Positions 1 through 64,000 of a stretch of 64,000 bases of DNA are shown piece by piece; positions within the stretch are counted from its first letter, which is position 1, and every line of letters begins with the position of its first letter. The translations under genes were made by a program, and so were the position numbers. The stretch is from a phage. The notes beneath the pieces were generated by a model. It did no database searches and had not been told where the DNA came from. It saw only the letters and a list, made by a program, of their open reading frames with translations. The stretch lies in sequence record OZ346167.1. One strand, written 5' to 3'.

Positions 1-2213
1 CTTTTAAACTAGAAAGATTTGTCCAGATTGCTGGTAGCAGCATGACGGGTGACTTAGGAATTGTCAAGTTACTTTATGGTGGTAAGGCAGTATTTGACCC
101 TACAGGTTCTTCTGAGATTACTATGGGGGATGTTTTAAAGGCTTTTAAAATCAATGCAAATGGTCTTAAACTAACTATTGCAGATGCTTCAAGGTCTGCA
201 ACTGTTTATCATACTCTTAATAAGCCAAGTCCTAATGAACTTGGGATGAGAACTAATGAAGAGAATGATGCAAGATATGCAAGACTTGCTGTTACAAACT
301 CATTCCAAGCTAAACAGAGTGTCGTAGCAAATGGTGAGCAGTTGACACTGAAGACCCCTGCGGGTGCAAGTGAGGCATACTCTGCTATTGTAGGTCGAAA
401 TGCCAATAATGATAAAACTTGGGCTGTTGGGAATCTAACTCAAGGAAGTCTTGATGTTCATCTCGAAAACAGCAGAGGTTCAAGAATCACTCTAGGTGCA
501 ATTGTGTCTGTTAATAAGGCTCTTGCTATTACTGGACAGGTTCAACCTTCTGACTTCTCTAACTTAGATGCTAGATACTTTACTCAGACAGCAGCTAATC
601 AGAGATTTGCGCAGCTAGTTGGTAATAACACATTCAGTGGTTTAAACACATTCAACCAACTAAGTGTTTTCAAAAAAGATGGTGAAGCAATTAGGCTACA
701 GAATGCCAATGCTGCACAACCATTGTACATTAAGGCGATTGATAGCACAGGTGTCAACAGATGGTACATTGGTAATAGTAACGAAGGTGATAACGTAGCT
801 CTAGAAAACTACAAAACTAGTGGCAAGATTACTGTAGGGACAAGTGTTAATATCAATAAAACACTAACTGTAACTGGTCAAGTTCAACCTTCTGACTGGA
901 CTAACATTGACTCTCGTTATGTTCTTATCGGTTCATACGCAAATCTTGCTAAGAAGAATGAAGCTAACACATTCACTTTACAGCAGAATATTCAATCTGA
1001 TGGTGAAGCATTAAGAATCTACAGCAAGGCTCAGAATAATTCTTCTTACATTGTTGGTAAGAATACTGATAACACAAATAAGTGGTTTATCGGTTGTGGT
1101 ACTAATGGTTCTGGTACGGCATCATTCCATAACTACTTGACTGGTGCAAGACTCGATTTAGCTGACGAAATTCTTCTGTCTAAATCTCTACAGATTACTG
1201 GACAGGTAAAACCTTCTGATTGGTCTAACTTAGATGCTAGATACTTCACTCAGTCAGCAGCTAATCAGAGATTCATGGTTGCAGGTTCTACAGGAGAAGC
1301 TACAGAGCAGAATGCAGATGGTGTGGCATGGAACGCTAAAACAGGCTTATATAATGTAACATCACCAAATGGTGATTACACATCACTTGTATTTCAAATG
1401 TATCAGGGAGTGTCCTCTTCTACTGCCTGTGCGCAACTAAAGTTCCAGTATAAAAATGGTGGGATGTGGTACAGAACATCTGTAGACAGTAAAGGTTTTG
1501 AGGCTAAGTGGTCTAAGGTTTACACAGAGGCTCAGAAACCAACCCCTTCAGAGCTTGGTGCATACACTAAAGCTGAAACTGACCAGAAGATTGCACAGGC
1601 AGTAAGTGACTCTACAGACCTTAACAAAATCTACCCAGTAGGCATTGTAACGTGGTTTAACAGTAATGTTGACCCTAATACAGCACTGCCTGGCCTAACT
1701 TGGACGTATCTGAAGAATGGTGTTGGTAGGACTATTAGAATTGCAGCAGCAAATGGTTCAGATGTTGCTACAACTGGTGGTTCAGATTCTGTAACGTTAG
1801 CTGTTGGGAACTTGCCTTCACACACTCACAGTTTTTCTGCTACCACTTCATCTTTTGACTACGGAACAAAAAACACTAACACGACTGGTGCTCACACTCA
1901 CTCTGTAAGTGGCTCTACTTCATCTGCTGGTAACCACAACCATTCCATTTCGTGGATTGGTCAGAACTCTACACACTACTCTGGTGGTGGTGGTGGTAGT
2001 ATTGGTGTAGGACCGGGTTACACCGATGCTAACGGTGCTCACACCCACTCCGTAAGTGGTACTGCCGCTTCTGCTGGTAACCATGCTCACAGTGTTGGTA
2101 TTGGTGCTCACAGTCATACAGTAAGTGGTAACACTGGTGGTACAGGTTCTGGTTCAGCATTTAGTGTTACTAACCAGTTCTACAAGTTAATGGCTTGGGT
2201 GAGAACTGCTTAA
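1..2213 (+). CDS. Tail fiber protein, distal/receptor-binding type; ORF is open to the window edge so the 5' end may lie upstream
   Basis: 723-aa ORF (42..2213) with repeated ITGQVxPSDxSNLDxRY motifs and C-terminal HxH repeats (GAHTHSVSG, GNHNHS, GNHAHS) as in T4 gp37/gp12 fibers. Confidence 0.75.
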   Translation, partial: FKLERFVQIAGSSMTGDLGIVKLLYGGKAVFDPTGSSEITMGDVLKAFKINANGLKLTIADASRSATVYHTLNKPSPNELGMRTNEENDARYARLAVTNSFQAKQSVVANGEQLTLKTPAGASEAYSAIVGRNANNDKTWAVGNLTQGSLDVHLENSRGSRITLGAIVSVNKALAITGQVQPSDFSNLDARYFTQTAANQRFAQLVGNNTFSGLNTFNQLSVFKKDGEAIRLQNANAAQPLYIKAIDSTGVNRWYIGNSNEGDNVALENYKTSGKITVGTSVNINKTLTVTGQVQPSDWTNIDSRYVLIGSYANLAKKNEANTFTLQQNIQSDGEALRIYSKAQNNSSYIVGKNTDNTNKWFIGCGTNGSGTASFHNYLTGARLDLADEILLSKSLQITGQVKPSDWSNLDARYFTQSAANQRFMVAGSTGEATEQNADGVAWNAKTGLYNVTSPNGDYTSLVFQMYQGVSSSTACAQLKFQYKNGGMWYRTSVDSKGFEAKWSKVYTEAQKPTPSELGAYTKAETDQKIAQAVSDSTDLNKIYPVGIVTWFNSNVDPNTALPGLTWTYLKNGVGRTIRIAAANGSDVATTGGSDSVTLAVGNLPSHTHSFSATTSSFDYGTKNTNTTGAHTHSVSGSTSSAGNHNHSISWIGQNSTHYSGGGGGSIGVGPGYTDANGAHTHSVSGTAASAGNHAHSVGIGAHSHTVSGNTGGTGSGSAFSVTNQFYKLMAWVRTA

Positions 2214-2292
2214 TCCCTTGTTGACTGATTGTTAAGATGGTGTTAATATTCTTTATGGGTATTCTCACCATCTTGGCTGATGAGGTGATTAA

Positions 2293-2487
2293 ATGCCTAC
2301 AATCCTAGCAATTCTTCTAAAAAATCTAGGTAGCTTCTTCTGGAAACTCATTTTATCCCTTCTAAGTGAATACATGATTGAGAAAGTGTTCTTTAAGCTT
2401 GCAAGATACCTTGCGAGTAAGACAGACACACCTATTGATGATGAGTTCGTAGATAACTTAGAAAAAGCTTTTAAGGGGGAGAAATAA
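2293..2487 (+). CDS. Hypothetical small protein, hydrophobic N-terminus
   Basis: 64-aa ORF directly after the tail fiber gene. Confidence 0.4.
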   Translation: MPTILAILLKNLGSFFWKLILSLLSEYMIEKVFFKLARYLASKTDTPIDDEFVDNLEKAFKGEK

Positions 2488-2859
2488 ATGAAGTGGCTAG
2501 AGGAAGCTTTTAAAAATAATATTGGTGCAATTGTAGTTGGTATTTTTAGTGTTATTGGGATGTATACCACTATGCAAGTTTCAAGTGGTAAGCAAGAAGT
2601 GTCTGTCACAACAAAGTTACAGCAGCTAGATAATTATTCCAAAAGTAACTATTCAGCTATTCGTGAATTACAGTCTGACATGAGACTGATTCAGCTAGGG
2701 ATGGAGAACCAGAAAGTTCAGTTAGAGAATGTTAAGGGTGAAAACGCAAAACTTACCAAAACTCTTGATAAATTCTCTGACAGTGTGAATAATCTGGCTC
2801 AATCAGTATCAGCCCTCCAAGCTATTACTGAGAAGAACACAAAGAATACTGAAAAATAA
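2488..2859 (+). CDS. Hypothetical membrane-anchored coiled-coil protein
   Basis: 123-aa ORF, N-terminal hydrophobic segment, followed by terminator. Confidence 0.5.
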   Translation: MKWLEEAFKNNIGAIVVGIFSVIGMYTTMQVSSGKQEVSVTTKLQQLDNYSKSNYSAIRELQSDMRLIQLGMENQKVQLENVKGENAKLTKTLDKFSDSVNNLAQSVSALQAITEKNTKNTEK

Positions 2860-2865
2860 AATTTT

Positions 2866-2899
2866 AAGGCTCCTTTTGACGGGAGCCTTTTTTGTTTTT
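2866..2899. terminator. Rho-independent terminator between convergent genes
   Basis: AAGGCTCC-loop-GGGAGCCTT hairpin followed by T-run. Confidence 0.6.
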
Positions 2900-3797
2900 A
2901 CTTACCTACTGACAAAGGTGCTTCAATCTTTCCTGCATGTTTGTAGTTGTTGATGCCACCAATAAAGTCACTTGCAGTAAGATGTTTTAAGTCACTTAAA
3001 GTGTTAAGTGGTACACCAATCTCAAAAGTAGGTGCATGGAACTCTTCGTTGTTCATCAGTTCATAAACCTGCTTCATATGATTCTGATAAACCTGAGTAT
3101 CCCCAAAGACACCTATCAAGTATCGTGGAGTGTATCCAGTCATCTTACAAAGAACTTCCAGAATAAAACCGTAAGATGCAATATTAAACGGAAGTCCTAA
3201 AAAGGTGTCTACAGAACGCTGATACCATTGCAAATCTACTTCACCTTCGTTAGTGATATAAATCTGAAACAGAACATGACAAGGTGCTAAAGCCATCGAG
3301 TTTGCTGCAATATCTGCTGCATTCCAAGCATTAACAATCATGTAGCGGTCTGTGATATCACCCTTCATCTTCGTTACTAAGGTCTCTAACTGGTCTACAA
3401 CACAACCATTATGACCTTCAAAGTTTCTCCACTGAACCCCGTAGATTCTCCCACCTGCATCTTCTAACCAATCTTGTTCAGAGGAATAGTTAGAGCTTAA
3501 CCAGCGTTTAAAATCATCTGACCAGATAGTCCAGCGTTCTCCATCATTTTCACCCCAAGTACGGTAACGGAGTTCACCAAGTTTATTTTCACCATTCAGG
3601 AACCATAAAGCTTCCCCGATAACTTGCCGTGTAAACACCTGTTTAGATGTTAAGAGTGGGAAACCAGTTCGCATATCAAAACGAAACTGAGGTGGAGCAA
3701 ATGCAGAGATAACATCTCCAGTTCGTGTAGTACGCAGTTCACCAACGGATAAAACATGGTTCAGGATATTTTTGTAACTTGAATCTGCTTGTGACAT
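2898..3797 (-). CDS. thyA: Thymidylate synthase
   Basis: 299-aa ORF with ThyA active-site context MALAPCHVLFQ and conserved blocks. Confidence 0.9.
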   Translation of the reverse strand: MSQADSSYKNILNHVLSVGELRTTRTGDVISAFAPPQFRFDMRTGFPLLTSKQVFTRQVIGEALWFLNGENKLGELRYRTWGENDGERWTIWSDDFKRWLSSNYSSEQDWLEDAGGRIYGVQWRNFEGHNGCVVDQLETLVTKMKGDITDRYMIVNAWNAADIAANSMALAPCHVLFQIYITNEGEVDLQWYQRSVDTFLGLPFNIASYGFILEVLCKMTGYTPRYLIGVFGDTQVYQNHMKQVYELMNNEEFHAPTFEIGVPLNTLSDLKHLTASDFIGGINNYKHAGKIEAPLSVGK

Positions 3798-3798
3798 A

Positions 3799-4344
3799 TC
3801 AAAAGTGTCCTTTTACTTGTGGAACATAAATTTCAAAAGTTGCTTTACCATCCTCTGATGGTTTTGACTGTACCTTTGTAAATACACGGTTATCATACAG
3901 CTTCTCAAAGAAGTTTTCAAAAGGTAAATACACAGTGGCCTCTTCAGTAACTTTATGGAAAACTGTATGGAAAACTACACCAGCATATGGTAAAGCATTG
4001 ACAAGGACACCTGCACCACCAATTACAAAGACATCTTCATCAATAGAGCTATCAAGATACTTCAAAAATGCTCCAAAGGATTCTTTGCTGGCCTTAGCAT
4101 ACATTACATCATCTTTGCCAAAATCTATGCCTAAATATGGTACAGAATTTGTTAAGATTAGGTTTGCACGTTCTGGTAGAGGTTTACTACCCAGAGTCTT
4201 AAAAGTCTCATTACCCATGACTACTAAGTTATTTTTAGTGAGTCTCTTAAACTCTTGCATGTCCTGTTTATGTCGAGGCCACGGCATACCAGTCGGTGTA
4301 CCAAATTCACCGTTTTCACCACTTGCAAATATTAGTTTAATCAT
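3799..4344 (-). CDS. Dihydrofolate reductase
   Basis: 181-aa ORF; N-terminus IKLIFASGENGEFGTPTGMPW..VVMGNETF typical of DHFR; adjacent to thyA. Confidence 0.85.
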   Translation of the reverse strand: MIKLIFASGENGEFGTPTGMPWPRHKQDMQEFKRLTKNNLVVMGNETFKTLGSKPLPERANLILTNSVPYLGIDFGKDDVMYAKASKESFGAFLKYLDSSIDEDVFVIGGAGVLVNALPYAGVVFHTVFHKVTEEATVYLPFENFFEKLYDNRVFTKVQSKPSEDGKATFEIYVPQVKGHF

Positions 4345-4601
4345 TTTGTAAACCCTTTCTTAATGAACCAGTTGATGACACTCTTCACAAATTTACTACG
4401 ATGGTAGATAAAATGTGGAGAGGGTTGGTATGAACCATAAGCCCAGAAAGCGATAATTTCATTACACCCTGTGCATCGGGTACTTTCTTCAGCAATATGA
4501 CCATTGACTATTTCACTTACCTCACCTTGTAAGTCTGTACACCCACAATGTGGACAACGGATAGGTGTTCCATCAGACTCATAGCAGTGTTCAATTTTCA
4601 T
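4341..4601 (-). CDS. Zinc-ribbon protein
   Basis: 86-aa ORF with CPHCGC...CTGC cysteine pairs. Confidence 0.5.
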   Translation of the reverse strand: MKIEHCYESDGTPIRCPHCGCTDLQGEVSEIVNGHIAEESTRCTGCNEIIAFWAYGSYQPSPHFIYHRSKFVKSVINWFIKKGFTK

Positions 4602-5117
4602 CTATTTAACCTCAAAAACTGGCTCAAGAACCAATATAAAGTCTACACAGTCATCTTCTTCATCCAGAATACCATCAAAGTTCTTAGGAACGAAGTCGAA
4701 GAGGCTCATAACAAAACAGTCAGAAGTGACCCTGATAGTTCCTCCCATGTTCTCTACAGTTAACACTGTACGACTTTCTTTTACCTCCCTCAGAAGATTA
4801 CTCACAAAGTCATCTAAGAAGTACTTCATCAATGACTTGAAACCTTTAGGGTAATCTGTACCAGAGTATGTTTCAATCTGTGGTACAAGCTTAACATTTA
4901 TACTAGTCTTTGTTAAGAACGTTTTAGAGAACATACTATCAGGTAACTTACAAATAGTCTTTCCAGTACCTTCATGTTCAATCTCAACAAAACCAGCTTC
5001 ATCGCCACACGTAACTATTTTAAAAGATGCTTCATTTTCATACTGTGAAGCCATAAACTTTTTAAGCATCTCTTTAAGGAAGTCTGCATGAGCATCTTGT
5101 AAGAAGATATCAATCAT
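4602..5117 (-). CDS. Hypothetical protein
   Basis: 171-aa ORF, tightly packed in operon. Confidence 0.55.
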   Translation of the reverse strand: MIDIFLQDAHADFLKEMLKKFMASQYENEASFKIVTCGDEAGFVEIEHEGTGKTICKLPDSMFSKTFLTKTSINVKLVPQIETYSGTDYPKGFKSLMKYFLDDFVSNLLREVKESRTVLTVENMGGTIRVTSDCFVMSLFDFVPKNFDGILDEEDDCVDFILVLEPVFEVK

Positions 5118-5130
5118 AGTTAATCACCTA

Positions 5131-5490
5131 TTATGGGAACAAGCACTTAATGTCGTCGTTTTTGAAAACAAAGCTTGTGTAGTTATGACCGTCAACATCC
5201 AGCCAAACAGCCTGAACATCTACACCATCAAGATTCTGGTAAAGCTCTTTGATGAAGTAGTCTTTCACAATCTGACTGCTAGTTGTTTCCAGCTTAATGT
5301 TCGAGATTGCTGAACCTACAGCCATATAGCCCATGACACGTTTCTTCTCAGTATGCTTAATCTTACCATCTTTGTAAGCCATAATGAGATTGGAAAGAAT
5401 CTTTACACCATAATACTTTTCAAGGTGAGTAGGTACACCATAAAAGCCTAATGCGAAGTTTTCAGAGTGGATAATGTTTTCACGTTTCAT
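5131..5490 (-). CDS. Hypothetical protein
   Basis: 119-aa ORF. Confidence 0.55.
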   Translation of the reverse strand: MKRENIIHSENFALGFYGVPTHLEKYYGVKILSNLIMAYKDGKIKHTEKKRVMGYMAVGSAISNIKLETTSSQIVKDYFIKELYQNLDGVDVQAVWLDVDGHNYTSFVFKNDDIKCLFP

Positions 5491-5491
5491 A

Positions 5492-5791
5492 TTAGTCTGC
5501 CAACCTTAAATTGAAATTAACACCAAATTTTTCACATACTTCCAACATATACTCAAGTGAAACATTCCCAGTGAGGTGGATTATGTTGGATACACGAGCT
5601 TGAGAGATACCACAAATTTTAGCAACTTGCTCTTGAGAAAGACCTCTGGATTTAATCTCTCTCTTAAAACGATGTGCAACGAAGTCTCTCATTTCGTCTA
5701 CATCCATTGGACAAATATAACTCTCCATTTCAGCCTCTCTATCAGCCTCCCAATCATCTTGTGGAGCATAAGGGTCAAAAACCTCATTCAT
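5492..5791 (-). CDS. HTH (XRE-like) DNA-binding protein
   Basis: helix-turn-helix segment LSQEQVAKICGISQARVSNI; start chosen at internal Met to avoid overlap with upstream ORF. Confidence 0.6.
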   Translation of the reverse strand: MNEVFDPYAPQDDWEADREAEMESYICPMDVDEMRDFVAHRFKREIKSRGLSQEQVAKICGISQARVSNIIHLTGNVSLEYMLEVCEKFGVNFNLRLAD

Positions 5792-5996
5792 CTTTCTTCT
5801 TCCGTTTGCGTGAAGTGTCAATCAATGAATCTATGTTTGTAGCCCTAACCTTTTCGCGTTCATCGTTAAAATAATCGTCAAGAGCCTTTTCAATCTGTGA
5901 ATCATCTTGACAGATAACTGTAAAGACTGTAAAGCCGTCTGTATCATCAATTATCTTACCATAGCCGCTTCTGGGATGTAACTTTTTAAGAGCCAT
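5784..5996 (-). CDS. Hypothetical protein
   Basis: 70-aa ORF. Confidence 0.4.
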   Translation of the reverse strand: MALKKLHPRSGYGKIIDDTDGFTVFTVICQDDSQIEKALDDYFNDEREKVRATNIDSLIDTSRKRKKKDE

Positions 5997-5997
5997 A

Positions 5998-6381
5998 TCA
6001 AATACCTGTGCAGCTTCTGTTTTCTAAGAAATACTCAACACCATACATAGCTTTTTGCATCAAATCCTCTTTAAACTGGATACGATGATTTAGCATAGCC
6101 TGTACATCAATATTATCAGGGTGCTTCTCTTTAATGTTTGCAGATTGCAAGAAGTACTCTGCAAGAACACGATACTGATAGTCAGTTACTTTATCAGTCA
6201 TCTCTGTCAAAGACTCTTCAGAGATTGGTTTAAGTAGCTCACCATTAGCTAGAGCAACACCTTTTACAATCTGGCAAGTATCCTCTGGAACACCTGATAA
6301 GTCCACATTTGGAAGTTCTGTTGCATTGACTGGTAAATTCATTGCCATAACCATTGCAGCAGCTAATAAAATCTTTTTCAT
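5998..6381 (-). CDS. Secreted/periplasmic protein with signal peptide
   Basis: N-terminus MKKILLAAAMVMAMNLPVNA is signal-peptide-like. Confidence 0.6.
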   Translation of the reverse strand: MKKILLAAAMVMAMNLPVNATELPNVDLSGVPEDTCQIVKGVALANGELLKPISEESLTEMTDKVTDYQYRVLAEYFLQSANIKEKHPDNIDVQAMLNHRIQFKEDLMQKAMYGVEYFLENRSCTGI

Positions 6382-6479
6382 AATGACCTCAAAGTTATAT
6401 TAAATTTTGTATTACATTGAGTATAAAAATAAGCTATAACACCTGACTTGTCAACAGATTTTATAGCTTATTTGGCAGA

Positions 6480-6910
6480 TTTTTTATAAGGCTACTGCCA
6501 TCCTTCCATACATTACCTTACCTCACCTGACCTGACCCTACCTAACATTACCGTGCCACACCTCACTTAAAAACCCTCTTAAAAGACTCTTAAGTGATGT
6601 AATCGAATTTTAATGTAGCTCCGATTAACTACCCATACCTTGCATTACTTCACCAAACCGTACATTACTTCACCAAACCATACATTACCAGACCATGCCA
6701 CACCTGTCCAAACTCAACCTCATTAAAAGACCCTGTTTAAAGACCTTTTAAAAAGGTAAGTCTCATTTTAATGTAGCTGAGACTAACTACCCATACCATA
6801 CCTTACACCGCCGTACCACACCGAACATCACCAAACCATACCAAGCCAGAGCCTACTGTACCATACCGAACATCACTTAAAAACCCTTTTCAAAGACTCT
6901 TAAGTGATGC
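6480..6910. repeat. About three degenerate tandem copies of a ~155-bp unit (CA-rich tract + inverted-repeat hairpin CATCACTTAA..TTAAGTGATG + TTTTAATGTAGCT..ACTAACTACCCATACC box)
   Basis: hairpin copies near 6561 and 6871 (related copy near 6715); box copies near 6607 and 6765; no ORF. Confidence 0.6.
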
Positions 6911-7123
6911 TGGTGAGTACCCGTTGGTTTATGATGCTCAGTATACTCACCAAATTTTCTATGTCAACAACTTTTATAAAAAAGTTCTGATAGCTATATG
7001 CGTCACGAAACAAAAGATTGTAAACAAGACACCCATTGCAAAAGATGTGTCCAAAAGCTTACTTGCAACGTATGACAATACAAAGACAACCAGTATAAAC
7101 AAAATGACTGTACTGAACATAGT

Positions 7124-8260
7124 TTACTCATAATCCCTAATAACTAGCCCAACAGGGAACTGTAAAGAACCCTTACGAGTCATCTTCTGGAACTGAACCG
7201 TTAAAGGTTTCCCGATAAACTCTTCAGGATGTTCAGCAAGATACTGTTTCTTCTCGTGTGTAGTTTTCCATGAAACATCTACAAAGACGTTAGGAAGAGT
7301 CTCTACAACGAACTTACCATGACCACGTTTATCAGTCTTTACACCAGTCACTTTAAACTCTTCAGTGTGCATCTTCTTGTGCTTAATCAAGAAGTATGAA
7401 CGGTGACAACACTCATAGAAGGAGTCTTCAGAGATTGAGCGGTACATTGCACCTTCAAACTTAGTTTCAACCCACTTATCATGAGCTTCATCAAACTCTT
7501 CCCAAGAATTTACACGGATAGTCTGCACAGGAACAACTCTACAGGTATCCCCAAGCTCAACAATAGGTGAGTTATCAATAACTTCACGACGCTCAGGCCA
7601 AGATTTTGAATTGTCACAGATATCATACCAGTAGAATTTAAGAAGGTGACGGTCTGGATTGTCAGCATTCTTAATCATAGATACAATATCTTCTAAGTCC
7701 CAACCATGAGCATAAATCTCACCATCAAAGTCTTCAACTTGTGGATGTAATTTAAGCAACAAAAGCAAATCTGGGATTAGTTCTGTTGGAACGTTGTAAA
7801 CAGTATTCTCACGAGAATAAGCTGTGAAACTGACTGAATCAGCATCTCTTGAAATTCTACAACGGACACCATCAAGTTTTGGTTGAGCATCAGCAGGGAA
7901 CTTCAGATACTTTGCATGACTAACCTTTGCAGCATCATGAGCAAGCTGTACACCTACCTTCTCAGTATTCTGTGCAGATTCTTTTGTGTAAGCATAACCT
8001 TTACGGTCAACTTGCTTTTTATACTTAGCAGCAACTTCAAAGAGAGCTTGCTGTTCAGCGTTACGCTCATTCTTTTTACCGATGTTTTTAGGTTCTGCTG
8101 TATACTCTTCAAACATCATCTTGCCATTTTCTTTACCATAGGTTGTAATAACTTTGTCACCTACAGCAACGCATGACCAGACGTTGAAAGAGCCATCTTT
8201 ATTTTGTTTGTATAGGATTGTCATTTTATTCCTCTGAGTGATACCAAGTGTTGCAAGCAT
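7124..8260 (-). CDS. ATP-dependent DNA ligase
   Basis: 378-aa ORF with ligase adenylation motif I (KLDGVR). Confidence 0.85.
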   Translation of the reverse strand: MLATLGITQRNKMTILYKQNKDGSFNVWSCVAVGDKVITTYGKENGKMMFEEYTAEPKNIGKKNERNAEQQALFEVAAKYKKQVDRKGYAYTKESAQNTEKVGVQLAHDAAKVSHAKYLKFPADAQPKLDGVRCRISRDADSVSFTAYSRENTVYNVPTELIPDLLLLLKLHPQVEDFDGEIYAHGWDLEDIVSMIKNADNPDRHLLKFYWYDICDNSKSWPERREVIDNSPIVELGDTCRVVPVQTIRVNSWEEFDEAHDKWVETKFEGAMYRSISEDSFYECCHRSYFLIKHKKMHTEEFKVTGVKTDKRGHGKFVVETLPNVFVDVSWKTTHEKKQYLAEHPEEFIGKPLTVQFQKMTRKGSLQFPVGLVIRDYE

Positions 8261-8417
8261 TACATGCGTAAAGCTCTAAGTCATTTTTATCCGGTTTATG
8301 AAAACAGTTTGCTCCGCAGTGGCAACGAAATGGCTTTCCACCAACTGTCAGGACGAAGGACTGAATCTTTCCATCAGGAGTTCGTACAGCATTTTTATGC
8401 TTATCTTCTTTGTTCAT
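8226..8417 (-). CDS. Small zinc-finger protein
   Basis: 63-aa ORF with CHCG..C...CNAC. Confidence 0.45.
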   Translation of the reverse strand: MNKEDKHKNAVRTPDGKIQSFVLTVGGKPFRCHCGANCFHKPDKNDLELYACNACNTWYHSEE

Positions 8418-8719
8418 TTCCTCTTGCCACCAATTTCTACGTCAATAACTTGAACATCACCAGCAACATCAAACTTATGAATGATGCTTTCCACAGTGTA
8501 AGTCCAACCATCAATGCGAACCAACTCACCTTCTCGTGGGACGATTGGATTACGTTGAGCTACCGTTGTAGTGGAGTGAACAACATCATAACAATAGATA
8601 TAGTTTACTAGGACTTCCATCGTGAAAACCTTACTCAATAACCGTAGTGTGTGATTGACCATTTTTGCCATAGCTATAAGATGTTGTTGTTTGGGAGTTT
8701 GGACATCTGACAACAACAA
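8414..8719 (-). CDS. Hypothetical protein (start uncertain; may begin at internal Met near 8620)
   Basis: 101-aa ORF overlapping upstream lipoprotein ORF. Confidence 0.4.
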   Translation of the reverse strand: MLLSDVQTPKQQHLIAMAKMVNHTLRLLSKVFTMEVLVNYIYCYDVVHSTTTVAQRNPIVPREGELVRIDGWTYTVESIIHKFDVAGDVQVIDVEIGGKRK

Positions 8720-8900
8720 TATCTCTGCTTATAGCATCACCATGTAACTTGTATACTCTGCAATCTTGCATCTCTGGTGGGAGGCTGTAAGAAGCATTTT
8801 TATCTTCATAAGAAGGGTTGCAGCCAGATAGAAAAATAACACCAAGCGCAATTACTGATTTCCACATAATACTTCCCCAGAGACTGTACATTTTCTTCAT
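8631..8900 (-). CDS. Lipoprotein
   Basis: signal peptide with lipobox LSGC. Confidence 0.55.
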   Translation of the reverse strand: MKKMYSLWGSIMWKSVIALGVIFLSGCNPSYEDKNASYSLPPEMQDCRVYKLHGDAISRDIVVVRCPNSQTTTSYSYGKNGQSHTTVIE

Positions 8901-9130
8901 AGCAACTCCAGAATATCAATACGCTCACCTTTGAGTACTCCAGTGCGGTCTTTTGCAATCTTACCGTCAACGATAAGGATGTGTGTAGACCTTAAAGCAT
9001 CGTTGTTAAAGGTTTTTACGAACTTGCTAGGCATGACTACAATGGACATCTCCTGAATTAACTCTGGAGTGTAGCAGTTATCATGAAGTTGCTGAATAAC
9101 GTCTGCAAGTGTCATTTTTGGTGTCTCCAA
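8897..9130 (-). CDS. Hypothetical protein
   Basis: 77-aa ORF. Confidence 0.45.
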   Translation of the reverse strand: METPKMTLADVIQQLHDNCYTPELIQEMSIVVMPSKFVKTFNNDALRSTHILIVDGKIAKDRTGVLKGERIDILELL

Positions 9131-9321
9131 TACTCAATATCAATAAGTTCTTGTGCAATACTTTTCAGATTACCTTTCAAGAAAACCTTCTCAGAACCTG
9201 AAAGAGATGAATTGTCAATTAACCTGCTCATTCTCTCAAACAACTTCTGTTTACGGTTCTTGATAGTTTCCTTTGAAGCACCTTTCATCATCGCTGCATG
9301 GGTTCTTCCACGGTGGCTCAT
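9112..9321 (-). CDS. Hypothetical protein
   Basis: 69-aa ORF. Confidence 0.4.
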   Translation of the reverse strand: MSHRGRTHAAMMKGASKETIKNRKQKLFERMSRLIDNSSLSGSEKVFLKGNLKSIAQELIDIEYWRHQK

Positions 9322-9372
9322 AATCCCTCCTATATAAGATATTGTATAAGGTACTCTTCCATGAGCACCTTG

Positions 9373-9939
9373 TCAAGATAGTTTTGCAAACTCTCCGTGG
9401 AGTTTAATAGCAGCTTCACAGTAAGCTTTATGGGCTTCTTCAGGTGTGTCATGGTAACCTAAAAACATCTTCTTACCTTTATAACTTATCTGTGCGACCC
9501 ACTTACCAGACTTCTTCTTCAGGCTTACACCCTTATAGCCTGATTTATTGGTGGATAGTTTGCTTTTATTCCAAGCACTTTGGTAGTCATATGCTTCTCT
9601 TAAGTTTACAATCCTGTTATCAAGGGAGTCTCCATTAATATGGTCAATAACACCTTTCGGCAACCTACCATACATGTACAGCCATGCGAGTCTGTGTGCT
9701 TTATGTGCTTTCTTGTCAAAATAGATAGTAATCTGCTTATGACCAGTTGAGTCAATCTGGATGCTCCCCGCTACCTGTCCTGCGTACTGACTATTAAAAA
9801 CTTTAACAGCCTTTGAGTCGCCCTCTCTACGAAGCCAAGTAAAGACCCCTGTTTCGGGGTCATAGTGTAGTAGTTCCTTTAAACGTTCTTTTGTAATCAT
9901 TTTGTCACCATTAATGCACTTCCAACCACGATTTACCAA
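9373..9939 (-). CDS. HNH homing endonuclease with AP2-like DNA-binding domain
   Basis: LHYDPETGVFTW N-terminal motif, HINGD..N HNH core, GYKGVS..GKW AP2-like tail; paralog of 19771..20262. Confidence 0.8.
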   Translation of the reverse strand: MVNRGWKCINGDKMITKERLKELLHYDPETGVFTWLRREGDSKAVKVFNSQYAGQVAGSIQIDSTGHKQITIYFDKKAHKAHRLAWLYMYGRLPKGVIDHINGDSLDNRIVNLREAYDYQSAWNKSKLSTNKSGYKGVSLKKKSGKWVAQISYKGKKMFLGYHDTPEEAHKAYCEAAIKLHGEFAKLS

Positions 9940-10465
9940 CCTTTGCTGTACCAGTTACAAGTGTTTCTTTCCTCAAACCTAAGTTTTTTGAAGCTTGTCC
10001 ATACATCCAGTCAGCAATTGCTTTCATATCATGTGTCATACCCTCTGGACATTCCCAACTATTTTCATCGTGATATGCCAGAAGTAACCTTGCTCCGATA
10101 GCTGGTTTTCGAGCATTCAGTTTTGTCAGGCCATCTTCACAGGCTTTTCTTGCTGCTAGGTTGATGGCCTCATTCTGAATCTGTGCTTCCGAACTCATCA
10201 GGAGGTAGTTCAGTAGTTTATGTGGAGATTTGCACCATATCCATGCTCCAGCGACCCTGATATAACCACCTTTAGCAATTGAAGAATTCTTCCCAAAAAC
10301 CTCTTCCAGAGCCTTTTTAGACGCCTTAAAATCGGCTTCTAAGCTATCAAGTAACTTCTTAATCTTTGGCAGACGCATATAGTAAGTTTGTTTAGTTAAT
10401 GCACCTTCCTCTGTAGAAGCTGCCTTAATGGTTTTGGCAAACTTCTCATCACCTGCACCGAACAA
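9911..10465 (-). CDS. DNA polymerase (family A), 3' exon: end of motif B and motif C
   Basis: begins (L)FGAGDEK (motif B end; T7 pol has YGAGDEK) and contains LLAYHDE (motif C). Confidence 0.8.
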   Translation of the reverse strand: MFGAGDEKFAKTIKAASTEEGALTKQTYYMRLPKIKKLLDSLEADFKASKKALEEVFGKNSSIAKGGYIRVAGAWIWCKSPHKLLNYLLMSSEAQIQNEAINLAARKACEDGLTKLNARKPAIGARLLLAYHDENSWECPEGMTHDMKAIADWMYGQASKNLGLRKETLVTGTAKVGKSWLEVH

Positions 10466-10736
10466 TACATCTGGTCAATACACTCGCAAGGTGTACCAGT
10501 TCTCTTATGAACTTCTCCGCATTTCTACGGAGTGTCGGACTATATCACGTAGTAGTAATACTACCGTTGCACTTGGGAATGGTCATTGGCTTACCACCCT
10601 ACTCTACTCAGTTCATACGTTAAGTATGCTTTTCGATAGTCTCTGAACGTTCCTCTTAAGAGGCTTCGCTGCTGATTACCATATCTTTACAGACTTAGGC
10701 TTCCAGCAATTCACAACGTTTTACATGCGCCACTGA
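10466..10736 (-). mobile_element. Group I intron (ORF-less, about 270 nt) splitting the DNA polymerase gene inside motif B; boundaries approximate
   Basis: stops in all frames; transcribed strand carries Q/R/S-like core elements AATCAGCAGC, GTTCAGAGACTA, GATATAGTCC. Confidence 0.7.
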
Positions 10737-12908
10737 CGCATAAATGCCATTTTTGGCTTTCTTACGACCTTTTGTAATCTCGTGGAGAAGTTCCTCATCC
10801 TGTGTCTCCCTACAACGAACAATATCTTCTTCCTTGTTCAGACCAAAGTAAATACTGTTCAGTGTATGCGCATCAGTCCCTGTGTAGACTTCATAGAGGT
10901 CGTTCTCAGCATCATAACGAAGATACTTGTCAGTTTCTGGATTAAGGTGCTTATCAAGATGTTTGCAATAATATCTCCCATCTTCTTGCTTGGTAAATTC
11001 TACTGACTCTTTACCTTCAGTTACTGCTTTAGTGAACTCTTTATCACCCATAAAGTTACACAGTAAAACAAGCTGTGCAGAGTTCTGGTCAACAGAAACA
11101 ATGTTAGTCCCCTCTTCACAAATCCACACTGCCCTCATAGGTGCTCCATAGACAGCAGCACCAGACGGTACGTTTACAATACCATATTGTGTCATACGTC
11201 CAGTTGAAGTACCAAACACCATTGCACCAGCACTAAGGCGACCATCAGGACGAATCTGGTTCAACCAACCTTTTTCATCATCCTTTGAGTTCTCAATAGT
11301 TCTGCGTCGGTGCATCAAAGTATAGTACTTAGCAATCTTCTGTCCAAGCTCACCTTCAATCGTATCATAAGATGATTCAGTAAGTTTTGGTGAAGTACGG
11401 ATTAAGCAAGGCTCAAGCAAGTCTGTGTATTTCTTCACAGACCAGTTATGCTCAATGTACTGTACACCTTCATGTTCAACATAACTCAAACCACACCGCT
11501 CAACCATTTCCTGCCACTTAGGATGCTTTGTAATCATCTTTTTATTGTCTTTGAAACGACAAACTTTGACAGGGCGACCATCTGAGTCTTTCTTGTAATT
11601 CCAGTCATCTGGAATCCAACCAACTGATTTCAAGTAGTCTTTAACAACTGCTACCTGAGTCATACGAGAAACTTCAAACTCAATTGGTGTATATGGTGCA
11701 TCAATCAAACCTGTGTAGCGACTTGACTCAAGTTCAAAGTGATTAACAACGTGGCTGTTATAGTACTTCACAGTTTTGACTGTTTTTACTGGCTTCCAGT
11801 CTTTGCATTTCTTACCAATCTTTGCGTTCAACTCATTGCAAATTGCACGAGCATCCTTCATTGCTACAAATCCCTCTTTGTACTCTTCACCAGTTACAGA
11901 GTTGGTTGGTGTATAGCAATTTCTCTTTTCAATGTTAAAAATCTTTGTAGTTGGCTTACCAAATGGCTTGATTTCATATGTCTGCATCTCACCGTTACGT
12001 ACCTGCTGACGATACTTTGTCTTAGGGTACTTGGTAATCCTCTTCAGCCCATCTGCATGACCGAATGCTTCAACATATTCATTCCAAGCTTTTGCAAACT
12101 CTTCTCCAGTAACTTTACCTTTGGTCTTAATAGTTGGAGGAAGATGTGGTTCAACCTCTGAAGCAAGCTCATTAGTCAACTTGTCAAGTTCCTTTACATG
12201 GAACTCCATAAGCTCTTTATCAGCTTTCCAACCATTGATAGCTTGCTGGCTCATCCAGAAAGATGTTTCTTTAGCTCGCATGTAGGTTTCATAAGTGTCT
12301 ATGCCACACTTCTTAAGCTTGAGATACTCGTTATCAAGTGCCCGTTTAGTTTTGGCGTTAATACGGATATCTTCTACGACACGAGTGAAGATTTCTGCAT
12401 TCCACACACCCCAATGCTCAATCTCTGGCTTACGAACACCAACACGAGCACCCCATGCAGCCAAACCATGAGCACCTTTATAACCCTTTGGAGTTGGCCT
12501 ATCCATCCACTGAACACGAGACTGGATAAGAGAATCCTGAAAGAAATTACCCCACGGCTTACATTTTGGATTATCAAAGTTCCATAAATCAGGTGCAATG
12601 TGATTGAAAACCCACCAGTCATAACCGAGACCATTATGGATGCAAAGACGTTTTGCCTTTAACGCAAATTCAACACCTTCACGTAAACCACCTTTGATGT
12701 ACTTAGTGTACTTGTGACCGAGGATAGGCTCATCTGTAAAGACCCATACAGGTGGCTCTTCATCGTCAGATTTATAGTCTGCAAAGGCCATTACGTGAAC
12801 TTTAGTGAACTCAAGGAGTAAACCATCAGTTTCTGTATCACCAACCAAATGTAAGTTTTTAAAATCTACGTTTTCCATTTTTACTCCCTCTAAAATCATT
12901 AACCTCAT
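10695..12908 (-). CDS. DNA polymerase (family A) with 3'-5' exonuclease domain, 5' exon (ORF runs into the intron; true exon probably ends near 10737)
   Basis: exonuclease motif VGDTETDG near N-terminus; ends ...RKKAKNGIYA at start of motif B. Confidence 0.85.
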   Translation of the reverse strand: MRLMILEGVKMENVDFKNLHLVGDTETDGLLLEFTKVHVMAFADYKSDDEEPPVWVFTDEPILGHKYTKYIKGGLREGVEFALKAKRLCIHNGLGYDWWVFNHIAPDLWNFDNPKCKPWGNFFQDSLIQSRVQWMDRPTPKGYKGAHGLAAWGARVGVRKPEIEHWGVWNAEIFTRVVEDIRINAKTKRALDNEYLKLKKCGIDTYETYMRAKETSFWMSQQAINGWKADKELMEFHVKELDKLTNELASEVEPHLPPTIKTKGKVTGEEFAKAWNEYVEAFGHADGLKRITKYPKTKYRQQVRNGEMQTYEIKPFGKPTTKIFNIEKRNCYTPTNSVTGEEYKEGFVAMKDARAICNELNAKIGKKCKDWKPVKTVKTVKYYNSHVVNHFELESSRYTGLIDAPYTPIEFEVSRMTQVAVVKDYLKSVGWIPDDWNYKKDSDGRPVKVCRFKDNKKMITKHPKWQEMVERCGLSYVEHEGVQYIEHNWSVKKYTDLLEPCLIRTSPKLTESSYDTIEGELGQKIAKYYTLMHRRRTIENSKDDEKGWLNQIRPDGRLSAGAMVFGTSTGRMTQYGIVNVPSGAAVYGAPMRAVWICEEGTNIVSVDQNSAQLVLLCNFMGDKEFTKAVTEGKESVEFTKQEDGRYYCKHLDKHLNPETDKYLRYDAENDLYEVYTGTDAHTLNSIYFGLNKEEDIVRCRETQDEELLHEITKGRKKAKNGIYASVAHVKRCELLEA

Positions 12909-12937
12909 ACATTACTGCAAAAAATTATAAAAAGCAA

Positions 12938-12961
12938 GTTGACAATGTACTTGACAAGGTG
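12938..12961 (+). promoter_or_regulatory. Conserved promoter-like motif GTTGACAATGTACTTGACAAGGTG in divergent intergenic region
   Basis: same ACTTGACAAGGTG core recurs at 29434 and 55241. Confidence 0.4.
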
Positions 12962-13135
12962 TTAATCTTTGCGAAGTGGGTTTTTACTTAAAAGGTTACT
13001 TAACAGTTTAACTATACAGATACTTTAAAACTCTTAAAAGATTATTTAATAGCTTTTAAAAAGCTTTAAAGTATAACGTATAGAATACGTTAAGATAAAA
13101 GATTAAAACTTAATAGTTACTTAAAAGAGGCTTAC

Positions 13136-13558
13136 ATGCAGAAAATGTTTGTTCACCCAGACATAGCTGACTTTGTTAGAGCTTTGCAGAAGTTGGAAGA
13201 ACTTGACATTGCTGCTCAACGGGAATATGCTCACCATCACAGGAGAATGGTTGATATACAACATGAAATAGAGTTATCTGAAAACTATGAAGATGACTTA
13301 AAATGCTCTGTATTTGAGCATATGAAAGATGTTGCTACAGCGAGACGTAAAGCTAAAGACACAGTTGCTTTACTAGATTCTCTTAAAAAGAGGTTGCAAA
13401 GTGGTACAGACCTGTGTAATCTAGCGTCACTGATTAACGATGTTGAAACTTCTTGGGATAGGCACTATTATCCACGTTCTGAAAAGACACTTGACTTTTC
13501 TTCATCCGAAAACTTAAAATGTTCTAGAAAGAAACTTAACCAACTGAGAGAGAAATAA
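13136..13558 (+). CDS. Hypothetical protein
   Basis: 140-aa ORF. Confidence 0.55.
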   Translation: MQKMFVHPDIADFVRALQKLEELDIAAQREYAHHHRRMVDIQHEIELSENYEDDLKCSVFEHMKDVATARRKAKDTVALLDSLKKRLQSGTDLCNLASLINDVETSWDRHYYPRSEKTLDFSSSENLKCSRKKLNQLREK

Positions 13559-13559
13559 T

Positions 13560-14360
13560 ATGAATATCGATGTAGAAAAGATGCTTGAAGAAAAAGGTAT
13601 TGACGAAGCATTTTTAATCAATGCCGTAGAAAGCATGGCTATGATTCTTCGTGGGAACAACTACACAGAACAGTTTATGCCTTCAAGCTATAACTTGCCT
13701 GAAGACAAGTCTGATAACGGTGCTTTTGCAGAACAGGTTAACATGATGTTGACAGACACTACACTTGCTTTAGCATCTATAGTCGTAGGTGTTGATGCTC
13801 TTGCAGAGTTCATTTTTAAGGAGATGCAGAAAAATGACTATATCTCCCTTAACTCTGAAGAAAAGGACTTATTACTGTCATTAGGTAATAATGAGTTAAT
13901 TTCCATGATAATTTCATCAACAAGTGCTGTTATGGCTGCTCTTGAGAAGCGAATGGAAGAGAAGCTGTCACGATATGAAAAACTTGATTGGGGGGTAGAA
14001 GAACTAAACCCACGAATCCAAGAAATTATCCAGCAAACTAAAGAGTCTTTGGAAGAAGCTGTTGAAAATGACTCTGTAGCTGATATAGAACCACTTCAGG
14101 TGAAAGTTGCACTGATGATTCCAGCTATCTCTACGATGATGAATATCGTTGCACTAATCCAACTTTCACAGATGATGGGTATGAGTATTGAGTTCATTGA
14201 GGAGATGACTGGTGGTGTCAGTCTGCAAGCAATCAATGATGTTTTGGTGAACATTGGTGCTTCAATCATTGAAGAAAAACTACGCATTAACTTCGGTGAT
14301 GATTTTGTGAAGCAAATCTCAGCTATGGCTGAAAAAGAGTCTGCTGAGCAACTGCACTAA
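13560..14360 (+). CDS. Hypothetical protein
   Basis: 266-aa ORF. Confidence 0.55.
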   Translation: MNIDVEKMLEEKGIDEAFLINAVESMAMILRGNNYTEQFMPSSYNLPEDKSDNGAFAEQVNMMLTDTTLALASIVVGVDALAEFIFKEMQKNDYISLNSEEKDLLLSLGNNELISMIISSTSAVMAALEKRMEEKLSRYEKLDWGVEELNPRIQEIIQQTKESLEEAVENDSVADIEPLQVKVALMIPAISTMMNIVALIQLSQMMGMSIEFIEEMTGGVSLQAINDVLVNIGASIIEEKLRINFGDDFVKQISAMAEKESAEQLH

Positions 14361-14374
14361 ATCTTTATAAATCT

Positions 14375-14402
14375 TAAAAGCCTCCTTAGTTGGGGGCTTT
14401 TT
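14375..14402 (+). terminator. Rho-independent terminator
   Basis: AAAAGCCTCC..GGGGGCTTTTT. Confidence 0.6.
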
Positions 14403-14421
14403 AGTAATTAAGGGAGATAAA

Positions 14422-15165
14422 ATGAGTAATATTATCGCATTTACTGGAAAGGCACGTTCTGGAAAAGACACCTCATGTTCTATTGTGAAGAACATCTTAG
14501 AGGATGAGTATGGCTACAATGTTGCTGTAATGGCCTTTGCAGACAACCTTAAACTATCTGCATCAAAGATATTTGACTTGACTTGGAATGACCTGTACGG
14601 TGAAACTAAAGAGACTCCACAGGTTTTTGACTTATCATACTCTGAACTGATGTTTAAAGTTACGGAAGCTATGGAGTTCACCTTCAGAGATGAACGTTAC
14701 CATATGGACTTCAAGCTTATGTCAGAGTTAACCGGACGATTAATCATGGAGCTTAAGAAGGTTGCTAAACCGACTCTATTGACACGTCTGGGGTTTAGTA
14801 AAAAGTATAAATTCTCATCAAGACAAATTCAACAGGTTTGGGGTACTGAAGTTGTCCGTAAAGTAATGGGCGACAAGTTCTGGTCTAAAGACCTTGAAAA
14901 AAGAATGGTTAGATTCCATGAAATGTGCTCACTTAGAAATCAATATGGTTTTGTATTAATCAGTGATTTAAGATTTGACTCTGAAGCTGAATGGCTGAGT
15001 AGATTTGCACACCAAACTATTGAAGTAAAAAGAGACAATGTGGACAAAGTTTCATCACATGTTTCAGAAAATGGGATTTCTACAAAATATGAGCGTGACA
15101 TTATTCATAATAATGGTACTCTTGCAGACCTTGAGAACAAGCTAAGAGCCATCATTAAAGTTTAA
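14422..15165 (+). CDS. Deoxynucleoside monophosphate kinase (T4 gp1-like)
   Basis: P-loop FTGKARSGKDT matches my recollection of T4 dNMP kinase GVKRSGKDT. Confidence 0.7.
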   Translation: MSNIIAFTGKARSGKDTSCSIVKNILEDEYGYNVAVMAFADNLKLSASKIFDLTWNDLYGETKETPQVFDLSYSELMFKVTEAMEFTFRDERYHMDFKLMSELTGRLIMELKKVAKPTLLTRLGFSKKYKFSSRQIQQVWGTEVVRKVMGDKFWSKDLEKRMVRFHEMCSLRNQYGFVLISDLRFDSEAEWLSRFAHQTIEVKRDNVDKVSSHVSENGISTKYERDIIHNNGTLADLENKLRAIIKV

Positions 15166-15173
15166 AAGAGAGA

Positions 15174-15374
15174 ATGAAGATGAGAGTAAAAGACAATTTT
15201 AAAGTTATTGACCACCGTTTAGTGGAACTCTCATCTCTTTCCAATGAGGTAATGATTGAACGTCTTAAGAGAGTTGAATCACGAAGGAAAGAGATTGCAG
15301 ATGAAATTCATGAACTGGACAAGATTGAAAATGGATTGAAGGCAGAACTACAACGAAGAGGTGCTAATGTCTAA
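15174..15374 (+). CDS. Hypothetical small protein
   Basis: 66-aa ORF. Confidence 0.45.
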   Translation: MKMRVKDNFKVIDHRLVELSSLSNEVMIERLKRVESRRKEIADEIHELDKIENGLKAELQRRGANV

Positions 15375-17352
15375 AGGTCGTAAATTGAAAGAGGCTGGTC
15401 AGTTTGTTGGTCATTGTGCATGTCCACGTTGTGGTTCATCAGATGCTGGTTCAATCTATCATCATGACGATGATTCTTATTCGATGACTTGCTTTAGTTG
15501 TAAGAAAGGTTTCCCAGAGTGGGATTTTGATAAAGGACAAATCGTGAGCACTTATTCTACTGGTTCAGACAATAAAAACCGTACTTTCCGTGGAATGGAT
15601 TTAGACGATGTAAAAGAAAACCTAGAAGCAATGGACTTGAAAGACAGGAAGATTCCTGCAAAAGTTCTTGAGCGTTTGGGTATTAAGGTTGACATTGACA
15701 GTGATGGTGAAATTGACGCACATTTCTACCCAACTTACAAACGTAATGAAGATGGTAAGCTAGAACATGTTGGCTACCGTGTTCGTCACCGTTACCCAGA
15801 AGACCATCCAAAAGAGCACCTACGTGGTAAGCTAAAAGACTTCTCAGGTGGTGTTGGAGACATTAAAGGTGAACTGGCAATGTTCGGTTCATGGATTGCT
15901 CCAGAAGGTGGTAACCGTCTATTCATCTGGGAAGGTGAGATGGAATGTGCGACCGCAATCTATATGACTTCTCTTGCGATTAAGGACAAGTCTCGTCGTA
16001 AGAATTACTGTCACGTATCTGTCCCATCAGGTGCAAACATTAAGTCTATCAAAGACAACTATCAGTACATTACATCATTTGATGAGATTTACTTGTGCTT
16101 TGATAATGATGAAGCAGGTGCTAAAGCTACCAAAGAGGCTGCTGGCATTCTCCCTATCGAGAAGGTTCGTTTATTTCAGTATCCAGAGGGTGTAAAAGAC
16201 CTTAACGAATGGTGGACAAAGTTCTATAAAGAGAAAGACACAGTTCTGGAAGGATTTAAGCAGCGTATCTACAATGCACCTCGTTACTGTCCTGCTGGTA
16301 TCAAGAACTTTGCAGATGGTTTTGAGGCAATGAAGAATCGTGGTCAGATTCCATTGATTCCTTTCCCAGAATCTTTCGGAGATTTGAACAGGCTGACTTA
16401 TGGTGGTTACGGTTTAGGTGAGATTACAACTATTGCAGCACCATCTTCAGTAGGTAAGTCAGCTTACACTCGTGAGATGATTTATTCAGCTTGGAAAGAA
16501 ACTGATTATAATATCGGTGTAATTCCTGTAGAAGATACTTACGAAGAACTTATGGAAATGCTCTGTGCAATCCACCTGAGCAAGCAGATTTCTGAGATTC
16601 CTTATGATGAACGGGATTGGGATGAATTAAAAGGAGCACACGCAGAACTATCTAAAGGCCGTCGTATCCATATCGTTGACCATCAAGGGGCAATTGACCA
16701 AGATAACCTGCTAGAGTTTGTTGACTATCTTGTTAACAGTTTAGACTGTAAGATTATCATTCTTGACCCTATCACGTTGGCTCTGTCACGTTCTGATACG
16801 GATGAAGAGGAAGTATTGTCTGAACTATTGCGTCGTTGCAAACGCTACCAGTATGCACAGGTAAACGTCTGTCACGTTCGTAAGAGTGCAGGTGGTCAGA
16901 AGGCTAACTCTGAAGGTGGGGATATCTCTGAAGAGGATATTAAAGGCTCTGGTGCGTATTTCCAGATTTCTATGAACAACATTCTGTTAATGCGTAACAA
17001 GGTTGACCCAGACCCTGTTAAGAAAAACTTGACAAAAATCAAGCTAACTAAATGTCGTCGTCACGGTAAGTCAACGGGTATTGCTGGTCATACTTGGTAC
17101 AATCCAGATACAGGACGCCTCATTAAAGCATCTGGTTGTGGAGTTGACATTGATGGTGCAGCAGAAAATATTCGCCAACAGTTTGGTATTGGTGAAGCTG
17201 AAGACCATTACGATGATTCTTTGCCACATTATGAGGATGAAGTGTTTGACCGTGAGACTGGTGAAGTCTATACTGAAGAGCAGCGTCAAAGCTCAACGAT
17301 TCCACCTGTATTAAGTGAGGATGCAGATGACTGCCCATTCGAAACTGAGTGA
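15361..17352 (+). CDS. DNA primase-helicase (T7 gp4-like)
   Basis: N-terminal Cys4 zinc finger (CPRCGS...CFSCKKG), central primase region, helicase Walker A APSSVGKS. Confidence 0.85.
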   Translation: MLMSKGRKLKEAGQFVGHCACPRCGSSDAGSIYHHDDDSYSMTCFSCKKGFPEWDFDKGQIVSTYSTGSDNKNRTFRGMDLDDVKENLEAMDLKDRKIPAKVLERLGIKVDIDSDGEIDAHFYPTYKRNEDGKLEHVGYRVRHRYPEDHPKEHLRGKLKDFSGGVGDIKGELAMFGSWIAPEGGNRLFIWEGEMECATAIYMTSLAIKDKSRRKNYCHVSVPSGANIKSIKDNYQYITSFDEIYLCFDNDEAGAKATKEAAGILPIEKVRLFQYPEGVKDLNEWWTKFYKEKDTVLEGFKQRIYNAPRYCPAGIKNFADGFEAMKNRGQIPLIPFPESFGDLNRLTYGGYGLGEITTIAAPSSVGKSAYTREMIYSAWKETDYNIGVIPVEDTYEELMEMLCAIHLSKQISEIPYDERDWDELKGAHAELSKGRRIHIVDHQGAIDQDNLLEFVDYLVNSLDCKIIILDPITLALSRSDTDEEEVLSELLRRCKRYQYAQVNVCHVRKSAGGQKANSEGGDISEEDIKGSGAYFQISMNNILLMRNKVDPDPVKKNLTKIKLTKCRRHGKSTGIAGHTWYNPDTGRLIKASGCGVDIDGAAENIRQQFGIGEAEDHYDDSLPHYEDEVFDRETGEVYTEEQRQSSTIPPVLSEDADDCPFETE

Positions 17353-17608
17353 TAGTTATAAAAGAGAGGGGTTCACACCCTTCTTTGAAGAAAAAAGTTT
17401 AAATAAATTTCAGGAAGAGTGTTTGACAAAGATTGATAGGTTCTATAGAATGCTCTACATGAAATGTGATGGCGGTGTTGAGGTAGAAGAAAAGTTCCAT
17501 CACAGTATTATCACAGTCACTATTACTATACCTGAACATAATATTGGTTGGCTGTTTATAATGAAAGAAAATGTGTTTGAATATCAAGTATATCGGAGAA
17601 TATCATGA
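17315..17608 (+). CDS. Hypothetical protein (start uncertain)
   Basis: 97-aa ORF overlapping primase-helicase 3' end. Confidence 0.3.
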   Translation: MRMQMTAHSKLSDSYKREGFTPFFEEKSLNKFQEECLTKIDRFYRMLYMKCDGGVEVEEKFHHSIITVTITIPEHNIGWLFIMKENVFEYQVYRRIS

Positions 17609-17753
17609 AACACTCTAAAGCATTTGAAAAAGTTTTTGGGGATTCCTTAAAAGCCACTGCTGGAAAACCAGCAAAGTACTATGAAGAGAAACGTGTAAGA
17701 ACTGGAAAAACTGCACGTAAAGCAGCTTCTAAAGATAAGCACAACTTCCAGTA
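17607..17753 (+). CDS. Hypothetical small basic protein (48 aa)
   Basis: short ATG ORF not in supplied track. Confidence 0.3.
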
Positions 17754-17826
17754 ATTAGTATTTGACAATAGAGTATCAACAAATTAGAATTGGTACTCTT
17801 CATAAATTGAGATAGAGGTTTAAATA

Positions 17827-18684
17827 ATGTCTAAAGTTGTTAAAATGAAAGCTCCGGTAGAGAAGTACAACGGTACTGAACGTCAAACTCTGCGTTACCT
17901 ACTGAAAGATGTCTGGTTTTATTACCTGAACACTTCACCACGTCCGGGAAAAGGTAAGTCTATTGATAAGAAATTCCCAGGAAAAGATTGTAACTACAGC
18001 GTATCAATTCTGGCAGAAGACGGTAACAAACTGTTTAAAGAGTTTACTAAGTCTAAGAAAAATCCAGAAGGCTGGGATAAAGTTACTACTGAAGCAGTTG
18101 ATGCAGATGACTTCGAAGAGAAGTTTGGTTGTAAACCACCTTTTGAAGCAGACACTTACTACATCTTGAAAGTAAGTCGTGCAGCAGCTTATAAAGATGG
18201 TGCTGTATGGACAGCTAAACAGTCATTCCCTGTAATGCTGATTGAAGAAGTAAATGGTAAGCGTGTAGCTGTTAAGCAGCCGATGAAGAAAATCAAAGCT
18301 CAAGCATCTGATAAACATGAAGATGACAAGAACTATGATGTAATTCATCCAGATATTGCAGTTGGCAACGGTTCTTTTGGTAGTGTGATTCTTTCTACTC
18401 ACTTCTACACTTTTGAGAACAATGTTCTGACAAAACCTATTCAGGAACAGTTTATCATTGACACTCTTGTACCTTACACTGGTGGTAACGGTGCTAATGG
18501 TGAGCCTGAACTGGATGAAGATGAACTGGCTATGCTTGGTCTTGACGGTGTTGAAGATAACGGTGAAATCACTGAAGAAGACGCAACAGACCATAAATCT
18601 TCGAATGATTCTGATGATGGTGATGATGAAGATTTGCCAGACCCAGATGACGAAGAAGATGAAGACTTCGATACAGAAGATTAA
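17827..18684 (+). CDS. Single-stranded DNA-binding protein (T7 gp2.5-like) with acidic C-terminal tail
   Basis: 285-aa ORF ending in D/E-rich tail ...DDEEDEDFDTED. Confidence 0.7.
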   Translation: MSKVVKMKAPVEKYNGTERQTLRYLLKDVWFYYLNTSPRPGKGKSIDKKFPGKDCNYSVSILAEDGNKLFKEFTKSKKNPEGWDKVTTEAVDADDFEEKFGCKPPFEADTYYILKVSRAAAYKDGAVWTAKQSFPVMLIEEVNGKRVAVKQPMKKIKAQASDKHEDDKNYDVIHPDIAVGNGSFGSVILSTHFYTFENNVLTKPIQEQFIIDTLVPYTGGNGANGEPELDEDELAMLGLDGVEDNGEITEEDATDHKSSNDSDDGDDEDLPDPDDEEDEDFDTED

Positions 18685-18702
18685 TCTCTAAAAGTTACTT
18701 TA

Positions 18703-18730
18703 AAGCCCTGTACTCAGTATGGGGCTTTTT
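18703..18730 (+). terminator. Rho-independent terminator
   Basis: AAGCCC..GGGGCTTTTT. Confidence 0.6.
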
Positions 18731-18746
18731 CATATGGAGAGCCATA

Positions 18747-19793
18747 ATGGAGAAGTACACATTAACAAAACTTCCCGATTCAGTTACACATGTCTTTATT
18801 GACTCTGACAGTATTGCCTATAAAGGTGCTTGTGTAGTTGAGAAAGCAAAGTATAAATATGTCAATAAACTCACAGCAGAAGAGTCTGAGCCATTTGATA
18901 ATGCGAAAGATGCCGCAAGATGGTTAGCAGACCAGAGAATCTTTGTGGAAGAGCTTGGTCTGACATTTGATGAAGATGAATGGGAAAGACAGACTTGGAA
19001 AGAAGCTAAGAGTGAAAAAGAAGCTATCATGGCTACTCAACAGGTTCTTCAGGAATGGCTTAAGTTTGTTGGTAAAGATAGAACTTGGGTGGGTTATTTA
19101 ACAGAGAAAGGTGTGCATAAACATAAAGACATTAAAGGTCTTGAGCACCAATATCAAGGTAACCGCAAAGATGCTGTCACACCAACACACTTAGTTGCTT
19201 GTCGTGAATATCTTTTATCCAGACCAGAGTTCAAACTCTTAAGGGGTGGCTTCGAAGCCGATTCAATCGTAATTGCTAAAGCTGAAAAGATGGGTAAGAA
19301 AGCTGCTCTTATGAGTATTGACAAAGACCTTCGACAAGCTGAAGGTACTTACTGCATTGATATGACCTATGAAAAATCACCTTTAATTTTTATTGCTGAT
19401 AACAACGTTGGTGAAATTTGGGATTGCCCAATAAAATCAACACCGAAAGCTAAGAAGACAGTTGGGGTAGGTTTTAAATTTCTTTGTTATCAAGCTGTGG
19501 CTGGTGATAATGCAGATAACTATTTTGGTTTAAAGGGCGTTGGTAAGGTTGCTGTAATGAAAGCCCTTGAAGGTAAAACTACTTACAAAGAGTGTCTTGA
19601 TGCAATCTATGAACTTTATGCTAAGAAAGAGTCCTACACTTATGTCTCGTGGGATGGTCAAACAATTACCAGAACACCTTTAGAACTAATGCAGCAACAC
19701 TTCTTCTTAGCTTATCAGGAAAGAAATAAGAAAGACGATTTTACTTTTGATAAGTATGGGTGGACACCAAATGTTAACTCAACAAACTCTTAA
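18747..19793 (+). CDS. 5'-3' exonuclease / flap endonuclease (FEN family)
   Basis: acidic nuclease motifs VFIDSDS and H3TH-like LKGVGKVAVMKALEG. Confidence 0.65.
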   Translation: MEKYTLTKLPDSVTHVFIDSDSIAYKGACVVEKAKYKYVNKLTAEESEPFDNAKDAARWLADQRIFVEELGLTFDEDEWERQTWKEAKSEKEAIMATQQVLQEWLKFVGKDRTWVGYLTEKGVHKHKDIKGLEHQYQGNRKDAVTPTHLVACREYLLSRPEFKLLRGGFEADSIVIAKAEKMGKKAALMSIDKDLRQAEGTYCIDMTYEKSPLIFIADNNVGEIWDCPIKSTPKAKKTVGVGFKFLCYQAVAGDNADNYFGLKGVGKVAVMKALEGKTTYKECLDAIYELYAKKESYTYVSWDGQTITRTPLELMQQHFFLAYQERNKKDDFTFDKYGWTPNVNSTNS

Positions 19794-20262
19794 AGAGTAC
19801 CTACATTATGACCCCGAAACAGGGGTCTTTACTTGGATTAAGAAATCTGCTAGACACACAAAAATTGGCTCTGTTGCAGGTACAAACTTAAGAGGGTATA
19901 CCAGAATTTATTTGTTTGGTAAGGGCTATTATGCACATACCCTAGCCGTTCTGTATATGGATGGATACCTACCTGAGTGTGTTGACCATAAAAATCATGT
20001 AACACTAGACAATCGCTGGGTAAATCTTAGGGCATGTACGTTATCAGAGAACCAATGTAATAGGTTGCTCAATAAGAACAATAAATCAGGTGTTAAAGGT
20101 GTGTACTACAAAAAACAGTATGGTAAGTGGTCTACACAGATAACTTTTAAGAAAAGGGTCTACTTCTTCGGCAACTATGACACTATTGATGAAGCAGCAG
20201 AGGTTGTAAATAGGGAACGTCAACGTTTACACAAAGAGTTTGCTAATAAAGGTGATGAATGA
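19771..20262 (+). CDS. HNH homing endonuclease with AP2-like domain (paralog of 9373..9939)
   Basis: LHYDPETGVFTW..VDHKNH..N..GVKGVYY..GKW. Confidence 0.75.
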   Translation: MLTQQTLKEYLHYDPETGVFTWIKKSARHTKIGSVAGTNLRGYTRIYLFGKGYYAHTLAVLYMDGYLPECVDHKNHVTLDNRWVNLRACTLSENQCNRLLNKNNKSGVKGVYYKKQYGKWSTQITFKKRVYFFGNYDTIDEAAEVVNRERQRLHKEFANKGDE

Positions 20263-20759
20263 GAAAAATAAAAGGTTTTGGCAATTGCCCTGAATATGGA
20301 CATTGGGTTTCACTATGTGGTGAAGTTGACCCAGCAAAGCACTTTGGTTTTGTCTACCTAGTGTACTGCAAAAAGACTGGACAGTACTATTTGGGTAAGA
20401 AACAGCTTAACAGTGTGACCAAAAGAAAAGTTGCTGGGAAGACTCGGAAGAAGATAGTCACTAAGGAAAGTGATTGGATGACTTATGAGACTTCTTCTGA
20501 GTATATTAAAAAAGATATTGAGAGTTTTGGAAAAGAATTTTTTGACTTTTACATTATTCAGACCTACTACACAAAAGGTGGCCTAGTCTATGGTGAAGCA
20601 AACCTTCAACATAAATTCGATGTAATGACAAAAAGGATTGACTCTAAGCTCAGACTCTTCTACAATGCCAATATTGCAGCAATTAAGTTTATCACTAAAG
20701 AAACTTATGAAGATGCTGAAAAAAGAATCCATAAGGTAATGAAAGCAAATTATGCTTGA
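20259..20759 (+). CDS. GIY-YIG family endonuclease (seg-like)
   Basis: FVYLVYCKKTGQYYLGK matches GIY...YIG spacing; ATGA overlap with upstream stop. Confidence 0.65.
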   Translation: MRKIKGFGNCPEYGHWVSLCGEVDPAKHFGFVYLVYCKKTGQYYLGKKQLNSVTKRKVAGKTRKKIVTKESDWMTYETSSEYIKKDIESFGKEFFDFYIIQTYYTKGGLVYGEANLQHKFDVMTKRIDSKLRLFYNANIAAIKFITKETYEDAEKRIHKVMKANYA

Positions 20760-20780
20760 TAACTATTGAGAGAGAATAAA

Positions 20781-21029
20781 ATGTTTAACAAAAGTAAAGC
20801 TGTGAGTCATGTAGCAAAAGTTGACAGCAAGATTGAAGAACTTGAGCGCATCCTTGCAAATGCTAGAGAGTCAATAATTAAAGAAGTTGAAGCTGTTGAG
20901 TCTCAAATGCAGCACCTAATGCTTAAACGTCAAGAGCTACGTGAACATCTAGAATATATTGAAACACGAGAGCTAAAGGTTAACAAATATTTTAAGGAGT
21001 CCGAATGTTTAACTCAAGAGAATCAGTAA
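20781..21029 (+). CDS. Hypothetical coiled-coil protein
   Basis: ATG preceded by GAGAGAGA Shine-Dalgarno-like sequence. Confidence 0.5.
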   Translation: MFNKSKAVSHVAKVDSKIEELERILANARESIIKEVEAVESQMQHLMLKRQELREHLEYIETRELKVNKYFKESECLTQENQ

Positions 21030-21760
21030 AAAACTGGAACCTTCGTTGTGGAAACACTCAAAAGCAACCTTACAGTGATGAGTATTGGGAATCTTTAAAA
21101 TCTCAATCTCTGTGTATGCTTGAAGAAGCAAAAGAGCTTGTAAAAGCAATTGAAGAGAAAGACCCCATTGAGACACTGGATGCTCAGGCAGATTTGCAAT
21201 ATGTTCTTGACGGCTTGATTTATCTGTCACAACATGACCATAACGGTGCTATGAAAGCTGTTTGCCGTAATAATGACCTGAAGTACACAGATGACTATGA
21301 AGAAGCTTTAAAACGTCTTGCAGACATTGAAAAGCGTACTGGTCAAGAGTGTATTATCAGAATGTCAGTAGTTGATGGTAAAGAGTGGTATGCGATTGTT
21401 CGTGCAGCCGATGGGAAGATTATGAAGCAATCAAATCTCCCTAAAGTACAGCTTGGTGAATACATTGTAGAACTTGAAAGCCAAGAACTTTTTGTGGTAG
21501 TATCTGAGACATGCGTTATCTGCAAAGGTATTGTAGGTAGCTTAAAGGATTTGGGTGTAGATGGTTTTGTAGAAGTTAATCCAATTACCTCTAAAGCAGA
21601 TAAAGACTTCTGTAAAGAGAATGGACTATGGATTGCAGATATTGTCTATTATGATGGTGAGCAGTTCCATGTAACCTCATACCCGAAACTGAATTATGAT
21701 GCTAATAACCTGAAGTGCTGGTTAAAAGGGGTTGGTTATAATGGATTCACAGAACATTAA
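21005..21760 (+). CDS. Hypothetical protein, N-terminal MazG-like NTP pyrophosphohydrolase fold possible
   Basis: EE..E..E/D acidic helices (LEEAKELVKAIEE, ETLDAQADL). Confidence 0.4.
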   Translation: MFNSRESVKNWNLRCGNTQKQPYSDEYWESLKSQSLCMLEEAKELVKAIEEKDPIETLDAQADLQYVLDGLIYLSQHDHNGAMKAVCRNNDLKYTDDYEEALKRLADIEKRTGQECIIRMSVVDGKEWYAIVRAADGKIMKQSNLPKVQLGEYIVELESQELFVVVSETCVICKGIVGSLKDLGVDGFVEVNPITSKADKDFCKENGLWIADIVYYDGEQFHVTSYPKLNYDANNLKCWLKGVGYNGFTEH

Positions 21761-22064
21761 TAAAGAGGGTGTGGCTCAGAAGAGCCACTTCTCAAACTAC
21801 AACATTTCTATGACGGTGTTTATGAATGACCCGTTACTTGAAAAGTATGGTGAGACTCCAGATACACTTCTGGATAATGAACAAGTTTTAAAAGCAGTCC
21901 TGTACAAATATGGGATTGATATTGAGAAAGAGTATTCCTTTGAAATCTGCCAACACAGGAACACTTTCGGTAAAGTTGTGATGGCTCCACTCTTTATGGG
22001 TGTAGAAAGGACTGACTATGGTTGGTTGTATCTAAAAAGAAACTTGGAGAAATACCGTGTCTAA
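21732..22064 (+). CDS. Hypothetical protein
   Basis: 110-aa ORF. Confidence 0.5.
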   Translation: MVIMDSQNINKEGVAQKSHFSNYNISMTVFMNDPLLEKYGETPDTLLDNEQVLKAVLYKYGIDIEKEYSFEICQHRNTFGKVVMAPLFMGVERTDYGWLYLKRNLEKYRV

Positions 22065-22392
22065 AGCAAAAAAGCTATCTTATGATGACATCATCTCAGG
22101 TGCTAAGTTAGGTGTTGACAGTATCGGACAAGATATCAAGCACGGAGACACAGTTATGTACTGTGATGACCGAAGAGGCAGAAGTGCAATCTTGTTTGGA
22201 AGAATTGTTTGCAAGATGAGAGGTAATTACGTTGTTGCAGACATGGATGTGAACGTTACACAAAAACTTGAAACGATTATGGGTGATAATACACCGTCAT
22301 GGCTCCTGAATTGTATGCACACTTCTTCAGTCACAAAAGTAAGTGATAAGTTTTACGATATGTGGCAGAATGAGCAAATTTTCAAGATTTAA
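22057..22392 (+). CDS. Hypothetical protein
   Basis: 111-aa ORF. Confidence 0.5.
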   Translation: MSKAKKLSYDDIISGAKLGVDSIGQDIKHGDTVMYCDDRRGRSAILFGRIVCKMRGNYVVADMDVNVTQKLETIMGDNTPSWLLNCMHTSSVTKVSDKFYDMWQNEQIFKI

Positions 22393-22397
22393 ACTAT

Positions 22398-22420
22398 GGA
22401 GCCTCTTCGGAGGCTCTTTT
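22398..22420 (+). terminator. Rho-independent terminator
   Basis: GGAGCCTCTTCGGAGGCTC + TTTT. Confidence 0.6.
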
Positions 22421-22438
22421 CATCTGTAGGATTCAAAA

Positions 22439-24673
22439 ATGATTAAGACAATTAAAAAATCAAACGGTACAGTAGTAAGCTTTGACCCAGAAAGACTGAA
22501 CAAGTGGGCATCATGGGCAGATAAGCGTGGAATTATCTGGTCAGAAGTCACTATGGAAGCCATGAAACGTGTCTATGAAGGATGCACTACAAAAGAGATG
22601 CACCAAGCCATGATTGATGTTTGTGTTGATAAACAAACTCAAGAGTACTCAGACATGGCTGGACGGCTACTTTTGGGTATTATCTACAAAGAAGCCTTTG
22701 GAGGCTTTACTAAGGTTCCTACACTGATTACCTTCGTTAAAAATATGGAGAGAGCAGGACTTTGGGAGAAGATGGACTATTCACAGGAAGAGCTTGAATA
22801 CCTGCAAGGTTACATCGTACACTCAAAAGATATCTCTTACGGTTATGCAGTCTTGAAACAGTTCAGAGACAAGTACGGTATCCGTGATATTAAAACTGGA
22901 AGACTTTTTGAGTCACCACAGTTTATGTTTATGGGTATGGCTATGAAAGCCTTTGAGAAGCAACCAAAGCACCGTAGACTGCAAGATGTTATCAAGCTGT
23001 ACACTTACCTGTCTGACCTGAAGATTAATGCTCCTACACCTTATTTAAACGGTTTAAGAGCCACCAAGTCAGGCTATGCGTCATGCTGTTTGATTAAGGC
23101 AAATGATACTGCTGAATCACTTGGTATTGCTGCAAAGGTTGCTTATGATATGACTACAAAGCAAGCTGGTATTGGGATGCTGATGGAGACTCGCACTATT
23201 GGTGATGGTATCCGTCAAAACACGATTGAACACATGGGTAAGCTACCTTATTACAAGCTTGTACGTTCATCTGTAGAGGCAAACAAACAGAAGAGTCGTG
23301 GTGGTTCAGCTAATAACTTCTACACTGCTCTAGACCCGCAGATTGAAGATTTACTGCGTTTGAAGCACCCTACAACGGTTCCTTCGAAACGTATTAATGA
23401 GATGGACTACTCATTTGGTACAAATGATTATTTCTGGCAGTGTGTTCAATATGATACAGACTGGTTGCTATTCTCTTACAAGGATGCGCCAAAACTCTAT
23501 GACATGTTTTACACAGCATCTGCTGATGAGTTTGCTATGGCAGTTGGTCATGCAGTGCATTCAGGTGTTAAGCACAGACGGGTGAAGGCTCGTGAAATTG
23601 CTAAACTATTTATCCAGCAGCGTTATGCAACAGGACGTGTGTATCCATTCTTCACTAACAATGCGAACACACATACACCATTTAAAGAACCATTGAAGAT
23701 GTCAAATCTTTGTATGGAAATTGTGTTGCCAGTGTATGGTTTTGAGAAAGAGACAGACCTTTACAGAGACGATGCTGTGAAAGAGGATGGTGAGGTGGCT
23801 CTTTGCTTCCTAGCTAGTTTGGTTGCAGGGAGAATTTCAGAAGATGAATACGCTGACGTTGCTTATTATGCTCTTGCAATGGTTGACTCCGTTATTGACC
23901 TTATGGATTATCCGTATCCGTCGATGCGTAACCATGTTCAGAAGCGTCGTTCTGTTGGGATTGGCCTTACAAATGTGGCTCATTACCTTGCGAAGAACTA
24001 CGTGAACTACTCTTCACGAGCAGGTAAAACGAAACTTCATGAACTGGCAGAGATGCACTCTTACTATCTGCATGAAGCCTCTCTGAGACTTGCTAAAGAG
24101 CGTGGCGTTCCAGAGTATATGCAGTTCACTAAGTATCCTGAAGGGTGGGTTCCTCCAAAGACAGCTAACAAGAAGATTGATGAGAAGCATGATGCAAAAC
24201 TAAGATATGATTGGGATGACTTAGCACAACGTATCAAAGAAAATGGTGGAATCCGTAACTCTGTATTAGAAGCTTACATGCCTAACGAGAGTTCTTCACT
24301 AGCGACTAATACAACAAATGGCTTGTACCCAATTCGTGACTTTATTTTAACTAAAAAGTCTGCAACTGGTAACGTACTGTTTATTGTTCCAGATTATGAA
24401 GAGTTGAAGTATGTCTATGAAATTGCTTGGGATATTGACACCTTTGATATGATTGATTGTTATGCAATTGTTCAAAAGTTCACTGGTCAAGCTATCTCTT
24501 CAGATTTCTATGTTGACTATGCAAAGTCTAAGAAGGTATCATTGGCTCAAGCTTTGAAGTACATGATTTATGCCAACTCGGTAGGTATGAAAACCATGTA
24601 CTACCTTAACAGTCGCATTGGTGTAGGTAAATCTGCACTGCAAGATGCTTATTGCGAGGGTTGTGGTGTTTAG
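22439..24673 (+). CDS. nrdA: Ribonucleotide reductase class Ia large subunit
   Basis: 744 aa; N-terminal ATP-cone, active-site NLCMEI, C-terminal Cys pair. Confidence 0.9.
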   Translation: MIKTIKKSNGTVVSFDPERLNKWASWADKRGIIWSEVTMEAMKRVYEGCTTKEMHQAMIDVCVDKQTQEYSDMAGRLLLGIIYKEAFGGFTKVPTLITFVKNMERAGLWEKMDYSQEELEYLQGYIVHSKDISYGYAVLKQFRDKYGIRDIKTGRLFESPQFMFMGMAMKAFEKQPKHRRLQDVIKLYTYLSDLKINAPTPYLNGLRATKSGYASCCLIKANDTAESLGIAAKVAYDMTTKQAGIGMLMETRTIGDGIRQNTIEHMGKLPYYKLVRSSVEANKQKSRGGSANNFYTALDPQIEDLLRLKHPTTVPSKRINEMDYSFGTNDYFWQCVQYDTDWLLFSYKDAPKLYDMFYTASADEFAMAVGHAVHSGVKHRRVKAREIAKLFIQQRYATGRVYPFFTNNANTHTPFKEPLKMSNLCMEIVLPVYGFEKETDLYRDDAVKEDGEVALCFLASLVAGRISEDEYADVAYYALAMVDSVIDLMDYPYPSMRNHVQKRRSVGIGLTNVAHYLAKNYVNYSSRAGKTKLHELAEMHSYYLHEASLRLAKERGVPEYMQFTKYPEGWVPPKTANKKIDEKHDAKLRYDWDDLAQRIKENGGIRNSVLEAYMPNESSSLATNTTNGLYPIRDFILTKKSATGNVLFIVPDYEELKYVYEIAWDIDTFDMIDCYAIVQKFTGQAISSDFYVDYAKSKKVSLAQALKYMIYANSVGMKTMYYLNSRIGVGKSALQDAYCEGCGV

Positions 24674-24728
24674 TTTTAACAACTATGAGGGTCGTAAAAG
24701 ACCCTCTAAAAATAACTTTGGAGAGACC

Positions 24729-24986
24729 ATGAAAGACTTAATAGAAAAACATGAGCGGCCTATATACTTGCTCCACAAGCCTCGGAAAACGATGTACTAT
24801 GTGAGTAGCACAGATATGATGATAAAACAAAATGATGACTCATGGGTTGCTGGTATCTCTTACATCTCTACAGCAGATGGTAAAATCTACGCAAGACCTT
24901 ATGAGATGTTTAACAAAGAAAACTGGGAAGTTTTAGACAGAAAACAAGCCCGAGAAATGATAAAGAAAGGAGAAATCACGCTATGA
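24729..24986 (+). CDS. Hypothetical small protein
   Basis: ATG with GGAGAG RBS between nrdA and nrdB. Confidence 0.45.
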   Translation: MKDLIEKHERPIYLLHKPRKTMYYVSSTDMMIKQNDDSWVAGISYISTADGKIYARPYEMFNKENWEVLDRKQAREMIKKGEITL

Positions 24987-26056
24987 TTAACCAGCACCCA
25001 ATCTTTTTAGGTGGTGAGAGAAAAACTTTTGACTCACTTAATAAACACTACCCAAAAATCTTTGAACTTTATAAACAACAAAAAGCACAAGACTGGTCAG
25101 AAGATGAGTTCCCTTTTGAACAATCACGTCTTGATTTTGAGAGTGTCCCAGCATCAATGTCAGGTGTAATGCTTGAGATTCTTAAGTGGCAATGGGAAGC
25201 AGACACTCAAGTTGCTAAGAGCTTGGCATTTGCCTTTGCACCTTTTATCTCTGATGACATCTATGCAACTGCAATTATGAAGCAGTCTGAGATTGAAAAC
25301 CTACATGCTCTTACTTACTCAGAGATTGTAAGGCAATGTATTAAAAACCCTGAAACAATCTTAGATGAGATTAACCAGAATGTTGCTGTGCAAGACCGAT
25401 TAAAAACTGTGAATCGTGTTCTTGAAGAATTACTGGATGAAGGTATAAACTATCGTCTGAGTTATGTTCGTGATTCACTTCTGGACAAAGACCCTTTACA
25501 CTTCCATAAAGTGATTCTGAAAGGGCTGTTTGCAGTGACTGCACTTGAAGGTATATCTTTTATGGCATCATTTGCATGTACTTTTGCACTTGATGCTCAA
25601 GATAAATTTCAGGGTATTGCTCAAGCGGTACAGAAAATTATGCTTGACGAAATCCTTCACACTAAAATTGATATTGAAGTTTTAAAAGAAACTTTAAGAG
25701 ATGATGAGTGGCAGAAAGCTTTTCAACAAATTCTTCCAGAGATTAAAGTAATCTTAGATGAAGTAGTTGAAAGTGAAGAGAAATGGTCGTATTATATCTT
25801 CTCCGAAGGACGTGCTGTAGTTGGCCTAAATACAAAGCTTCTTCATGAGTGGGTTTACTATAATGCTGCCCCATTGTATGATATGTTTGGCATTCCCAGA
25901 GATTTTGTAGCTCCTAAAGAACCACCTTTGAAGTATATGATTAAGAAGATGGAAATTGATAAAGAGCAGAATGCTAATCAGGAGCAACAGAACGGTGCGT
26001 ACCTATTGAATACTGTTGTAGATGATTTGAATAGTGGATTTTTAGAGGTTCCTTAA
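24983..26056 (+). CDS. nrdB: Ribonucleotide reductase class Ia small subunit
   Basis: 357-aa ORF immediately after nrdA. Confidence 0.85.
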   Translation: MINQHPIFLGGERKTFDSLNKHYPKIFELYKQQKAQDWSEDEFPFEQSRLDFESVPASMSGVMLEILKWQWEADTQVAKSLAFAFAPFISDDIYATAIMKQSEIENLHALTYSEIVRQCIKNPETILDEINQNVAVQDRLKTVNRVLEELLDEGINYRLSYVRDSLLDKDPLHFHKVILKGLFAVTALEGISFMASFACTFALDAQDKFQGIAQAVQKIMLDEILHTKIDIEVLKETLRDDEWQKAFQQILPEIKVILDEVVESEEKWSYYIFSEGRAVVGLNTKLLHEWVYYNAAPLYDMFGIPRDFVAPKEPPLKYMIKKMEIDKEQNANQEQQNGAYLLNTVVDDLNSGFLEVP

Positions 26057-26298
26057 TGACTTATGTAATTTACTCCAAAACTGGATGCCCTCAGTGTGAG
26101 ACTGCAAAGAATTTTGCAAAAGCTCGTGGTATTGACCACGTTGTGAGAATGTTAGGGCAGGATTATGAGCTATCAGACCTGATGGATATTGCACAGATGC
26201 CAGTTCGTCAGATGCCATTCATCATGAAAACTGATGGACAAAACCTAAAACCTGTTGGTACGCTACAGAATTTTATGGCAGAGGTGAATAATGCTTAA
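26056..26298 (+). CDS. Glutaredoxin/NrdH-like redoxin
   Basis: 80 aa with CPQC redox motif near N-terminus. Confidence 0.7.
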   Translation: MTYVIYSKTGCPQCETAKNFAKARGIDHVVRMLGQDYELSDLMDIAQMPVRQMPFIMKTDGQNLKPVGTLQNFMAEVNNA

Positions 26299-26497
26299 AC
26301 GCCTTTGGGAAGGTTTGGTTGTTGATGCACCAGCTATTGTGATTGGTATGCTTATTGTTAACCTATTTACTGACTTTGAACAAGGTTCATTGTTTGGAGC
26401 TATGTTACTATGGGTTATCTTTGAAATATTAGAGATACAGTTAGGTATAACTGAAAAACTAAGAGAACTCTTTTCGAAGTTTTCTAAAAAGATTTAA
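26291..26497 (+). CDS. Small membrane protein
   Basis: 68-aa hydrophobic ORF. Confidence 0.45.
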   Translation: MLKRLWEGLVVDAPAIVIGMLIVNLFTDFEQGSLFGAMLLWVIFEILEIQLGITEKLRELFSKFSKKI

Positions 26498-26545
26498 AAT
26501 GAAAGGGTCTCTTCGGAGACCTTTTTAGCATGTAAAGGGGCAATA

Positions 26546-27745
26546 ATGAACAAAGTACAGATTATTAAAAAGAACGGCTCACTTGAAGAACCTGATATCA
26601 AAAAAGTTTTAGCAGCAGTCACAAAGTCAGCTAATAGGGTTGGGTATAAAGAACTCCCACCAGATGTTACCCAAGCTCTTGAGTCAGCATTTATGAGGAT
26701 TCTGGTAAAATCCACTAAGCAGAATAATTTACTCATTTCAGTAAATGATATTCACAGTATTGTTGAGGGTGCTTTGGCAGAAGTCAATCACGAGATTTAT
26801 GAGTCTTACTCAACATATAGAAATTACCGTAAAGAAGTTGCTCAAAATTGGGATGAACTCTACCAGAAGACCAAAGATACACTCTTCTTAGGTGACAGAG
26901 AGAATGCTAACTTTGACAGCAGTTTAATTTCTACAAAAGGTTCAATTATTCGTGGTTATCTGACTAAAGAAATCTTTAAACAGTACCATTTAACACCAGA
27001 GGAACTTGAAGCCATTGAAAAAGGGTTTATCTATATCCATGATTTAAGAGACCTAATTTTTGGTGGTATCAACTGTTGCCTGTTTGACATTGGTAAAGTC
27101 CTGAAAGGCGGCTTTGAAATGTCTGGCATCGAATATTGTGAACCAAAGTCTGTACTGTCGGCCTTACAGGTTATTGGTGACGTAGTTCTTTCAGCAACTG
27201 CACAGCAATTTGGTGGTTTTACTTTAGCAGAGATTGATAAGGTACTTGTACCGTATGCTAAGAAGTCTCTACGCTATCATGCTGAGAAAGCAGCATCTTA
27301 TGGTATTCCTAAAGAACATTACCACAATTATGTCATGGAGCAGCTACAGATTGAACTGACTCAAGGTTTCCAGTCACTTGAAATGAAGCTAAATACTGTA
27401 CCTTGTAGTCGTGGGGATTTTGCATTCACAACTTTGACATTCGGGTTACTTGACTCAGATATGTCCAATGAAGATAACCGACTGCAATATATGATTGCAA
27501 GTACTCTCCTAGATGTTCGTATGAATGGACAAGGTAAGAGCAAGAAGCCTGTTGTATTCCCTAAACTGGTTTATATCTATGACCAGAAGAGACACGATGA
27601 GAATATCTGTCAAGGACACCTGTACAGTAAAGCCATTGAGTGTTGCTCTAAAGCAATGTATCCAGATTTCTTAAGTGTATCTGGTCATGGTGCTGTAGCA
27701 GAAGCTTTTGAGCGTTCTGGCAAGGTAATTTCGCCGATGGGTTAA
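26546..27745 (+). CDS. nrdD: Anaerobic ribonucleotide reductase, 5' exon
   Basis: ATP-cone N-terminus; reading frame broken by intron after ...VISPMG. Confidence 0.85.
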   Translation: MNKVQIIKKNGSLEEPDIKKVLAAVTKSANRVGYKELPPDVTQALESAFMRILVKSTKQNNLLISVNDIHSIVEGALAEVNHEIYESYSTYRNYRKEVAQNWDELYQKTKDTLFLGDRENANFDSSLISTKGSIIRGYLTKEIFKQYHLTPEELEAIEKGFIYIHDLRDLIFGGINCCLFDIGKVLKGGFEMSGIEYCEPKSVLSALQVIGDVVLSATAQQFGGFTLAEIDKVLVPYAKKSLRYHAEKAASYGIPKEHYHNYVMEQLQIELTQGFQSLEMKLNTVPCSRGDFAFTTLTFGLLDSDMSNEDNRLQYMIASTLLDVRMNGQGKSKKPVVFPKLVYIYDQKRHDENICQGHLYSKAIECCSKAMYPDFLSVSGHGAVAEAFERSGKVISPMG

Positions 27746-28490
27746 CAGGCTCTATAGCTCATCTAAAACGTGCCTAAACAGGGAAACTCTACAGGTGTAG
27801 ACAATCCTGTGCTAAATGATGTACGATGTAAGAAACTATACAATATAGGAGTCTTACATGCCAAACTATCACGTCACTGAAGATGGAAAAGTCTTTAGGG
27901 AAAATGGTGTAGAGCTTACGCAGTGGAAATCCAACACTGGGTATATGAAAGTGAGGTTTTACGGTAAGAAGAATCGTGACATGTATGTCCACAGGTTAGT
28001 TGCTGAGAAATATGTACCTAACCCGAATAATCTTCCAATTGTAAAACATAAGGACGATAACAAACTAAATAACCACGCATCTAACTTAGAATGGGGTACT
28101 CATTCTGAGAATGCTAAAGAGGGTTATGAGAACGGATGTTACAAGTTCCACAAGCGTTCATATGCCGTGAAAGCCACACACAAAGTGACAAAGGAAGTTA
28201 TTGTTACTAAGTCAATACGAGAGTTGTCCAATATACTTGGACACAATCGCAAGACCATCTCTTCAATATTGAAGGGTGTAAAAGAGCATAATAACTTCGA
28301 ATATGAGTTTGAATACATCTAAATGCCGAACGACTAACCGTGATGAATGTAGCGGTGTAGGGTCAAGCGACTCGAAATGGTACGCTACTTAGAAATAAGT
28401 AGAAGATATAGTCTGGACTTACTGGCGACAGTAAGCAGCTTGAATAAAGCGGGGTAAGCTTAGCGAACTTACCTGAACAACAAGTGTAGA
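27746..28490 (+). mobile_element. Group I intron in nrdD carrying an HNH homing endonuclease ORF; boundaries approximate
   Basis: CTAAACAGGGAAACTCTACAGGTGTAGACAATCCTGTGCTAAAT resembles my recollection of the T4 td intron core; S-like AGATATAGTC in 3' part. Confidence 0.75.
27858..28322 (+). CDS. Intron-encoded HNH homing endonuclease
   Basis: HRLVAEKYVPNP...HKDDNKLNNHASNLEW HNH core. Confidence 0.75.
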   Translation: MPNYHVTEDGKVFRENGVELTQWKSNTGYMKVRFYGKKNRDMYVHRLVAEKYVPNPNNLPIVKHKDDNKLNNHASNLEWGTHSENAKEGYENGCYKFHKRSYAVKATHKVTKEVIVTKSIRELSNILGHNRKTISSILKGVKEHNNFEYEFEYI

Positions 28491-29432
28491 GCGTTTTTAT
28501 CACCATACCATAACGAATATGGTGAAGAGTTTTATGTAGGTCGTGCTAACATTGGTGCTGTATCTTTGAACTTACCAATGATTTACCAGTATTCTAAAGA
28601 GAATGGCTTAGATTTCTGGAAAGAGCTTGATAAGTACCTAGAAATGATTCGCAGCTTCCACAAGAAACGTTACGAAATGATTGCTAATATGCCAGCAAGT
28701 TCTAACCCTCTTGCATTCACACAGGGTGGTCTGTACAAAGGGAATAAGAAACCTACTGACAAGGTTGGCTGGGATATCGTGAAGTCCTTCACAGCTTCTT
28801 TTGGGGTTACTGCGCTTGATGAGCTATCTGTTCTTGCTGAAGGTAAACGACTTCATGAAGTTGGAAGCTGTAGTTTTGCATATGATGTTCTGGAATATAT
28901 CAACATGAAGACTGAAGAGTTTAAAAATGAAGATGGCTTCTTATATGCAGTCTATGGCACTCCAGCAGAATCACTTTGTGGAACTCAGCTAAAACAGTTC
29001 AGAGATATGTTTGGCGTTATCAAAGGCGTTTCTGACAAGGAATACTTTACAAACAGTTTCCATATGAATGTTGCAGCAGATATTACACCATTTGAGAAGC
29101 AGGACTTAGAAGAACCCTTCTTCCATATCTGTAGAGGCGGCAGAATCCAGTATGTAAGAGTGGCTAACCCAGAAAACTTATCAGCACTTAAGAGTTGTAT
29201 TACAAGAGGGATGTTGAAAGGTTTCTATCAGGGACTTAACTTTGACTTAGCAATCTGTGAACATTGTGGTAACAGACCAAAGGCTGATGTTGAAGAATGT
29301 GAGGTTTGTCATTCACACGATATCTCTGTGATTAACAGGGTGTGCGGATATTTGGGATGGACTAAGATTAAAGGTGAATCCCGAATGAATGATGCAAAAA
29401 TCGCTGAGATTCGTGACAGAATTTCTATGTAA
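28491..29432 (+). CDS. nrdD: Anaerobic ribonucleotide reductase, 3' exon (glycyl-radical domain)
   Basis: frame opens at 28491; GRANIGAVSLNLP block; C-terminal Zn site CEHCG..CEVCH and glycyl radical motif RVCGYLG. Confidence 0.85.
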   Translation, partial: AFLSPYHNEYGEEFYVGRANIGAVSLNLPMIYQYSKENGLDFWKELDKYLEMIRSFHKKRYEMIANMPASSNPLAFTQGGLYKGNKKPTDKVGWDIVKSFTASFGVTALDELSVLAEGKRLHEVGSCSFAYDVLEYINMKTEEFKNEDGFLYAVYGTPAESLCGTQLKQFRDMFGVIKGVSDKEYFTNSFHMNVAADITPFEKQDLEEPFFHICRGGRIQYVRVANPENLSALKSCITRGMLKGFYQGLNFDLAICEHCGNRPKADVEECEVCHSHDISVINRVCGYLGWTKIKGESRMNDAKIAEIRDRISM

Positions 29433-29433
29433 A

Positions 29434-29480
29434 ACTTGACAAGGTGATGTGGGTCTTGATAGGCTTACATCACCTTTTTA
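29434..29480 (+). terminator. Terminator hairpin overlapping conserved ACTTGACAAGGTG motif
   Basis: AGGTGATGTG..CATCACCT stem + TTTTTATTT. Confidence 0.55.
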
Positions 29481-29830
29481 TTTGGAGTTACATTATGGAC
29501 TTGTGGCTTTATGTAGCAGTTTGTGGGATTGTATGTCTGATAATCTTATTTATTCTTGGAATAATGCGATTTAGAGACATCATACAGTCAGATTTTTTGC
29601 CTGAGTTTACCATGATGGTTGGAGTTATTGCACTTTGTGTCTTGGCGGTGTTCTATTCATACAAAACTGTGATATGGATGAAGGCAAACAATTGTGTAAA
29701 AACTCATCAACATCGTGAGGTTACTTATTTTGTGAGTGTACTTAGTGGGAATACCACTGTACTTGTCCCACAAACTTCTGTAGAGTATCTTTACACATGT
29801 GATAATGGTAAAACTATATGGTGGAATTAA
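29444..29830 (+). CDS. Membrane protein
   Basis: 128 aa with multiple hydrophobic segments. Confidence 0.5.
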   Translation: MMWVLIGLHHLFIWSYIMDLWLYVAVCGIVCLIILFILGIMRFRDIIQSDFLPEFTMMVGVIALCVLAVFYSYKTVIWMKANNCVKTHQHREVTYFVSVLSGNTTVLVPQTSVEYLYTCDNGKTIWWN

Positions 29831-30033
29831 CAATGACAACAATCTTAAAGGTATTGACACCCATACTACACATAGTAATCTTCTTCTTTGGTGTTAGTGT
29901 TATGGTATGGGGTTTTTCAGACCCACAATGGAATTTCTCATATCATGGTAAGATGGATTTATGGTCATGCTTCAAACCATTTTTAGGGTTAGCTATAGCA
30001 TTCAGTGCATTACCAACTAAGGTGAGTTTATGA
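29818..30033 (+). CDS. Small membrane protein
   Basis: 71-aa hydrophobic ORF. Confidence 0.45.
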   Translation: MVELTMTTILKVLTPILHIVIFFFGVSVMVWGFSDPQWNFSYHGKMDLWSCFKPFLGLAIAFSALPTKVSL

Positions 30034-30425
30034 TTAAGTTGAACCAAAAACAGTTAGAGTGGATTAAAGATTACGCCTCAGAGTGTGGCTCTTGCGAAAA
30101 GAATCACGTAAGATACTCAACATTCCATACAACCTTCACATTGTATATTGGTGACAATGTTCTAAGTGATTCTGTAGAAGATGGTGTAGTATTGCCTAAT
30201 GAATTACTTGATAAACTAGCTGTAGTCTCTGGAACTTGGTCTGAAGAAGATGGTCACGAGCTGTCTGATGATGTTGTCTTCTACACCCTTGAAAACATCA
30301 TGAACCCAGAGTACATTATGCTAATGACTTGCGCACAAGATTGTGTACCATTACAAAACTTCATTAAAGAGCACTGTGAAGAATTTATTACTAAACAGGT
30401 TCCTTGTCAGGTGGTATTTGAATGA
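30030..30425 (+). CDS. Hypothetical protein
   Basis: 131-aa ORF. Confidence 0.5.
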   Translation: MIKLNQKQLEWIKDYASECGSCEKNHVRYSTFHTTFTLYIGDNVLSDSVEDGVVLPNELLDKLAVVSGTWSEEDGHELSDDVVFYTLENIMNPEYIMLMTCAQDCVPLQNFIKEHCEEFITKQVPCQVVFE

Positions 30426-30721
30426 GTAAAACAATTCGAAGAAAAGGTTTAAAGAACGTTCATGGACTTTATGAGTGGAGAAATGAGGTACGTAACAGAG
30501 AAAATGCTTCAGAGGTCTACTACCACTCTGATATGATGTCTAGAAAAGGTGGCTCTTACGACTTCACAAGCCAGCCTTGTAGAGAGATTAAGAAGGCTAC
30601 TAAACGTCTTACAAGAACACAAATAAGGCAGCTTTCTAAGACATCCTACTTAGATGAAGACTTTGACATTGATAGCAAGTCTCCAAAGAAAGCTGCTCAG
30701 AGCACTTATATGTATTGGTGA
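30422..30721 (+). CDS. Hypothetical protein
   Basis: 99-aa ORF. Confidence 0.5.
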   Translation: MSKTIRRKGLKNVHGLYEWRNEVRNRENASEVYYHSDMMSRKGGSYDFTSQPCREIKKATKRLTRTQIRQLSKTSYLDEDFDIDSKSPKKAAQSTYMYW

Positions 30722-30730
30722 GGTAACTAG

Positions 30731-31216
30731 ATGAATTACATGGAGATTCGACCATTTGATACAGCTAATGGTGAAGGGGTTCGTGTAAGCCTCTTCGTAG
30801 CTGGCTGTAAACATCACTGTGAAGGCTGCTTTAACAGGGAGTCTTGGAAGTTTAATGCTGGTAAAGTGTTCACTTATGCAAACCTCTGCGGCATCATTAA
30901 GTTAATGGATGATGAGGCCATCGGTGGGTTGTCGATACTTGGTGGAGAACCTCTGGATGATAGAAATATTCAAGAGGTTACCAATATATGTAAACGTATT
31001 AAAACTGTTTACCCAGAGAAGTCTATCTGGCTCTGGACAGGTTTTCAGTTACACGAAAAAATTCACCTAGATGTGATGAAATATGTTGACGTGGTGATTG
31101 ATGGTAAGTATGATTCATCTAAACCAACAGTTAAGCCATATCGTGGTTCTGATAACCAAAACCTATGGAGAAAAGAGTATGGGTGGCAAGGTGATTGTCA
31201 GTGGAGAGCCGAGTAA
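30731..31216 (+). CDS. nrdG: Anaerobic ribonucleotide reductase activating protein (radical SAM)
   Basis: radical-SAM CxxxCxxC motif in FVAGCKHHCEGCFN. Confidence 0.85.
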   Translation: MNYMEIRPFDTANGEGVRVSLFVAGCKHHCEGCFNRESWKFNAGKVFTYANLCGIIKLMDDEAIGGLSILGGEPLDDRNIQEVTNICKRIKTVYPEKSIWLWTGFQLHEKIHLDVMKYVDVVIDGKYDSSKPTVKPYRGSDNQNLWRKEYGWQGDCQWRAE

Positions 31217-31253
31217 GTCTCGTCGTAAAGTGGGTTACGGAAAAGGTGAAATA

Positions 31254-31556
31254 ATGGTTCTTTCTTTTAACAGTGCTTTATTAGGTACTTACAAAGTTAA
31301 GACCGAACTCCTTGATGAATGGAGAAAGTATACAAACTCACTTTTCGGTAATGTTGGAATGGAAGCCTTAGCAGAGATTGAGAAGGCTGGAACATTTGAA
31401 GTTGTCGGTAAAGGTAACTACACAATGTTCTACAAAACAAATTTAAACGTTGGCGACAGTCTTGTTGGTGTCACTGAAGAAGAACTTAAAACATTTTGTG
31501 AAAAGATTGAGAGAGATACGAAATGGGAATCTGGAACAGTTTTAAATCAAAAGTAA
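31254..31556 (+). CDS. Hypothetical protein
   Basis: internal ATG with AAAAGGTGA RBS; longer track ORF overlaps nrdG. Confidence 0.5.
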   Translation: MVLSFNSALLGTYKVKTELLDEWRKYTNSLFGNVGMEALAEIEKAGTFEVVGKGNYTMFYKTNLNVGDSLVGVTEEELKTFCEKIERDTKWESGTVLNQK

Positions 31557-31780
31557 AAGCAGCACTAGCCTCATTAGGTATGCTCACTGGGGTTGATGTG
31601 ACTCATCTTATGCAGAACTTCAAGATGGATGAGAAGCTGGCTAATGAGATTATGAAAAGTATCTATGTAGGCCGTGGTAAAGGCGGTAAGAAACAAGCCC
31701 ACCGTCCGTCTGGTGCAGCAGCTATTAAACGAGCAGCTAAGAAAGCTCGTAACCGTAAACGTAATAAGAAGGCTAAATAA
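31523..31780 (+). CDS. Small basic protein (K/R-rich C-terminus)
   Basis: 85-aa ORF. Confidence 0.5.
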   Translation: MGIWNSFKSKVKAALASLGMLTGVDVTHLMQNFKMDEKLANEIMKSIYVGRGKGGKKQAHRPSGAAAIKRAAKKARNRKRNKKAK

Positions 31781-31782
31781 TC

Positions 31783-32103
31783 ATGAGCAAAGTTTATAAC
31801 ACTCGCAAATTACAGATTTTCGTACTGTGCCAGTTTATGGCTAAAGAATACAACTTCTACTATTGTGGCACAGGTTTTATTAGCGATGATGATGGTTCAT
31901 ACCTACCATTTAAAGAGGCTGTGAAGCTCTTTAATGAAGAGAAAAACTCTAAGAAAGATATTGAAAAGGTCAAGCTAACCTACAGCAAGAAAGATAAGAA
32001 GATTATCTGCCTAGATAACTTTGTAAAAGTTACAGGAGAAGCAAAAGAGTTTATGGATGAGAGTGAGATTTCATTCACAAGTATCTTGAAAGTAGCTCAG
32101 TAA
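31783..32103 (+). CDS. Hypothetical protein
   Basis: 106-aa ORF followed by terminator. Confidence 0.5.
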   Translation: MSKVYNTRKLQIFVLCQFMAKEYNFYYCGTGFISDDDGSYLPFKEAVKLFNEEKNSKKDIEKVKLTYSKKDKKIICLDNFVKVTGEAKEFMDESEISFTSILKVAQ

Positions 32104-32116
32104 ACAGATACTATAA

Positions 32117-32145
32117 GGGAACTGTAAAGGTTCCCTTTTTATTTT
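32117..32145 (+). terminator. Rho-independent terminator
   Basis: GGGAAC..GTTCCC + TTTTTATTTT. Confidence 0.6.
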
Positions 32146-32154
32146 GGAGATGAT

Positions 32155-32670
32155 ATGTATCTATCAAACCTAAAACGTTCGGCTGCAATGTCAGTTCTAA
32201 GACTCAGCTTTGAGGAACGTCAAGAGTTCATTGATTCCCACCAATACGACCCTTCTAACTCCAATCACATGATTCTCTGGAATCGTGAGAGTTCCCGTGA
32301 AAGAGCATTATTCCGGTATTACCCACACTACACCGTAGATAACCTGTATGAATGTTTTGTTGTGAAGAACACCATTACAATACTCAATAAACTTTGCAGA
32401 TACACAGGTAGTCAATCCTTCACATTAGGACACCACAAACCTGTTACAAAGGGTGGTGAGCATCACTGTGCAAACTGGTTTATCCAGACTAAACTTGATA
32501 ACCAGAAGCAAGGGGATAGTCTTTTAATTACCCCTAAGATGACCTACGAAGAGCAAGAGAAATATATCAAAAATAATATGCCAGATGTGCTTGACAACAA
32601 CTATACAGATTTGGCAATATCTCTCCTGTTGAAGTTCGAGACAGTTTATAGGGCAACTTATAATGGCTAA
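32155..32670 (+). CDS. Hypothetical protein
   Basis: 171-aa ORF. Confidence 0.5.
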   Translation: MYLSNLKRSAAMSVLRLSFEERQEFIDSHQYDPSNSNHMILWNRESSRERALFRYYPHYTVDNLYECFVVKNTITILNKLCRYTGSQSFTLGHHKPVTKGGEHHCANWFIQTKLDNQKQGDSLLITPKMTYEEQEKYIKNNMPDVLDNNYTDLAISLLLKFETVYRATYNG

Positions 32671-32941
32671 AGAAAAGTGGGAGATTTTACCATTAGTCAG
32701 TGAAGGCGGCAATGGTTGTGAAATGTACATGATACGTGGTCATATTCCAGAGCCAATTGCACTTGAGATGGTAAATAATTATACAGATGGTTCCTGCAAA
32801 GACTTAGGAGAACCAACTGTCAAGCAGCAATGGGTAAAGCCTGTGCCAGACAGCACAGGTAACTGTAGTGTACTTTATCACGTTGTAGACCCTGTAAAAT
32901 GCAAATCTGCAATGGCAGTAACAAACGTAACTTTTGATTGA
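32663..32941 (+). CDS. Hypothetical protein
   Basis: 92-aa ORF. Confidence 0.5.
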   Translation: MAKEKWEILPLVSEGGNGCEMYMIRGHIPEPIALEMVNNYTDGSCKDLGEPTVKQQWVKPVPDSTGNCSVLYHVVDPVKCKSAMAVTNVTFD

Positions 32942-32952
32942 GAGAGAAAACT

Positions 32953-33834
32953 ATGAAAACATCTATCCGTGTTACAATTCATTCACCAACTAAAGGAACT
33001 CATGAAGAAGAGTTTAACATCATTCAATTCCCTTCTGGTGAGATTGGTGGACACTTTTCACAAGAGCTAGTTGATTTTACTGCTTATGCAGCATCCTCCA
33101 TTAACAATGTGGTTATGATTGTAAAAGGCTACGACAAGGACACATTGTTTGCTGTGGCACTTGCTAAAGAAGCAATTGATGATTTGATTCCTCATGATTA
33201 TGCCTTAAAGACTGTCATCTTTTACTACTTACCAAATGCACGATATGACCGTCACATGTTTAAAGGTGATGCAGCAGCTTTGAAGGTTTTTGCTAAACAG
33301 GTTAATGCAATGGGGTTTGGTGCAGTCTGTGCAGTTGACCCTCACAGCTATGTACCAGATAACCTGTTTAACTGCTTCCAGAGTATTCCTCAAAAGGAGA
33401 TTGCAGTCCACTATGCAAATGACCCACTGGTTGATTACTTAGTAGCCCCAGATGCAGGTGCTGCTAAGAAGGTTGCAGAGACCGCTAAAGAGGTGGATAA
33501 ACCATATATCACAATGTCTAAGGTGCGTAACCTTAAGACTGGTGAAATTACTGGTATGCGAATCCTTGATGATGTTGATTTGACAGATAAAACCGTCATG
33601 ATTCTGGATGATATCTGTGATGGTGGTCGAACCTTCATAGAAGCAGCTAAGCATCTTCGTGAAGCAGGTGCAAAACGTGTGGAACTTTATGTAACACATG
33701 GTATCTTCTCTAAAGATGTTGAAAACCTTCTTGACAATGGTATCGACCATATTTACACTACAAACTCTTTAGGCGAAGCTAAAGACCGTGGCTTAACACA
33801 TTATGGTCAAGTTACTGTAGCAAACCTTGATTGA
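32953..33834 (+). CDS. Ribose-phosphate pyrophosphokinase (Prs) homolog; candidate ADP-ribose pyrophosphokinase of a NARP1-type NAD+ reconstitution pathway
   Basis: phosphoribosyltransferase-type binding loop VMILDDICDGGRT; immediately upstream of NAMPT homolog. Confidence 0.7.
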   Translation: MKTSIRVTIHSPTKGTHEEEFNIIQFPSGEIGGHFSQELVDFTAYAASSINNVVMIVKGYDKDTLFAVALAKEAIDDLIPHDYALKTVIFYYLPNARYDRHMFKGDAAALKVFAKQVNAMGFGAVCAVDPHSYVPDNLFNCFQSIPQKEIAVHYANDPLVDYLVAPDAGAAKKVAETAKEVDKPYITMSKVRNLKTGEITGMRILDDVDLTDKTVMILDDICDGGRTFIEAAKHLREAGAKRVELYVTHGIFSKDVENLLDNGIDHIYTTNSLGEAKDRGLTHYGQVTVANLD

Positions 33835-33938
33835 AAGTTTATAGGGGCTTGAAAGCCCCATTTTGAGAGAGATTAAAAGATGACTAAATCACTTTATGCA
33901 GTACCAGCAGGTTTAAACGCAGATGCTTACAATATCTT

Positions 33939-35291
33939 ATGTTGAACCTGACACCACGTAGTGACAAATGGTTTAACAGCCCTTTGGCAATTGACGGTGT
34001 AGTGGCTTTTGGTATTCAACGTTTCGTTAAAGATTACTTGATAGACCATTGGAACGCCACTTTCTTTGAACGTGACAAAAAAGAAGCAATTGACGAAATC
34101 TTAGAAGTCATGAACGGCGTTATGGGTAAAGATGCTATTGGTCGAGAGCATTGGGAAGCACTTCACGACTTAGGTTATCTACCAGTTGAAGTATACGCTG
34201 TAGAAGAAGGCACAGTTGTCCCGATGCGTGTCCCAATGATTGTCTTCCAGAACACTGTTTCAGGTTTCCATTGGGTAGCAGGTTATCTGGAAGATGCTTT
34301 CTCTGCTGAGATTTGGAAGGCTTGCACCATTGCAACTATTGCATTGCATTATAAACGCATCTGTAAGAAGTGGGCTGACCTTACTTGTGACAACGACTTA
34401 CATTTACCTTATCAGTGTCATGACTTTGCTATGCGTGGTATGTCAGGCTTTACTGATGACGCATTTAACGCTGTAGGTCACTTAACCAGCTTTAAAGGAA
34501 CTGATAGCTTCCCTACTGTGTATACGGCTAAACGAATCTATGGACAGTCCTACCCAATCTCTGATATTGGTAGCTCTGTACCAGCCACTGAACACTCTGT
34601 AATGTGTGCAAACATTGCTTGGGAAGGTGGTAATGAATTGATTGAAGAAGAAAGACGCTTTAAAGGTGAGTTACAAACCTTCCGTCGCTTCTTAACAGAA
34701 ACTTACCCAACTGGTATTGCAAGTATTGTTTCAGATACTTATAACTTCTGGAGAACTGTGTCAGAAATCTTACCAGCACTCCGTAAAGAGATTATGGAAC
34801 GTGATGGCAAACTGGTAATTCGGCCTGACTCTGGAGACCCTGTACATATTGTCACAGGATATAAAGCAATCCACTTAGAGTGTGCTAAGAAGGCTTATTA
34901 CGAACACTTAAGCAAGCTTGAAGCCAGCGACACAATGTTGAATGCTGTTCTGAACATGAAGCTTGAAAACATCAATTATGGTATTGCTGGATGGCTACTG
35001 TCAGAAGGCTACGAAATGGTTGTTGACAGAGAAGACTTTGAAGTTGCTGATACAGTGCTGTTGAAAAACGCTTATATGGTTGGTTCTGCAAACGTTGTAA
35101 CACGTCCTGTAGCTGAGATTGATGGAGCTATTAAGACACTGTACAACATCTTTGGGGCTTTGTATCTCACCTTGATGTTGAAATTGATGAAGAAGGTTAC
35201 ATCATTGGTTGGAAGAAAGTATCTACTCGTGAAGGCAAGCTGGTTGACTCCCACACCTACAGAGTACCTAATGATTTGGGTAACATTGTAG
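33939..35291 (+). CDS. Nicotinamide phosphoribosyltransferase (NAMPT/NadV) homolog; candidate NARP1 Namat; both ends uncertain
   Basis: NAMPT blocks HDFAMRGMSGF, HLTSFKGTDS, SVPATEHS, VSDTYN, IRPDSGDP; C-terminal 45 aa look non-native. Confidence 0.7.
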   Translation: MLNLTPRSDKWFNSPLAIDGVVAFGIQRFVKDYLIDHWNATFFERDKKEAIDEILEVMNGVMGKDAIGREHWEALHDLGYLPVEVYAVEEGTVVPMRVPMIVFQNTVSGFHWVAGYLEDAFSAEIWKACTIATIALHYKRICKKWADLTCDNDLHLPYQCHDFAMRGMSGFTDDAFNAVGHLTSFKGTDSFPTVYTAKRIYGQSYPISDIGSSVPATEHSVMCANIAWEGGNELIEEERRFKGELQTFRRFLTETYPTGIASIVSDTYNFWRTVSEILPALRKEIMERDGKLVIRPDSGDPVHIVTGYKAIHLECAKKAYYEHLSKLEASDTMLNAVLNMKLENINYGIAGWLLSEGYEMVVDREDFEVADTVLLKNAYMVGSANVVTRPVAEIDGAIKTLYNIFGALYLTLMLKLMKKVTSLVGRKYLLVKASWLTPTPTEYLMIWVTL

Positions 35292-35602
35292 AAATGCCAC
35301 GTTGGATGGTTGATAATAACCGTAACGTGACTTGCTCTCAAGGTCTTCATGTTGGTGCTTGGGATTATGTTCGTTGCTTCTCAGGTGATACAATTCTGAA
35401 GGTTCGTGTCCATCCACGAGACGTTGTATCCGTACCAACTGATTACAACGATATGAAGATGCGCTCGTCTCGTTATGAAGTTGCAGCAATCGTTGATAAT
35501 CAACGTAAAGTGCTGAAAGCATGGGATGGCAAGACTGAAGCTTTGCATGTCATCGTTGGCACTGCTGGGGAACTCATCTCTCAGCGTAAACGTGAAATCT
35601 AA
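35276..35602 (+). CDS. Hypothetical protein, or C-terminal continuation of the NAMPT homolog in an alternate frame (frame opens at 35135 without ATG)
   Basis: 108-aa ORF overlapping NAMPT 3' end; protein-like sequence precedes its first ATG. Confidence 0.4.
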   Translation: MGNIVEMPRWMVDNNRNVTCSQGLHVGAWDYVRCFSGDTILKVRVHPRDVVSVPTDYNDMKMRSSRYEVAAIVDNQRKVLKAWDGKTEALHVIVGTAGELISQRKREI

Positions 35603-35616
35603 TAAGTAATTTCTTA

Positions 35617-35646
35617 AAAGGCTGCTTCGGCGGCCTTTTTTATTTG
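35617..35646 (+). terminator. Rho-independent terminator
   Basis: GGCTGCTTCGGCGGCC + TTTTTTATTT. Confidence 0.6.
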
Positions 35647-35702
35647 TATTTTGTGCAGAGTACTGTATAATTGTTGTCACGATAAACTAAACAGGAGAAC
35701 CA

Positions 35703-36251
35703 ATGAAGAAATTGATTCTAGGTTTGTGCTTAATGTTTACAGCACACTTAGCTTATGCAGTTGACTGCCCAGAGCTATCAATTAGCCAAAAAGTAAACAT
35801 GTTAAAAGCTTACCAGTATGGTGAGAATAACATGGGTAAAGGTTGGGGTATCACTCTAGCTGCTATAGCCTTACAAGAGTCAGAGTTAGGTCTGAAGGTA
35901 GAGAATAAAAAGACACACGATTATGGTATTTTCCAGAATCACTTGAAGACTGTTGTAAAGCGTAACAAAATTAGTCCTAATGTGGCTAAAAAGAAACTCT
36001 TAAAAGACTTTGACTATGCTGCAAAGGAAACGCACAAAGAACTTGAGTTTTGGACAAAGGTGCATGGTCAGCCAAAGTCAAAGAAGACTTTACAAAAAGT
36101 TTTAGCATCATATAATGCTGGGTATTCGTACAGAATCCCTAAAGCTAAGAAGTATTCTCAAGATGTCTATAACAACATGAAAGTTATTGCCCAATGTGAA
36201 TTTGCAACAAACATTTCTAAGGTAAACCATGAAAAAATTAAGAAAGTCTGA
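35703..36251 (+). CDS. Secreted lytic transglycosylase-like protein
   Basis: signal peptide MKKLILGLCLMFTAHLAYA; catalytic-region-like ALQESELG...YGIFQ. Confidence 0.5.
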   Translation: MKKLILGLCLMFTAHLAYAVDCPELSISQKVNMLKAYQYGENNMGKGWGITLAAIALQESELGLKVENKKTHDYGIFQNHLKTVVKRNKISPNVAKKKLLKDFDYAAKETHKELEFWTKVHGQPKSKKTLQKVLASYNAGYSYRIPKAKKYSQDVYNNMKVIAQCEFATNISKVNHEKIKKV

Positions 36252-36924
36252 TGAAGTCCTGTGCCATGCTTATGACTTGCATCCTCATGAGTTAGGTCTT
36301 GATTCCTGTGTATGGACTCCAGAACAGTATAGGGATTTTGAAGACACTGCAAGAGAAGTTGTATGTTCACTTGAAGAGTTCCACACATCAGAACCAATCG
36401 TGAACGTTGTGGACAAAGAGACTGGACAGACTGTAGGGGTAAGACGTGATAGCTTAGTCATAGTCAATAGAGACCTTGTAGAAAAAGGGAACCTCATCTT
36501 AGCAGATATTGATGGTGTTCTTACAAATTTTAATCCAGAAGATTACTCAACGGAATTGACTGATGGTTCATTTTCACAGTACACTAATCTCCTTGACTCT
36601 GTAAGAGCAAAACCAACGTATGTTTTCAATATCATTGATGCAATTGCTAATCATGCTGCCGTTGGACTCTTGACAGCGAGAGGCGAATCTCAGAGAATAC
36701 CTACTGAGATGTTTTTAAGGCATAACACAGAGCATGACTACATGCTTTTTATGCGTGGTTTTGGGACTAACTCTATAAGTGCAGAAAGTTTGAAAGTGAG
36801 GATGATTCAGTCTTGCATTCTGCCTTACTTTAATATAGTATGTTTTATAGAAGACACAGAGAAGAATGTGCAGAAGGTGAACAGAATCCTTCCACACATT
36901 AAAACCATGTTAGTTAAACATTGA
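36229..36924 (+). CDS. Hypothetical protein
   Basis: 231-aa ORF. Confidence 0.5.
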   Translation: MKKLRKSDEVLCHAYDLHPHELGLDSCVWTPEQYRDFEDTAREVVCSLEEFHTSEPIVNVVDKETGQTVGVRRDSLVIVNRDLVEKGNLILADIDGVLTNFNPEDYSTELTDGSFSQYTNLLDSVRAKPTYVFNIIDAIANHAAVGLLTARGESQRIPTEMFLRHNTEHDYMLFMRGFGTNSISAESLKVRMIQSCILPYFNIVCFIEDTEKNVQKVNRILPHIKTMLVKH

Positions 36925-36934
36925 GAGAAAACTT

Positions 36935-37399
36935 ATGAACAATATCATTACGGTAGCACTGGACGTTACGGCAAACAAATCTGAAGTAGTTCGTAACATT
37001 ATCAAGAGCAACTTTGAGGGTAAAATCTTCCGTGCTGTCAATGTAAAAGCAGACGGCAACATCCGAGAGTATCGTGCTCTTTTGAATGTTAAGAAACACG
37101 TCAAAGGTTCTGGTTCAACGACTGCACACAAAGAAAACCTGATGACCATCTATGATATGGGGATGGCCTCAGAATTAGGTGCTGAAGGTATCGTTAAAGA
37201 AGGTGCTCCGTATCGCTCTTTCAATCTGGAAACTGCTCTCATGCTTTCCTTTACAAGTGGTTCTAAAACAACTACTTATCTCTTTACTGATGCTGCAACG
37301 GTATCTGCTATCAAGGATAGCACTGTCAAAGCTGGGGTAGCTGCTGCTGCAAAAGCTTCTTCGATGGCTGCAAATGTCCTTGCTAAAGTCCTCGGTTAA
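36935..37399 (+). CDS. Hypothetical protein
   Basis: 154-aa ORF followed by terminator. Confidence 0.5.
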   Translation: MNNIITVALDVTANKSEVVRNIIKSNFEGKIFRAVNVKADGNIREYRALLNVKKHVKGSGSTTAHKENLMTIYDMGMASELGAEGIVKEGAPYRSFNLETALMLSFTSGSKTTTYLFTDAATVSAIKDSTVKAGVAAAAKASSMAANVLAKVLG

Positions 37400-37410
37400 G
37401 GTTAAGATAC

Positions 37411-37433
37411 AGGCTCCTTCGGGAGCCTTTTTC
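37411..37433 (+). terminator. Rho-independent terminator
   Basis: AGGCTCCTTCGGGAGCCT + TTTTC. Confidence 0.6.
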
Positions 37434-37451
37434 ATTTCAGGAGATTGTTAA

Positions 37452-37799
37452 ATGACATTTAAAGAGTTCTGTCAAGCTACTTTCATAATTGTTTTCTTAG
37501 TTGGGGCAGGTGTCTGGGGAGGATACTCTTACAGAGACTATCAAGTTGCTGAAACTGAGCTAAACAATCAAAAGCTCATAAGTGTTGCTAAAGATGCTTA
37601 TCAGGAAGGATTAGTCACACTGAGCACCAATTACAAAAATGATTTGAAAGATGTGCTTGCTAAGAATAAGCATACAAAAGAGGTACTAACATATGAAAAA
37701 ACTAAGCCAGAGTTTTATAATGTTTGTGTTACTGATAACTATGTCAGGGTGTTCAACGAACAAAGTGAACAGTACATTCAAAAACTTCCAAGTAAGTGA
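37452..37799 (+). CDS. Inner-membrane spanin-like protein (N-terminal TMD + coiled coil)
   Basis: FIIVFLVGAGVWGGY TMD then helical periplasmic region; overlaps lipoprotein gene. Confidence 0.5.
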   Translation: MTFKEFCQATFIIVFLVGAGVWGGYSYRDYQVAETELNNQKLISVAKDAYQEGLVTLSTNYKNDLKDVLAKNKHTKEVLTYEKTKPEFYNVCVTDNYVRVFNEQSEQYIQKLPSK

Positions 37800-37962
37800 G
37801 AGTGATAAGTACACTCAAGAAGAATCACGTTATATCATCAAAGGCAACACAGGCAGTGATGTAGCAGCAGCCCTTGAGTTCTATCGTGACGGCTTTTACC
37901 AGTGTACAATCAAAGCTAATAACCTTATTGACATGATTTTATTAGGGAATAAGCAGCAATGA
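37693..37962 (+). CDS. Outer-membrane spanin-like lipoprotein, overlapping the i-spanin-like gene out of frame
   Basis: lipobox LITMSGC after signal peptide; start inside 37452..37799. Confidence 0.5.
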   Translation: MKKLSQSFIMFVLLITMSGCSTNKVNSTFKNFQVSESDKYTQEESRYIIKGNTGSDVAAALEFYRDGFYQCTIKANNLIDMILLGNKQQ

Positions 37963-38228
37963 CAGAGAATCAAGAGACTTTCTATGTAGAAGGTTACTTA
38001 CTGTTACCACGACCAAAAGAAACTTATATGCGAATTGATTTCTCACCAACCATCATGGATAATGTGATGTGCCATATCTTTATGCAAGGTATCACAGCAC
38101 AACTTAAGCATGTTGGCAAAGAGTGCAAAATAAAGGTTGACACTCATCCAGAAATCAAAGAAAATCACTACACATGGTTCTTACCAGACTCTAAAGAAAT
38201 CTTAGCAGTTCTTAAAACGAGGAAATGA
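37959..38228 (+). CDS. Hypothetical protein
   Basis: 89-aa ORF. Confidence 0.45.
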   Translation: MTENQETFYVEGYLLLPRPKETYMRIDFSPTIMDNVMCHIFMQGITAQLKHVGKECKIKVDTHPEIKENHYTWFLPDSKEILAVLKTRK

Positions 38229-38539
38229 TTATGCAATTCCAGCCAACAAATCGTGGATTTTCTTATGCAGAATTTAAAGATGCTAAAGGGGAAATTTGTA
38301 CTTTACAAGAGAGTTCATCATACGAACCATGTATCTGGTTAGGTGCTAAAGAGGTCTCTGTTCAGTACCTAGACAATGGCTGGAAAACACTTGATATCCC
38401 AGCATTAGTGGGCAAAGATTTTGTAGGTAACCAAAGAATGAAGCTCAATCAAGAACAGGTAAAAGAGTTGTTGCCGTACCTCCAATACTTTGCTGAAAAT
38501 GGTGAATTACCAACAGAGGAACTTACAAATGCAGATTAA
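38225..38539 (+). CDS. Hypothetical protein
   Basis: 104-aa ORF. Confidence 0.45.
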   Translation: MIMQFQPTNRGFSYAEFKDAKGEICTLQESSSYEPCIWLGAKEVSVQYLDNGWKTLDIPALVGKDFVGNQRMKLNQEQVKELLPYLQYFAENGELPTEELTNAD

Positions 38540-38855
38540 TGGAAGAGACTTTGTAGCCGTTTACTACGAGAAAGGTAAAGAGGTTGGTGTAGCACAAGTA
38601 ACTTATGGCAACGGTAAGTGGCTATATGGAACAATCGCAGTAGTAGGAACAAGAAGTGACACAAAAACTTTTAAAGATTGTGTTGACCTTCTTGAAGAAT
38701 CCATCCAGAATCATTGGTGTCTGATATGGATGACTGATAACGAAGTGATGGAGCGTTTCAAAAAGATTGATATCAACATTGACAGTATTGAGCATGTTGA
38801 TTTATATGAGCTAACTGAGAAGGTAAACTATGAAAGTAATACTAGCCAGAGATAA
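38529..38855 (+). CDS. Hypothetical protein
   Basis: ATG at 38529 with GAGGA RBS. Confidence 0.45.
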   Translation: MQINGRDFVAVYYEKGKEVGVAQVTYGNGKWLYGTIAVVGTRSDTKTFKDCVDLLEESIQNHWCLIWMTDNEVMERFKKIDINIDSIEHVDLYELTEKVNYESNTSQR

Positions 38856-39057
38856 AAAGACACGAAAACTTATCAGGTCAGCAGTGTTCATTGGACGAAA
38901 TGAGGTCATCCCATTTACAGCAAATGATGTGATAGCTTACAGGAAGAACTTAGTATTCACTGACTGCTTACGTGGCTTCATCTCTGAACCATTGGAAGAC
39001 TTTAAAAGTCGTTGTGGTAAAGGTATCATCATTCAAGAGGCAATTATTCATGGCTGA
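38830..39057 (+). CDS. Hypothetical protein
   Basis: 75-aa ORF. Confidence 0.45.
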   Translation: MKVILARDKKTRKLIRSAVFIGRNEVIPFTANDVIAYRKNLVFTDCLRGFISEPLEDFKSRCGKGIIIQEAIIHG

Positions 39058-39250
39058 CTTCTGTAAAGACTGTTCTATCGAAATGTTCGGACGTGATACA
39101 GGTGACTTAAAAGGTCTTATCACTGAAGAGGACTTTAAAGCTGGCTATGCAATGCCAGTAATCTGTGAAGGATGTGGATGTATCTGGGTAGACCATGAAG
39201 GGCAACGTGTAAAACCTTCAGAAGATAAAGAATCTTGGGAGAGATGTTAA
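39050..39250 (+). CDS. Small zinc-binding protein
   Basis: CKDC...CEGCGC cysteine pairs; internal ATG chosen. Confidence 0.45.
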   Translation: MADFCKDCSIEMFGRDTGDLKGLITEEDFKAGYAMPVICEGCGCIWVDHEGQRVKPSEDKESWERC

Positions 39251-40030
39251 ATGGGTATTGTAAAAGTTGTAAAAGGTAACTTACTGGCTGCCTTCAAAAA
39301 CACAGATATTGAGTTAATTGCTCATGGTTGCAACTGTCGTAACCTCATGGGTGCTGGAATCGCTCAAAAAATTGCTAAGATTTTCCCAAAAGCTGAAGAA
39401 GCTGACCGGAAATTCCATAAAAAGTTTGGCTACAGTGCTCATGATATCGGATACCAGATGGTGGGTGAGGTGTCACATGCTCGAACGGAGTACGGTTACA
39501 TTTTTAACCTGTATACACAGTTGGATGTTGGGAAGTGTGCATCATACCGATACTTAGTGGAGTCACTAGAAAAACTCCGTAAGTTTTGCTGGCTGCACAA
39601 CATTCGTAAGATTGGTTTACCCATGATTGGTGCAGGTATCGGTGGTTTAGATGCACAAGCTGTGAAAAGCCTCATTAATAGTGTTATGTACAACGTTGAT
39701 GTGTACCTATATGTCTATGATGAAGCAATGGCAAGTGTAGTTACCCCTAAGTATGCTACCTCAGCACCACAATTCTATGATGGTGTCGTGCTCAGTGATG
39801 GTAAGTCTAACCATGTTACCCTCTATCAGCTTGTTGATGGTGAAGTTGAGGTTAGTTACCCTCTGGTTAGTGAGATGGGTATGTGCAATAGTGAAATGTT
39901 CCCAGTTGACCCGTTTGGAAGATATGAAGGTGTATTCTTTGATAACTACCCAGCAGCGTACATCTACACAACAAATCAGGATGAAGTTCACTACTTGCTG
40001 TATTCTAAAAAGTTCAAATTCATAAGCTGA
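39251..40030 (+). CDS. Macro domain protein (ADP-ribose binding/processing)
   Basis: macro-domain hallmark AHGCNCRNLMGAGIA and second glycine-rich loop GLPMIGAGIGG. Confidence 0.7.
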   Translation: MGIVKVVKGNLLAAFKNTDIELIAHGCNCRNLMGAGIAQKIAKIFPKAEEADRKFHKKFGYSAHDIGYQMVGEVSHARTEYGYIFNLYTQLDVGKCASYRYLVESLEKLRKFCWLHNIRKIGLPMIGAGIGGLDAQAVKSLINSVMYNVDVYLYVYDEAMASVVTPKYATSAPQFYDGVVLSDGKSNHVTLYQLVDGEVEVSYPLVSEMGMCNSEMFPVDPFGRYEGVFFDNYPAAYIYTTNQDEVHYLLYSKKFKFIS

Positions 40031-40059
40031 TTAGTACTTCATAGTATCTACAAATCATC

Positions 40060-40105
40060 TAAGAAGGCTGCCTAACCCATTGAAAAATTTAAGGTAAGGC
40101 GGCCT
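40060..40105 (+). terminator. Terminator-like hairpin
   Basis: AAGGCTGCC..GGCGGCCTT + TTTTC. Confidence 0.5.
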
Positions 40106-40420
40106 TTTTCATTTTCAATTTGTGCAGGTATCTGTAGGGGTCTGTACAGATATCCCAAAAAATCTCATCGCCGGATAGAAAAATCATTCTCAAAACGTGC
40201 AGACCCCGCTCAGGTCGGGCAAGAAAAATCATTTTAGAATTGTGCAGGTAGGTTTTTATAGAGAGCCAGCCCAGCCCCTCTCCCCCTCTTACTCCCCCTC
40301 TCCCCAAAAGTCAAGAGAAAAATTTGTAGCGGATTGAAAAATAATTCTTGATTTGCGTTCTGTTTTGTGGTAGTCGTGCGCACCCGTTTCATTACAGTTT
40401 TGCCAAAAATATTTTTAAAA
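40105..40420. repeat. Iteron-like direct repeats (AAAAATCATTnnnAnnnTGTGCAGG, about 4 copies) with a C-rich tract CCCCTCTCCCCCTCTTACTCCCCCTCTCCCC
   Basis: repeat copies near 40105, 40185, 40222, 40322; no ORF with RBS. Confidence 0.55.
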
Positions 40421-40426
40421 TTTTTA

Positions 40427-40518
40427 TTGACTCTTTGAACGTGGTTACCTAATATTTACATCAACGGGGAGGGAATGACCTTCCCCACTAAATAAAATCC
40501 TAAACTGGAGATTCAAAA
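40427..40518 (+). promoter_or_regulatory. Early-type promoter (TTGACT-N17-TAATAT) + leader hairpin GGGGAGGGAATGACCTTCCCC + conserved RBS leader
   Basis: type-2 reiterated element, also at 43068, 43934, 45178, 45745, 46339. Confidence 0.6.
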
Positions 40519-40707
40519 ATGGCATCAAGAAAAATTAAAGTTGGCGATGAGGTTAACATCAAGCACGAACACTCTTACAAAATGCTAACTATACGCTCTT
40601 ATAAGGTTTATCAGGTGGAAGCTATCCACAAAGATAACACTTTTTCCTTAAAAGGTTATAGCGAACGTTTCCCTGCTGAACTCTTTGAGAAATGGAGCGC
40701 GAAATAA
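40519..40707 (+). CDS. Early small protein
   Basis: 62-aa ORF behind type-2 element. Confidence 0.55.
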   Translation: MASRKIKVGDEVNIKHEHSYKMLTIRSYKVYQVEAIHKDNTFSLKGYSERFPAELFEKWSAK

Positions 40708-40913
40708 TGCTTTACAGTCGTGAATTGATGGTTACAACTAACGTTAACACAAAGGTAAAACGTTTTTACATGCAAATTTGTGGCGTATGGTCTAGAATAT
40801 CAGAGGCTGACTATTGCAACTATGTAGAAACAGCTATAAACTCTAATTGCTATCTTACAAGAAATACAAGAAAGTACATAAGACAGACAGCAATTTACTA
40901 CTACGATAAATAA
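40707..40913 (+). CDS. Early small protein
   Basis: ATG overlapping upstream stop (TAATG). Confidence 0.5.
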   Translation: MLYSRELMVTTNVNTKVKRFYMQICGVWSRISEADYCNYVETAINSNCYLTRNTRKYIRQTAIYYYDK

Positions 40914-40999
40914 AGTACTTTACAAGGGGCTTATAGTTCGATAAAGTAAGCCCCAGATAAAGAGCTTTACCACTAAATCCTAAACTGGAGAACTTAAAA
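40914..40999 (+). promoter_or_regulatory. Type-1 intergenic element: hairpin GGGGCTTA..TAAGCCCC + conserved leader AGATAAAGAGCTTTACCACTAAATCCTAAACTGGAGA
   Basis: reiterated at 41384, 41762, 42362, 43435, 44226; stem shows compensatory changes. Confidence 0.6.
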
Positions 41000-41380
41000 A
41001 TGGCATACCGCGCACCGAAATTCATCAATAAAGAAAATTTTCGTAATGTATTAGAGAAGGCGCTTGATGAAAAATTTAACGGCAAAATAATTGTTGTTCA
41101 CTCGTTCAATTTCAAGTATGATATCAACGGGAATAAAATCAACCATTACACGGCAACCATGTTAGATGGCAATCTTTCAAGTGAAAAAGCCGTACTGAAT
41201 GCACTTGCTGGACGTGGAAAAAATCTGATAAGATGTGATAAGAGACGTTATCAGGGCGGCGCATATGGTTATGATGATGCTATCTATCATCTTGAAAATA
41301 TGGGCTATCAAGTAGAAAAAGCTGGAGTATCACAAATCATCGGGAGCGATGGTTATGTAACAATCTTCAAAATTAACTGA
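41000..41380 (+). CDS. Early small protein
   Basis: 126-aa ORF behind type-1 element. Confidence 0.55.
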   Translation: MAYRAPKFINKENFRNVLEKALDEKFNGKIIVVHSFNFKYDINGNKINHYTATMLDGNLSSEKAVLNALAGRGKNLIRCDKRRYQGGAYGYDDAIYHLENMGYQVEKAGVSQIIGSDGYVTIFKIN

Positions 41381-41383
41381 TAA

Positions 41384-41469
41384 AGTACTTTACAAGGGGC
41401 TTATAGTTCGATAAAGTAAGCCCCAGATAAAGAGCTTTAACACTAAAATCCTAAATTGGAGATTCTAAA
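41384..41469 (+). promoter_or_regulatory. Type-1 intergenic hairpin/leader element
   Basis: same sequence family as 40914..40999. Confidence 0.6.
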
Positions 41470-41763
41470 ATGGCTATTATCAGAAACGTTGTAATTACTG
41501 CAAAGACTCGTGATGACGCTCGCGCTATGGCTAAAAAGTTATGCGGGAAAGTGGTTGACAACGGAAAACAATCTGCTGTAAGATGGGGCGTAAAGGTTGA
41601 TAAACATTTGAAGTTAAAAAATTCACCGATAAACCTTTTTACATGTGTAAACACTATCGGGAAGACAAATGTATACACGAAAAAGGCATATATTAGACGC
41701 GTAGCATTAACATCCCCCATTCGTACAATGAGAAGTTATGCAAAGCTAAAAATTAACAAATAA
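41470..41763 (+). CDS. Early small basic protein
   Basis: 97-aa ORF. Confidence 0.55.
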   Translation: MAIIRNVVITAKTRDDARAMAKKLCGKVVDNGKQSAVRWGVKVDKHLKLKNSPINLFTCVNTIGKTNVYTKKAYIRRVALTSPIRTMRSYAKLKINK

Positions 41764-41848
41764 AGTACTTTACAAGGGGCTTAAAAGCTGGTATCTTAAG
41801 CCCCAGATAAAGAGCTTTACCACTAAATCCTAAACTGGAGATTCCAAA
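41762..41848 (+). promoter_or_regulatory. Type-1 intergenic hairpin/leader element (loop variant)
   Basis: GGGGCTTAAAAGCTGGTATCTTAAGCCCC. Confidence 0.6.
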
Positions 41849-42361
41849 ATGAAAACTGTAGACGCTACCTTTGAAGTTGTAAAAGAAAAATTCACCATTA
41901 TTTATGAAGCTGTTAATTGCTACGAAGCAAGCCATAATCTTGATAATTGGAAGTTTACAGATGACCATCAAGGCGGCGTGACTATTAAAAACCCTAACTG
42001 TCAGCGTAACGATTTTAAATATGCAATCCCTTTAAATTATAGCCTTAAACAGCTTTCTAGTGACTATGCAAAACAAGGCCGGGAAAACCCATCAAAAGAG
42101 GCTTACACCAGCTTACAGAAAGAACTAGAAAGAGATTTAGAGGCTTCAGAATACAACCTTGCCGCGAAAGTTATCGATGCAAATGGCAACACGGTTTTAG
42201 AGAGTTTTTATCTAGGATATGCCTTTGATTGGTGCTATAGTGACGGCGATGATTTAGATGACAGACTAAAAGAGGAAGTGAACAATTCAGACGCAGAATC
42301 TGAAGTATTAGAACGTCTGGAATCATTAAAAGACTCAGTGATGAATATCTTTAAGAACTAA
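41849..42361 (+). CDS. Early protein
   Basis: 170-aa ORF. Confidence 0.55.
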   Translation: MKTVDATFEVVKEKFTIIYEAVNCYEASHNLDNWKFTDDHQGGVTIKNPNCQRNDFKYAIPLNYSLKQLSSDYAKQGRENPSKEAYTSLQKELERDLEASEYNLAAKVIDANGNTVLESFYLGYAFDWCYSDGDDLDDRLKEEVNNSDAESEVLERLESLKDSVMNIFKN

Positions 42362-42448
42362 GTAGATTTCTTTACACGGGGCTATCAAGCTGATAAGATA
42401 GCCCCAGATAAAGAGCTTTACCACTAAATCCTAAACTGGAGATTCAAA
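42362..42448 (+). promoter_or_regulatory. Type-1 intergenic hairpin/leader element (compensatory stem variant GGGGCTAT..ATAGCCCC)
   Basis: covarying stem with conserved flanks. Confidence 0.6.
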
Positions 42449-42745
42449 ATGAAATTATCAAATAAAGTCCGTGAAAATCTAAGCAAGTTACTCAACAAAA
42501 TTGATTTTATCGAGACATCAAGGAATAGCCACGATGTTATGGAATGGTTACACGGAAAAATTAAAGGCCGTCGTGTAGTGATTTGCTTATGGAATAGTTG
42601 CAGGGAGTATAAAAAACCTGTATTGCAAGTCAATATTTATGATGATACTTTTAAAAGTCCAGTAAAGTCTAAAAGTGATTTATTAGAATCCTATGAGATA
42701 GCTGTAAGTGGCAAAGTATCACGTAAAGAGGAATCACCATGCTAA
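42449..42745 (+). CDS. Early small protein
   Basis: 98-aa ORF. Confidence 0.55.
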   Translation: MKLSNKVRENLSKLLNKIDFIETSRNSHDVMEWLHGKIKGRRVVICLWNSCREYKKPVLQVNIYDDTFKSPVKSKSDLLESYEIAVSGKVSRKEESPC

Positions 42746-43071
42746 TGACTGGCATCACTGCAATTATAGCCATTTTCGCGCTCTATAAGGCATATAAAGC
42801 CTATAATCTAGCAAATAAGGCAATCACACAGCAGGTTAGCAACAGCCTTGTAGAGAGCTTTCTAGAGCGTTTGAGTGATGAACAATTAAAACGGTTAGAA
42901 ATGAGCTTCAGATTTCAATCAAAAACTTATCAAATCAGCGACATTTTCAAAGATGATTTTCAGCTAGTCGATGATTATAATGCTCTGATAAATGCTTTAA
43001 ATATCAGTGACTTAAAAGACTATTACGCTGTAATTGTTCAAGAATTAAGCAAACGAAAACAAAACTGTTGA
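42739..43071 (+). CDS. Early small membrane protein
   Basis: N-terminal TMD ITAIIAIFALY. Confidence 0.5.
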   Translation: MLMTGITAIIAIFALYKAYKAYNLANKAITQQVSNSLVESFLERLSDEQLKRLEMSFRFQSKTYQISDIFKDDFQLVDDYNALINALNISDLKDYYAVIVQELSKRKQNC

Positions 43072-43161
43072 CACTGATTTCTAGATAGATTAAATTACAC
43101 ATCAACGGCGAGGGAATGAACTTCCCCACTAAGTAAAGTCCTTAAACTAGGAGATTCAAAA
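43068..43161 (+). promoter_or_regulatory. Type-2 element: TTGACA-N17-TAAATT promoter + leader hairpin
   Basis: -35 overlaps upstream stop codon. Confidence 0.6.
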
Positions 43162-43434
43162 ATGTATACTACTAACAACGGTCGCACTTTGAACGTAACC
43201 CTGCACCACTATGTGAACGGTGTAATGCACTTCGAGGATTTACAAGCCGAACAACATATCTTAGATTGGCAACTTGCAGGACTCCAAAAAACTGCTACCG
43301 GATACGGGAAAAAGATTCCAACTAGCTGGAAAGTATACTACGAAGGACGTTTGCGCAGAATTTATCAGGATGTATATAGCAATAGCACAACAAGTTACAT
43401 CATGGTAAAAGGTAAAAAATTACACTTAGTATAA
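43162..43434 (+). CDS. Early small protein
   Basis: 90-aa ORF. Confidence 0.55.
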   Translation: MYTTNNGRTLNVTLHHYVNGVMHFEDLQAEQHILDWQLAGLQKTATGYGKKIPTSWKVYYEGRLRRIYQDVYSNSTTSYIMVKGKKLHLV

Positions 43435-43519
43435 AGTACTTTACAAGGGGCTTATAGTTCGATAAAGTAAGCCCCAGATAAAGAGCTTTATCACTCAATC
43501 CTAAATTGGAGATTCTAAA
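43435..43519 (+). promoter_or_regulatory. Type-1 intergenic hairpin/leader element
   Basis: same family. Confidence 0.6.
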
Positions 43520-43924
43520 ATGGCTATTAATAATCGTGAGTTATCAATCTTAAAAGCACGTTTGACCGTTAACCGGATTAATGTTATTACGTCATCAGCG
43601 CCTGATGAAACATTGCACAACATTATCGGAAAGATTCAAAGCGTTATCTTAGACGTTGAAAACGTAAAAAGTTCATTGGCTGACGTTGCAGCAGGTATCA
43701 CGCTAGACGGTGCGCAATATGAAATGGCTGACATGTTAGGCAAATCGAAGGTAATGAATAAAGAGCTTGATTTAAAAATGTTTCGATTTGCCGTGAAAGT
43801 ATGGTTATCTGTCGAGTATGACGCTAATTTTGCAATCGCTGATTTCTTTGCCACTTGGTTACAACGTAATTTGACAAATCATGATTTTCGTGGTGTCTGT
43901 GATGCAATTTATGCAGAACTCTAA
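43520..43924 (+). CDS. Early protein
   Basis: 134-aa ORF. Confidence 0.55.
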   Translation: MAINNRELSILKARLTVNRINVITSSAPDETLHNIIGKIQSVILDVENVKSSLADVAAGITLDGAQYEMADMLGKSKVMNKELDLKMFRFAVKVWLSVEYDANFAIADFFATWLQRNLTNHDFRGVCDAIYAEL

Positions 43925-43933
43925 AAAATTTTG

Positions 43934-44024
43934 TTGACACTGGTTTTTAGATAGATTAAATTACACATCAACGGGAGGGAATGACCTTCCCCACTAAATA
44001 AAATCCTAAACTGGAGATTCTAAA
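43934..44024 (+). promoter_or_regulatory. Type-2 element: TTGACA-N17-TAAATT promoter + leader hairpin
   Basis: near-identical to 43068 element. Confidence 0.6.
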
Positions 44025-44228
44025 ATGGCTATTATTAACGGCTTACACATTGAAACAACTCACATCAAAGATATTAAAGTTGGTGATGTAGTCCTTTCCC
44101 ACGGCGTAGAAAAAACTGTCACTGCAAAGGATATCAAAGAGGATTCTTTCATGGGTAGGACTCTCTTCGGTGATTCTTATTGCTTAGGGTATCTTGCAGT
44201 CTTAAAAGTTGTCAAAAATAACAAATAA
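44025..44228 (+). CDS. Early small protein
   Basis: 67-aa ORF. Confidence 0.5.
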   Translation: MAIINGLHIETTHIKDIKVGDVVLSHGVEKTVTAKDIKEDSFMGRTLFGDSYCLGYLAVLKVVKNNK

Positions 44229-44316
44229 AGTACTTTACAAGGGGCTTATAGTTCGATAAAGTAAGCCCCAGATAAAGAGCTTTACCACTAAATCCTTAAA
44301 CTAGGAGATTCAAAAA
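44226..44316 (+). promoter_or_regulatory. Type-1 intergenic hairpin/leader element
   Basis: same family. Confidence 0.6.
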
Positions 44317-44883
44317 ATGAAATGCTATCACGGCACTACTCTGAAAAACTTTGTAAACCTGCTTAAAGGTGGCAACAAGCCGGAAGGTATCTGGAACTGC
44401 TCTTACATGGATGATTGTTTTTACGTTTACCCGATGGATAAGATTATCAAGACGGAATGTCTGGAAGATGAAGAAGCTTCTTACATCCGTGAACGCTGCA
44501 TTCAAAACGCTTTAGAGTCGGGGCTTATTACGGCAGCTTTCCAAATGGAAACGCAGGAAGTGATTGTAATTGAGATGGATATCCCAGAGGAAGAACTTGA
44601 GGACGATTATTCTTGTGACAACATGAGCGAAATCGCCAGCTTTACCGGTTACTTTGATAAAGATTGGATTATTGGTATTCACTCAACGAAATTTAGTGCA
44701 ATGTATGCGCCATTCTTTGTACCTGATACAACTAACCGCAATTTGGGCTATATTGACGATGATTTGTTGAGTATTGCAAAAATTGTACAGGATAGCGGTG
44801 ATACTTCTTCTGTGTTTTGTGACCTGCTGGATAAAATTACCGAGAATCTCACAGAGCGCAATCTAAGCGACTTTTTAGACTAA
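44317..44883 (+). CDS. Early acidic protein
   Basis: 188-aa ORF. Confidence 0.55.
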   Translation: MKCYHGTTLKNFVNLLKGGNKPEGIWNCSYMDDCFYVYPMDKIIKTECLEDEEASYIRERCIQNALESGLITAAFQMETQEVIVIEMDIPEEELEDDYSCDNMSEIASFTGYFDKDWIIGIHSTKFSAMYAPFFVPDTTNRNLGYIDDDLLSIAKIVQDSGDTSSVFCDLLDKITENLTERNLSDFLD

Positions 44884-44946
44884 GCAGTACAAAGACACTA
44901 ATTTCCAACTTAAGGCCCATACAGGGCCATTTAAAGGGCTTAAATC

Positions 44947-45180
44947 ATGCTTACAACCGTTTACCTCATCCTTTCCATCTGTAATGGTCATTCATGCGAT
45001 TTTAAAGGGCTTGAAGAGTTTACAGGAAGTAAAGAAAATGCTATTCAAGTTTGCCAGATAGCACGGCAAGACTATCCCGCAAGTGATGATATACAATGCT
45101 ACTTTAAGACAGAAGATGAAGACGGCATCTATTTTGACAGCGTTGACGGTCAATATGAAATTATCATTGAAAAAGACTAG
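44947..45180 (+). CDS. Early small protein
   Basis: 77-aa ORF preceded by GGCCC..GGGCC hairpin. Confidence 0.5.
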   Translation: MLTTVYLILSICNGHSCDFKGLEEFTGSKENAIQVCQIARQDYPASDDIQCYFKTEDEDGIYFDSVDGQYEIIIEKD

Positions 45181-45271
45181 ACAAGCCTGATAAAAGTCTG
45201 TAAATTGTCAATCAACGGGGAGGGAATGACCTTCCCCACTAAATAAAGTCCTTAAACTAGGAGATTCTAAA
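45178..45271 (+). promoter_or_regulatory. Type-2 element: TAGACA-N17-TAAATT promoter + leader hairpin
   Basis: same family. Confidence 0.55.
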
Positions 45272-45613
45272 ATGGCTTATGTAACTGTAATTACCGATAA
45301 AGAAGATTCATCTTGGTCAACTCAAGTAAGTGATAAGATGTCACCTATGCAGTGCCTAAAATACTTTGAGCAGTGGAACAAAGGCGAGGATGTCAGCCCC
45401 TTTCAAGTGATGCAGATTATTCATGTAGACAATGAAGGGAAGAAAACGACTCTGAACAGTGAGTACTATGCGAGCCGCTTCGAAACGAGAAGTAAAACAA
45501 TGAAGCTTCTACGTGAATCCGGTTATTCTCATATTGCCGCGCTAATCTGGGATGACCTGCTAAAAAACCAACGTATCAGCTACGTAAAACCTGAAAAAAT
45601 ATTCATCAGTTAA
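45272..45613 (+). CDS. Early protein
   Basis: 113-aa ORF. Confidence 0.55.
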   Translation: MAYVTVITDKEDSSWSTQVSDKMSPMQCLKYFEQWNKGEDVSPFQVMQIIHVDNEGKKTTLNSEYYASRFETRSKTMKLLRESGYSHIAALIWDDLLKNQRISYVKPEKIFIS

Positions 45614-45645
45614 TCAATAACTTACAAAAAACTTTTTAAAAAGTA

Positions 45646-45833
45646 TTGACAATACCCCTTGACATTGGTAAATTTGTTCGAGGGGGTTTATCTAAAAGGG
45701 ATTCACTTAAAAGATTCTTTATAGATAAGCTTAAAAAATTGCTTGCAATCAGCTATCAAAACAAGTAAATTACTAATCAACGGGGAGGCAATAACATCCC
45801 CACTAAATAAAATCCTAAACTGGAGATTCTAAA
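45646..45833 (+). promoter_or_regulatory. Tandem early promoters (TTGACA-N17-TAAATT; TTGCAA-N17-TAAATT) + leader hairpin GGGGAGGCAATAACATCCCC
   Basis: same family; hairpin stem variant. Confidence 0.55.
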
Positions 45834-46364
45834 ATGAACAAATTTCAAGCTATCAACCACATTCGTTCAAATAGTGTCATGTCTAAGCCTGTAAAAGACA
45901 CATACGAATTTCGCTGCAATGGTGTACACTTTGCAACCATCACCAAATCAGAAAACGGGGCTTATTATATCCATCGCCGTAATGTTTCGACCGTTGTAGT
46001 CTCTCACTTTATGCAAGCTGTAGCGGAATTATTGCCGTTATTCTTAGAGATTTATCTAGATGAGTGTAAAAACGTTCACAACCACGTTAAAAACCTTTTA
46101 AACGGTTATAAAATGGCTTATGAACGTTCTATCAAGTCGCTAAACAAGTTCTATAAAGCCCCTGAAAATACTGTATCAATAGCTTATGATGTAAGCGGTG
46201 AAATGGTCAACCTCTCCAATGTAGAACAAATTGGCCTTTATGACTCACGTCCTAGCGGTTACTCTAAGACACTGGGAGAAGGATTATCTTTCAATATCAA
46301 GAACTTAGAAAAAACTTTAAAAGATATTGAAAAAGACATTGACGAGACAATCAAAAATCTGTAA
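45834..46364 (+). CDS. Early protein
   Basis: 176-aa ORF. Confidence 0.55.
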   Translation: MNKFQAINHIRSNSVMSKPVKDTYEFRCNGVHFATITKSENGAYYIHRRNVSTVVVSHFMQAVAELLPLFLEIYLDECKNVHNHVKNLLNGYKMAYERSIKSLNKFYKAPENTVSIAYDVSGEMVNLSNVEQIGLYDSRPSGYSKTLGEGLSFNIKNLEKTLKDIEKDIDETIKNL

Positions 46365-46432
46365 ATTGTCAATCAACGGGGAGGGAATGACCCTCCCCAC
46401 TAAATAAAGTCCTTAAACTAGGAGATTCAAAA
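46339..46432 (+). promoter_or_regulatory. Type-2 element: TTGACG-N17-TAAATT promoter + leader hairpin
   Basis: same family. Confidence 0.55.
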
Positions 46433-46681
46433 ATGGCTACTATCCGCGCAACTGTTAACGAATTTGGCTTCTACTCTCTGGACGTTAAATTTGACCTTGT
46501 AGGTACTGATAACGCCTTTGAAATGGTGAAAGGCCTTATCAGCCAGACCATCAGTGACTACAACCCCTCTGATGAATTCTGGAAAGAAACAAAACAAGAA
46601 GCCCTTAAAGATGGTTACACTTATCACTATTGGGGCGAAAAAATTGTCTCCCTGTACTACGACAAAGAAGGCACTAACTAA
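46433..46681 (+). CDS. Early small protein
   Basis: 82-aa ORF; last gene of cassette. Confidence 0.55.
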   Translation: MATIRATVNEFGFYSLDVKFDLVGTDNAFEMVKGLISQTISDYNPSDEFWKETKQEALKDGYTYHYWGEKIVSLYYDKEGTN

Positions 46682-46718
46682 ACGCCGCAACGGGGCTAAA
46701 TAGCCCAGATACCTTTAC

Positions 46719-46744
46719 AGCCCCTTTATATGGGGCTTTTTTAC
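46719..46744 (+). terminator. Rho-independent terminator ending the early cassette
   Basis: AGCCCC..GGGGCT + TTTTTT. Confidence 0.65.
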
Positions 46745-47040
46745 GTCCTATCAAATCCCTTATACAACCCTTTTCCTTTCCTTTCCAGAATCTTACCAGA
46801 CCTTAAAAGCAATAACTTTACAGCCTTTTACTAAGTCAATTAATTGGCCTTATTAATAAGTCCTTAAACATAAGCCAATAACCCCAGAAAGGGGCAACCC
46901 GTTTAAACGCTCTATAAAGCTCTATAACAGCCTTATCAACCTAACTTAAGGGATTGCATTAACTCACCCTAAAAAGCCCTTTATAAAGCTTCCCAGAGAC
47001 TTAAAAGAATCTTATAAAGGTGTAAGCTTTATTCATCCGT

Positions 47041-47244
47041 TTATAAAATAGGACTGTCAAGTTATTTTTTAGGGTCTTTGAAGGAACTCAAAAATATCTG
47101 TAGAAGATGTATATCTGCTTGGTAGCCCTTAACAATCCCTTACAAGTACTTTGCAAAATTTTAAAATATCCTTAACAATCTCTTAACAGTTCTCACATCT
47201 TCTTAACAACTCTTCAAAGGTCTTAACAGATTCTTAACAAACCC
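47041..47244. repeat. Left arm of ~204-bp inverted repeat
   Basis: reverse complement of 47677..47880 with about 2 differences. Confidence 0.8.
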
Positions 47245-47676
47245 TACATAGTTATGCTTGTTAGCCCCTTGTTAAATCTCTGTTAAGACCATGTAAAAGC
47301 CTTGTAAGAGCCTTTGACATAGCCTTAAAAGCTCCTGTAAAGCCCTATAAAGAGCTTTCTGTATAGTTGGGGTGTAACTACTAGGAAGAGACTTAAAAGA
47401 GCTTATAAAGAGCTATAGAGAGCTTTTAAGAGGTATGTTTAAAGAATCACTAAGAGGGAAAGGGAACTATAGACCAAGAGATAGTGACCATGTTAATAGC
47501 TTGTTAAAAAGATTAAACACTTGTTAGGAATTTGTTAATTATCTTAATTGGTATTGTTACCAATCCCTACAAAATAATCCTTTAAAATTAACTTGTTAGC
47601 TCTTGTTAGCAATCTGTTAAGATTCTGTAAAGTCTATGTAGCACTTGTTAGAGATTTGTTACACCCTTGTTAGTTC

Positions 47677-47880
47677 TGTTAAGAATCTGTTAAGACCTTT
47701 GAAGAGTTGTTAAGAAGATGTGAGAACTGTTAAGAGATTGTTAAGGATATTTTAAAATTTTGCAAAGTACTTGTAAGGGAGTTGTTAAGGGCTACCAAGC
47801 AGATATACATCTTCTACAGATATTTTTGAGTTCCTTCAAAGACCCTAAAAAATGACTTGACAGTCCTATTTTATAAAAAT
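47677..47880. repeat. Right arm of ~204-bp inverted repeat
   Basis: reverse complement of 47041..47244. Confidence 0.8.
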
Positions 47881-48408
47881 TTTAAGATTCTGAATAATTA
47901 ACTATACAGCCTTTTAAAAATACAGGTAATAACAGGCTTATAAGATACCTTGTTAGTACCGTGTTAGACCTTGTGAGATAAGGTCTGTAAAGATATCCCT
48001 GTTAAGTTTGTTAAAACAGTCTATATAGAGGCTTAGTAATACCTAGTGAACACCTATAGAGAGTGTCATAGCTGACATAGAGATTAAGAGGTGTATAGGG
48101 GCTTCTAAGAGGGTATAGAGAGACGGTTAAGGTGATTGTATAGGTTGTTAAGAAGGCTTGTTAGAAGAGTGTTTAGAAGGCTTGTTAGAGGGCTTGTTAG
48201 AAGGGTTATACAGAGGGGCTATTAAGACCACTAGATAGTTACTAAGATACTATATAGTACTATATAACTATATAGAGAGTAAGATTAAGAAGGTTGTTAA
48301 GAAGGGTAGATATTTTATTCACATATAATGGTGACCCAGAGGTTGGGACAACCGATAAAATTTTATAAAAATTAAAAAGCCCCCAATTAAGGAGGCTCTT
48401 AAGATATT

Positions 48409-48960
48409 TTAAATCAGGCTTTCTAAAACTGTCTTCAAGGATGACTTAGTTGTCTGGTAAAAATGAGTGAACCCATTATTGTTATCGAATATCTGCATCA
48501 TGATATCATCTCCCTTGATTGGGTACACTCGGATATCATAGTGAAACCCATTAAGGACAGCAGAACCATTACAGAACACACTAAAATCACTTGCTGAGAT
48601 GTACTCTTCATGACCTGTGATTTTTATACAGACACCCTTACTTGGTCTCTTAGGGTTGATATCTTCCATCACAGACATACTCTGTCCACCAAGAGATACC
48701 ATAGTGACCACTTTACGGTTCTTCTGTTTAAAGTACATTTTAACTTTCTGTAAAGTGTCTTCATAGAACGGATAAGACCTCTCTACAAAGATTCCTTCAA
48801 GTGGCTCTTTACCATTTTCAACTTCTCTGTTATGCCGTACTGCAAAGATAATTTGTTCGAACCAGTCAAGATTTTCTTCGGAGAGTGCTTCTCGAACATC
48901 ACTCCAGTCAAGGACTAGATAGTTACCTTCAACCTCTTTTGCATCTTTAAAAACTTGCAT
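48409..48960 (-). CDS. Hypothetical protein
   Basis: 183-aa ORF. Confidence 0.55.
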   Translation of the reverse strand: MQVFKDAKEVEGNYLVLDWSDVREALSEENLDWFEQIIFAVRHNREVENGKEPLEGIFVERSYPFYEDTLQKVKMYFKQKNRKVVTMVSLGGQSMSVMEDINPKRPSKGVCIKITGHEEYISASDFSVFCNGSAVLNGFHYDIRVYPIKGDDIMMQIFDNNNGFTHFYQTTKSSLKTVLESLI

Positions 48961-49013
48961 ATTCGCTACCTTCTAAGTTTCTACAAAGGGGCTATCAAGT
49001 AACCCCTAAGTTA

Positions 49014-49238
49014 CTACTCAGACTTTTCAGTCTTCTTATCGGATTTCTTACTAGTCTTCTTCTCAGCTTTCTGTTCAGGTTCCTTCTCAGAAGTTGCCTT
49101 GATAACCATATCAAGAAGCTCTGATAAATCACTCTTCAGCAAAGTAACAGGCTGCTCGTTGTAGAAGTTTTTGTCAAGATAAACTTTAAACTCTTCTATA
49201 GAAGGAAATCCAAAAATTGGTACAGGTGTTTTAATCAT
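49014..49238 (-). CDS. Hypothetical protein with lysine-rich C-terminus
   Basis: 74-aa ORF. Confidence 0.45.
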   Translation of the reverse strand: MIKTPVPIFGFPSIEEFKVYLDKNFYNEQPVTLLKSDLSELLDMVIKATSEKEPEQKAEKKTSKKSDKKTEKSE

Positions 49239-49314
49239 TACTTAGTCTCTCCATAGGCATCTTTTAAGATTGCCTTGTTAATCATTTCAGCGATTGCAAA
49301 ACGAACACATACAG

Positions 49315-49818
49315 CTATAATTGTAGGTTGCATTCTTTACTTACCTCTTCAAGTTTAACCTCAGAATCCTTAAGTCGTTTCTTATGAACTCTGAACCTTA
49401 TTAGTGAGATGATAATACCAGCTAAAGGGACAGCATACAAGTACCAGATATCGTGTATCTTTGCAGTAATCTGTGTAATGGTCAAATCTTGAGCTATGCA
49501 GCTAATTGCTGATACTGCCAGTAACATTGCTAAGAAGAACGCCAGTACCATAACAATACTTAGGCAACCTCTGGCATGGTGTTCATGCTTAATACACTTA
49601 TTCTTTTCGTCAACAACTCTGTTGTAGTCATTTGCAAAGTCTCTGTAGAAAGCTTTCAGGTATTCTTGAGTGTAGCCTTCAAAGCAACCTGTACCATACC
49701 AATAATCACCACCAAAATGTGCTATGATACCCGTATCTCCATTTGGTTTGGTTACTCTTAAAGAAGTATGATGGCGAGTATCCTGAAAATCTATCTTGTA
49801 TCTTTCTTCGTAAATCAT
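49315..49818 (-). CDS. Membrane protein
   Basis: hydrophobic segment LSIVMVLAFFLAMLLAV; internal ATG with GAGAGGGG RBS chosen. Confidence 0.5.
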   Translation of the reverse strand: MIYEERYKIDFQDTRHHTSLRVTKPNGDTGIIAHFGGDYWYGTGCFEGYTQEYLKAFYRDFANDYNRVVDEKNKCIKHEHHARGCLSIVMVLAFFLAMLLAVSAISCIAQDLTITQITAKIHDIWYLYAVPLAGIIISLIRFRVHKKRLKDSEVKLEEVSKECNLQL

Positions 49819-50033
49819 TTTCCAACCCCTCTCAATCGTTTGTTCCACTCAAGGTCAACAAGTCTTTGCAGGACTTTCCCTCTAGGTGTTACGCCTTTTA
49901 AATCTGCATCATAGCAACGGTAAAAGTCACCTTCAGCGTGTTTACCATAGCATTTTCTGATATTCTGGCTTCTACGATACTGTTCTAACAGGGATAGTTT
50001 GTAGTAATCTTCAACTGTAGTTAGTTTTTTCAT
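49815..50033 (-). CDS. Hypothetical protein
   Basis: 72-aa ORF. Confidence 0.45.
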   Translation of the reverse strand: MKKLTTVEDYYKLSLLEQYRRSQNIRKCYGKHAEGDFYRCYDADLKGVTPRGKVLQRLVDLEWNKRLRGVGK

Positions 50034-50116
50034 TCTTTCACCGTAGTGTTTCTCTAAAAACTAAAAAGGGAACTACCTCTCGATAGCTCCCATCATAATA
50101 AATATTGTATACTCGG

Positions 50117-50698
50117 TCAAGAGTATTTTTTAGGCAGTAATGCACTGCGCTTGTTGCTCTCTTCACTCAATAGTGCGATAAAATCATCACTTTTACCTTT
50201 CCACGGGCTGAATGAAGGGATATGTTCACGGATAGCCTCGATAACCGTCTTAAGTGCTGTGTTCTTCATCCACCAATCAGGGTCTGCTGATGCTACCACG
50301 TAGTACCCACCGTCATCAGTTAAAATCGGCTCTGAAATACATGGTGAAATCAAAGTGGTGATGATTGAGCCATTGTTCATGTAATATGTACGCTTAATAA
50401 CCTTTTCAAGAAGCTTGTGGAGGTCACCAAACAGTGTTACAAGTTCTTTATGGTCAATATCTTTTTCAAGACTAGCTCGATACTTCAAAAGTGCAGCATC
50501 AACTTCTCTGTCATTAAACTTGAAGTACTGGACTTCATCAACAAGGCAGACACTAATGTTATTAACATTCATAGTCAACTTGCAAACTTTTGCAGGGGAA
50601 TTGATACTTGGTTGAAAAAGTGCAACACACCCTTCAATGTTTCCAAAATGTTGAACTAGTGTTACTTGTGGAATGATATCCTGTTGCTCTTCGGACAT
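50117..50698 (-). CDS. Hypothetical protein
   Basis: 193-aa ORF. Confidence 0.55.
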   Translation of the reverse strand: MSEEQQDIIPQVTLVQHFGNIEGCVALFQPSINSPAKVCKLTMNVNNISVCLVDEVQYFKFNDREVDAALLKYRASLEKDIDHKELVTLFGDLHKLLEKVIKRTYYMNNGSIITTLISPCISEPILTDDGGYYVVASADPDWWMKNTALKTVIEAIREHIPSFSPWKGKSDDFIALLSEESNKRSALLPKKYS

Positions 50699-51042
50699 TA
50701 TAGTTTCCTCATTAAATACTTTTTAAGTTGTGTGTTAGGTTTCTCAAAAACTTCTATAGAAGATATCTTGACAGATTCACCACGCATACCTGTGTGTTTG
50801 AATATATAGTACTCTAACATCCCTATATACTTTGCTGGTAAGTCATGTTTGACATACACCGTTACAGAATCTTCAAATTCAACAACCTTTGTACCATCTT
50901 TGTAGTTAAACTCTTTAGGATGGTTGTAGTTGTCGATGTCGTACATTAAAAAGAGTCTTTTCCGTTGCATATCAAGCTTATTGGTTAAAGACTCTTTGAT
51001 GTCTGAGAAGTTTTTATACACTATGACGTGGAGCTTACTCAT
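50698..51042 (-). CDS. Hypothetical protein
   Basis: 114-aa ORF. Confidence 0.5.
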   Translation of the reverse strand: MSKLHVIVYKNFSDIKESLTNKLDMQRKRLFLMYDIDNYNHPKEFNYKDGTKVVEFEDSVTVYVKHDLPAKYIGMLEYYIFKHTGMRGESVKISSIEVFEKPNTQLKKYLMRKL

Positions 51043-51328
51043 CGTTAAACTCTCTGACGAAGAAGTAGTTGACTTTATTATTACCTACCATAAGGTCAAA
51101 GCAGGTATTCTCAAAAGGTTTGTTGTAGGCATCATATGAAGTATACGTATCAGCTACTTGTTTAGTGTTGAGCTTTTTACTTGATGGATTTAAGAGGCCA
51201 CCATACAGTTTCTTGATAGCCTCTTCTACAACAGACCAGATGATTTCGTCAGTAATTTCTTCGTACAGGTCAAGTTCACGCTCTAGTGAGAAGTCACAAA
51301 TAGGGAAAACAACCTGTACTTTACTCAT
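51035..51328 (-). CDS. Hypothetical protein
   Basis: 97-aa ORF. Confidence 0.5.
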   Translation of the reverse strand: MSKVQVVFPICDFSLERELDLYEEITDEIIWSVVEEAIKKLYGGLLNPSSKKLNTKQVADTYTSYDAYNKPFENTCFDLMVGNNKVNYFFVREFNDE

Positions 51329-51726
51329 TAACGAATAACCTGTGAGACTTGAATTGCTTCAGTTACTGACAAATCACCCACTTTCTCTTCTTTGATAAAA
51401 GTGAAGGTGAGTTCAACAGGCTCTTGCTCTTCTTGCTCAACTGGAACACCGTTAAGCTCATCAAAGATTGATTGAGTTGTCCAGTCTTCTCCACCATCTG
51501 GATAGTGGATTGCGTAAAGAGGGAACTCTAAATCAAACCAACCAAATACAGGACAACCGTCTTCATCATCTCGTACTCGATGAAGTGTGCTTCCAGACCC
51601 TGTAAACTGAAGGAATAAATCTCCGTTGCACTTGTATATTACTGCGTCGGCAAAACCAATGTCTTCTCGACCATCATGACCAAATGTGTCCACCTTTACT
51701 TGGATATCTCTAACATCTTTATTCAT
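51328..51726 (-). CDS. Hypothetical protein
   Basis: 132-aa ORF. Confidence 0.5.
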   Translation of the reverse strand: MNKDVRDIQVKVDTFGHDGREDIGFADAVIYKCNGDLFLQFTGSGSTLHRVRDDEDGCPVFGWFDLEFPLYAIHYPDGGEDWTTQSIFDELNGVPVEQEEQEPVELTFTFIKEEKVGDLSVTEAIQVSQVIR

Positions 51727-52117
51727 AAAAACCTCTCTCTGCTTGTTCGATTTTTGCTTTTAGAACTTCACACCGTTCAATGTGATATCTGGCTTCATGC
51801 TCATGTGTCGCCAAAGTTCTTTCAAGAACAGTTTTATAGTAACCTGCAAGTTGCTCTTTTGTCAATGGGTGCTCTGAAATAATATCAAGTCCACTTTCAC
51901 CAAGAGGATTGAATTGTCCATGCTCATTGACATTGTAAGTCTCAAACTTGAACATACCATTGTTCACAGACTCAATAGGTGACAGTTCAACAAGCTCTAC
52001 AGTAAACCGTGTATACACCTTGTCGCCTCTTGAAACTACATTGTTTCCAATGATGCGTACAAGCGAACCATTACGAGTGTATTTAAAAGTTCCAAAGTCA
52101 CTAGCCCAAAGTTTCAT
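51719..52117 (-). CDS. Hypothetical protein
   Basis: 132-aa ORF. Confidence 0.5.
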   Translation of the reverse strand: MKLWASDFGTFKYTRNGSLVRIIGNNVVSRGDKVYTRFTVELVELSPIESVNNGMFKFETYNVNEHGQFNPLGESGLDIISEHPLTKEQLAGYYKTVLERTLATHEHEARYHIERCEVLKAKIEQAERGFYE

Positions 52118-52126
52118 AGTTTTCTC

Positions 52127-52160
52127 CTTAGAAAATAAAAAAGGCTCCCGAAGGAGCCTA
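52127..52160 (-). terminator. Rho-independent terminator (minus strand)
   Basis: GGCTCCTTCGGGAGCC hairpin followed by T-run on minus strand. Confidence 0.6.
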
Positions 52161-52168
52161 TGAAGATA

Positions 52169-52633
52169 TTACTTTGGGTATACACTGTCAAGATAAATGT
52201 CAGCTTCCATTCTACGTCTGTTTTTCAGTCCGTTTGAAGTGACCTTCTTACCTTTGACTGTAACCTTGTTCCACCACTGCATAGCTTCTGCACAACCTCC
52301 CTTATTACCAGCGTTGTGGCGCTTGATAAATGTTGAGTCCTGCATAGCTGTGATACCGATGTTGTATGTTTCACTTACAAGTGCATCGAACTCATTCTGA
52401 GTAGTTGGAACCTTGATAGCTTTGTTCACTGCTGCAACAAACTTTTCAACATCTGCGAGAAGATACTGTTCAGCTTGTTCAGCGGTAATCTTCATACCCA
52501 TCTTAACAGGTTTTCCGTCAATACGGATTGTCCCATACCCGATTGTTGGGATTCCGGCAGAATCTTCGTAAGCCTCTAACTCCAGACCTTCGAAGAACTT
52601 AATAGCATCTAAACCTTTTCTTGAGAGTTGCAT
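52169..52633 (-). CDS. Endolysin, T4 lysozyme-like (GH24)
   Basis: EGLELEAYEDSAGIPTIGYG catalytic block typical of phage lysozyme. Confidence 0.8.
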   Translation of the reverse strand: MQLSRKGLDAIKFFEGLELEAYEDSAGIPTIGYGTIRIDGKPVKMGMKITAEQAEQYLLADVEKFVAAVNKAIKVPTTQNEFDALVSETYNIGITAMQDSTFIKRHNAGNKGGCAEAMQWWNKVTVKGKKVTSNGLKNRRRMEADIYLDSVYPK

Positions 52634-53766
52634 TATGCCTCCCCTGCTGGATTAACTGTAACTGTTGCTGCGTTAGATGTTACAGAGCCACCTGCACCTG
52701 TTACAACGCAAGTGTATGAACCTGCATCTGCTGGCAGAGCACCAGACTTGCTATAGGTGGCATCTGTAGCCGAAGGAATGTCAGAGCCATCTTTCTTCCA
52801 CTGATAACCTGTTGCACCTGTTGCAGTCACTTCCAAGTTGATGTTTCCACCCTCATTGATAGTCTGGCTAGAAGGTTGTTGTGTAATCACAGGTAGTGCG
52901 TTCACAGTTACTACAGCAGCATTAGATTCCACTGCACCACCTGCACCTGTTACAACGCAAGTGTATGAACCTGCATCTGCTGGCAGAGCACCAGACTTGC
53001 TATAGGTGGCATCTGTAGCCGAAGGAATGTCAGAGCCATCTTTCTTCCACTGATAACCTGTTGCACCTGTTGCAGTCACTTCCAAGTTGATGTTTCCACC
53101 CTCATTGATAGTCTGGCTAGAAGGTTGTTGTGTAATCACAGGTAGTGCGTTCACAGTTACTGTTGCTGCATCTGAGGTAACACTTGTTCCACCCTCTCCA
53201 GATACAACACAAGTATAAGAACCAGCATCAGAAGGTGCTACAGACTGTTTTGTGTAGGTTGCAGATGTGGCGCTAGTGATATCCTCACCATCCTTTTTCC
53301 ATTGATATCCAGTGGCGTTAGTTGCTAGAATGCTTAGAGTAAGTGTGCCACCCTCATTGACTGTTTGACCTGTTGGTTGCTGAGTAATTGCTGGTGGCTT
53401 AATAGCATCCTTCAACTTAGCATTCAACATTGAGAACGGCTTAACTCTTGCCAACCATTCACAGTAAATTGTGTCAACATCTTTACCATTGATGATTGCA
53501 TACTGCAAATCCATGAAGAAATCAGCAGTTCTCATCTGTGCACCAACACTGTAAAGCAATTCATCACTAAATGGAACTTTGTAGTCTGGTTTGTAGTCAA
53601 ACTTCTCAACTTCTGCAATATCAGCTTCAGGCCAATATGAACTATAGGTAAGTGGTAAAATAGCCTCTTGATATGTTCTAAAATCATATCTCTTACCAGC
53701 CTTTACATTTGCAATGAAACCCTTCACAAACTCTTTGAAGTCTGGGTAAGTCTTTGCTTTAATCAT
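52633..53766 (-). CDS. Virion-associated protein with three tandem Ig-like repeats
   Basis: three repeats of ~80 aa (TQQP..GYQWKKDG..DAGSYTCVV); N-domain paralogous to 53763..54134. Confidence 0.6.
   Translation of the reverse strand: MIKAKTYPDFKEFVKGFIANVKAGKRYDFRTYQEAILPLTYSSYWPEADIAEVEKFDYKPDYKVPFSDELLYSVGAQMRTADFFMDLQYAIINGKDVDTIYCEWLARVKPFSMLNAKLKDAIKPPAITQQPTGQTVNEGGTLTLSILATNATGYQWKKDGEDITSATSATYTKQSVAPSDAGSYTCVVSGEGGTSVTSDAATVTVNALPVITQQPSSQTINEGGNINLEVTATGATGYQWKKDGSDIPSATDATYSKSGALPADAGSYTCVVTGAGGAVESNAAVVTVNALPVITQQPSSQTINEGGNINLEVTATGATGYQWKKDGSDIPSATDATYSKSGALPADAGSYTCVVTGAGGSVTSNAATVTVNPAGEA
52653..53150. repeat. Near-identical ~249-bp tandem duplication inside the Ig-like repeat gene
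   Basis: two adjacent copies encoding Ig repeats 2 and 3. Confidence 0.7.
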
Positions 53767-54134
53767 TTCTTTTTAGCCTCTAAATGTGCGTTTAGTCTAA
53801 AATAACCTTTGTGATGCGGAGATACATCACCAACAACAATACCTTTAACCTTATAGCCTTTACCAATTACATACTGGATATCCATAAGGAATCTTCCAAG
53901 ACCAACAATATGGAACATTGGATATAATAGATTCTCAGAATCTGGAATATTGATTTCAGGTTTGTAGGTGCGTTGTTCGCTTGTTGGTGTAATATCTTCT
54001 TCAGGCCATTTACTGAGTCTCCATGTCAAAGGTGTTGGGATAACATCATTAAGGTTGTACCTTTCACCATTTTGCACGGAATTGATATAGGATTGTAGGA
54101 AGCAATAAAAGTCTTTTGCACTCTTAGCTTTCAT
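53763..54134 (-). CDS. Hypothetical protein, paralog of the N-domain of 52633..53766
   Basis: shared motifs (AKxxxDF..FxxxYIxxVxxGxRY, FxMDxQYxI). Confidence 0.55.
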   Translation of the reverse strand: MKAKSAKDFYCFLQSYINSVQNGERYNLNDVIPTPLTWRLSKWPEEDITPTSEQRTYKPEINIPDSENLLYPMFHIVGLGRFLMDIQYVIGKGYKVKGIVVGDVSPHHKGYFRLNAHLEAKKK

Positions 54135-54181
54135 TAAATATCCTTATAAATAGTTAAAGGGGCATCAGCCCCTATTCACAC

Positions 54182-54772
54182 TTAAGCTTTGGTCTTAAGT
54201 AGGTTCTTAAGTTTTTTAAGATTCATACTCTCATCAAACTTAAAACCAAATCCATTGACATAATCAATGAACTCGGATTTCTTACTGAGTGACAATGCGT
54301 AACTCATATCAAAGTTCTTACTTGTTTCTGCGTCTGGACTAGAGTTCACATCAAATGAAATTTCTGTAGGCTCTTGCTTACTTTTCCTCATATTATCAAC
54401 CAACAAACATGTATAGTTTGCTGGATAGAAGTTTACACTACCATCAACGTAGCTGTACTTATTATTATGGATAAGGTTGGAAAATACCTTAAGAAATGTT
54501 TCTGAGTCGTGGCAAACAAGTTTGAATTGGCTGCTCTCTCCAAGCGCAACTAATGAGTACGGACTTTCACTATCAAAGTCATAATTTGGATTCGATGCCG
54601 TCACTGTTACACGCATCAAGTTATTAGCAATAGTCTTCTGTTTAAAAGAATTTTGAACATAGTGAAGACCTCTATCACACTGATTGACTAGCTCTTTAAG
54701 TAGGTCATTTGCATATGGTGAATTAATTGATACAGAGCCATCACTATTGTAATTAAAACTTACTGTTAACAT
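54182..54772 (-). CDS. Hypothetical protein
   Basis: 196-aa ORF. Confidence 0.5.
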   Translation of the reverse strand: MLTVSFNYNSDGSVSINSPYANDLLKELVNQCDRGLHYVQNSFKQKTIANNLMRVTVTASNPNYDFDSESPYSLVALGESSQFKLVCHDSETFLKVFSNLIHNNKYSYVDGSVNFYPANYTCLLVDNMRKSKQEPTEISFDVNSSPDAETSKNFDMSYALSLSKKSEFIDYVNGFGFKFDESMNLKKLKNLLKTKA

Positions 54773-54999
54773 TTTTCAGTTCTCCTGCGATTTATAATTT
54801 TGCTGCAATAGAGAAACGAAGTAAACTCACTGGAAGAAACCATTAAGTGTTGTTCACTAGATTGAGCCATTGCCCTGAAATACATTCCAGTCAAAGCATC
54901 ATAGTGACTATTCTTTCCAATTGAGGTTATATAGCCATGACTCTTTGCAGTTTGATATAAATCTATAATATCTGCGATTTCTAATTGGGAACTACACAT
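54766..54999 (-). CDS. Hypothetical protein
   Basis: 77-aa ORF. Confidence 0.45.
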   Translation of the reverse strand: MCSSQLEIADIIDLYQTAKSHGYITSIGKNSHYDALTGMYFRAMAQSSEQHLMVSSSEFTSFLYCSKIINRRRTEKC

Positions 55000-55163
55000 A
55001 GATAATCCTCTTGTCTTCTGTAATTTTGAAAGAACAGGTACAGACCAATTTCAGAGGATGAATAGTAGATTAACTCTACCCTTTTTGATTCCTTACAGTG
55101 ATTGGTATTCTTACCTTTCTTCGGTTTATTTGATTTTCTCATTAAGTCTCCTTTGTAGAACAA
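54981..55163 (-). CDS. Hypothetical small basic protein
   Basis: 60-aa ORF. Confidence 0.4.
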   Translation of the reverse strand: MFYKGDLMRKSNKPKKGKNTNHCKESKRVELIYYSSSEIGLYLFFQNYRRQEDYLCVVPN

Positions 55164-55240
55164 GGCAGACCTACAGCTTTAAGTAAGATGGTACAGTAAT
55201 CCATACAACAAGTCAAGAACTATTGCAAGTTAAAAAAGTT

Positions 55241-55264
55241 GTTGACAAAGTACTTGACAAGGTG
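55241..55264 (+). promoter_or_regulatory. Conserved motif GTTGACAAAGTACTTGACAAGGTG in divergent intergenic region
   Basis: near-identical to 12938..12961. Confidence 0.4.
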
Positions 55265-55391
55265 TAGGCTTATAAATACTTAGAAGATAACTTAAAAGGT
55301 TCCTCTAAAAAGGCTATTTAAACAGATATCTTTCTGGATATCTATCTTTTATCTTAAAAGCCTTTTAAGAGGTCTTATAAGAGGCATACCA

Positions 55392-55763
55392 ATGAAAAAC
55401 AGAACAAACAAAGGCCAGTTTAAAAAAGGCCAGTCTGGAAACCCATCTGGAAGACCAAAAGGCTCTCGTAACAAAAGCTCACTTGTAAAAGCTCAACTGA
55501 CCATTGATAATTCTGCTGAGTTTGCTGCAAAGTTGTTTGAAGCGATTGTTACAAGGGACGCTGCTAAGCTTGCAGAGTTCGGGTTAAACACAGATGACGT
55601 AACCATCAAGAGTATGATTGAGGTCGGTAAAACTATCTTTACTCACTCAGCAGGTGAGATGAAAGCACTTGCAGCAGACACTAAGAAGACTCCTGATAAT
55701 GGTGGTCAACAGCAGACAGATAACAAACCAACGTTTTCTGCTGTAGCGACTCTCAAAAAATAA
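55392..55763 (+). CDS. Hypothetical protein with N-terminal GNPSGRPKG basic motif
   Basis: 123-aa ORF. Confidence 0.5.
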   Translation: MKNRTNKGQFKKGQSGNPSGRPKGSRNKSSLVKAQLTIDNSAEFAAKLFEAIVTRDAAKLAEFGLNTDDVTIKSMIEVGKTIFTHSAGEMKALAADTKKTPDNGGQQQTDNKPTFSAVATLKK

Positions 55764-55774
55764 TTTTAAAAGGT

Positions 55775-55804
55775 GTTGACAGACTCTACAAAGTTGTTCT
55801 AAAG
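55775..55804 (+). promoter_or_regulatory. Sigma70-like promoter (TTGACA-N18-TAAAGT)
   Basis: hexamers with 18-bp spacer upstream of 55844 gene. Confidence 0.45.
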
Positions 55805-55843
55805 TCTGTCACATCAAACAACAATGAGAGAAGAGAGTAAAAT

Positions 55844-63591: not shown

Positions 63592-63651
63592 GCCCTGCTA
63601 TAAGTATTCTTCCTTTCGCTACCGAAGAGTATTTTTAGACAGGGCTTTTTT
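63592..63651 (+). terminator. Rho-independent terminator after the tRNA array
   Basis: GCCCTG..CAGGGC + TTTTTTTT. Confidence 0.6.
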
Positions 63652-63717
63652 TTACAGAGTTATACTTTATAGGAAGACTTATACAGTATGTCTCTGACGT
63701 ACATTGTGGTTTCTCCT

Positions 63718-63746
63718 TGACGGTCTCTGTGCCGTCTTTTTTAAGG
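63718..63746 (+). terminator. Rho-independent terminator
   Basis: GACGGTCTCTGTGCCGTC + TTTTTT. Confidence 0.55.
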
Positions 63747-63778
63747 GGAAACATGGTTAATTATTTGGAGAAAACATA

Positions 63779-63979
63779 ATGAGTGAGACCGTTTACAAAG
63801 AACTTTATGAAGCTAATAAAAAGCTAGAATTTATGCAGAACACTATCATGGCAATTGCAGATAGATTATCTGTAGCAACAGGTATTGATATTAAAGAAGC
63901 ATCTATGGATGCACTTCTTGATGCTGTTGATGAAAAGTTCGAAGTTAAAAAAGAAGAGACTGCTACAGACTCTGAATAA
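63779..63979 (+). CDS. Hypothetical small acidic protein
   Basis: 66-aa ORF with RBS-like GGAGAAAACATAATG. Confidence 0.5.
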   Translation: MSETVYKELYEANKKLEFMQNTIMAIADRLSVATGIDIKEASMDALLDAVDEKFEVKKEETATDSE

Positions 63980-64000
63980 TTCTATTTGCGGAGGCGCTTA

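Follow-up and report, generated by a model that had tools for sequence, protein, structure and literature searches.

A repeat region of a Felix O1-like phage very probably encodes three type II VIPR vrRNAs, while the 64-kb window shows no homologue of vipr or vap

What is encoded by the three degenerate repeats of about 155 bp that separate the DNA ligase gene from a 127-aa gene in this phage? They occupy positions 6474-6909 of the window, by which we mean the whole stretch of 64,000 nucleotides analyzed here (record OZ346167.1). A preliminary description had assigned to each unit a CA-rich tract, an inverted-repeat hairpin, and a box, and had offered three possible functions for the region: an origin, a regulatory protein-binding array, or a transcribed structured RNA. 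The source of the window is a Felix O1-like myovirus; the region 5900-7400 matches 259 phage records at 90-95% identity, chiefly Felixounavirus of Escherichia, Salmonella, and Shigella. Over 57 kb, the window shows 94.6% identity to a close relative, JK55, which shares the three-unit layout and carries an identical middle tract. All the genes flanking the array lie on the minus strand, and replication genes (ligase, polymerase) surround it.

Several other features of the neighborhood were recorded. The 42-aa hydrophobic ORF located directly after the ligase gene is kept in three relatives (L001-L003), and most records leave it unannotated. The DNA polymerase gene is split by a group I intron (Rfam RF00028, 64 bits; window 10465-10798, minus strand), of which 10465-10737 represents an insertion relative to JK55. 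The polymerase exon just downstream of the intron (9835-10464) shows 79% identity to JK55 vs ~94% elsewhere, and nothing in JK55 matches the homing-endonuclease region at 9452-9834. ARAGORN predicted a cluster of 25 tRNA genes at 57425-63554 on the plus strand; 22 tRNA genes are reported for Felix O1.

The ~155-bp periodicity is genuine. Three copies of a 94-nt segment, 62-71% identical, lie at 6506, 6663, and 6816, i.e. 157 and 153 nt apart. Self-comparison, the check named in the preliminary description, bears this out: lags 158 and 153 stand out in the autocorrelation of 6480-6915, and so do lags 5, 10, 15, 20, and 25. The peaks reach 0.41-0.45, vs a maximum that averaged 0.35 over 200 shuffles. 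The ~155-bp period escaped TRF, which gave only sub-periods of 5 nt and 20 nt. The region is ORF-free, as had been stated: neither strand has an ORF of at least 30 aa between 6382 and 6899. The inverted repeat CACTTAA-N-TTAAGTG is found twice in the window vs 0.01 expected by chance, so the hairpin also stands. It had been attributed to every unit, however, and this stem is present in only two of them, the middle unit having another stem around the same loop. The box TTTTAATGTAGCT does occur, exactly twice, and forms one half of a pseudoknot.

The CA-rich tract is likewise real; on the minus strand, its complement follows a strict 5-nt period, YNNGG. The minus strand is the informative one; the preliminary description had used the wrong (plus) one and overlooked the period, which is the defining feature of the region. 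In-phase GG dinucleotides with period 5 number 8-9 per 55 nt in the array, compared to at most 4 anywhere else in the 64 kb. In minus-strand orientation, each unit comprises a hairpin (termed hairpin A), a guide tract of tandem pentamers, and a 3' tail with the form of a 32-nt H-type pseudoknot (Table 1). The successive NN dinucleotides are TC AT AC AG CT TT AT TT GA TC GT AC GG AA AT AT for vrRNA-a and GT AC AA TA AG CA CA GA AA AA AT for vrRNA-c, while the tract of vrRNA-b contains a 20-nt internal duplication and one purine at the Y position. From the lengths of arrays and tails, RNAs of 87-117 nt would be expected. RNA folds of the whole region were uninformative because the repeat copies pair with one another.

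Table 1 Coordinates of the array and neighboring genes in the window.
Feature	Position	Strand	Basis or remark
DNA ligase gene	8260..7124	minus	
42-aa hydrophobic ORF	7131..7003	minus	directly after ligase gene
Promoter P1, TTGACA-16-TATACT	6967..6940	minus	consensus scan, 11/12 matches; near-consensus sigma-70
Predicted transcription start	near 6933	minus	from P1
Hairpin A1 before vrRNA-a, CAUCACUUAA ... UUAAGUGAUG, loop core GUCUUUGAAAAGGGU	6909..6871	minus	in all 26 relatives and SUSP1
vrRNA-a guide tract, 16 YNNGG pentamers	6870..6791	minus	
vrRNA-a 3' tail, H-type pseudoknot type E1: GUAGUU/AGUCUC/AGCUAC/AUUAAAAU/GAGACU	6790..6759	minus	identical to SUSP1 vrRNA tails; covariation
Hairpin A2 before vrRNA-b, ACCUUUUUAAAAG ... 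CUUUUAAUGAGG, loop core GUCUUUAAACAGGGU	6757..6718	minus	inverted repeat
vrRNA-b guide tract, 17 pentamers (10 strict YNNGG)	6717..6633	minus	same array in JK55
vrRNA-b 3' tail, pseudoknot type E1': GUAGUU/AAUCGG/AGCUAC/AUUAAAAU/UCGAUU	6632..6601	minus	stem 2 compensated
Hairpin A1 before vrRNA-c	6599..6561	minus	inverted repeat
vrRNA-c guide tract, 11 pentamers	6560..6506	minus	
vrRNA-c 3' tail, pseudoknot type E2: AAGGAU/GGCAGU/AGCCUU/AUAAAAAAU/CUGCC	6505..6474	minus	terminal tail in all 26 loci and SUSP1
AT-rich hairpin then T-run	6473..6420	minus	inverted repeat; overlaps P2 of 127-aa gene
Promoter P2 of 127-aa gene, TTGACA-17-TATTTT	overlaps 6473..6420	minus	consensus scan
127-aa gene	6381..5998	minus	downstream of array

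The region was compared across 26 loci, i.e. three GenBank phages, 22 usable loci of the 23 retrieved from IMG/VR by searching with the 127-aa protein, and the window. These loci possess one to five units, and in 15 of them a 1.3-kb two-gene cassette is located between units. Conservation in related phages, which the preliminary description had proposed to examine, is found for the promoters, hairpins, and tails, which are nearly invariant across the 26 loci. The pentamer tracts, on the other hand, are unalignable between phages whose flanks are ~95-100% identical. Among 58 distinct tracts, 56 are exact multiples of 5 nt, with a range of 45-95 nt and a mode of 55 nt. The 707 pentamers of the 26 loci have T (89%) or C (11%) at position 1, are free at positions 2 and 3 (the hypervariable NN), and show G at position 4 in 79% of cases, never C, and G at position 5 in 98%.

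The tails comprise four sequence types and a satellite variant, all of which fit a single H-type pseudoknot: stem 1, stem 2, and stem 1', of 6 nt each, are followed by an A-rich loop of 8-9 nt and by stem 2' of 5-6 nt. Across 17 distinct tails, the paired cells amount to 91.7%, vs 31-40% with slid partners, and both sides have changed in 10 of the 12 pairs. Stem 2 of type E1' is fully compensated relative to type E1, and a G.U pair of E1' becomes G-C or A-U in variants; such G.U pairs work on minus-strand RNA only. Together with the upstream promoter, the covarying pseudoknot and the orientation of the G.U pairs argue for the transcribed structured RNA among the functions offered earlier. Rfam showed no match in the region, neither at the gathering score nor up to E = 10, and a 14-nt AT-rich pattern scanned in IMG/VR gave chance-level matches only.

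The same architecture has been described for the guide RNAs of VIPR, a phage RNA-guided DNA-silencing system consisting of Vipr, an accessory Vap, and vrRNAs (bioRxiv 10.64898/2026.04.26.720920). Work on VIPR so far consists of preprints, both of 2026 (10.64898/2026.04.26.720920; 10.64898/2026.04.26.720927). According to the available text of the first, Vipr is a small RAMP-like, phage-encoded protein of ~20 kDa, the Vap of type II is a predicted DNA-binding protein, and a vrRNA is composed of 9-16 YNNGG repeats (GGY conserved, NN hypervariable) followed by an invariable pseudoknot tail (10.64898/2026.04.26.720920). The same text reports that, during infection with Escherichia phage SUSP1, vrRNAs of ~100 nt were detected by sRNA-seq, the downstream vrRNA among them, and co-purified with Vipr; that the NN dinucleotides pair with double-stranded DNA, one base being skipped per repeat, leading to repressed transcription; and that the SUSP1 guides aim at an E. 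coli satellite (10.64898/2026.04.26.720920). DNA recognition by VIPR is PAM-free and non-contiguous, and the system has been proposed to predate CRISPR. In the available text of the second preprint, cryo-EM of the SUSP1 complex places one Vipr protomer on each GGY repeat, the pseudoknot is resolved and caps the 3' end, and both protomers and R-loop appear in the 3'-to-5' direction (10.64898/2026.04.26.720927).

The three tracts of the window contain 16, 17, and 11 pentamers, one exceeding the 9-16 range by one, and SUSP1 has exactly the same E1 and E2 tails. The SUSP1 locus is found at the same site after the ligase gene and has the same P1, the same A1 and A2 hairpins, and tails E1, E2, and E3, with one vrRNA upstream and three downstream of two genes, in agreement with the preprint. 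Since place, promoter, hairpins, and tails are those of SUSP1, we consider the units of the window to be orthologues of characterized vrRNA genes. Judged from these sequence comparisons, the region very probably represents three vrRNA genes of a type II (SUSP1-clade) VIPR system, read on the minus strand from P1, in a phage that appears to lack vipr and vap. The protein-binding array proposed earlier would then hold in an RNA sense, as in SUSP1 where a Vipr protomer sits on each GGY repeat, but not as an array of DNA operators. By analogy with SUSP1, a Vipr protomer on each GGY would display the two NN bases, these would pair with double-stranded DNA, every third target base being skipped, and the resulting filament would repress transcription of the target. 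For the guides to act in the window phage, Vipr would have to come in trans; failing this, they would be recent, still undecayed remnants.

P1 and its SUSP1 counterpart have identical hexamers and spacer, with one difference just downstream of the -10 hexamer. Both this promoter and the SUSP1 precedent suggest that P1 drives the vrRNA array, and the AT-rich hairpin followed by a T-run is likely the end of the array transcript, where it would act as a terminator. An inverted repeat, GGTGAGTA / TACTCACC (6912-6919 and 6944-6951), brackets the -10 of P1 and the start site and is conserved in all 26 loci and SUSP1; it may be a putative operator, e.g. for Vap or for a nearby 'transcriptional regulator'. 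Hairpin A possesses two stem types around a conserved loop core and is a boundary element with a putative role in processing or as a promoter, either as a signal for 5' processing or as a promoter inside the array. It is not mentioned in the searched text of the two VIPR preprints. In VIPR+ phages, a stem-less copy of its loop core (AAGAGTCTTCTGTTGAGGGTTCTT) precedes the vipr start codon by ~50 nt (about 4790-4830 in L002; about 2425-2460 in the SUSP1 locus L147), suggesting that the core is a promoter or protein-binding site beyond its place in a hairpin loop.

Satellites were located with the SUSP1 gene agp017, which is common to SUSP1 and its satellite according to the preprint, and islands were found in 474 of 5,426 complete E. 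coli genomes. We scanned 60 guide tracts against nine fetched islands (104 kb) and 88 kb of flanking chromosome with skips of 0-3 nt, at a threshold of at least 80% NN match. With a skip of 1 nt, 36 of the 60 guides reached this threshold in the islands and none did in the flanks. No guide reached it with a skip of 0 nt in either set, and skips of 2 nt and 3 nt yielded a single guide each in the islands and none in the flanks. Matching of the NN dinucleotides to mobile-element DNA with one skipped base, as described for VIPR, is thus found here as well, and the 1-nt-skip rule is reproduced on sequences outside the set stated in the preprint (36/60 vs 0-1 at other skips).

All three guides of the window have a match in the satellites. 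For vrRNA-a, 29 of 32 NN positions match a satellite gene encoding a 107-aa protein (L153 6851-6897), the skipped base being the codon wobble position. For vrRNA-b, 26 of 34 NN positions match an HTH / replication-initiator-like satellite gene (L150 4859-4908), including 21 of the 22 positions nearest the pseudoknot (3' end), and the 20-nt duplication of this tract mirrors a repeated peptide motif of the target. For vrRNA-c, 19 of 22 NN positions match L157 6926-6957, i.e. the target gene and site of vrRNA-a on the opposite strand, and the skipped base is codon position 2, unlike the wobble position skipped by vrRNA-a. Guides a and c converge from opposite strands on a ~47-bp site in the gene of the 107-109-aa protein (L157 6921-6967; L151 6810-6856). 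When the guides were compared with the window and JK55, two matches of 16/20 were obtained, which is the chance level and gives no sign of self- or phage-on-phage targeting. The exact NNx pattern of vrRNA-c was absent from IMG/VR under mismatch-free matching, BLAST of the vrRNA region against the 5,426 E. coli genomes gave no match, and neither Pfam nor PHROGs assigned a function to Vipr, Vap, or the 107-aa target protein.

The satellite islands are ~11 kb long (L149 5500-17300; also L150-L153 and L156-L159) and encode a tape-measure protein and a large serine recombinase. Their baseplate protein gene shows 74-85% DNA identity to the SUSP1 gene, and they are inserted at yciI/tonB, in the yecN/yecD region, at lafU/dinB, and at ymdF/wrbA. 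The satellite of E. coli GN4751 bears its own vrRNA (L152 3044-3132, minus strand of the locus), with 12 pentamers, an E3-like pseudoknot, and an intrinsic terminator. Among the first five satellites examined, this was the case for one, and none encoded Vipr. Satellite-borne vrRNAs without vipr are also stated in the available text of the preprint (10.64898/2026.04.26.720920).

The two-gene cassette of the relatives encodes a 195-aa protein with 97.9% identity to the SUSP1 protein. It possesses the RNA-contact residues H17, E71, M72, R138, C173, D177, W178, and R179 named in the available text of the structural preprint (10.64898/2026.04.26.720927). Using tblastn, we detected no homologue of Vipr (195 aa) or Vap (146 aa) in the 64-kb window of the ~86-kb genome (best E = 0.25) or in the complete JK55 genome, so that neither contains the adjacent vipr and the accessory vap of a complete VIPR locus. 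Judging from JK55, the remaining sequence would be the structural-gene block, with a small residual chance of a vipr gene there. VIPR+ relatives have one copy of A2 ahead of the second guide tract, on the upstream side of vipr, and another behind the vap terminator; the window layout is A1-tract-E1, A2-tract-E1', A1-tract-E2. A single recombination event between the two A2 copies of a VIPR+ layout (e.g. L126 or L138) would delete vipr-vap and leave the layout of the window. From this comparison of layouts, such a deletion appears to be the simplest origin of the orphan array, and the VIPR− layouts with one and two units could be derived likewise by recombination. Distant Vipr homologues (22-44% identity) are present in phages of Gordonia, Mycobacterium, Pseudomonas, Vibrio, and Listonella, and a vipr with 99.5% identity is part of the Felix O1-like DNA found in GenBank record GU169904 ('Staphylococcus phage SA1').

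Orphan arrays are not restricted to the window. Among 231 phage records holding the vrRNA region, 118 hold Vipr at 90% identity or more, leaving at least 113 records, about half of the array-bearing Felix O1-like records, with an orphan array. Such arrays could have been kept because their vrRNAs load onto the Vipr of a co-infecting VIPR+ Felix O1-like phage, in shared anti-satellite defense or free-riding, or because they act as decoys that sequester the Vipr of a rival. Their frequency favors this idea, and so does their state: strict YNNGG pentamers make up 76.9% of orphan tracts vs 78.1% in VIPR+ loci, and 7 of 18 orphan guides still match satellites vs 23 of 42 VIPR+ guides. Trees of either flank show VIPR− loci interspersed with VIPR+ ones, suggesting that the two kinds of phages co-circulate and recombine, and the satellite vrRNAs without vipr provide a precedent within the system for the use of Vipr in trans. 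Nevertheless, recurrent deletions that are too recent for decay fit the same data, and several orphan arrays are the same as arrays of VIPR+ phages. For well-formed, target-matching orphans, recent recurrent loss and retention for Vipr in trans probably fit equally well; maintenance for trans-use or as decoys is, in our estimation, an unlikely account of the locus overall.

The remaining readings dispense with guide RNAs. A replication origin, in which G-rich transcripts form an R-loop or G-quadruplex or which contains iterons or primase sites, would agree with the location among replication genes (ligase, polymerase) and with a strong promoter followed by ~430 nt of extreme G-over-C skew in the RNA-like strand (134 C vs 42 G on the plus strand). 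Repeats of 10-22 bp with an AT-rich element, as in iteron origins, were not found, however; the sole conserved period is 5 nt and strand-specific, and the tract is hypervariable. The tract differs in sequence, length (45-95 nt), and copy number (1 to 5) between near-identical phages, the 1.3-kb gene cassette interrupts the region in relatives, and an R-loop or G-quadruplex leaves the pyrimidine after GG, the covarying pseudoknot, and the NNx matches to satellites unexplained. The GGY/NN guide code covers this content, and we regard the origin put forward in the preliminary description as extremely improbable. PeSLs, reportedly described by Arbiol et al. in 2010, are said to combine a promoter with stem-loop repeats and to reshuffle the genes of T4-type phages. 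A mobile regulatory cassette of this type, devoid of RNA function of its own, would account for the repeated hairpins around an optional two-gene cassette, for the derivation of every VIPR− layout by recombination between hairpin copies, and for the position of P2 inside a stem-loop. It covers only this evolutionary side-effect of the hairpins, not the YNNGG tract, the covariation of the pseudoknot, or the target matches, and processed vrRNAs bound by Vipr are already reported for SUSP1 in the available preprint text (10.64898/2026.04.26.720920), so we judge it very improbable. The region could also serve a ring-shaped RNA-binding protein of host or phage, TRAP-like or CsrA, as its sponge or as a regulatory leader. 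The TRAP sites of the Bacillus trp leader consist of ~11 conserved triplets with two free bases between them, each bound by one subunit of the oligomer. The ~11 triplets separated by two free bases in the array resemble such sites, and the final repeats overlap the pseudoknot stems. We know of no TRAP-like protein in enterobacteria, though, and GGA, the core of CsrA sites, is nearly absent: the frequency of a purine after GG rounds to 0.00 (n=707), with a single GGA in array b. Moreover, the available preprint texts already identify the GGY-binding protein as Vipr (10.64898/2026.04.26.720920; 10.64898/2026.04.26.720927), and there is scarcely any probability left for a sponge.

Several further candidates were dropped. 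A Rho utilization site on the plus strand was abandoned after the promoter scan found no plus-strand promoter, a sponge for CsrA, Hfq, or an anti-Shine-Dalgarno sequence after GGA proved nearly absent, and short leader peptides after the hairpins after these showed no conservation. A primase-site array, a tRNA CCA-end sponge, a RecA- or Chi-like recombination hotspot, and ToxI-like antitoxin repeats were set aside upon the identification of VIPR.

With the vrRNA reading preferred, what was known is the vrRNA system itself, described in 2026, and what is new is an array in a phage of the Felix O1 group that apparently lacks vipr and vap. Neither Felix O1 nor orphan phage arrays are mentioned in the text of the preprint 10.64898/2026.04.26.720920. 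vrRNA arrays appear to be widespread in this classical phage group, and about half of the array-bearing Felix O1-like phages would have well-formed, satellite-matching guides and have lost the protein. Orphan loci are invisible to the discovery pipeline because, according to the available preprint text, that pipeline began from the Vipr protein. These arrays offer a natural experiment on the loss, the trans-use, or the decoy role of guide RNAs, together with natural guide-target pairs. If orphan arrays are indeed maintained, they would constitute a guide-only 'cheater' or decoy layer in the phage-satellite-phage conflict.

Compared with known systems, the array resembles TRAP sites by analogy only, as the triplet is GAG/UAG there vs GGY here, the protein belongs to another family, and the variable bases are informative here. 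CRISPR arrays are alike in that structured handles alternate with variable guides, rival mobile elements are matched, and arrays without effectors (orphan arrays and phage mini-arrays) exist. They differ in that the guide of the window is non-contiguous, two of five RNA bases reading two of three DNA bases, and in that the window has neither spacer-repeat units nor cas genes and VIPR has no known acquisition machinery. Identical direct repeats of 28-37 nt with unique spacers were not found in the region, which contains no such repeat family and no Rfam CRISPR-DR match. The satellite vrRNA, like the array of the window, has no vipr in the same element and would depend on Vipr from another genome; unlike the array, it is single, carries its own intrinsic terminator and an E3-like tail with stem 2 GUCG/CGAC, and does not reside in a lytic helper phage. 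Relative to the vrRNA arrays of SUSP1, the window phage is apparently devoid of vipr and vap, belongs to Felixounavirus rather than Suspvirus, and has two tracts whose 16 and 17 repeats reach or slightly exceed the stated 9-16. The two share the locus between the DNA ligase and the 127-aa gene, P1, the hairpins and the E1 and E2 tails (at most 1-2 base differences), the YNNGG tract, and targets in E. coli satellites under the 1-nt-skip rule.

Follow-up and report, generated by a model that had tools for sequence, protein, structure and literature searches.

The family-A DNA polymerase gene of a Felix O1-like phage is split within motif B by an insert of 268 nt, and with a probability of roughly 93%, judged from its sequence, this insert is a working group I intron that lacks an ORF, splices itself, and belongs to the IA2 type. 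It occupies the minus strand at 10468..10735 of the window, meaning the whole stretch of 64,000 nt from record OZ346167.1 that was analysed. When the 3.7-kb polymerase region was compared with phage records, 262 matches were obtained, the best of them about 95% identical. The named matches were mostly Escherichia, Salmonella, and Shigella phages, and the matching records that were fetched all belonged to the Ounavirinae, genus Felixounavirus. By this kinship the window is assigned to Felixounavirus as a Felix O1-like myophage, and the cluster of over 20 tRNA genes that it has at 57-64 kb is consistent with this.

The divided polymerase gene and the limits of the insert

An earlier, sequence-only reading of this DNA had the polymerase encoded in two ORFs, and both were found on the minus strand with the ends that it had quoted. 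The parts of the locus are the following:

10695..12908, minus strand: DNA polymerase upstream ORF, ending ...GRKKAKNGIYA, then 12 codons into the insert, then TAA
10736..12908, minus strand: family-A DNA polymerase exon 1, ending ...AAT GGC ATT TAT GCG T
10724..10742, minus strand: P1 and internal guide region, 6-7 bp, read from the sequence
10468..10735, minus strand: ORF-less group I intron, IA2-like, 268 nt, from RF00028, presence/absence polymorphism, stops, and covariation
10468..10468, minus strand: terminal G (omega G) and 3' splice site, from intron-less alleles; the intron ends ...CCAGAUG
9911..10467, minus strand: DNA polymerase exon 2, beginning UA UUG UUC GGU (..L LFGAGDEK), stop codon included
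9911..10465, minus strand: DNA polymerase downstream ORF, first residues LFGAGDEK

The limits of the insert are set by relatives that lack it. In phage bumzen, the polymerase is a single uninterrupted gene of 906 aa, and its intron-less allele reads ...AAT GGC ATC TAC GCC C/TG TTA TTT GGA GCC GGA GAC GAG AAG at the site (a slash marks the junction here and below). This allele sets the end of exon 1, whose final nucleotide, U10736, is the first base of a split Leu codon, and the position of the junction is fixed by 26 intron-less alleles altogether. Deletion of 10468-10735 in silico joins GCG T to TA TTG TTC and yields a 2730-nt ORF with a 909-aa product, which matches the 906-aa bumzen protein at 896 positions and has no internal gaps against it. 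The polymerase annotation in sister phages begins 3 codons further in (MILEG...). The predicted ligated-exon junction, ...TATGCGT/TATTGTTCGG, would rebuild ...KNGIYA-L-LFGAGDEK, with Leu coming from the split codon T/TA. The span of 10466-10736 given at first was in the right place but 1-2 nt too wide at each end, and while the protein does resume with LFGAGDEK, the residue before it had been taken for Val, which appears if translation is run on across the intron's 3' end, where the codon is GTA.

Only the spliced product reaches the Pfam DNA_pol_A threshold, the computed protein scoring 50.9 bits against a cutoff of 34.3; when unspliced, exon 2, which holds the C-terminal part of the domain, scores 24.1 bits, and exon 1 gives no match. 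The claim that the gene is divided in motif B is borne out by alignment as well. The spliced product aligns with R518-K536 of T7 DNA polymerase (RDNAKTFIYGFLYGAGDEK), and its C-terminal region places GRKKAKNGIYALLFGAGDEK over T7 TRDNAKTFIYGFLYGAGDEK (residues 517-536). The break lies between the residues aligned to T7 G527 and F528, in the middle of the O-helix motif (motif B), and the split codon corresponds to F528, two residues past Y526. Tyr 526 of T7 reportedly corresponds, after Tabor and Richardson in 1995, to F762 of E. coli Pol I, which would make the insertion site roughly codon 764 (~763/764) of that enzyme, in the O-helix. The polymerase intron sites numbered on E. coli are 674 for SPO1, SP82, Bastille, and Pf-WMP3, 676 for phiL7, and 881 for phiI and W31 (PMC3428280), and the motif-B site, as aligned, differs from all of these.

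Each of the three sense frames of the insert is closed by at least 5 stops, as the earlier mention of stops in every frame had it, and no intron-borne homing endonuclease ORF occurs in any of these frames of the 268-nt intron. An intein was ruled out, since the exon-1 frame runs into a stop 12 codons on and the length of 268 nt is not divisible by 3.

The exon ends can pair with the insert in the manner expected of P1 and P10. For P1, exon UAUGCGU (10742-10736) lies opposite intron GCGCAUG (10730-10724), with the wobble U10736.G10730 marking the 5' splice site. In turn, the loop of P1, CAGUG (10735-10731), is the P10 partner of exon 2, where UAUUG (10467-10463) could form 5 pairs with it, 2 of them G.U.

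Ribozyme structure and its conservation

A scan of the whole 64-kb window with Rfam gave a single group I match, to RF00028 on the minus strand at 10515..10798, with a score of 64.2 bits against a gathering score (GA) of 50 and E = 5.8e-14. Clearly, this is not a chance match. The coordinates of the hit are inexact, the P1/P2 of the model being forced ~62 nt into exon 1 and P9.1/P9.2 being left uncovered. The covariance-model search had been put forward in the sequence-only reading as a check of its group I claim, and the match on the minus strand above the gathering threshold, the full helix set, and the covariation in the core all uphold that claim.

Helices P1, P3-P9, P7.1, P7.2, P9.1, P9.2, and P10 can all be drawn. 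P1 is short, and P2 is absent from the 268-nt intron, two points that tell against its reading as a functional intron. The elements of the core and the 3' periphery are these:

10537..10718, minus strand: catalytic core, from coordinates and hairpin folds, with covariation
10712-10718 with 10565-10571, minus strand: P3, CGUUGUG with UGCAACG
10703-10708 with 10670-10675, minus strand: P4, UGCUGG with UCAGCA
10678-10700, minus strand: P5/P5a, capped by a GUAA tetraloop
10647-10669, minus strand: P6/P6a, a short hairpin, CCUC-UUAA-GAGG
10637-10643 with 10537-10542, minus strand: P7, GAGACUA with UAGUCC, with a bulged A
10614-10628, minus strand: P7.1, between P7 and P3'
10575-10599, minus strand: P7.2, between P7 and P3'
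10549-10564, minus strand: P8
10471..10532, minus strand: the 3' peripheral helices P9, P9.1, and P9.2
10515-10532, minus strand: P9, with a GAAA loop
10498-10513, minus strand: P9.1, GUUCAUAAGAGAAC, common to the Bas89 polymerase intron
10471-10499, minus strand: P9.2

The three core-like elements first quoted all lie on the minus strand and can now be named, AATCAGCAGC as J5/4-P4'-P6, GTTCAGAGACTA as J6/7-P7, and GATATAGTCC as J8/7-P7'. Subgroup IA2 is recognized by a P7.1 and a P7.2 linked by G-U-A, with P2 dispensable (PMC3428280). The P7.1/P7.2 linker of the window, GAACUGAGUAGAGUA, has GUA, and on this feature the 268-nt element is classed as an IA2-like group I intron.

Within the genus, the ribozyme is about 97-100% identical between Felixounavirus lineages, the ORF found in longer forms of the intron only about 80% at the protein level, and the nearby exons about 75%. 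The few changes that do occur fall in loops (GUAA to GGAA) or keep the pairing. They include wobbles turned into Watson-Crick pairs (G.U to G-C in P5a and P3), a Watson-Crick pair turned into a wobble (U-A to U.G in P8), and a double compensatory change from U-A to C-G in P8.

Beyond the genus, BLAST turned up related introns in genes of other phages. They lie in the RNA polymerase gene of Gamaleyavirus ZQ2, in the primase/helicase gene of Pseudoalteromonas phage RIO-1 (where the group I intron is annotated), in genes that encode DNA polymerase in crAss-like phage cr3_1, Flavobacterium phage Fpv2, and Escherichia phage Bas89, in Vibrio phage 11895-B1 (two introns), and in a human faecal contig. 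With Rfam, no match at the gathering level was obtained for the ORF-containing relatives owing to their long insertion, and so the ORFs were excised by hand. When 11 related ribozymes were aligned with MAFFT alone, the strands of P3' and P8 were broken up, and this alignment was discarded.

The alignment used instead covered 12 related phage introns and was hand-anchored, with helix strands of equal length and fixed linkers, so that its figures are biased toward the structure: 97.9% of cells were paired, as against 25-44% when the partners were slid by 1-3 columns, compensatory changes on both sides were seen at 26 of the 40 core pairs, and none of 500 shuffles attained any of the observed covariation measures. 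The less biased part of this evidence comes from P3, P4, P5, and P7, which are adjacent to anchors; in P3, P4, and P7, taken at fixed offsets from invariant anchors, compensatory changes occur at 5 of 7, 3 of 6, and 1 of 6 pairs, respectively. The counts for P7.1 (3/3), P7.2 (3/3), P8 (5/5), and P9 (5/5) favour the structure, the strands of these helices having been picked by eye.

Intron forms, co-conversion tracts, and the neighbouring endonuclease gene

Polymerase alleles were compared at 35 loci, made up of the window, 3 GenBank loci, and 31 IMG/VR loci. The site was empty in 26, held the 268-nt intron in 3, and held a form of 780-805 nt in the remaining 6. The exon bases that enter P1 and P10, TATGCGT/TATTGTT, were present in 9 of the 9 carriers. 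In 24 of the 26 empty alleles, C stands at -1 together with other synonymous codons (GCA C/TG CTG or GCC C/TG TTA), and the other two (L017 and L020) read GCG T/T. Among the records from the query with the polymerase region, 97 of 262 have the intron, or about a third of the sequenced relatives, and 21 of the 60 best matches listed are of the two-piece, ORF-containing kind.

The long form, of about 800 nt in EC6 and others, contains a 160-aa ORF that matches Pfam Endonuclease_7 (PF02945) at 5.9e-20 and is looped out of an extended P6a stem in P6. A megablast search with the EC6 endonuclease ORF returned at least 24 records, a number that is not a full count of the ORF-containing form, since a second ORF lineage is too divergent to be reached in this way. 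The description of the window's intron as ORF-less holds in both respects, given the stops in all its sense frames and the sister phages in which the same ribozyme holds this ORF. A further form of 311 nt (GEC_vB_BS, Tf, and NJ12) is the long form minus its ORF, and it retains the long P6a stem and the last ORF codons, AGC AAA TAA. The P6a of the 268-nt form is short and different, and its first pair is C-G as opposed to U-A in the long form, so it did not arise by recent deletion from the long forms now seen. The 268-nt intron represents the mobile element in its minimal form; the full form, in sister phages, has an Endo VII-motif (DHHRN-type) endonuclease ORF within P6.

The exons that flank the intron in the window are mosaic. 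Outside a short patch, the polymerase of the window is 98-100% identical to intron-less alleles of the bumzen type; the patch, from about -23 to +71, is donor-like and has 22 differences from the bumzen-like backbone. In exon 2, 15 sites between +1 and +71 differ from the bumzen type, and over this stretch the intron-carrying EC6 allele is matched at all but 1 site, while from +77 on the resemblance switches back and the bumzen type is favoured over EC6. Upstream, the sites that depart from the bumzen type are -1, -2, -5, -8, and -21 to -23, and there the window matches the intron-carrying type of L031. In L029, which has the 268-nt intron on the same backbone, the donor-like downstream tract stops between +17 and +26.

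This pattern indicates recombination of the homing type, in which the intron would have been gained or exchanged along with co-conversion of the flanking exons. Such acquisition or exchange may have occurred more than once, or else the tracts have eroded differently since. The intron would have arrived by homologous recombination, probably in mixed infections. As the 268-nt form encodes no endonuclease, a relative with the ORF, present in the same mixed infection, presumably made the break in trans, or ordinary phage recombination sufficed. A run of third-position differences in the bumzen-type empty alleles was also considered as a set of endonuclease-resistance mutations; this was rejected, the run fitting the general ~75% backbone divergence there.

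It is conceivable, although rather doubtful, that the ORF-less intron at its distinct motif-B site is not a dead end of the homing cycle but an actively exchanged "immunity allele" that is mobilized in trans. By its presence, the intron may disrupt the target of the Endo VII-type endonuclease made by ORF-containing relatives. Trans mobilization in mixed infections would, in addition, explain why two carriers with the same backbone have differing tracts.

Another source of cleavage has to be weighed, because an endonuclease gene adjoins exon 2 immediately downstream:

9373..9900, minus strand: free-standing HNH_3 + AP2-domain endonuclease gene (Pfam HNH_3 2e-15, AP2 3.5e-12)

Together, this gene and the ORF-less intron could in principle form a collaborative homing pair, in which the enzyme would cut intron-less alleles and the intron would protect its own genome. 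Collaborative homing of this arrangement is said to have been proposed for T3/phiI and for cyanophage psbA (Bonocora and Shub in 2009 and Zeng et al. in 2009, as cited in PMC6083498), and an HNH gene does lie in the slot right after exon 2 in all 3 genomes with the 268-nt intron. However, the slot is also filled by an HNH gene in 16 of the 26 genomes with an empty site, including bumzen, whose copy is 87% identical to that of the window, and it is empty in 5 of the 6 genomes with the ORF-containing intron (1/6 has the gene). Moreover, identity among the HNH genes in this slot ranges from 46 to 93%. The presence of the gene is independent of the state of the intron, and such a pairing, which is very unlikely, was set aside for that reason; the HNH-AP2 gene is regarded here as a selfish gene in its own right that sits in a variable slot.

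Predicted splicing, related introns, and annotation

The 268-nt intron most likely splices itself, and the course proposed here is drawn from the general chemistry of the group I family. First, the last 6-7 nt of exon 1 (UAUGCGU) would pair with the guide GCGCAUG to form P1 and place a U.G pair at the cleavage site. An exogenous guanosine bound in P7 would then attack after U10736. Next, the terminal G10468 would take over the guanosine site, while P10 would hold exon 2 (UAUUG) to the P1 loop (CAGUG). Finally, the 3'-OH of exon 1 would attack after G10468, ligating GCG U/UA UUG, restoring ...GIYALLFGAGDEK..., and giving a single polymerase of 909 aa. An unspliced RNA would instead encode a shortened protein that ends 12 codons past the start of the intron, without the rest of motif B and motif C.

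Could the insert instead be a decayed remnant that no longer splices itself, so that a split or truncated polymerase is tolerated or a host or other splicing factor is needed? In favour of this, the insert no longer has the endonuclease ORF, a loss that accompanies the degeneration phase of homing, and the single-sequence minimum free energy (MFE) is no more stable than that of shuffled controls (z = -0.86). Single-sequence folding recovers P1, P3, P4, P5, P7.1, P7.2, P8, and P9 and misses P7. An unremarkable MFE is common in group I introns with long-range pairs, and the result, which lends no support, was not used as evidence. Against decay, all core helices are intact, the ribozyme is far more conserved than the adjoining ORF and exons, and its substitutions keep the pairing. 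The P1/P10 exon sequences are likewise invariant in the carriers, the polymerase is an essential, single-copy gene, and the intron is present in 97 of the 262 records. All of this leaves a decayed remnant with only a slight chance.

Scarcely credible is a polymerase made as two separate polypeptides with the intervening RNA as a mere spacer, as the two "DNA polymerase" CDSs annotated in many GenBank records would have it, because the downstream ORF lacks ATG and GTG starts and offers nothing but a TTG in frame, not preceded by any Shine-Dalgarno-like sequence, the division comes midway through the O-helix motif (T7 G527/F528), sister phages make one continuous protein with an identical junction, and the spacer itself scores as a group I intron.

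Self-splicing phage introns of the IA2 type also occur in the td, nrdB, and nrdD (sunY) genes of T4, where they occupy genes of nucleotide metabolism and replication, have both ORF-containing and ORF-less relatives, and home with co-conversion of the flanking exons. The window's intron differs from these in host gene and in phage family. The T4 introns are listed in PMC3185647, which reports no insertion or intron in the polymerase gene of Felix O1 itself.

The Felixounavirus polymerase intron is already known in sister phages. Other Felixounaviruses (Meda, SPJ41, JLBYU28, KEP1, and others) have the same 268-nt intron in the identical position of their polymerase gene, with 97-99.6% identity, the figure being 97.8% for Meda and 97.4% for SPJ41. 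The window differs from these copies in a few loop or compensatory substitutions and in its own co-conversion tract, and in nothing substantial. The polymerase intron of Meda has been mentioned before (PMC6486253), and two introns are listed among the ncRNAs of the SPJ41 genome (PMC9951933). Fang et al. described the Endo VII-motif proteins of EC6, JH2, FSL SP-010, and 2 JES-2013 as intron-encoded and placed them in the proposed DHHRN family of homing endonucleases (PMC6083498). In the searchable literature, no paper was found with mapped splice sites, a drawn structure, or a splicing test for the intron in Felixounavirus.

The closest parallels in kind are the introns of phiI and W31, which also lie in family-A polymerase genes of enterobacterial phages, belong to IA2, lack P2, have P7.1/P7.2, and hold their ORF, when present, in P6/P6a (PMC3428280). 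They differ in site, which is 881 (PMC3428280) as opposed to motif B at T7 G527/F528, and in endonuclease, the HNH enzyme I-TslI as opposed to the Endo VII-motif type in relatives of the window's intron; splicing was shown for phiI and W31, whereas here it is predicted from sequence. The introns of SPO1, SP82, Bastille, and Pf-WMP3 (site 674) and phiL7 (site 676) likewise belong to group I and interrupt conserved functional motifs of family-A polymerase genes in phages. They are mobile and have HNH nicking endonucleases (PMC3428280, PMC11878797), and they differ from the window's intron in their insertion site and in carrying an ORF.

Nearer in place is the DNA polymerase I intron of Escherichia phage KarlSchell_Bas89 (PQ850613, a joined CDS), which has a related core with an identical P9.1, interrupts motif B of a T7-like polymerase, and has its ORF looped out of P6. 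As reconstructed, its site would lie 6 nt downstream of the one here and would split the Tyr codon that aligns with T7 Y530 behind its first base. The reconstructed junction, ...TFIYAFN/YGAGDAK, gives an open 614-aa product; the other junction candidates were rejected, this single one having given an open frame, a U at -1, and a terminal G. The Bas89 intron also differs in having a P2 hairpin, and the comparison of its ORF with the EC6 endonuclease is not significant (E 0.14).

The 268-nt intron leaves the current understanding of group I introns unchanged, and the contribution lies in exact coordinates, a corrected annotation, and a tidy series for studies of homing. Felixounavirus offers a complete natural series of the homing cycle in coliphages and Salmonella phages that are easy to handle, running from the empty site through the Endo VII-motif intron and the ORF-deleted 311-nt form to the minimal 268-nt form, with visible co-conversion tracts. 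The motif-B site, moreover, is an addition to the polymerase intron sites in the accessible literature. Many Felixounavirus genomes list two "DNA polymerase" CDSs here, or a spurious antisense "hypothetical protein" on the intron, and these would be remedied by one joined CDS and an intron feature.

On the plus strand of the window, a 72-aa ORF (10428..10646) overlaps the intron, and a shorter ORF at this place is annotated as "hypothetical protein" in some records. As a real gene the 72-aa ORF is regarded as spurious, and it is impossible in the intron-less relatives.

A second intron, in the reductase gene

The polymerase intron is not the only intervening sequence in this genome: on sequence evidence, the anaerobic ribonucleotide reductase (nrdD-like) gene is also split by a group I intron, which contains an ORF of its own.

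27743..28484, plus strand: second group I intron, splitting the nrdD-like gene, with an ORF inside at 27858..28322

The exon-1 ORF terminates in ...ISPMG followed by TAA, while exon 2 picks up at CRAFLSPYHNEYGEEFYVGRAN, and the resulting boundaries, GGU|UAA...CAAG|UGU, are consistent with the rule of a U at position -1 and a terminal G. Rfam returned a sub-threshold match covering the 3′ half only (28255-28435; 33.1 bits vs a GA of 50). The internal ORF encodes 154 aa, and its sequence, together with the description of the related phage Meda, suggests a putative HNH endonuclease. This arrangement agrees with Meda, where an HNH gene has been reported to split the same reductase (PMC6486253).

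Related introns in other phages

Relatives of the polymerase intron in phages outside the genus include the following two.

Escherichia phage KarlSchell_Bas89 (L043), 1457|2238: polymerase intron of 780 nt, with an ORF in P6
Pseudoalteromonas phage RIO-1 (L042), about 1430..1460: 5′ exon end and guide sequence of a primase/helicase intron

The Bas89 intron lies in motif B of a T7-like polymerase, 6 nt downstream of the site used in the window, and its spliced reconstruction (...TRDNAKTFIYAFN|YGAGDAKLG) gives an open 614-aa product; polymerase motif B thus provides at least two neighbouring insertion sites. RIO-1 is an unrelated phage and its intron occupies an unrelated host gene, despite sharing the 5′ exon end and guide with the window's intron (AUGCGU|CAAAGGCGCAUGUAAAAC in RIO-1 and AUGCGU|CAGUGGCGCAUGUAAAAC in the window). 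This likeness may reflect a common target preference or an ectopic transposition.

Polymerase alleles and anomalous records

At the polymerase junction, two intron-less Felixounavirus contigs from IMG/VR (L017 and L020) read GCG T|T, the exon end of intron-carrying alleles, where an empty allele usually has C at -1. Such alleles could represent precise intron loss or just permissive recipient sites. Another unusual allele occurs in Salmonella phage GEC_vB_BS.

GEC_vB_BS (L036, GenBank record MW006475), 711..810: fusion of polymerase exon 2 with the HNH-AP2 gene

After ...GATGAGAAGTTTGC, exon 2 of this record runs straight into the final ~60 nt of the downstream HNH-AP2 gene, with about 1 kb missing, polymerase motif C included. 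Shigella phage Tf carries the same 311-nt intron, and its exon 2 and HNH gene are normal. The fusion is either an assembly error or the mark of a defective genome.

Two records named as Campylobacter phages A132 and A126 (MG065664 and MG065668) are 95% identical to the window's Felixounavirus polymerase region and contain its intron at 99.3% identity; mislabelling or contamination is the probable explanation. Both are unannotated, and their stated host is C. jejuni.

Other features of the window

57425..63551, plus strand: over 20 clustered tRNA genes, above the Rfam threshold
10428..10646, plus strand: antisense ORF of 72 aa, overlapping both the polymerase intron and the beginning of exon 2

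Felix O1 is reported to have 22 tRNAs (PMC3185647), a number that the size of the window's tRNA cluster matches well. The antisense ORF is probably a gene-calling artefact, since it would be impossible in intron-less relatives; some sister genomes have a "hypothetical protein" annotated at this position, as a shorter ORF.

Follow-up and report, generated by a model that had tools for sequence, protein, structure and literature searches.

Evidence for a mobile T4-like group I intron with an HNH homing endonuclease gene in the nrdD gene of a Felix O1-like phage

The td intron of phage T4, a member of the IA2 subgroup, carries its ORF in the P6a loop, with the 3' end of the ORF running into the 3' strand of P6a. 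The intron opens with an in-frame UAA that directly follows ...GGGU, and a hairpin covers the ribosome-binding site of its endonuclease. These features and the core architecture are shared by the intron described here; the two differ in their host gene, which for td is thymidylate synthase, in the P2 helix, present in td and absent here, and in their endonuclease, I-TevI being a GIY-YIG enzyme and the one found here an HNH enzyme. The intron of T4 nrdD (sunY) resides in the same host gene as ours, likewise lacks P2, has 70% core identity and contains an identical P1 guide, GCUCAU, facing the 5' exon AUGAGU in T4 and AUGGGU here. It differs in its I-TevII (GIY-YIG) ORF, located in the P9 region, and in its position about 110 codons upstream, within codon 180 and not at Gly289|Cys290. 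As SPMGC290R is intact in T4, we rejected the sunY site as the insertion site of our intron.

In Felix O1-like phages, nrdD has been described as split by a homing endonuclease gene in the FSL SP phages and UAB_Phi87 (PMC3728262, PMC4837284), and a Felixounavirus paper mentions in passing "two introns" for phage SPJ41, identified in a non-coding RNA scan (PMC9951933). Our literature searches found no paper giving boundaries, fold, shared site or exon linkage. Here, we analyzed a stretch of 64,000 nucleotides of phage DNA (sequence record OZ346167.1; "the window") for which a reading of the letters without database searches, the sequence-only reading, had proposed that nrdD, the gene for the anaerobic ribonucleotide reductase, is interrupted by a group I intron carrying an HNH homing endonuclease. 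All tests that we ran agree with that proposal, and positions 27743..28484 (+ strand, as for all features below unless stated otherwise) very likely represent a mobile T4-like IA2 group I intron, with an HNH homing gene, in the nrdD of a Felix O1-like phage. The element is real but an ordinary mobile intron, already present in many sequenced relatives.

Judged by its sequence, the source of the window is a Felixounavirus (Felix O1-like myovirus, Ounavirinae). Over its full length, the nrdD region (26546..29432) was 97.7% identical to FSL SP-010 and SP-012, two Salmonella phages; for Mushroom, GEC_vB_B1 and further relatives, the figure was about 97%. In the GenBank records of these relatives, two nrdD CDSs flank a gene annotated as "HNH homing endonuclease." The upstream ORF (26546..27745) matched the Pfam ATP-cone and positions 1-250 of the NRDD profile, and the downstream frame matched NRDD positions 273-560 and the glycyl-radical domain. 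Exon 1 (26546..27742) thus consists of 399 codons with the ATP-cone and the N-terminal half of a class III ribonucleotide reductase (RNR) and ends in ...ATG GGT, its 3' end being set by the intron-less allele of phage FO1a; exon 2 (28485..29432), as defined by Pfam and the FO1a alignment, has 315 codons and a stop, begins with Cys400 and includes the glycyl-radical domain. In deposited genomes, the second nrdD CDS was started at TTG 28566 or nearby. A start at 28566 omits the first 27 codons of exon 2, the catalytic Cys included, and this late start is a systematic annotation error across the genus, seen in nearly all Felixounavirus genomes inspected. Farther downstream, between nrdD and nrdG, the window contains four small ORFs (29444..30721; 128, 71, 131 and 99 aa), and phage Mushroom has a free-standing NUMOD3 homing endonuclease at the equivalent place (4452..4952 of its extracted locus), making the spacer another variable spot.

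As the sequence-only reading had noted, the nrdD frame breaks after ...KVISPMG, the codon GGT (27740-27742) being followed by TAA (27743-27745). The boundaries that it gave for the insert, 27746-28490, turned out to be wrong. A 1,342-nt query consisting of the insert and 300 nt of exon per side was covered over exactly 600 nt in intron-less felixounaviruses, and the gap in the FO1a alignment was 27743..28484. As the FO1a allele lacks exactly these 742 nt, the intron begins at the TAA, 3 nt earlier than proposed, and exon 2 resumes not at 28491 but 6 nt earlier, at 28485, with TGT AGA (Cys-Arg); with the original coordinates, the protein would lose its catalytic Cys and the Arg that follows. 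The corrected element (27743..28484) is a 742-nt group I intron (IA2, T4-like), with the in-frame TAA first and the terminal G28484 last, as supported by its absence in intron-less felixounaviruses, by partial matches to the Rfam model RF00028 and by covariation. The corrected splice reads ...SPMG|CRAFLSPYHNEYGEEFYVGRANIG and gives a predicted protein of 714 aa, with the predicted ligated junction CCGAUGGGU|UGUAGAGCG (...AUGGGU|UGUAGA...). The spliced sequence ...SPMGCRAFLSP... matches SPMGC290RSFLS of T4 NrdD. Within the conserved active-site loop SPMG|CR, the insertion point separates the Gly codon from the Cys codon, and Cys400 is the counterpart of T4 NrdD Cys290, which we take to be the proposed thiyl-radical residue of class III reductases.

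The pairings at the two splice sites were read from the same sequence. P1 with the internal guide (27736..27763) joins the exon sequence GAUGGGU (27736-27742) to GCUCAUC (27757-27763), with all seven pairs formed in the window and U27742·G27757 at the 5' splice site. All seven pairs were also formed in 6 of the 7 relatives in our alignment (see below), the exception being T4 td, which is misaligned at P1; the U·G pair at the splice site was retained in seven of the eight aligned introns, with the misaligned td again as the exception, and compensatory changes in P1 were found in phiA047 and T4 nrdD. The P10 guide GCUCUAUA (27749-27756), adjoining the 5' side of the P1 strand, pairs 8/8 with UGUAGAGC of exon 2 (28485-28492). 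In Vibrio phage F97, the equivalent P10 is UUGGCA/UGCCGA, a different pair, showing that the guide follows its own exon. The last intron base, G28484, stands directly before exon 2, as fixed by the intron-less allele. Together, P1, P10 and the terminal G independently confirm the boundaries obtained from that allele.

For the ribozyme core, we aligned eight related introns with their ORFs removed (the window intron, the second nrdD intron of F97 and those of Vibrio phage 1.084.O, EPFV3, nieznany, T4 td, T4 nrdD and Aeromonas phage phiA047) on a hand-drawn structure consisting of P1, P3-P6, P6a, P7, P7.1, P7.2, P8, P9 and P9.2. In the window, the 5' half of the core (27769..27825) holds the 5' strand of P3 (27769-27774), P4 (27778-27782/27806-27810), P5 (27788-27792/27797-27801) and the 5' strands of P6 (27811-27812) and P6a (27818-27823). 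The 3' half (28314..28484) begins with P6a' (28314-28319), P6' (28325-28326), P7 (28332-28336/28409-28413), P7.1 (28337-28340/28353-28356) and P7.2 (28360-28373), and continues with P3' (28379-28384), P8 (28385-28402), P9 (28418-28435) and P9.2 (28453-28473) to the terminal G at 28484. Across the eight introns, 96.1% of the cells were standard pairs and 40 of the 65 pairs showed changes on both sides; none of 500 shuffles reached the observed values of pairing and covariation, and in controls in which the partner strand was shifted by 1-3 columns, 36-42% of the cells were paired. The conserved core helices P3-P9 were present, the P3/P7 pseudoknot included. While P7 was invariant, P3, P6a, P7.1 and P8 covaried at almost every position, with changes in all four pairs of P7.1 (ACCG/CGGT). 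The presence of P7.1 and P7.2 (GGGUC/GACUC) between P7 and P3' places the intron in the T4-like IA2 subgroup.

The 44-mer that the sequence-only reading had quoted as resembling the td core occurs once, at 27774..27817, within the 5' core half, and the td sequence that it had given for comparison is present exactly in T4 (positions 686-726 of the td locus as extracted). The resemblance itself also held up, the 3' half being about 71% identical to td and the ORF-deleted core 65%. As the window intron core is similarly close, 65-71% identical, to each of the seven other aligned introns, it is not especially close to td.

The Rfam search that had been suggested as a check gave a divided answer. 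A natural ORF-less allele, the 316-nt intron of phage EC6, the core of which matches that of the window in all but a few positions, scored 53.6 bits against RF00028 (cutoff 50), while the window copy went undetected at the gathering threshold. In E-value mode, the window copy gave two partial matches of 33.1 bits (28255..28435) and 15.5 bits (27778..27852), and its failure to reach the gathering score results from the 465-nt ORF in the P6a loop, which splits the model. The only group I intron found by the gathering-threshold scan of the whole window was a second one, in the family A DNA polymerase gene (10515..10798, - strand; RF00028, 64.2 bits), in agreement with the intron that the sequence-only reading had placed in the polymerase. 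The polymerase intron has no ORF in the source phage; at the same locus, some relatives are without the insert (about 80% query coverage) and some have a further 500-550 nt with an annotated endonuclease. The Rfam tRNA model located about 24 tRNA genes clustered at 57425..63551 (+), and weak sub-threshold tmRNA-like matches within the cluster are probably due to chance.

The 154-aa ORF in the P6a loop (27858..28322) encodes an HNH endonuclease of the I-HmuI type, as the sequence-only reading had proposed for its family: Pfam HNH_3 scored 41.2 bits against a cutoff of 24.8 (1.3e-10) and phrog_59 gave 1.3e-42. I-HmuI itself (PDB 1U3E) aligned over residues 3-152 (E = 3.7e-9). The predicted catalytic residues His64 and Asn76 were invariant in six homologs, and identity to the HNH ORFs of the same-site introns in other phages was 41-51%. 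The ATG is preceded, at a distance of 6 nt, by a good Shine-Dalgarno sequence (AGGAG), and a predicted hairpin (27826..27859; MFE -10.6 kcal/mol, z = -3.6) covers this AGGAG and the AU of the start codon. For EPFV3, nieznany, F97 and T4 I-TevI, a comparable hairpin was likewise predicted upstream of the ORF; in T4, such hairpins restrain endonuclease translation on early transcripts (PMC2988022). The hairpin at 27826-27859 is, by analogy, likely a translational brake on the HNH endonuclease. Scanning 26300..29600 for sigma-70 promoters and terminators, we found no convincing promoter or terminator inside the intron, the six promoter-like sites in the scanned interval comparing with 8.6 expected from shuffled sequence.

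Among the phages in the databases, about 95 had the intron and about 155 were without it at the same position. Of the carriers, about 60 had the ORF and about 34 an in-frame ORF deletion of 426 nt. The ORF-less copies (EC6, 601..916 of its extracted locus, and about 34 other records) go back to the ORF-bearing form through a single 426-nt in-frame deletion, the same in each, which keeps the HNH start codon and the last 10 codons, leaving MPNNFEYEFEYI*. In phage vB_SAg-RPN213, the intron appears to be shorter still, at about 292 nt. Felix O1, the type phage, has been reported to be without introns (PMC3185647), with which FO1a agrees. Four records labeled "Campylobacter phage" (MG065668, A126; MG065664, A132; MG065674, A140; MG065644, A147) contain a Felixounavirus/Vequintavirus-like nrdD intron at 97-99% identity and look like mislabeled or mixed assemblies.

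The presence of the intron is associated with the sequence of exon 2. Comparing seven intron-bearing and six intron-less Felixounavirus alleles, we found perfect linkage at three synonymous exon-2 positions, +3 (T vs C), +12 (T vs C) and +18 (A vs T/C), within a tract at 28485..28540; the last 90 nt of exon 1 contained no intron-linked position in these 13 alleles. The T at +3 completes P10. The intron-bearing phage SME50 turns into the intron-less type from +24 onward, indicating that tract ends vary among phages. The FO1a-type nrdD junction reads CCGATGGGT|TGCAGAGCTTTCTTATCT and the window-type spliced junction TGTAGAGCGTTTTTATCA. With 99 nt across the window's spliced junction as the query, 95 records matched at 90% identity or more and, among the matches listed, all contained the intron; 155 records matched below 90% (best 88.9%) and, again among the matches listed, it was absent in all. 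Among the matches listed from these approximately 250 records, none combined an intron-type flank with absence of the intron. Linkage of this kind is what homing with co-conversion, target-site immunity or both together are expected to leave, and its confinement to exon 2 is in line with the I-HmuI group, the enzymes of which nick in exon 2 (PMC3428280). Shared ancestry of the intron-bearing phages, rather than repeated homing, could explain part of the linkage. More speculatively, an exon-2 variant so fully linked to the intron may point to the HNH enzyme as a weapon of marker exclusion among co-infecting felixounaviruses.

Of the codon differences to FO1a in the exon sequence near the intron, 32 were synonymous and 4 non-synonymous; the ratios for other alleles were similar, and by this measure nrdD is still under purifying selection. 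The frame of exon 2 has a stop in the intron, seven codons upstream of the Cys codon, and its first ATG, GTG or TTG at 28566, 27 codons in, meaning that translation of exon 2 by itself cannot begin at the Cys codon. This argues strongly against an enzyme made of two polypeptides. Such an enzyme would arise if nrdD were truly split by a free-standing homing endonuclease and its two products assembled with no splicing, which is how one may read the GenBank annotation of two nrdD CDSs with an HNH gene and the genome papers, which report only an nrdD split by a homing endonuclease (PMC4837284); the NrdA/mobE arrangement of Aeromonas phage Aeh1 provides a precedent for a functional split RNR (PMC3653736). 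A split gene of the Aeh1 nrdA/mobE type should, however, have a start for each half and all essential residues covered, and we did not find this in the reading frames here: no start codon is available for the Cys codon (28485-28487) or for the 26 codons after it, which are nevertheless conserved at the protein level. In addition, the insert folds as a complete group I ribozyme with guides matching both exon ends. We consider a split enzyme very unlikely.

The exon-2 frame and the purifying selection together also argue strongly against a dead gene, that is, a decayed, non-splicing relic of an intron in an nrdD pseudogene, with deoxynucleotides supplied by the aerobic NrdAB encoded upstream. 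No helix is disrupted in the window, 94 phage records share a core of at least 95% identity, both exons are open and under purifying selection, and P1 and P10 still match the flanking exons perfectly. Weighed against this, the same phage does encode a class I RNR (nrdB, 24983..26056), the endonuclease ORF is gone from a third of the intron copies, which shows that the element can decay in part, and the splicing of the nrdD intron is inferred here from sequence comparison. On balance, the chances of a relic appear slim. Removal of the insert as an intein, or its bypass by the ribosome, is contradicted already by the reading frames, exon 1 being followed directly by TAA and several more in-frame stops. 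Inteins are known in phage RNR genes (PMC3653736), but the HNH ORF has a Shine-Dalgarno sequence and an ATG of its own and Pfam revealed no intein splicing motifs. As for bypass, the insert is, at 742 nt, far beyond any translational bypass gap known to us. We give this last explanation virtually no weight.

With a self-splicing intron as the preferred reading, events at the locus can be outlined. In the pre-mRNA, GCUCAUC would pair with the end of exon 1 to form P1 and GCUCUAUA with the start of exon 2 to form P10. Free guanosine in P7 would then attack after U27742 and exon 1 in turn after the terminal G28484, the product being an mRNA for the 714-aa NrdD, and ribosomes on unspliced RNA would be halted by the in-frame TAA with which the intron begins. 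At the DNA level, we infer cleavage by the HNH protein, along with its strand and site: in mixed infections, the enzyme probably nicks intron-less nrdD near the insertion site, on the exon-2 side, and repair from an intron-bearing genome would copy in the intron along with a little of exon 2, amounting to homing with co-conversion.

The practical value of the finding lies mostly in annotation, as an intron at 27743..28484 implies a single 714-aa NrdD. It adds another case in which a homing element targets the best-conserved codons of a gene for nucleotide metabolism. Elements of this kind are well known, and the present one leaves the current understanding of group I introns unchanged. The series of alleles (with ORF, ORF-deleted and intron-less), together with the one-sided exon variant, would make a convenient system for the study of homing and marker exclusion by an HNH nickase, and it sits in therapeutic Felix O1-like phages.

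Among known endonucleases, the comparison leads to I-HmuI and I-HmuII, along with I-BasI, of the DNA polymerase introns of SPO1-like phages. The window ORF has full-length similarity to I-HmuI and shares with this group an N-terminal HNH and a C-terminal helix-turn-helix/NUMOD-like tail; the group differs in its target, DNA polymerase and not nrdD, and the identity is low. Among introns, the same Gly|Cys site is occupied by intron and HNH units in at least five other phage lineages, represented by Vequintavirus EPFV3, Phapecoctavirus nieznany, the Vibrio phages F97 and 1.084.O, and two IMG/VR contigs. The nearest HNH relatives in IMG/VR (51% and 44% identity) are also located at the Gly|Cys site. 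The nrdD of F97 contains two introns, each with an HNH ORF (1..3300 of the extracted locus), and on one of the IMG/VR contigs (L027, 600..4200; the other is L030) there are three or more nrdD fragments along with two HNH ORFs. Given the 6-nt P1 guide common to both introns, one of the two nrdD sites, that of T4 or that found here, could have been colonized from the other by guide-directed ectopic insertion (reverse splicing), with the endonucleases, HNH and GIY-YIG, acquired later. The wider proposal, that the Gly|Cys introns and their HNH genes form a distinct, widespread and formally undescribed lineage, that the T4 site and the site found here were cross-colonized and that the HNH enzyme serves as a marker-exclusion weapon, is in our view speculative and rather unlikely to hold as a whole.

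The same-site units share with the window intron the insertion point ATGGGT | TGY CGN/AGA, the guide GCYCAU and an HNH ORF in the P6a loop, and their core RNA is 66-71% identical to it. They differ from it in the reach of the ORF, which in the relatives runs through P6 into P7 and ends ...EMPND*, whereas the window ORF ends sooner, at a TAA located in the internal loop of P6. The P10 guides of these units are different too, each matching its own exon 2.

Follow-up and report, generated by a model that had tools for sequence, protein, structure and literature searches.

An intact adps gene beside a probable namat pseudogene in a Felix O1-like phage

Introduction

When a phage genome carries a Prs-like gene immediately followed by a Nampt-like gene, does it encode a working route for rebuilding NAD+, or only the appearance of one? 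The 64,000-nucleotide stretch of phage DNA analysed here (record OZ346167.1; hereafter the window) raises this question at 32953-35291, where the first-pass annotation had placed two adjacent plus-strand ORFs, both of which we recovered, and had likened the pair to the phage pathway NARP1. The operon in which NARP1 was discovered consists of genes 79-80 of phage Bas63 (Osterman et al., 2024; bioRxiv 10.1101/2024.02.11.579819). In intact relatives, Adps pyrophosphorylates ADP-ribose (ADPR) with ATP to give ADPR-PP, and Namat joins ADPR-PP and nicotinamide into NAD+, a rebuilding by which the phage survives defences that deplete NAD+, among them SIR2-HerA, Thoeris I and DSR. Both enzymes, and the active site of each, are required for NAD+ synthesis and anti-defence, and Bas63 from which genes 79-80 have been deleted becomes sensitive to SIR2-HerA and no longer yields ADPR-PP (Osterman et al., 2024). 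The evidence for this chemistry comes from Bas63 infections in vivo and, in vitro, from the SpbetaL1 enzymes and not from a purified Felixounavirus protein; the Bas63 Adps did not purify (Osterman et al., 2024). The comparisons reported here indicate that the locus is most probably the known NARP1 pair with adps intact and namat reduced to a pseudogene by two independent lesions, the second step of the pathway having been lost.

Results

By collinearity, the window is a Felixounavirus genome, that of a Felix O1-like phage, with a NARP1-type gene pair. It is collinear with the Bas63 record, beginning at position 20833 there and continuing round to 222, and its adps/namat pair (Table 1) is orthologous and syntenic to Bas63 genes 79-80. 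The likeness to NARP1 is borne out by this orthology and synteny and by published tables in which wV8 and Felix O1 proteins, near-identical to those of the window, are listed as Adps and "Adps-associated" Namat (Osterman et al., 2024). The gene family assignment is correct, already published, and adds no new biology. The absence of an NMNAT had been read as favouring NARP1-type chemistry, and that reasoning holds: Pfam scans of the window's ORFs, other than the large genes named by homology, found no NMNAT (CTP_transf_like) or Nudix domain, and an NMNAT annotation is absent from Bas63 too. By tblastn the window covers 65 of the 70 Bas63 ORFs that are 90 aa or longer, a measure of coverage only and not of reading-frame integrity, and those uncovered outside the large deletion described below are the intron-split polymerase and one ORF without a match; judged on these 70 ORFs, no further large loss of genes is seen in the assembly.

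Table 1. Features of the adps-namat locus and of the distal Macro-domain gene, in window coordinates.
Feature	Position	Strand	Remarks
adps	32953..33834	+	intact, 293 aa; "ribose-phosphate pyrophosphokinase" in relatives' annotation
intergenic hairpin	33844..33859	+	GGGGCUUGAAAGCCCC then AUUUU; between adps and namat
namat 5' stub	33880..33945	+	native start, 17 native codons including Asp15 and Tyr17, frameshift, stop (MTKSLYAVPAGLNADAYNILC, then stop)
37-bp deletion junction	33929..33933	+	ambiguous within CAA; namat codons 18-30
Namat-like ORF	33939-35291	+	450 aa; native part plus out-of-frame tail
Namat fragment	33939..35156	+	equals Bas63 Namat residues 33-438
rIIB 3' remnant	35138..35602	+	Bas63 RIIB residues 216-367; no upstream start codon of its own; tblastn
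large deletion junction	35150..35157	+	microhomology CTTTGGGG
out-of-frame ORF tail	35157..35291	+	44 nonsense codons through rIIB DNA, then stop
terminator-like hairpin	35616..35639	+	closes the present adps / namat' / rIIB' unit; pattern scan
Macro-domain protein	39251..40030	+	259 aa; "putative phosphatase" in relatives

The upstream ORF, recognised at first reading as Prs-like and containing VMILDDICDGGRT, matches Pfam Pribosyltran and Pribosyl_synth, and its product is 98% identical to wV8 gp136 and 77% identical to Bas63_0079, in each case over the full length and in a single frame (tblastn); the exact protein also occurs in phage MN850603.1 (100%). Lys190 of its flexible loop lies within MSKVRN, and its PRPP-type loop comprises residues 215-227. 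Against NCBIfam and Pfam, the protein belongs to the Prs family at the broad subfamily level only, passing TIGR01251 (122.5 against a cutoff of 113 bits) while remaining below every NCBIfam Prs equivalog cutoff (best NF002095, 105 against 296 bits). Its near-identity (98%) to the wV8 protein, for which the published Adps tree records the Namat association as "Yes" (Osterman et al., 2024), places it in the Adps clade, distinct from housekeeping Prs. A solved Adps structure from which Adps-specific residues could be defined was not found in the PDB. A namat homologue lies well within ten genes, the true namat start being directly adjacent, 45 bp downstream.

That start is the site of the first lesion. 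The namat gene of relatives encodes 593 aa, and its start corresponds to window position 33880, 59 bp upstream of 33939. Residues 1-17 of wV8 and Bas63 Namat match frame 1 at 33880 and the remaining gene lies in frame 3 (tblastn), which leaves a 5' stub of 21 codons. Alignment against wV8, heid, Bas63 and Shigella phage Tf reveals a 37-bp gap; the extra 37 bp are present in all 253 of 253 related phage records, and once the missing bases are restored, the sequence aligns with Tf in a single piece at 98.5%. In the ancestral allele, the deleted stretch is flanked by the 13-bp imperfect direct repeats CAGATGCTTACAA and CAGATGCTACGCAA, and slippage between them, at codons 18-30, probably produced the deletion, which shifts the frame. 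The first-pass annotation had reported that about 45 N-terminal residues of the NAMPT homologue are absent; they are indeed missing from the ORF in frame, but because the 37-bp deletion near 33930 shifts the frame, and not as a trait of the family.

At the other end of the gene, namat codon 438 leads directly into the 3' third of rIIB in the wrong frame, and the translation runs ...NIFG across the junction into ALYLTLMLKLMKK...VTL and a stop, against ...NIFGGTTNSKGF... in relatives. Relative to heid and Tf, 4,153 bp are missing, and 4,503 bp relative to Bas63, which differs from the heid/Tf-type interval in having one extra small gene (0081) within it; gone are the 155 last Namat residues, two small genes, rIIA and the first 215 rIIB codons. 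The alignments on either side share 25 bp, and the octamer at the junction is found at both parental sites, in namat and in rIIB of heid, consistent with a 4.15-kb microhomology-mediated deletion having joined namat codon 438 to the last third of rIIB. The rIIB remnant matches PHROG 609 "RIIB lysis inhibitor" (profile positions 970-1048 of 1055), its DNA matches the rIIB region of many relatives, and tblastn found no match in the window to Bas63 0081, 0082 or rIIA (0083 being too short to inform). Barring assembly error, the phage is predicted to be rII-null and should lack rII function. In phage T4, classical genetics established that spontaneous rII-region deletions extend into neighbouring non-essential genes. 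There as here, a single deletion with a short-homology junction takes out rIIA, a portion of rIIB and dispensable genes next to them; T4 belongs to a different phage family from Felixounavirus. The 3' lesion of namat had gone unnoticed at first reading.

Both lesions rest on a single sequence, in which assembly or consensus error may be involved. Neither was found in other phages among 253-293 related records (megablast/blastn, phage collection), none of which covers the large-deletion junction; that exact junction is absent from IMG/VR (exact scan), the lesions have no match in complete E. coli genomes, and the 450-aa product has no record in the exact-protein index. Such uniqueness among hundreds of relatives, and the suspicious look of two lesions in one gene, would suit a reading in which the lesions are artefacts of assembly or consensus, or belong to a minority sub-population, and the real phage has an intact NARP1 and rII region. 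We consider this unlikely: an assembly collapse would need a far longer match than an 8-bp identity or a 13-bp imperfect repeat, both junctions bear the signature of real slippage or illegitimate recombination (repeats, microhomology), and the other gaps among the 70 Bas63 ORFs are limited to the intron-split polymerase and the one unmatched ORF. Nor are two lesions in namat unexpected, because the second would be neutral after a first, inactivating one, whichever of the two that was.

For the 37-bp deletion, a different origin was at first attractive, namely that it is the repair scar of an HNH homing endonuclease whose gene many relatives carry between adps and namat. The endonuclease gene lies 14 bp upstream of namat in 62 relatives, a recoded patch sits exactly over namat codons 18-34 in the endonuclease-positive genomes examined (4 of 4), and in the window the sequence left of the deletion is of the endonuclease-negative type and that on its right of the patch type. 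This origin was demoted and now appears distinctly improbable, since the same allele occurs in endonuclease-less phages: the patch allele is present in 92 records against 62 for the endonuclease gene, and phages without the latter, such as Tf, share the window's exact flanks with the 37 bp intact. Because they do, slippage between the Tf-type allele's own repeats would be sufficient to explain the deletion.

What the two lesions leave of namat is recognisable. The downstream ORF contains HDFAMRGMSGF, FKGTDS and RPDSGDP, from which it had been called NAMPT-like, and matches Pfam NAPRTase. The stretch equal to Bas63 Namat 33-438 lies in a tblastn match of 94.6% over query residues 30-456, which extends about 18 residues beyond the large-deletion junction. 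By phmmer the fragment lies far nearer SpbetaL1 Namat (9w5x, E = 6e-80) than human NAMPT (about 1e-27), with human and Xanthomonas Nampt spanning about 1e-27 to 1e-31. The Nampt-like catalytic core is present, with HDFAMRG, KGTDS and IRPDSGD at window-ORF positions 161, 186 and 294, and the fragment keeps the SCL loop (K-W-F) as well as F163, R166, D189, R295 and D297, which correspond to F189, R192, D215, R306 and D308 of SpbetaL1 Namat, a protein with crystal structures 9W5X and 9W5W (Lan et al., NAR 2026, PMC12774641). Felixounavirus Namat is about 100 residues longer than that of SpbetaL1, with an insert between two conserved blocks, and its clamp loop is four residues longer; when intact, it shares the clamp-helix aromatics Y490 and Y494.

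The losses are as specific. In contrast to SpbetaL1 Namat, the window's version lacks in-frame D13/Y15, the G-D-A and G-S-F loops, the clamp helix and T-R-D. In Bas63 numbering (SpbetaL1 in brackets), the missing residues are D15/Y17 (D13/Y15), whose counterparts are encoded only in the out-of-frame stub 33880-33945, G458-D459-S460 (G360-D361-A362), G488-S489-Y490 (G390-S391-F392), Y494 (Y396) and T496-R497-D498 (T398-R399-D400); the ribose-phosphate loops, clamp helix and T-R-D, at Bas63 458-498, all fall within the deleted 439-593, and tblastn found no match to 439-593, and no second namat copy, anywhere in the window. The lost SpbetaL1-equivalent residues contact nicotinamide or NAD+, Asp13/Tyr15 stack nicotinamide from the partner protomer, and clamp double mutants or R306A abolish anti-defence activity (Lan et al., 2026). 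Against NCBIfam NF006629 (cutoff 405 bits), the window ORF scores 276.6 bits and Bas63 Namat 468.2. From the loss of these residues, we infer that the truncated product would be inactive.

With the frame of namat shifted at codon 18 and the gene cut short after codon 438, only one of the two NARP1 enzymes is intact, and the working two-enzyme pathway implied at first reading is contradicted by Asp15/Tyr17 standing out of frame and by the loss of the whole C-terminal quarter of Namat. An intact, working NARP1 with a naturally N-terminally shorter Namat would accord with adjacent Adps-type and Namat-type ORFs that carry the core motifs and with the failure of Pfam scans to find an NMNAT among the window ORFs; it is nonetheless very improbable, every relative having a 593-aa Namat that starts 59 bp upstream, the N-terminus having been lost here by frameshift, the C-terminal 155 residues with their essential loops and clamp helix being deleted, and the ORF lying under the NCBIfam full-length cutoff. 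Classical salvage, in which Prs and NadV would make PRPP and then NMN and the host would complete NAD+, draws on the relatives' database names, on the Pfam/NCBIfam matches to the Prs and NAPRTase/Nampt families and on the formation of NMN from PRPP by Namat in vitro (PMC12774641; bioRxiv 10.1101/2024.02.11.579819), but has a well-nigh negligible probability, given that Bas63 overcomes defence in a host without pncC and nadR and yields ADPR-PP, that the SpbetaL1 gene-79 homologue gave no product in a PRPP-synthetase assay and converted ADPR and ATP to ADPR-PP (Osterman et al., 2024), that the window Adps misses every Prs equivalog cutoff (105 against 296 bits, for example), and that the transferase is truncated here anyway.

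Discussion

If namat is a pseudogene, only the first step, that of Adps, would still be encoded in this genome, and Adps alone could at most convert ADPR to ADPR-PP, without yielding NAD+. The NARP1 pathway as encoded here is probably dead, and this copy is predicted to be NARP1-null, barring assembly error; we infer that the phage is unable to restore NAD+ and that, where hosts carry NAD+-depleting defences, it should resemble Bas63 delta79-80. Compared with the NARP1 of Bas63 (JohannRWettstein), the genus, the gene order and the position after nrdG and before rIIA are the same, whereas the window's namat has the 37-bp frameshift and lacks its last 155 codons, and the neighbouring genes through the first 215 rIIB codons are missing. 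What this adds to the published account of NARP1 is modest. A gene-presence call of "NARP1" would here be a false positive for function, and anti-defence annotation should compare each gene with full-length relatives to see whether it is intact. Provided that the deletions are real, the phage would be a natural knock-out without namat and rII, comparable to the engineered Bas63 delta79-80, and usable for probing Adps on its own.

Two other phage systems bear comparison. In NARP2 of Vibrio phage KVP40 (NadV Nampt plus NatV NMNAT/Nudix), a Nampt-family transferase likewise raises NAD+ during infection, but NARP2 requires an NMNAT, of which the window ORFs scanned contain none, and has no Prs-like Adps partner such as is found here; the window does not fit NARP2 or a classical NadV system. 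As in NARP1-AP (Adps-Adpp-Namat, Vibrio phage Gary; bioRxiv 10.64898/2026.01.28.702374), an Adpp homologue is encoded in the window, with the difference that it lies outside the operon, at a distance of about 4 kb downstream in the window, against about 8 kb in intact relatives, with unrelated genes and terminator-like hairpins between; the NARP1-AP tables include no Escherichia phages (bioRxiv 10.64898/2026.01.28.702374). This Macro protein scores 28.9 bits against Pfam Macro (cutoff 22), and its N-terminal part of about 155 aa is homologous to the NARP1-associated ADPR-1''-phosphate phosphatase Adpp (BLASTP E = 2e-13 to Gary Adpp; E = 1e-17 to the NARP1-associated Macro protein of phiPsa397), the C-terminal part of about 100 aa being extra with respect to Gary Adpp. 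It is possible, on this homology, that the Macro protein is an accessory to the NARP1 pathway from outside the operon, and that Felixounaviruses might also handle ADPR-1''-phosphate. The broader proposal that Felix O1-like phages run a dispersed three-gene NARP1 (Adps, Namat and a distal Adpp-like Macro phosphatase with an additional C-terminal domain), of which the window is a natural variant that retains Adps and the Macro protein but is without the Namat step and rII, has a low probability; were it true, it would point to a Namat-independent use of Adps and Macro, for instance in draining ADPR-derived metabolites or signals, or alternatively to an advantage in shedding Namat and rII on some hosts.

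Two smaller features of the adps-namat boundary may be added. The hairpin between the two genes, which the terminator pattern scan did not flag, has a fold energy of -12.6 kcal/mol (z = -3.0), is conserved in wV8, heid and Bas63, and is kept in relatives without the homing endonuclease. Downstream of it, the stub ORF overlaps at its end with the ATG at 33939, and re-initiation at this ATG could give a truncated protein.

The adps and namat genes

The NARP1 copy in the window is decayed, with adps intact, namat doubly broken, and the latter adjoining a 4.15-kb deletion that also takes out rIIA and most of rIIB. The first-pass annotation, which called the pair NARP1-like, named the right system, one already described from this very group of phages, but took a decayed copy for a working one. 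Both ORFs with their quoted motifs are present, and the reported lack of an NMN adenylyltransferase held, neither CTP_transf_like nor Nudix domains being found in Pfam scans of the other window ORFs (where Serglycin matches are artefacts from Gly-Ser linkers); the second ORF is, however, different from what that observation implied.

Window 32900-35650 has matches in 260 phage records, nearly all of them from Felixounavirus phages like Felix O1 and wV8; the top match has 96.7% identity over just 82% of the query. Bas63 (Escherichia phage JohannRWettstein, MZ501086.1) is collinear with the entire window, from record position 20833 through the record end to position 222. Gene order in relatives is nrdG, small ORFs, an 882-bp "ribose-phosphate pyrophosphokinase", a 1,782-bp (593 aa) "nicotinamide phosphoribosyltransferase", 2-3 small ORFs, rIIA, rIIB, an SLT-like protein and polynucleotide kinase.

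Deletion of Bas63 genes 79-80 (adps-namat) abolishes resistance to SIR2-HerA, ADPR-PP is detected in wild-type Bas63 infections only, and host pncC and nadR are not needed for the effect; SpbetaL1 Adps converts ADPR and ATP to ADPR-PP, from which, with nicotinamide, SpbetaL1 Namat yields NAD+, each active site being required (Osterman et al., bioRxiv 10.1101/2024.02.11.579819). In the supplementary tables of that study, wV8 and Felix O1 are represented among Adps (Namat association "Yes") and among "Adps-associated" Namat. The window Adps is a full-length protein with 98% identity to its wV8 counterpart and falls below every NCBIfam Prs equivalog cutoff, passing a broad subfamily model alone, while the Namat fragment matches SpbetaL1 Namat (structure 9w5x) with E = 6e-80 versus ~1e-27 to 1e-31 for human and Xanthomonas Nampt. 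Because of these table entries, the Adps identity and the closeness to SpbetaL1 Namat, membership of the already published NARP1 lineage is established at the level of orthology. Across the genus, Adps is mosaic in its N-terminal half: in the window this half (32953-33400) has DNA identity of 100% to MN850603 and 95.5% to wV8 but only ~72-73% to Bas63 and SBA-1781, whereas identity to all four is 90-99% in the C-terminal half.

Coordinates of features in the window and, where stated, in relatives
Feature	Position	Strand	Assignment
adps ORF	32953-33834	+	Pfam Pribosyltran + Pribosyl_synth
namat ORF	33939-35291	+	Pfam NAPRTase, profile positions 1-132/239 only
HNH_3 endonuclease gene in relatives	L010 6891-7382; L012 1001-1492		insertion site = window ~33833-33865
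Macro-domain protein, 259 aa	39251-40030	+	Pfam Macro; "putative phosphatase" in relatives (Bas63_0095)
Group I intron	10515-10798	-	Rfam RF00028, 64.2 bits (gathering score 50)
DNA polymerase gene, two pieces	12908-10737; 10468-9914
nrdD, two pieces	26546-27745; 28566-29432 (whole 26546-29432)	+	anaerobic ribonucleotide reductase
Endonuclease within nrdD	27858-28322		HNH_3
Endonuclease ORF	19747-20262	+	HNH_3 + AP2 domain
Endonuclease ORF	20259-20759	+	SegE-like GIY-YIG
Repeat region	40900-44320	+
tRNA cluster	57425-63551	+	23 tRNA genes

The 5' lesion of namat

Namat of wV8 and Bas63 aligns in two window frames, residues 1-17 at 33880-33930 in frame 1 and the remainder from 33930 in frame 3, and 37 bp are missing from the window DNA directly after GCAGATGCTTACAA. 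The short N-terminus noted at first pass is not natural: the ATG at 33939 chosen by the ORF finder is internal Met33, and the native start, 33880, now heads a 21-codon stub (MTKSLYAVPAGLNADAYNILC, then a stop). A 131-bp probe matched 253 related records, every one of which has the extra 37 bp, and the window with these bases restored gives a single-piece match to Shigella phage Tf (98.5%). To the right of the deletion lies a distinct allele of codons 18-34 (...AAGGCATCACATATATATCAGTATCCAGATGCTACGCAATATCTTATGTTG...), in which the deleted segment is flanked by CAGATGCTTACAA and CAGATGCTACGCAA; since these bracket it, slippage during replication is enough to explain the loss.

Between adps and namat, 62 relatives (VpaE1, SBA-1781, MN850603 and Felix O1-type phages among them) have a gene for a 163-aa HNH_3 homing endonuclease; the window does not, and retains the short hairpin that occupies this intergenic space in phages lacking the endonuclease. 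The carriers examined have a densely recoded patch across namat codons 18-34, which may be the target site of the endonuclease. As the deletion falls in this patch beside the insertion site, a "homing scar" origin was tested, and is not needed: endonuclease-less Tf has the codon 18-34 allele with the 37 bp intact.

The 3' lesion and loss of rII

Similarity to namat ends at 35157, and the window from 35133 on matches the 3' third of rIIB plus genes beyond, the alignments overlapping because namat (...CTGTACAACATCTTTGGGG followed by GAAC...) and rIIB (...CTGTAGAACAACTTTGGGG followed by ATTC...) have CTTTGGGG in common, inside a looser 19-bp similarity between the two genes. Compared with phages heid and Tf, the window has lost 4,153 bp here, and compared with Bas63, 4,503 bp. 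A tblastn search with Bas63 proteins 0081, 0082 and RIIA finds nothing in the window (0083 is an uninformatively short query), and one with Bas63 RIIB recovers residues 216-367 only, a fragment assigned to the RIIB C-terminus (PHROGs). The junction is out of frame, with 44 nonsense codons after Namat residue 438 and a stop at 35291. It is spanned by no related phage record, its exact sequence was not found in IMG/VR, and E. coli genomes gave no match; the 450-aa namat product is not found in an exact-protein index where the 293-aa Adps is present.

Both lesions are known from one sequence alone, yet it is improbable that they are artefacts, since both junctions carry the short-repeat signature of biological deletions and the sequences shared there fall well below the length that could mislead an assembler. 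Moreover, among 70 Bas63 ORFs (90 aa or longer, from the collinear part, scored for tblastn coverage and not reading-frame integrity), losses and truncations are confined to the NARP1-rII locus, bar the intron-split DNA polymerase and one ORF without a match. Classical T4 rII deletions remove rII together with a dispensable neighbour, a pattern that the window's loss of rII plus a dispensable neighbour resembles.

Consequences for Namat

The nicotinamide- and NAD+-binding residues of SpbetaL1 Namat have been listed, and R306A or clamp double mutants abolish its anti-defence activity (Lan et al., PMC12774641). Numbering was checked on the Namat alignment, with D13, Y15 and G360-D361-A362 at the expected places.

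Fate of Namat functional residues
Element	SpbetaL1	Bas63	Window
Nicotinamide-stacking pair	D13, Y15	D15, Y17	out of frame
Core	F189, R192	F195, R198	retained
Core	D215	D221	retained
Core	R306, D308	R327, D329	retained
Ribose-phosphate loop	G360-D361-A362	G458-D459-S460	deleted
Ribose-phosphate loop	G390-S391-F392	G488-S489-Y490	deleted
Clamp helix	Y396	Y494	deleted
Partner-protomer contacts	T398-R399-D400	T496-R497-D498	deleted

Against the NCBIfam full-length model (cutoff 405), the window namat ORF scores 276.6 bits and Bas63 468.2. We infer that active Namat cannot be made from the window copy, which would render NAD+ reconstitution impossible; Adps alone could still spend ATP on producing ADPR-PP.

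Other features

Over its ~155 N-terminal residues the Macro-domain product is homologous to Adpp, the NARP1-associated ADPR-1''-phosphate phosphatase, with 28% identity and E = 2e-13 to the enzyme from Vibrio phage Gary; it also aligns with a Macro protein that accompanies NARP1 in Pseudomonas phage phiPsa397 (32%, E = 1e-17); unlike Adpp, its gene lies outside the NARP1 operon and has an additional C-terminal part. The paper describing Adpp and aRES, a RES-domain NAD+-depleting defence, has no Escherichia phages in its tables (bioRxiv 10.64898/2026.01.28.702374).

The group I intron splits the DNA polymerase gene, Bas63 having no insertion there, and nrdD is split by the segment encoding its HNH_3 endonuclease, Bas63 nrdD being likewise annotated as a two-piece join. 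The HNH_3 + AP2 ORF is an insertion relative to Bas63 (~500 bp added), with the GIY-YIG ORF directly downstream. The tRNA genes are clustered with small HNH-type ORFs among them, as in other Felixounaviruses. In the repeat region, many copies of a ~90-110-bp sequence lie between the small ORFs and are 86-97% identical to several intergenic sites of Bas63; the sequence is probably a promoter or terminator cassette repeated in the early region.

Follow-up and report, generated by a model that had tools for sequence, protein, structure and literature searches.

The closest described counterpart of the locus discussed here is found in the phage Bas63 (JohannRWettstein), in which genes 79 and 80, encoding Adps and Namat, were shown by experiment to make up NARP1 (10.1101/2024.02.11.579819). 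Bas63 remains viable when genes 79-80 are missing; in the mutant concerned, the deletion begins at codon 28 of gene 79 and ends at codon 302 of gene 80 (10.1101/2024.02.11.579819). For the Namat of SpbetaL1, a structure is available, in which the ligand contacts include Asp13'/Tyr15', Gly360-Asp361-Ala362, Gly390-Ser391-Phe392, Tyr396, and Thr398'-Arg399'-Asp400', with the Asp13'/Tyr15' motif forming part of the partner protomer's nicotinamide pocket (PMC12774641). Regarding the rII genes, knocking them down in SUSP1, a Felix O1-like phage, does no harm on hosts devoid of RexAB.

The stretch of DNA analysed here (the window; 64,000 nucleotides of the phage record OZ346167.1) is a Felixounavirus (Felix O1-like) genome; all coding features and signals given below are located on its plus strand. 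It is collinear with the genome of phage CRP22 apart from one gap of 4,153 nt, corresponding to CRP22 positions 70240-74392. In approximately 260 relatives, Namat is a single open reading frame (ORF) of 593 codons, whose start is the ATG corresponding to window position 33880; in their annotation, one Namat/NAMPT coding sequence of 1,782 nt precedes small genes, rIIA, and rIIB. The gene order in all relatives examined is Adps, Namat (593 codons), one to three small genes, rIIA, and rIIB. The two-frame layout of the window is a departure from an arrangement that is conserved in all related genomes examined, and the odd layout at both ends of Namat is not a product of chance. The first NARP1 gene, Adps (annotated as ribose-phosphate pyrophosphokinase/Prs; 32953..33834), is intact, comprises 293 codons, and matches the Pfam families PF00156 and PF14572. 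An identical Adps protein is encoded by phage MN850603 and by a Logan contig, both of which contain a full Namat of 593 amino acids, while its identity to Bas63 gene 79 is only 77.5%, identifying the window as a different phage. We propose that two deletions, one of 37 nt and one of 4,153 nt, have left a dead Namat remnant that runs out of frame into the 3' part of rIIB, and we put the probability of this reading at slightly below nine in ten.

At the 5' end of Namat, the ancestral translation signals are retained. The Shine-Dalgarno sequence GAGAGAGA (33864..33871) is positioned 8 nt 5' of the ATG at 33880 and is identical in phage heid, where it precedes the annotated Namat start. This ATG opens a 21-codon stub (33880..33945; MTKSLYAVPAGLNADAYNILC, followed by the stop codon), which, according to the alignment with heid, is composed of Namat codons 1-17, four out-of-frame codons (NILC), and TGA; its residues 1-17 match Bas63 gene 80 at 100% identity. 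Compared with the relatives, the window shows a gap after position 33932 (junction 33930..33933), at which Namat codons 18-30 and one further nucleotide are lost. The missing 37 nt are present in 234 out of 234 matching phage records, with 81 nt of the query corresponding to 118 nt of the record. This loss shifts the frame, resulting in both the 21-codon stub and the apparent start at 33939. The TGA of the stub (33943-33945) follows 1 nt past the ATG at 33939, creating the sequence ATGTTGA; in the relatives, this ATG encodes the internal Met33, and the TGA is not read in frame. The bases preceding 33939 (...GCTTACAATATCTT) are devoid of a purine-rich Shine-Dalgarno sequence. An earlier examination of the letters alone (the sequence-only reading) had described this end correctly, i.e., an ATG at 33880 with a ribosome-binding site, a 21-codon frame whose stop overlaps the 33939 start as ATGTTGA, and the lack of a Shine-Dalgarno sequence at that start. 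The 37-nt deletion is flanked by a 3-nt repeat at most, CAA at 33930-33932 being the kept copy of a possible repeat that is found in one allele type only; a mechanism is not evident from the sequence.

The 3' end of Namat is defined by a second and much larger lesion. Comparison with heid, CRP22, and Bas63 places the junction of the 4,153-nt deletion in a 19-nt repeat copy, CTGTACAACATCTTTGGGG (35139..35157), with the crossover falling inside the exact 8-mer CTTTGGGG (35150-35157). Before the deletion, the two copies would have read CTGTAcAACAtCTTTGGGG in Namat and CTGTAgAACAaCTTTGGGG in rIIB, matching at 17 of 19 bases, eight of which form the exact match. Among 1.93 million Namat x rIIB position pairs, this is the sole direct repeat with at least 17 of 19 matching bases, and no other one of this quality is present in the whole interval. 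The sequence across the junction in the window is AACATCTTTGGGGNTTNGTATCTCACC; Namat homology stops at 35157, and rIIB homology runs from 35133. Immediately to its right, GGGGCTTTGTA constitutes a native synonymous rIIB allele that is found in a Felixounavirus of IMG/VR; nothing has been inserted. The junction, hence, has the characteristics of a short-repeat deletion, with both flanks collinear with intact relatives, no insertion, and one repeat copy kept. The sequence lost in this way comprises codons 439-593 of Namat, one or two small genes, the entire rIIA gene, and the first 219 codons of rIIB. The stretch lost from the window is matched by 258 records, while the 35150-35157 junction is spanned by none of 293, and the exact junction patterns gave no match in IMG/VR, JGI metagenomes, or GTDB genomes. 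The possibility that the lost segment had moved to another place in the window was considered and rejected, since only two short matches to it, of 34 and 64 nt, were found in the 64 kb; approximately 20 kb of the genome lie beyond the window. A literature search yielded no description of a Namat-rII deletion in Felix O1-like phages. The sequence-only reading had offered four explanations for the irregular frames, of which a sequencing indel near 35130-35170 came closest; its scale and place were wrong, however, as the sequence lost amounts to 37 nt at 33932/33933 and 4,153 nt at 35150-35157.

The sequence downstream of the junction is accounted for by rIIB in two different frames. The frame starting at 33939 terminates at the TAG at 35289-35291, and its final 44 codons read ALYLTLMLKLMKKVTSLVGRKYLLVKASWLTPTPTEYLMIWVTL. 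Translation and alignment identify this "low-complexity tail" (35158..35291; 44 codons and TAG) as rIIB sequence read out of frame, which explains the hydrophobic, low-complexity end that had been noticed in the NAMPT frame; a stop at 35291 is not conserved in orthologs, since it is not present in that context in the relatives. The second frame opens at 35135, following a stop at 35132-35134, and ends with the TAA at 35600-35602. The suspicion that it encodes real protein was justified: it contains the C-terminal 150 codons of rIIB, i.e., codons 220-369 and the stop (35150..35602). At least 233 records with an annotated rIIB match the window from 35133 on, the translation agrees with the C-terminus of heid rIIB upon comparison by eye, and the identity to Bas63 gene 85 is 72.5%. 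The remnant gives no Pfam match, while PF26926 is recognized in full-length relatives. Its own start codon, ribosome-binding site, and promoter are lacking; the first NTG codon is a TTG at 35276, where an ATG had previously been reported, and the first in-frame ATG is located at 35294. With codons 220-369 alone left, there is no full-length rIIB ORF with its own start. After rIIB, a hairpin with a T-run resembling an intrinsic terminator (35616..35639), recognized from the sequence, marks the end of the ancestral rII operon.

The Namat remnant itself is an open frame of codons 33-438 (33939..35157), from which the N- and C-terminal active-site segments are gone, as seen from the alignment with Bas63 gene 80 and from PF04095, of which only profile positions 1-132 of 239 are matched. 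Its orthology to a characterised Namat is clear: 400 of 406 residues (98.5%) are identical to residues 33-438 of Bas63 gene 80, and it lies directly 3' of the intact Adps. By alignment, the ligand-contact residues known from SpbetaL1 fall into segments that are either missing or separated in the window. The N-terminal Asp-x-Tyr motif is no longer contiguous with the catalytic body; Asp15 and Tyr17 are found in the 21-codon stub only, with the frame shift occurring right after Tyr17. Likewise, the C-terminal ribose-phosphate/AMP segments G-D-(A/S), G-S-(F/Y), Tyr, and T-R-D are absent, given that the Namat sequence ends at codon 438 and that the corresponding segments of heid and Bas63 (IYGDSIT, GVGSYTYQYMTRD) map past residue 438. 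Window Namat would, thus, be a pseudogene rather than a working enzyme. With respect to its age, 37-60 synonymous and 5-6 nonsynonymous codon differences separate the remnant from its relatives, comparable to the differences among the relatives themselves, and only two amino-acid states are found in the window alone. This normal pattern of purifying selection, together with the two unique residues only, indicates that decay has not begun and that the lesions in Namat are recent.

The borders of both deletions, the repeat, the uniqueness of the arrangement, and the loss of the active-site segments are directly observed, and the following history may be proposed. In one lesion, 37 nt would have been lost after Namat codon 17, upon which translation from 33880 ends after 21 codons. 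In the other one, 4,153 nt would have been lost between short direct repeats, joining Namat codon 438 out of frame to rIIB codon 220, presumably through replication slippage or microhomology-mediated illegitimate recombination. As a consequence, functional Namat, and with it NAD+ reconstitution by NARP1, would have been lost along with rIIA and rIIB, and the phage would be expected to remain viable without these two dispensable counter-defence functions on hosts that lack the matching defences. Two independent lesions in one gene are somewhat unusual for a fresh mutant; they are to be expected in a gene that a first lesion has already inactivated.

The most serious alternative, though an unlikely one, is that the phage possesses an intact Namat-rIIA-rIIB region and that the gaps arose during sequencing, assembly, finishing, or library preparation, or that a minority deletion variant was taken as the consensus. 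In line with this, neither junction was found in any other record or collection searched, and look-ups of the exact proteins of the fused ORF, the rIIB remnant ORF, and the downstream gene revealed no independent assembly of the window genome. Furthermore, Felixounavirus records are conventionally opened just 5' of rIIA, so that the region is often handled manually. On the other hand, no direct repeat in the interval is better than the one at the junction (17/19), of which only eight bases are exact. Eight exact bases are too short for a misjoin by assemblers of either the de Bruijn or the overlap type, and re-opening a record by hand would not lead to the 17/19 repeat. A clean loss of 37 nt is untypical of base-calling errors, and the flanks of both gaps are otherwise normal and collinear with the relatives. 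A junction created by gluing the record ends was also considered and rejected; its borders lie inside Namat and rIIB on a unique repeat, the usual opening is 5' of rIIA, and the terminal repeats of CRP22 map to window positions 47221-47796. The repeat at the junction, therefore, favours a real deletion in the phage DNA over an assembly product.

Much less probable is the notion that the combined loss is adaptive. This could be the case if a single event eliminating both counter-defence modules (Namat of NARP1, and rIIA/rIIB) had been selected owing to a host defence that senses one of the lost proteins, if a shorter genome were favoured, or if a Namat fragment, reinitiated at ATGTTGA, bound nicotinamide or acted in a dominant-negative manner beside the intact Adps.

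Still more doubtful is termination-reinitiation at ATGTTGA, by which a Namat fragment of new function (residues 33-438 with the 44-residue tail) would be made; the rIIB tail would then be a separate gene with a TTG start. Coupled gene pairs do show the arrangement seen for the stop at 33943-45 and the ATG at 33939, and the 406-codon remnant is still open; however, the ATGTTGA arrangement was made by the deletion and is missing from all relatives. No Shine-Dalgarno sequence precedes 33939, 35276, or 35294, and promoter-like matches in the region are at chance level (8 found versus 7.5 expected). The substitution pattern of the remnant reflects its ancestry only and not a new constraint, and the fragment lacks the residues needed for catalysis at the dimer interface. 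Accordingly, neither translational coupling nor a separate overlapping gene with a non-canonical start, both of which had been suggested, finds support, given that the 33939 ATG is internal in the orthologs, that the second frame is an rIIB remnant, and that the layout is absent from the orthologs.

Programmed -1 frameshifting, which would join the stub to the 33939 frame and Namat to the rIIB frame to yield a functional fusion protein, is scarcely credible: while the frame changes at both ends are in the -1 direction and an in-phase heptamer, U_UUA_AAC (33911-33917), is present within the 21-codon ORF, this heptamer represents ordinary Gly-Leu-Asn codons that are conserved in orthologs needing no frameshift (a single 1,782-nt ORF), the RNA fold of 33918-33995 is not significant (-15.9 kcal/mol, z = -1.25; 24 of 200 shuffles fold equally well or better), a slip at this site would swap the Asp15/Tyr17 motif for unrelated residues, no canonical heptamer was seen at the 3' junction when the sequence was read by eye, a Namat(1-438)-rIIB(220-369) fusion would still be without the C-terminal catalytic segments, and the two-frame layout is shared by no relative (37 nt in 234/234, junction in 0/293).

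The double-deletion reading matters chiefly for annotation. The 450-codon "NAMPT" and the downstream ORF should be labelled as a Namat pseudogene and an rIIB fragment, respectively, and not as genes or as a case of recoding or overlap. The window would represent a natural-looking Felix O1-like phage without rIIA/rIIB and without the Namat step of NARP1, but with Adps retained. Sensitivity to NAD+-depleting defences (e.g., SIR2-HerA) and to RexAB-type exclusion is predicted for such a phage, which bears on host-range prediction or therapeutic use of the isolate. The Namat-rII remnant has an ordinary explanation and holds no surprise for specialists; its Namat-rIIB junction provides a tidy case of a deletion at the best available short repeat.

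Among known systems, programmed -1 sites (X_XXY_YYZ with a structure) resemble the window in that an in-phase U_UUA_AAC lies 5' of a -1 frame change; they differ from it in that the window has no significant downstream structure, its layout is not conserved, and its product would be non-functional. T4 rII deletion mutants are similar in that a spontaneous-looking deletion abolishes rII and fuses neighbouring genes, and rII is dispensable in the absence of RexAB. The T4 deletion r1589, for instance, reportedly fuses rIIA to rIIB. In contrast, the window deletion begins in Namat, takes all of rIIA, and creates an out-of-frame fusion, and the phage belongs to the Ounavirinae and not to the T-even phages. 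With the Bas63 NARP1 pair, the window genes share the genus, the Pfam families, and the position of Namat (gene 80) right after the Prs-like Adps (gene 79). Unlike Bas63 Namat, however, window Namat lacks codons 18-30 and 439-593, its frame is broken, the Asp/Tyr nicotinamide-stacking motif is cut off, and the GDS, GSY, and TRD segments are gone. A further parallel is the Bas63 delta 79-80 mutant, an escaper from Cas13a counter-selection, which is likewise a viable Felixounavirus that has lost NARP1 via a ragged, non-designed internal deletion; the borders of that deletion are different, and in the window Adps has stayed intact.

The region 33700–35900 of the window matches about 260 Felixounavirus (Felix O1-like, Ounavirinae) genomes with 90–97% identity by megablast; query coverage is at most 66% in every record, and the match always ends at 35157 and contains an internal gap. 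In the six relatives compared (heid, HY02, CRP22, MN850603, the Logan contig SRR11355462_191 and Bas63), Namat, a NAMPT-type nicotinamide ADPR-transferase, is a single CDS of 1,782 nt (593 codons) that starts at the equivalent of ATG 33880. It is located directly downstream of the Prs-like gene (Adps); one to three small genes come next, then rIIA (788 codons) and rIIB (368–369 codons). Ortholog comparison, which the sequence-only reading had named as its refuting test, found this single CDS and no relative sharing the two-frame layout. The feature is a mutation scar, that is, a Namat pseudogene fused to a fragment of rIIB in a different frame.

At the 5′ end, the ATG at 33880 is preceded by GAGAGAGA at 33864–33871 and opens a 21-codon ORF (MTKSLYAVPAGLNADAYNILC, then stop), whose TGA (33943–33945) lies just past ATG 33939, forming ATGTTGA, while ATG 33939 has no purine-rich sequence on its upstream side; in all of this, the earlier description was accurate. 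Alignment with heid reveals that 37 nt are missing right after 33932. The lost block comprises codons 18–30 plus one base and, therefore, shifts the frame, with the 21-codon stub consisting of Namat codons 1–17, four wrong codons and the stop. ATG 33939 is the ancestral internal Met33 (context YLM(F/L)NLTPR). In the MN850603 allele type, the deleted block has CAA on each side, at best a 3-nt repeat. An 81-nt query across this junction matches 234 records and, among the matches listed, spans 118 nt in two pieces; hence, the 37 nt are present there.

At the 3′ end, the frame from 33939 runs for 450 codons to TAG 35289–35291, and its final 44 codons do read as hydrophobic, nonsense-like text; this “low-complexity tail” is rIIB DNA translated in the Namat frame. 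Namat homology stops at 35157 (codon 438 plus 1 nt), and from 35133 on the homology is to the 3′ portion of rIIB and to the genes that follow, namely a putative lysin, polynucleotide kinase and spanins. Relative to heid as well as CRP22, the window lacks exactly 4,153 nt (CRP22 70240–74392), comprising Namat codons 439–593, the small genes, the whole of rIIA and rIIB codons 1–219; this segment was not found elsewhere in the 64-kb window. The second frame, open from 35135 and ending at 35602, does encode a plausible protein, namely rIIB codons 220–369, and its translation agrees with the heid rIIB C-terminus when compared by eye. Its first ATG is at 35294, as position 35276, previously given for it, is a TTG. 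Of the earlier suggestions, only that of an indel pointed in the right direction, with the actual lesions being deletions of 37 nt and 4,153 nt.

Intact relatives read ACACTGTACAACATCTTTGGGG|GAAC at the Namat-side border and TTCTGTAGAACAACTTTGGGG|(A/C)TT(C/T)GTATCTC at the rIIB-side border, and the window reads CTGTACAACATCTTTGGGGCTTTGTATCTC over the junction. The two bases just right of the junction that are unlike heid and CRP22, both synonymous in the rIIB frame, are native to the intact rIIB of IMG/VR contig UViG_3300045988_004167; they represent a native rIIB allele, so the junction carries no inserted bases, and the crossover falls inside the exact 8-mer CTTTGGGG (35150–35157). When every heid Namat position was scanned against every heid rIIB position, only the junction repeat reached 17/19 out of 1.93 million position pairs, and across the whole Namat-to-rIIB interval no other direct repeat attains 17/19 at a spacing of at least 300 nt. 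Such exact placement of a deletion on the best short repeat available is what slippage or microhomology-mediated recombination characteristically leaves. At 35135–35158, the Namat-derived bases encode DTVQHLWG in the rIIB frame versus native DSVEQLWG; the DNA repeat, therefore, also resembles a protein similarity, which is a coincidence.

An artefact of assembly or finishing could yield the same record, as could a minority variant, yet we consider this unlikely. A repeat of 8 nt exact and 17/19 overall is not long enough to misdirect an assembler, and arbitrary concatenation would not place the junction on the best short repeat. Records of Felix O1-type phages are conventionally opened upstream of rIIA; however, re-opening at that point would not produce breaks at a repeat within Namat and rIIB. 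Programmed −1 frameshifting would fit the frame changes, which are −1 at both ends, and an in-phase U_UUA_AAC heptamer at 33911–33917; however, this heptamer is ordinary, conserved Gly-Leu-Asn coding in orthologs needing no frameshift, the fold downstream is not significant (z = −1.25), neither the Asp/Tyr motif nor the C-terminal domain would be part of the shifted product, and no relative shares the layout, making this explanation extremely improbable. Translational coupling at ATGTTGA, or a new overlapping gene in the rIIB frame with a non-canonical start, is rejected, these being by-products of the deletions, with candidate starts without a preceding ribosome-binding site and promoter-like matches at chance level.

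The junction of the 4,153-nt deletion is spanned by none of 293 phage records, and the stretch deleted here is matched in 258 records; junction sequences were not found in IMG/VR, JGI metagenome contigs or GTDB genome contigs. Comparison of the window with five relatives across the Namat codons still present gives 37–60 synonymous and only 5–6 nonsynonymous codon differences, and the relatives diverge from each other in like manner; just two amino-acid states and 9 bases occur in the window alone. It follows that decay of the remnant has yet to set in and that the two lesions are very young in evolutionary terms.

In the Felixounavirus Bas63, genes 79–80, annotated Prs and Nampt, constitute the NARP1 pathway, in which Adps pyrophosphorylates ADP-ribose and Namat links ADPR-PP with nicotinamide to rebuild NAD+, countering NAD+-depleting defences such as SIR2-HerA (10.1101/2024.02.11.579819). 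Over residues 33–438, the window's Namat shares 98.5% identity with Bas63 gene 80, and residues 1–17 match it fully. The closest solved structures by sequence, PDB 9w5w and 9w5x, are taken to be the SpbetaL1 Namat, whose ligand contacts are Asp13′/Tyr15′ at the N-terminus as well as Gly360-Asp361-Ala362, Gly390-Ser391-Phe392, Tyr396 and Thr398′-Arg399′-Asp400′ (PMC12774641). In the alignment to these structures, the N-terminal contacts correspond to Felixounavirus Asp15 and Tyr17, stranded on the 21-residue stub, and the remaining contacts to the IYGDSIT and GVGSYTYQYMTRD segments beyond residue 438, which are deleted. Judged by homology, the remnant is incapable of enzymatic activity. The Adps gene is intact and encodes the same protein as in MN850603, a phage with full Namat. 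The phage should be able to do without Namat and rII functions: a mutant of Bas63 without genes 79–80 is viable (10.1101/2024.02.11.579819), and in the Felix O1-like phage SUSP1, rII knockdown is harmless unless RexAB is present. The Bas63 rII genes 84/85 have been described in connection with the QatABCD defence, which they are proposed to counter.

Several further features of the locus were observed. Namat residues ~344–427 (34909–35160), kept in the remnant, form an ~84-residue insertion versus the closest solved Namat/NAMPT structures, between the IRPDSGDPV and G-x-I-x-x-L-x-x-IFGG segments. Ancestry is mosaic at the Adps/Namat boundary, with Adps (32953–33834) 100% identical to MN850603 and 77.5% to Bas63, and the Namat remnant (33880–35157) 98.5% to Bas63; the rIIB remnant is 72.5% identical to Bas63 and, by eye, appears identical to heid. 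Only a 45-nt spacer separates Adps and Namat in the window (33835–33879), heid, HY02, CRP22 and Bas63, holding the hairpin GGGGCTTGAAAGCCCC followed by TTTT, while an HNH_3 endonuclease gene (163 aa) lies between them in MN850603 (L007 6891–7382) and Logan SRR11355462_191 (L008 6891–7382).

The rest of the window is collinear with CRP22 except for small mosaic differences usual for the genus. Both CRP22 record ends (16–590 and 86630–87193) match 47221–47796, probably the direct terminal repeat and, thus, the physical genome ends of these phages. An Rfam group I intron match (10515–10798, minus strand; 64.2 bits, E = 5.8e-14) coincides with ~270 nt (10466–10737) absent from CRP22 at a site within its DNA polymerase gene (gp_66); the polymerase gene of the present phage thus seems to contain a small intron that carries no endonuclease gene. 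Rfam also places 23 tRNA genes at 57425–63551 (plus strand), an array typical of Felix O1-like phages. Between small genes at ~40900–46440, elements of 55–100 nt recur in several copies (e.g., at 40908, 43431, 43965, 44212, 45211 and 46372), seen as several short matches to a single IMG/VR locus. Recurring promoter or terminator modules are one possible explanation.

The scar, a further example of a familiar type of event, matters mostly for correct annotation and for the prediction that two counter-defence functions are absent from this isolate.
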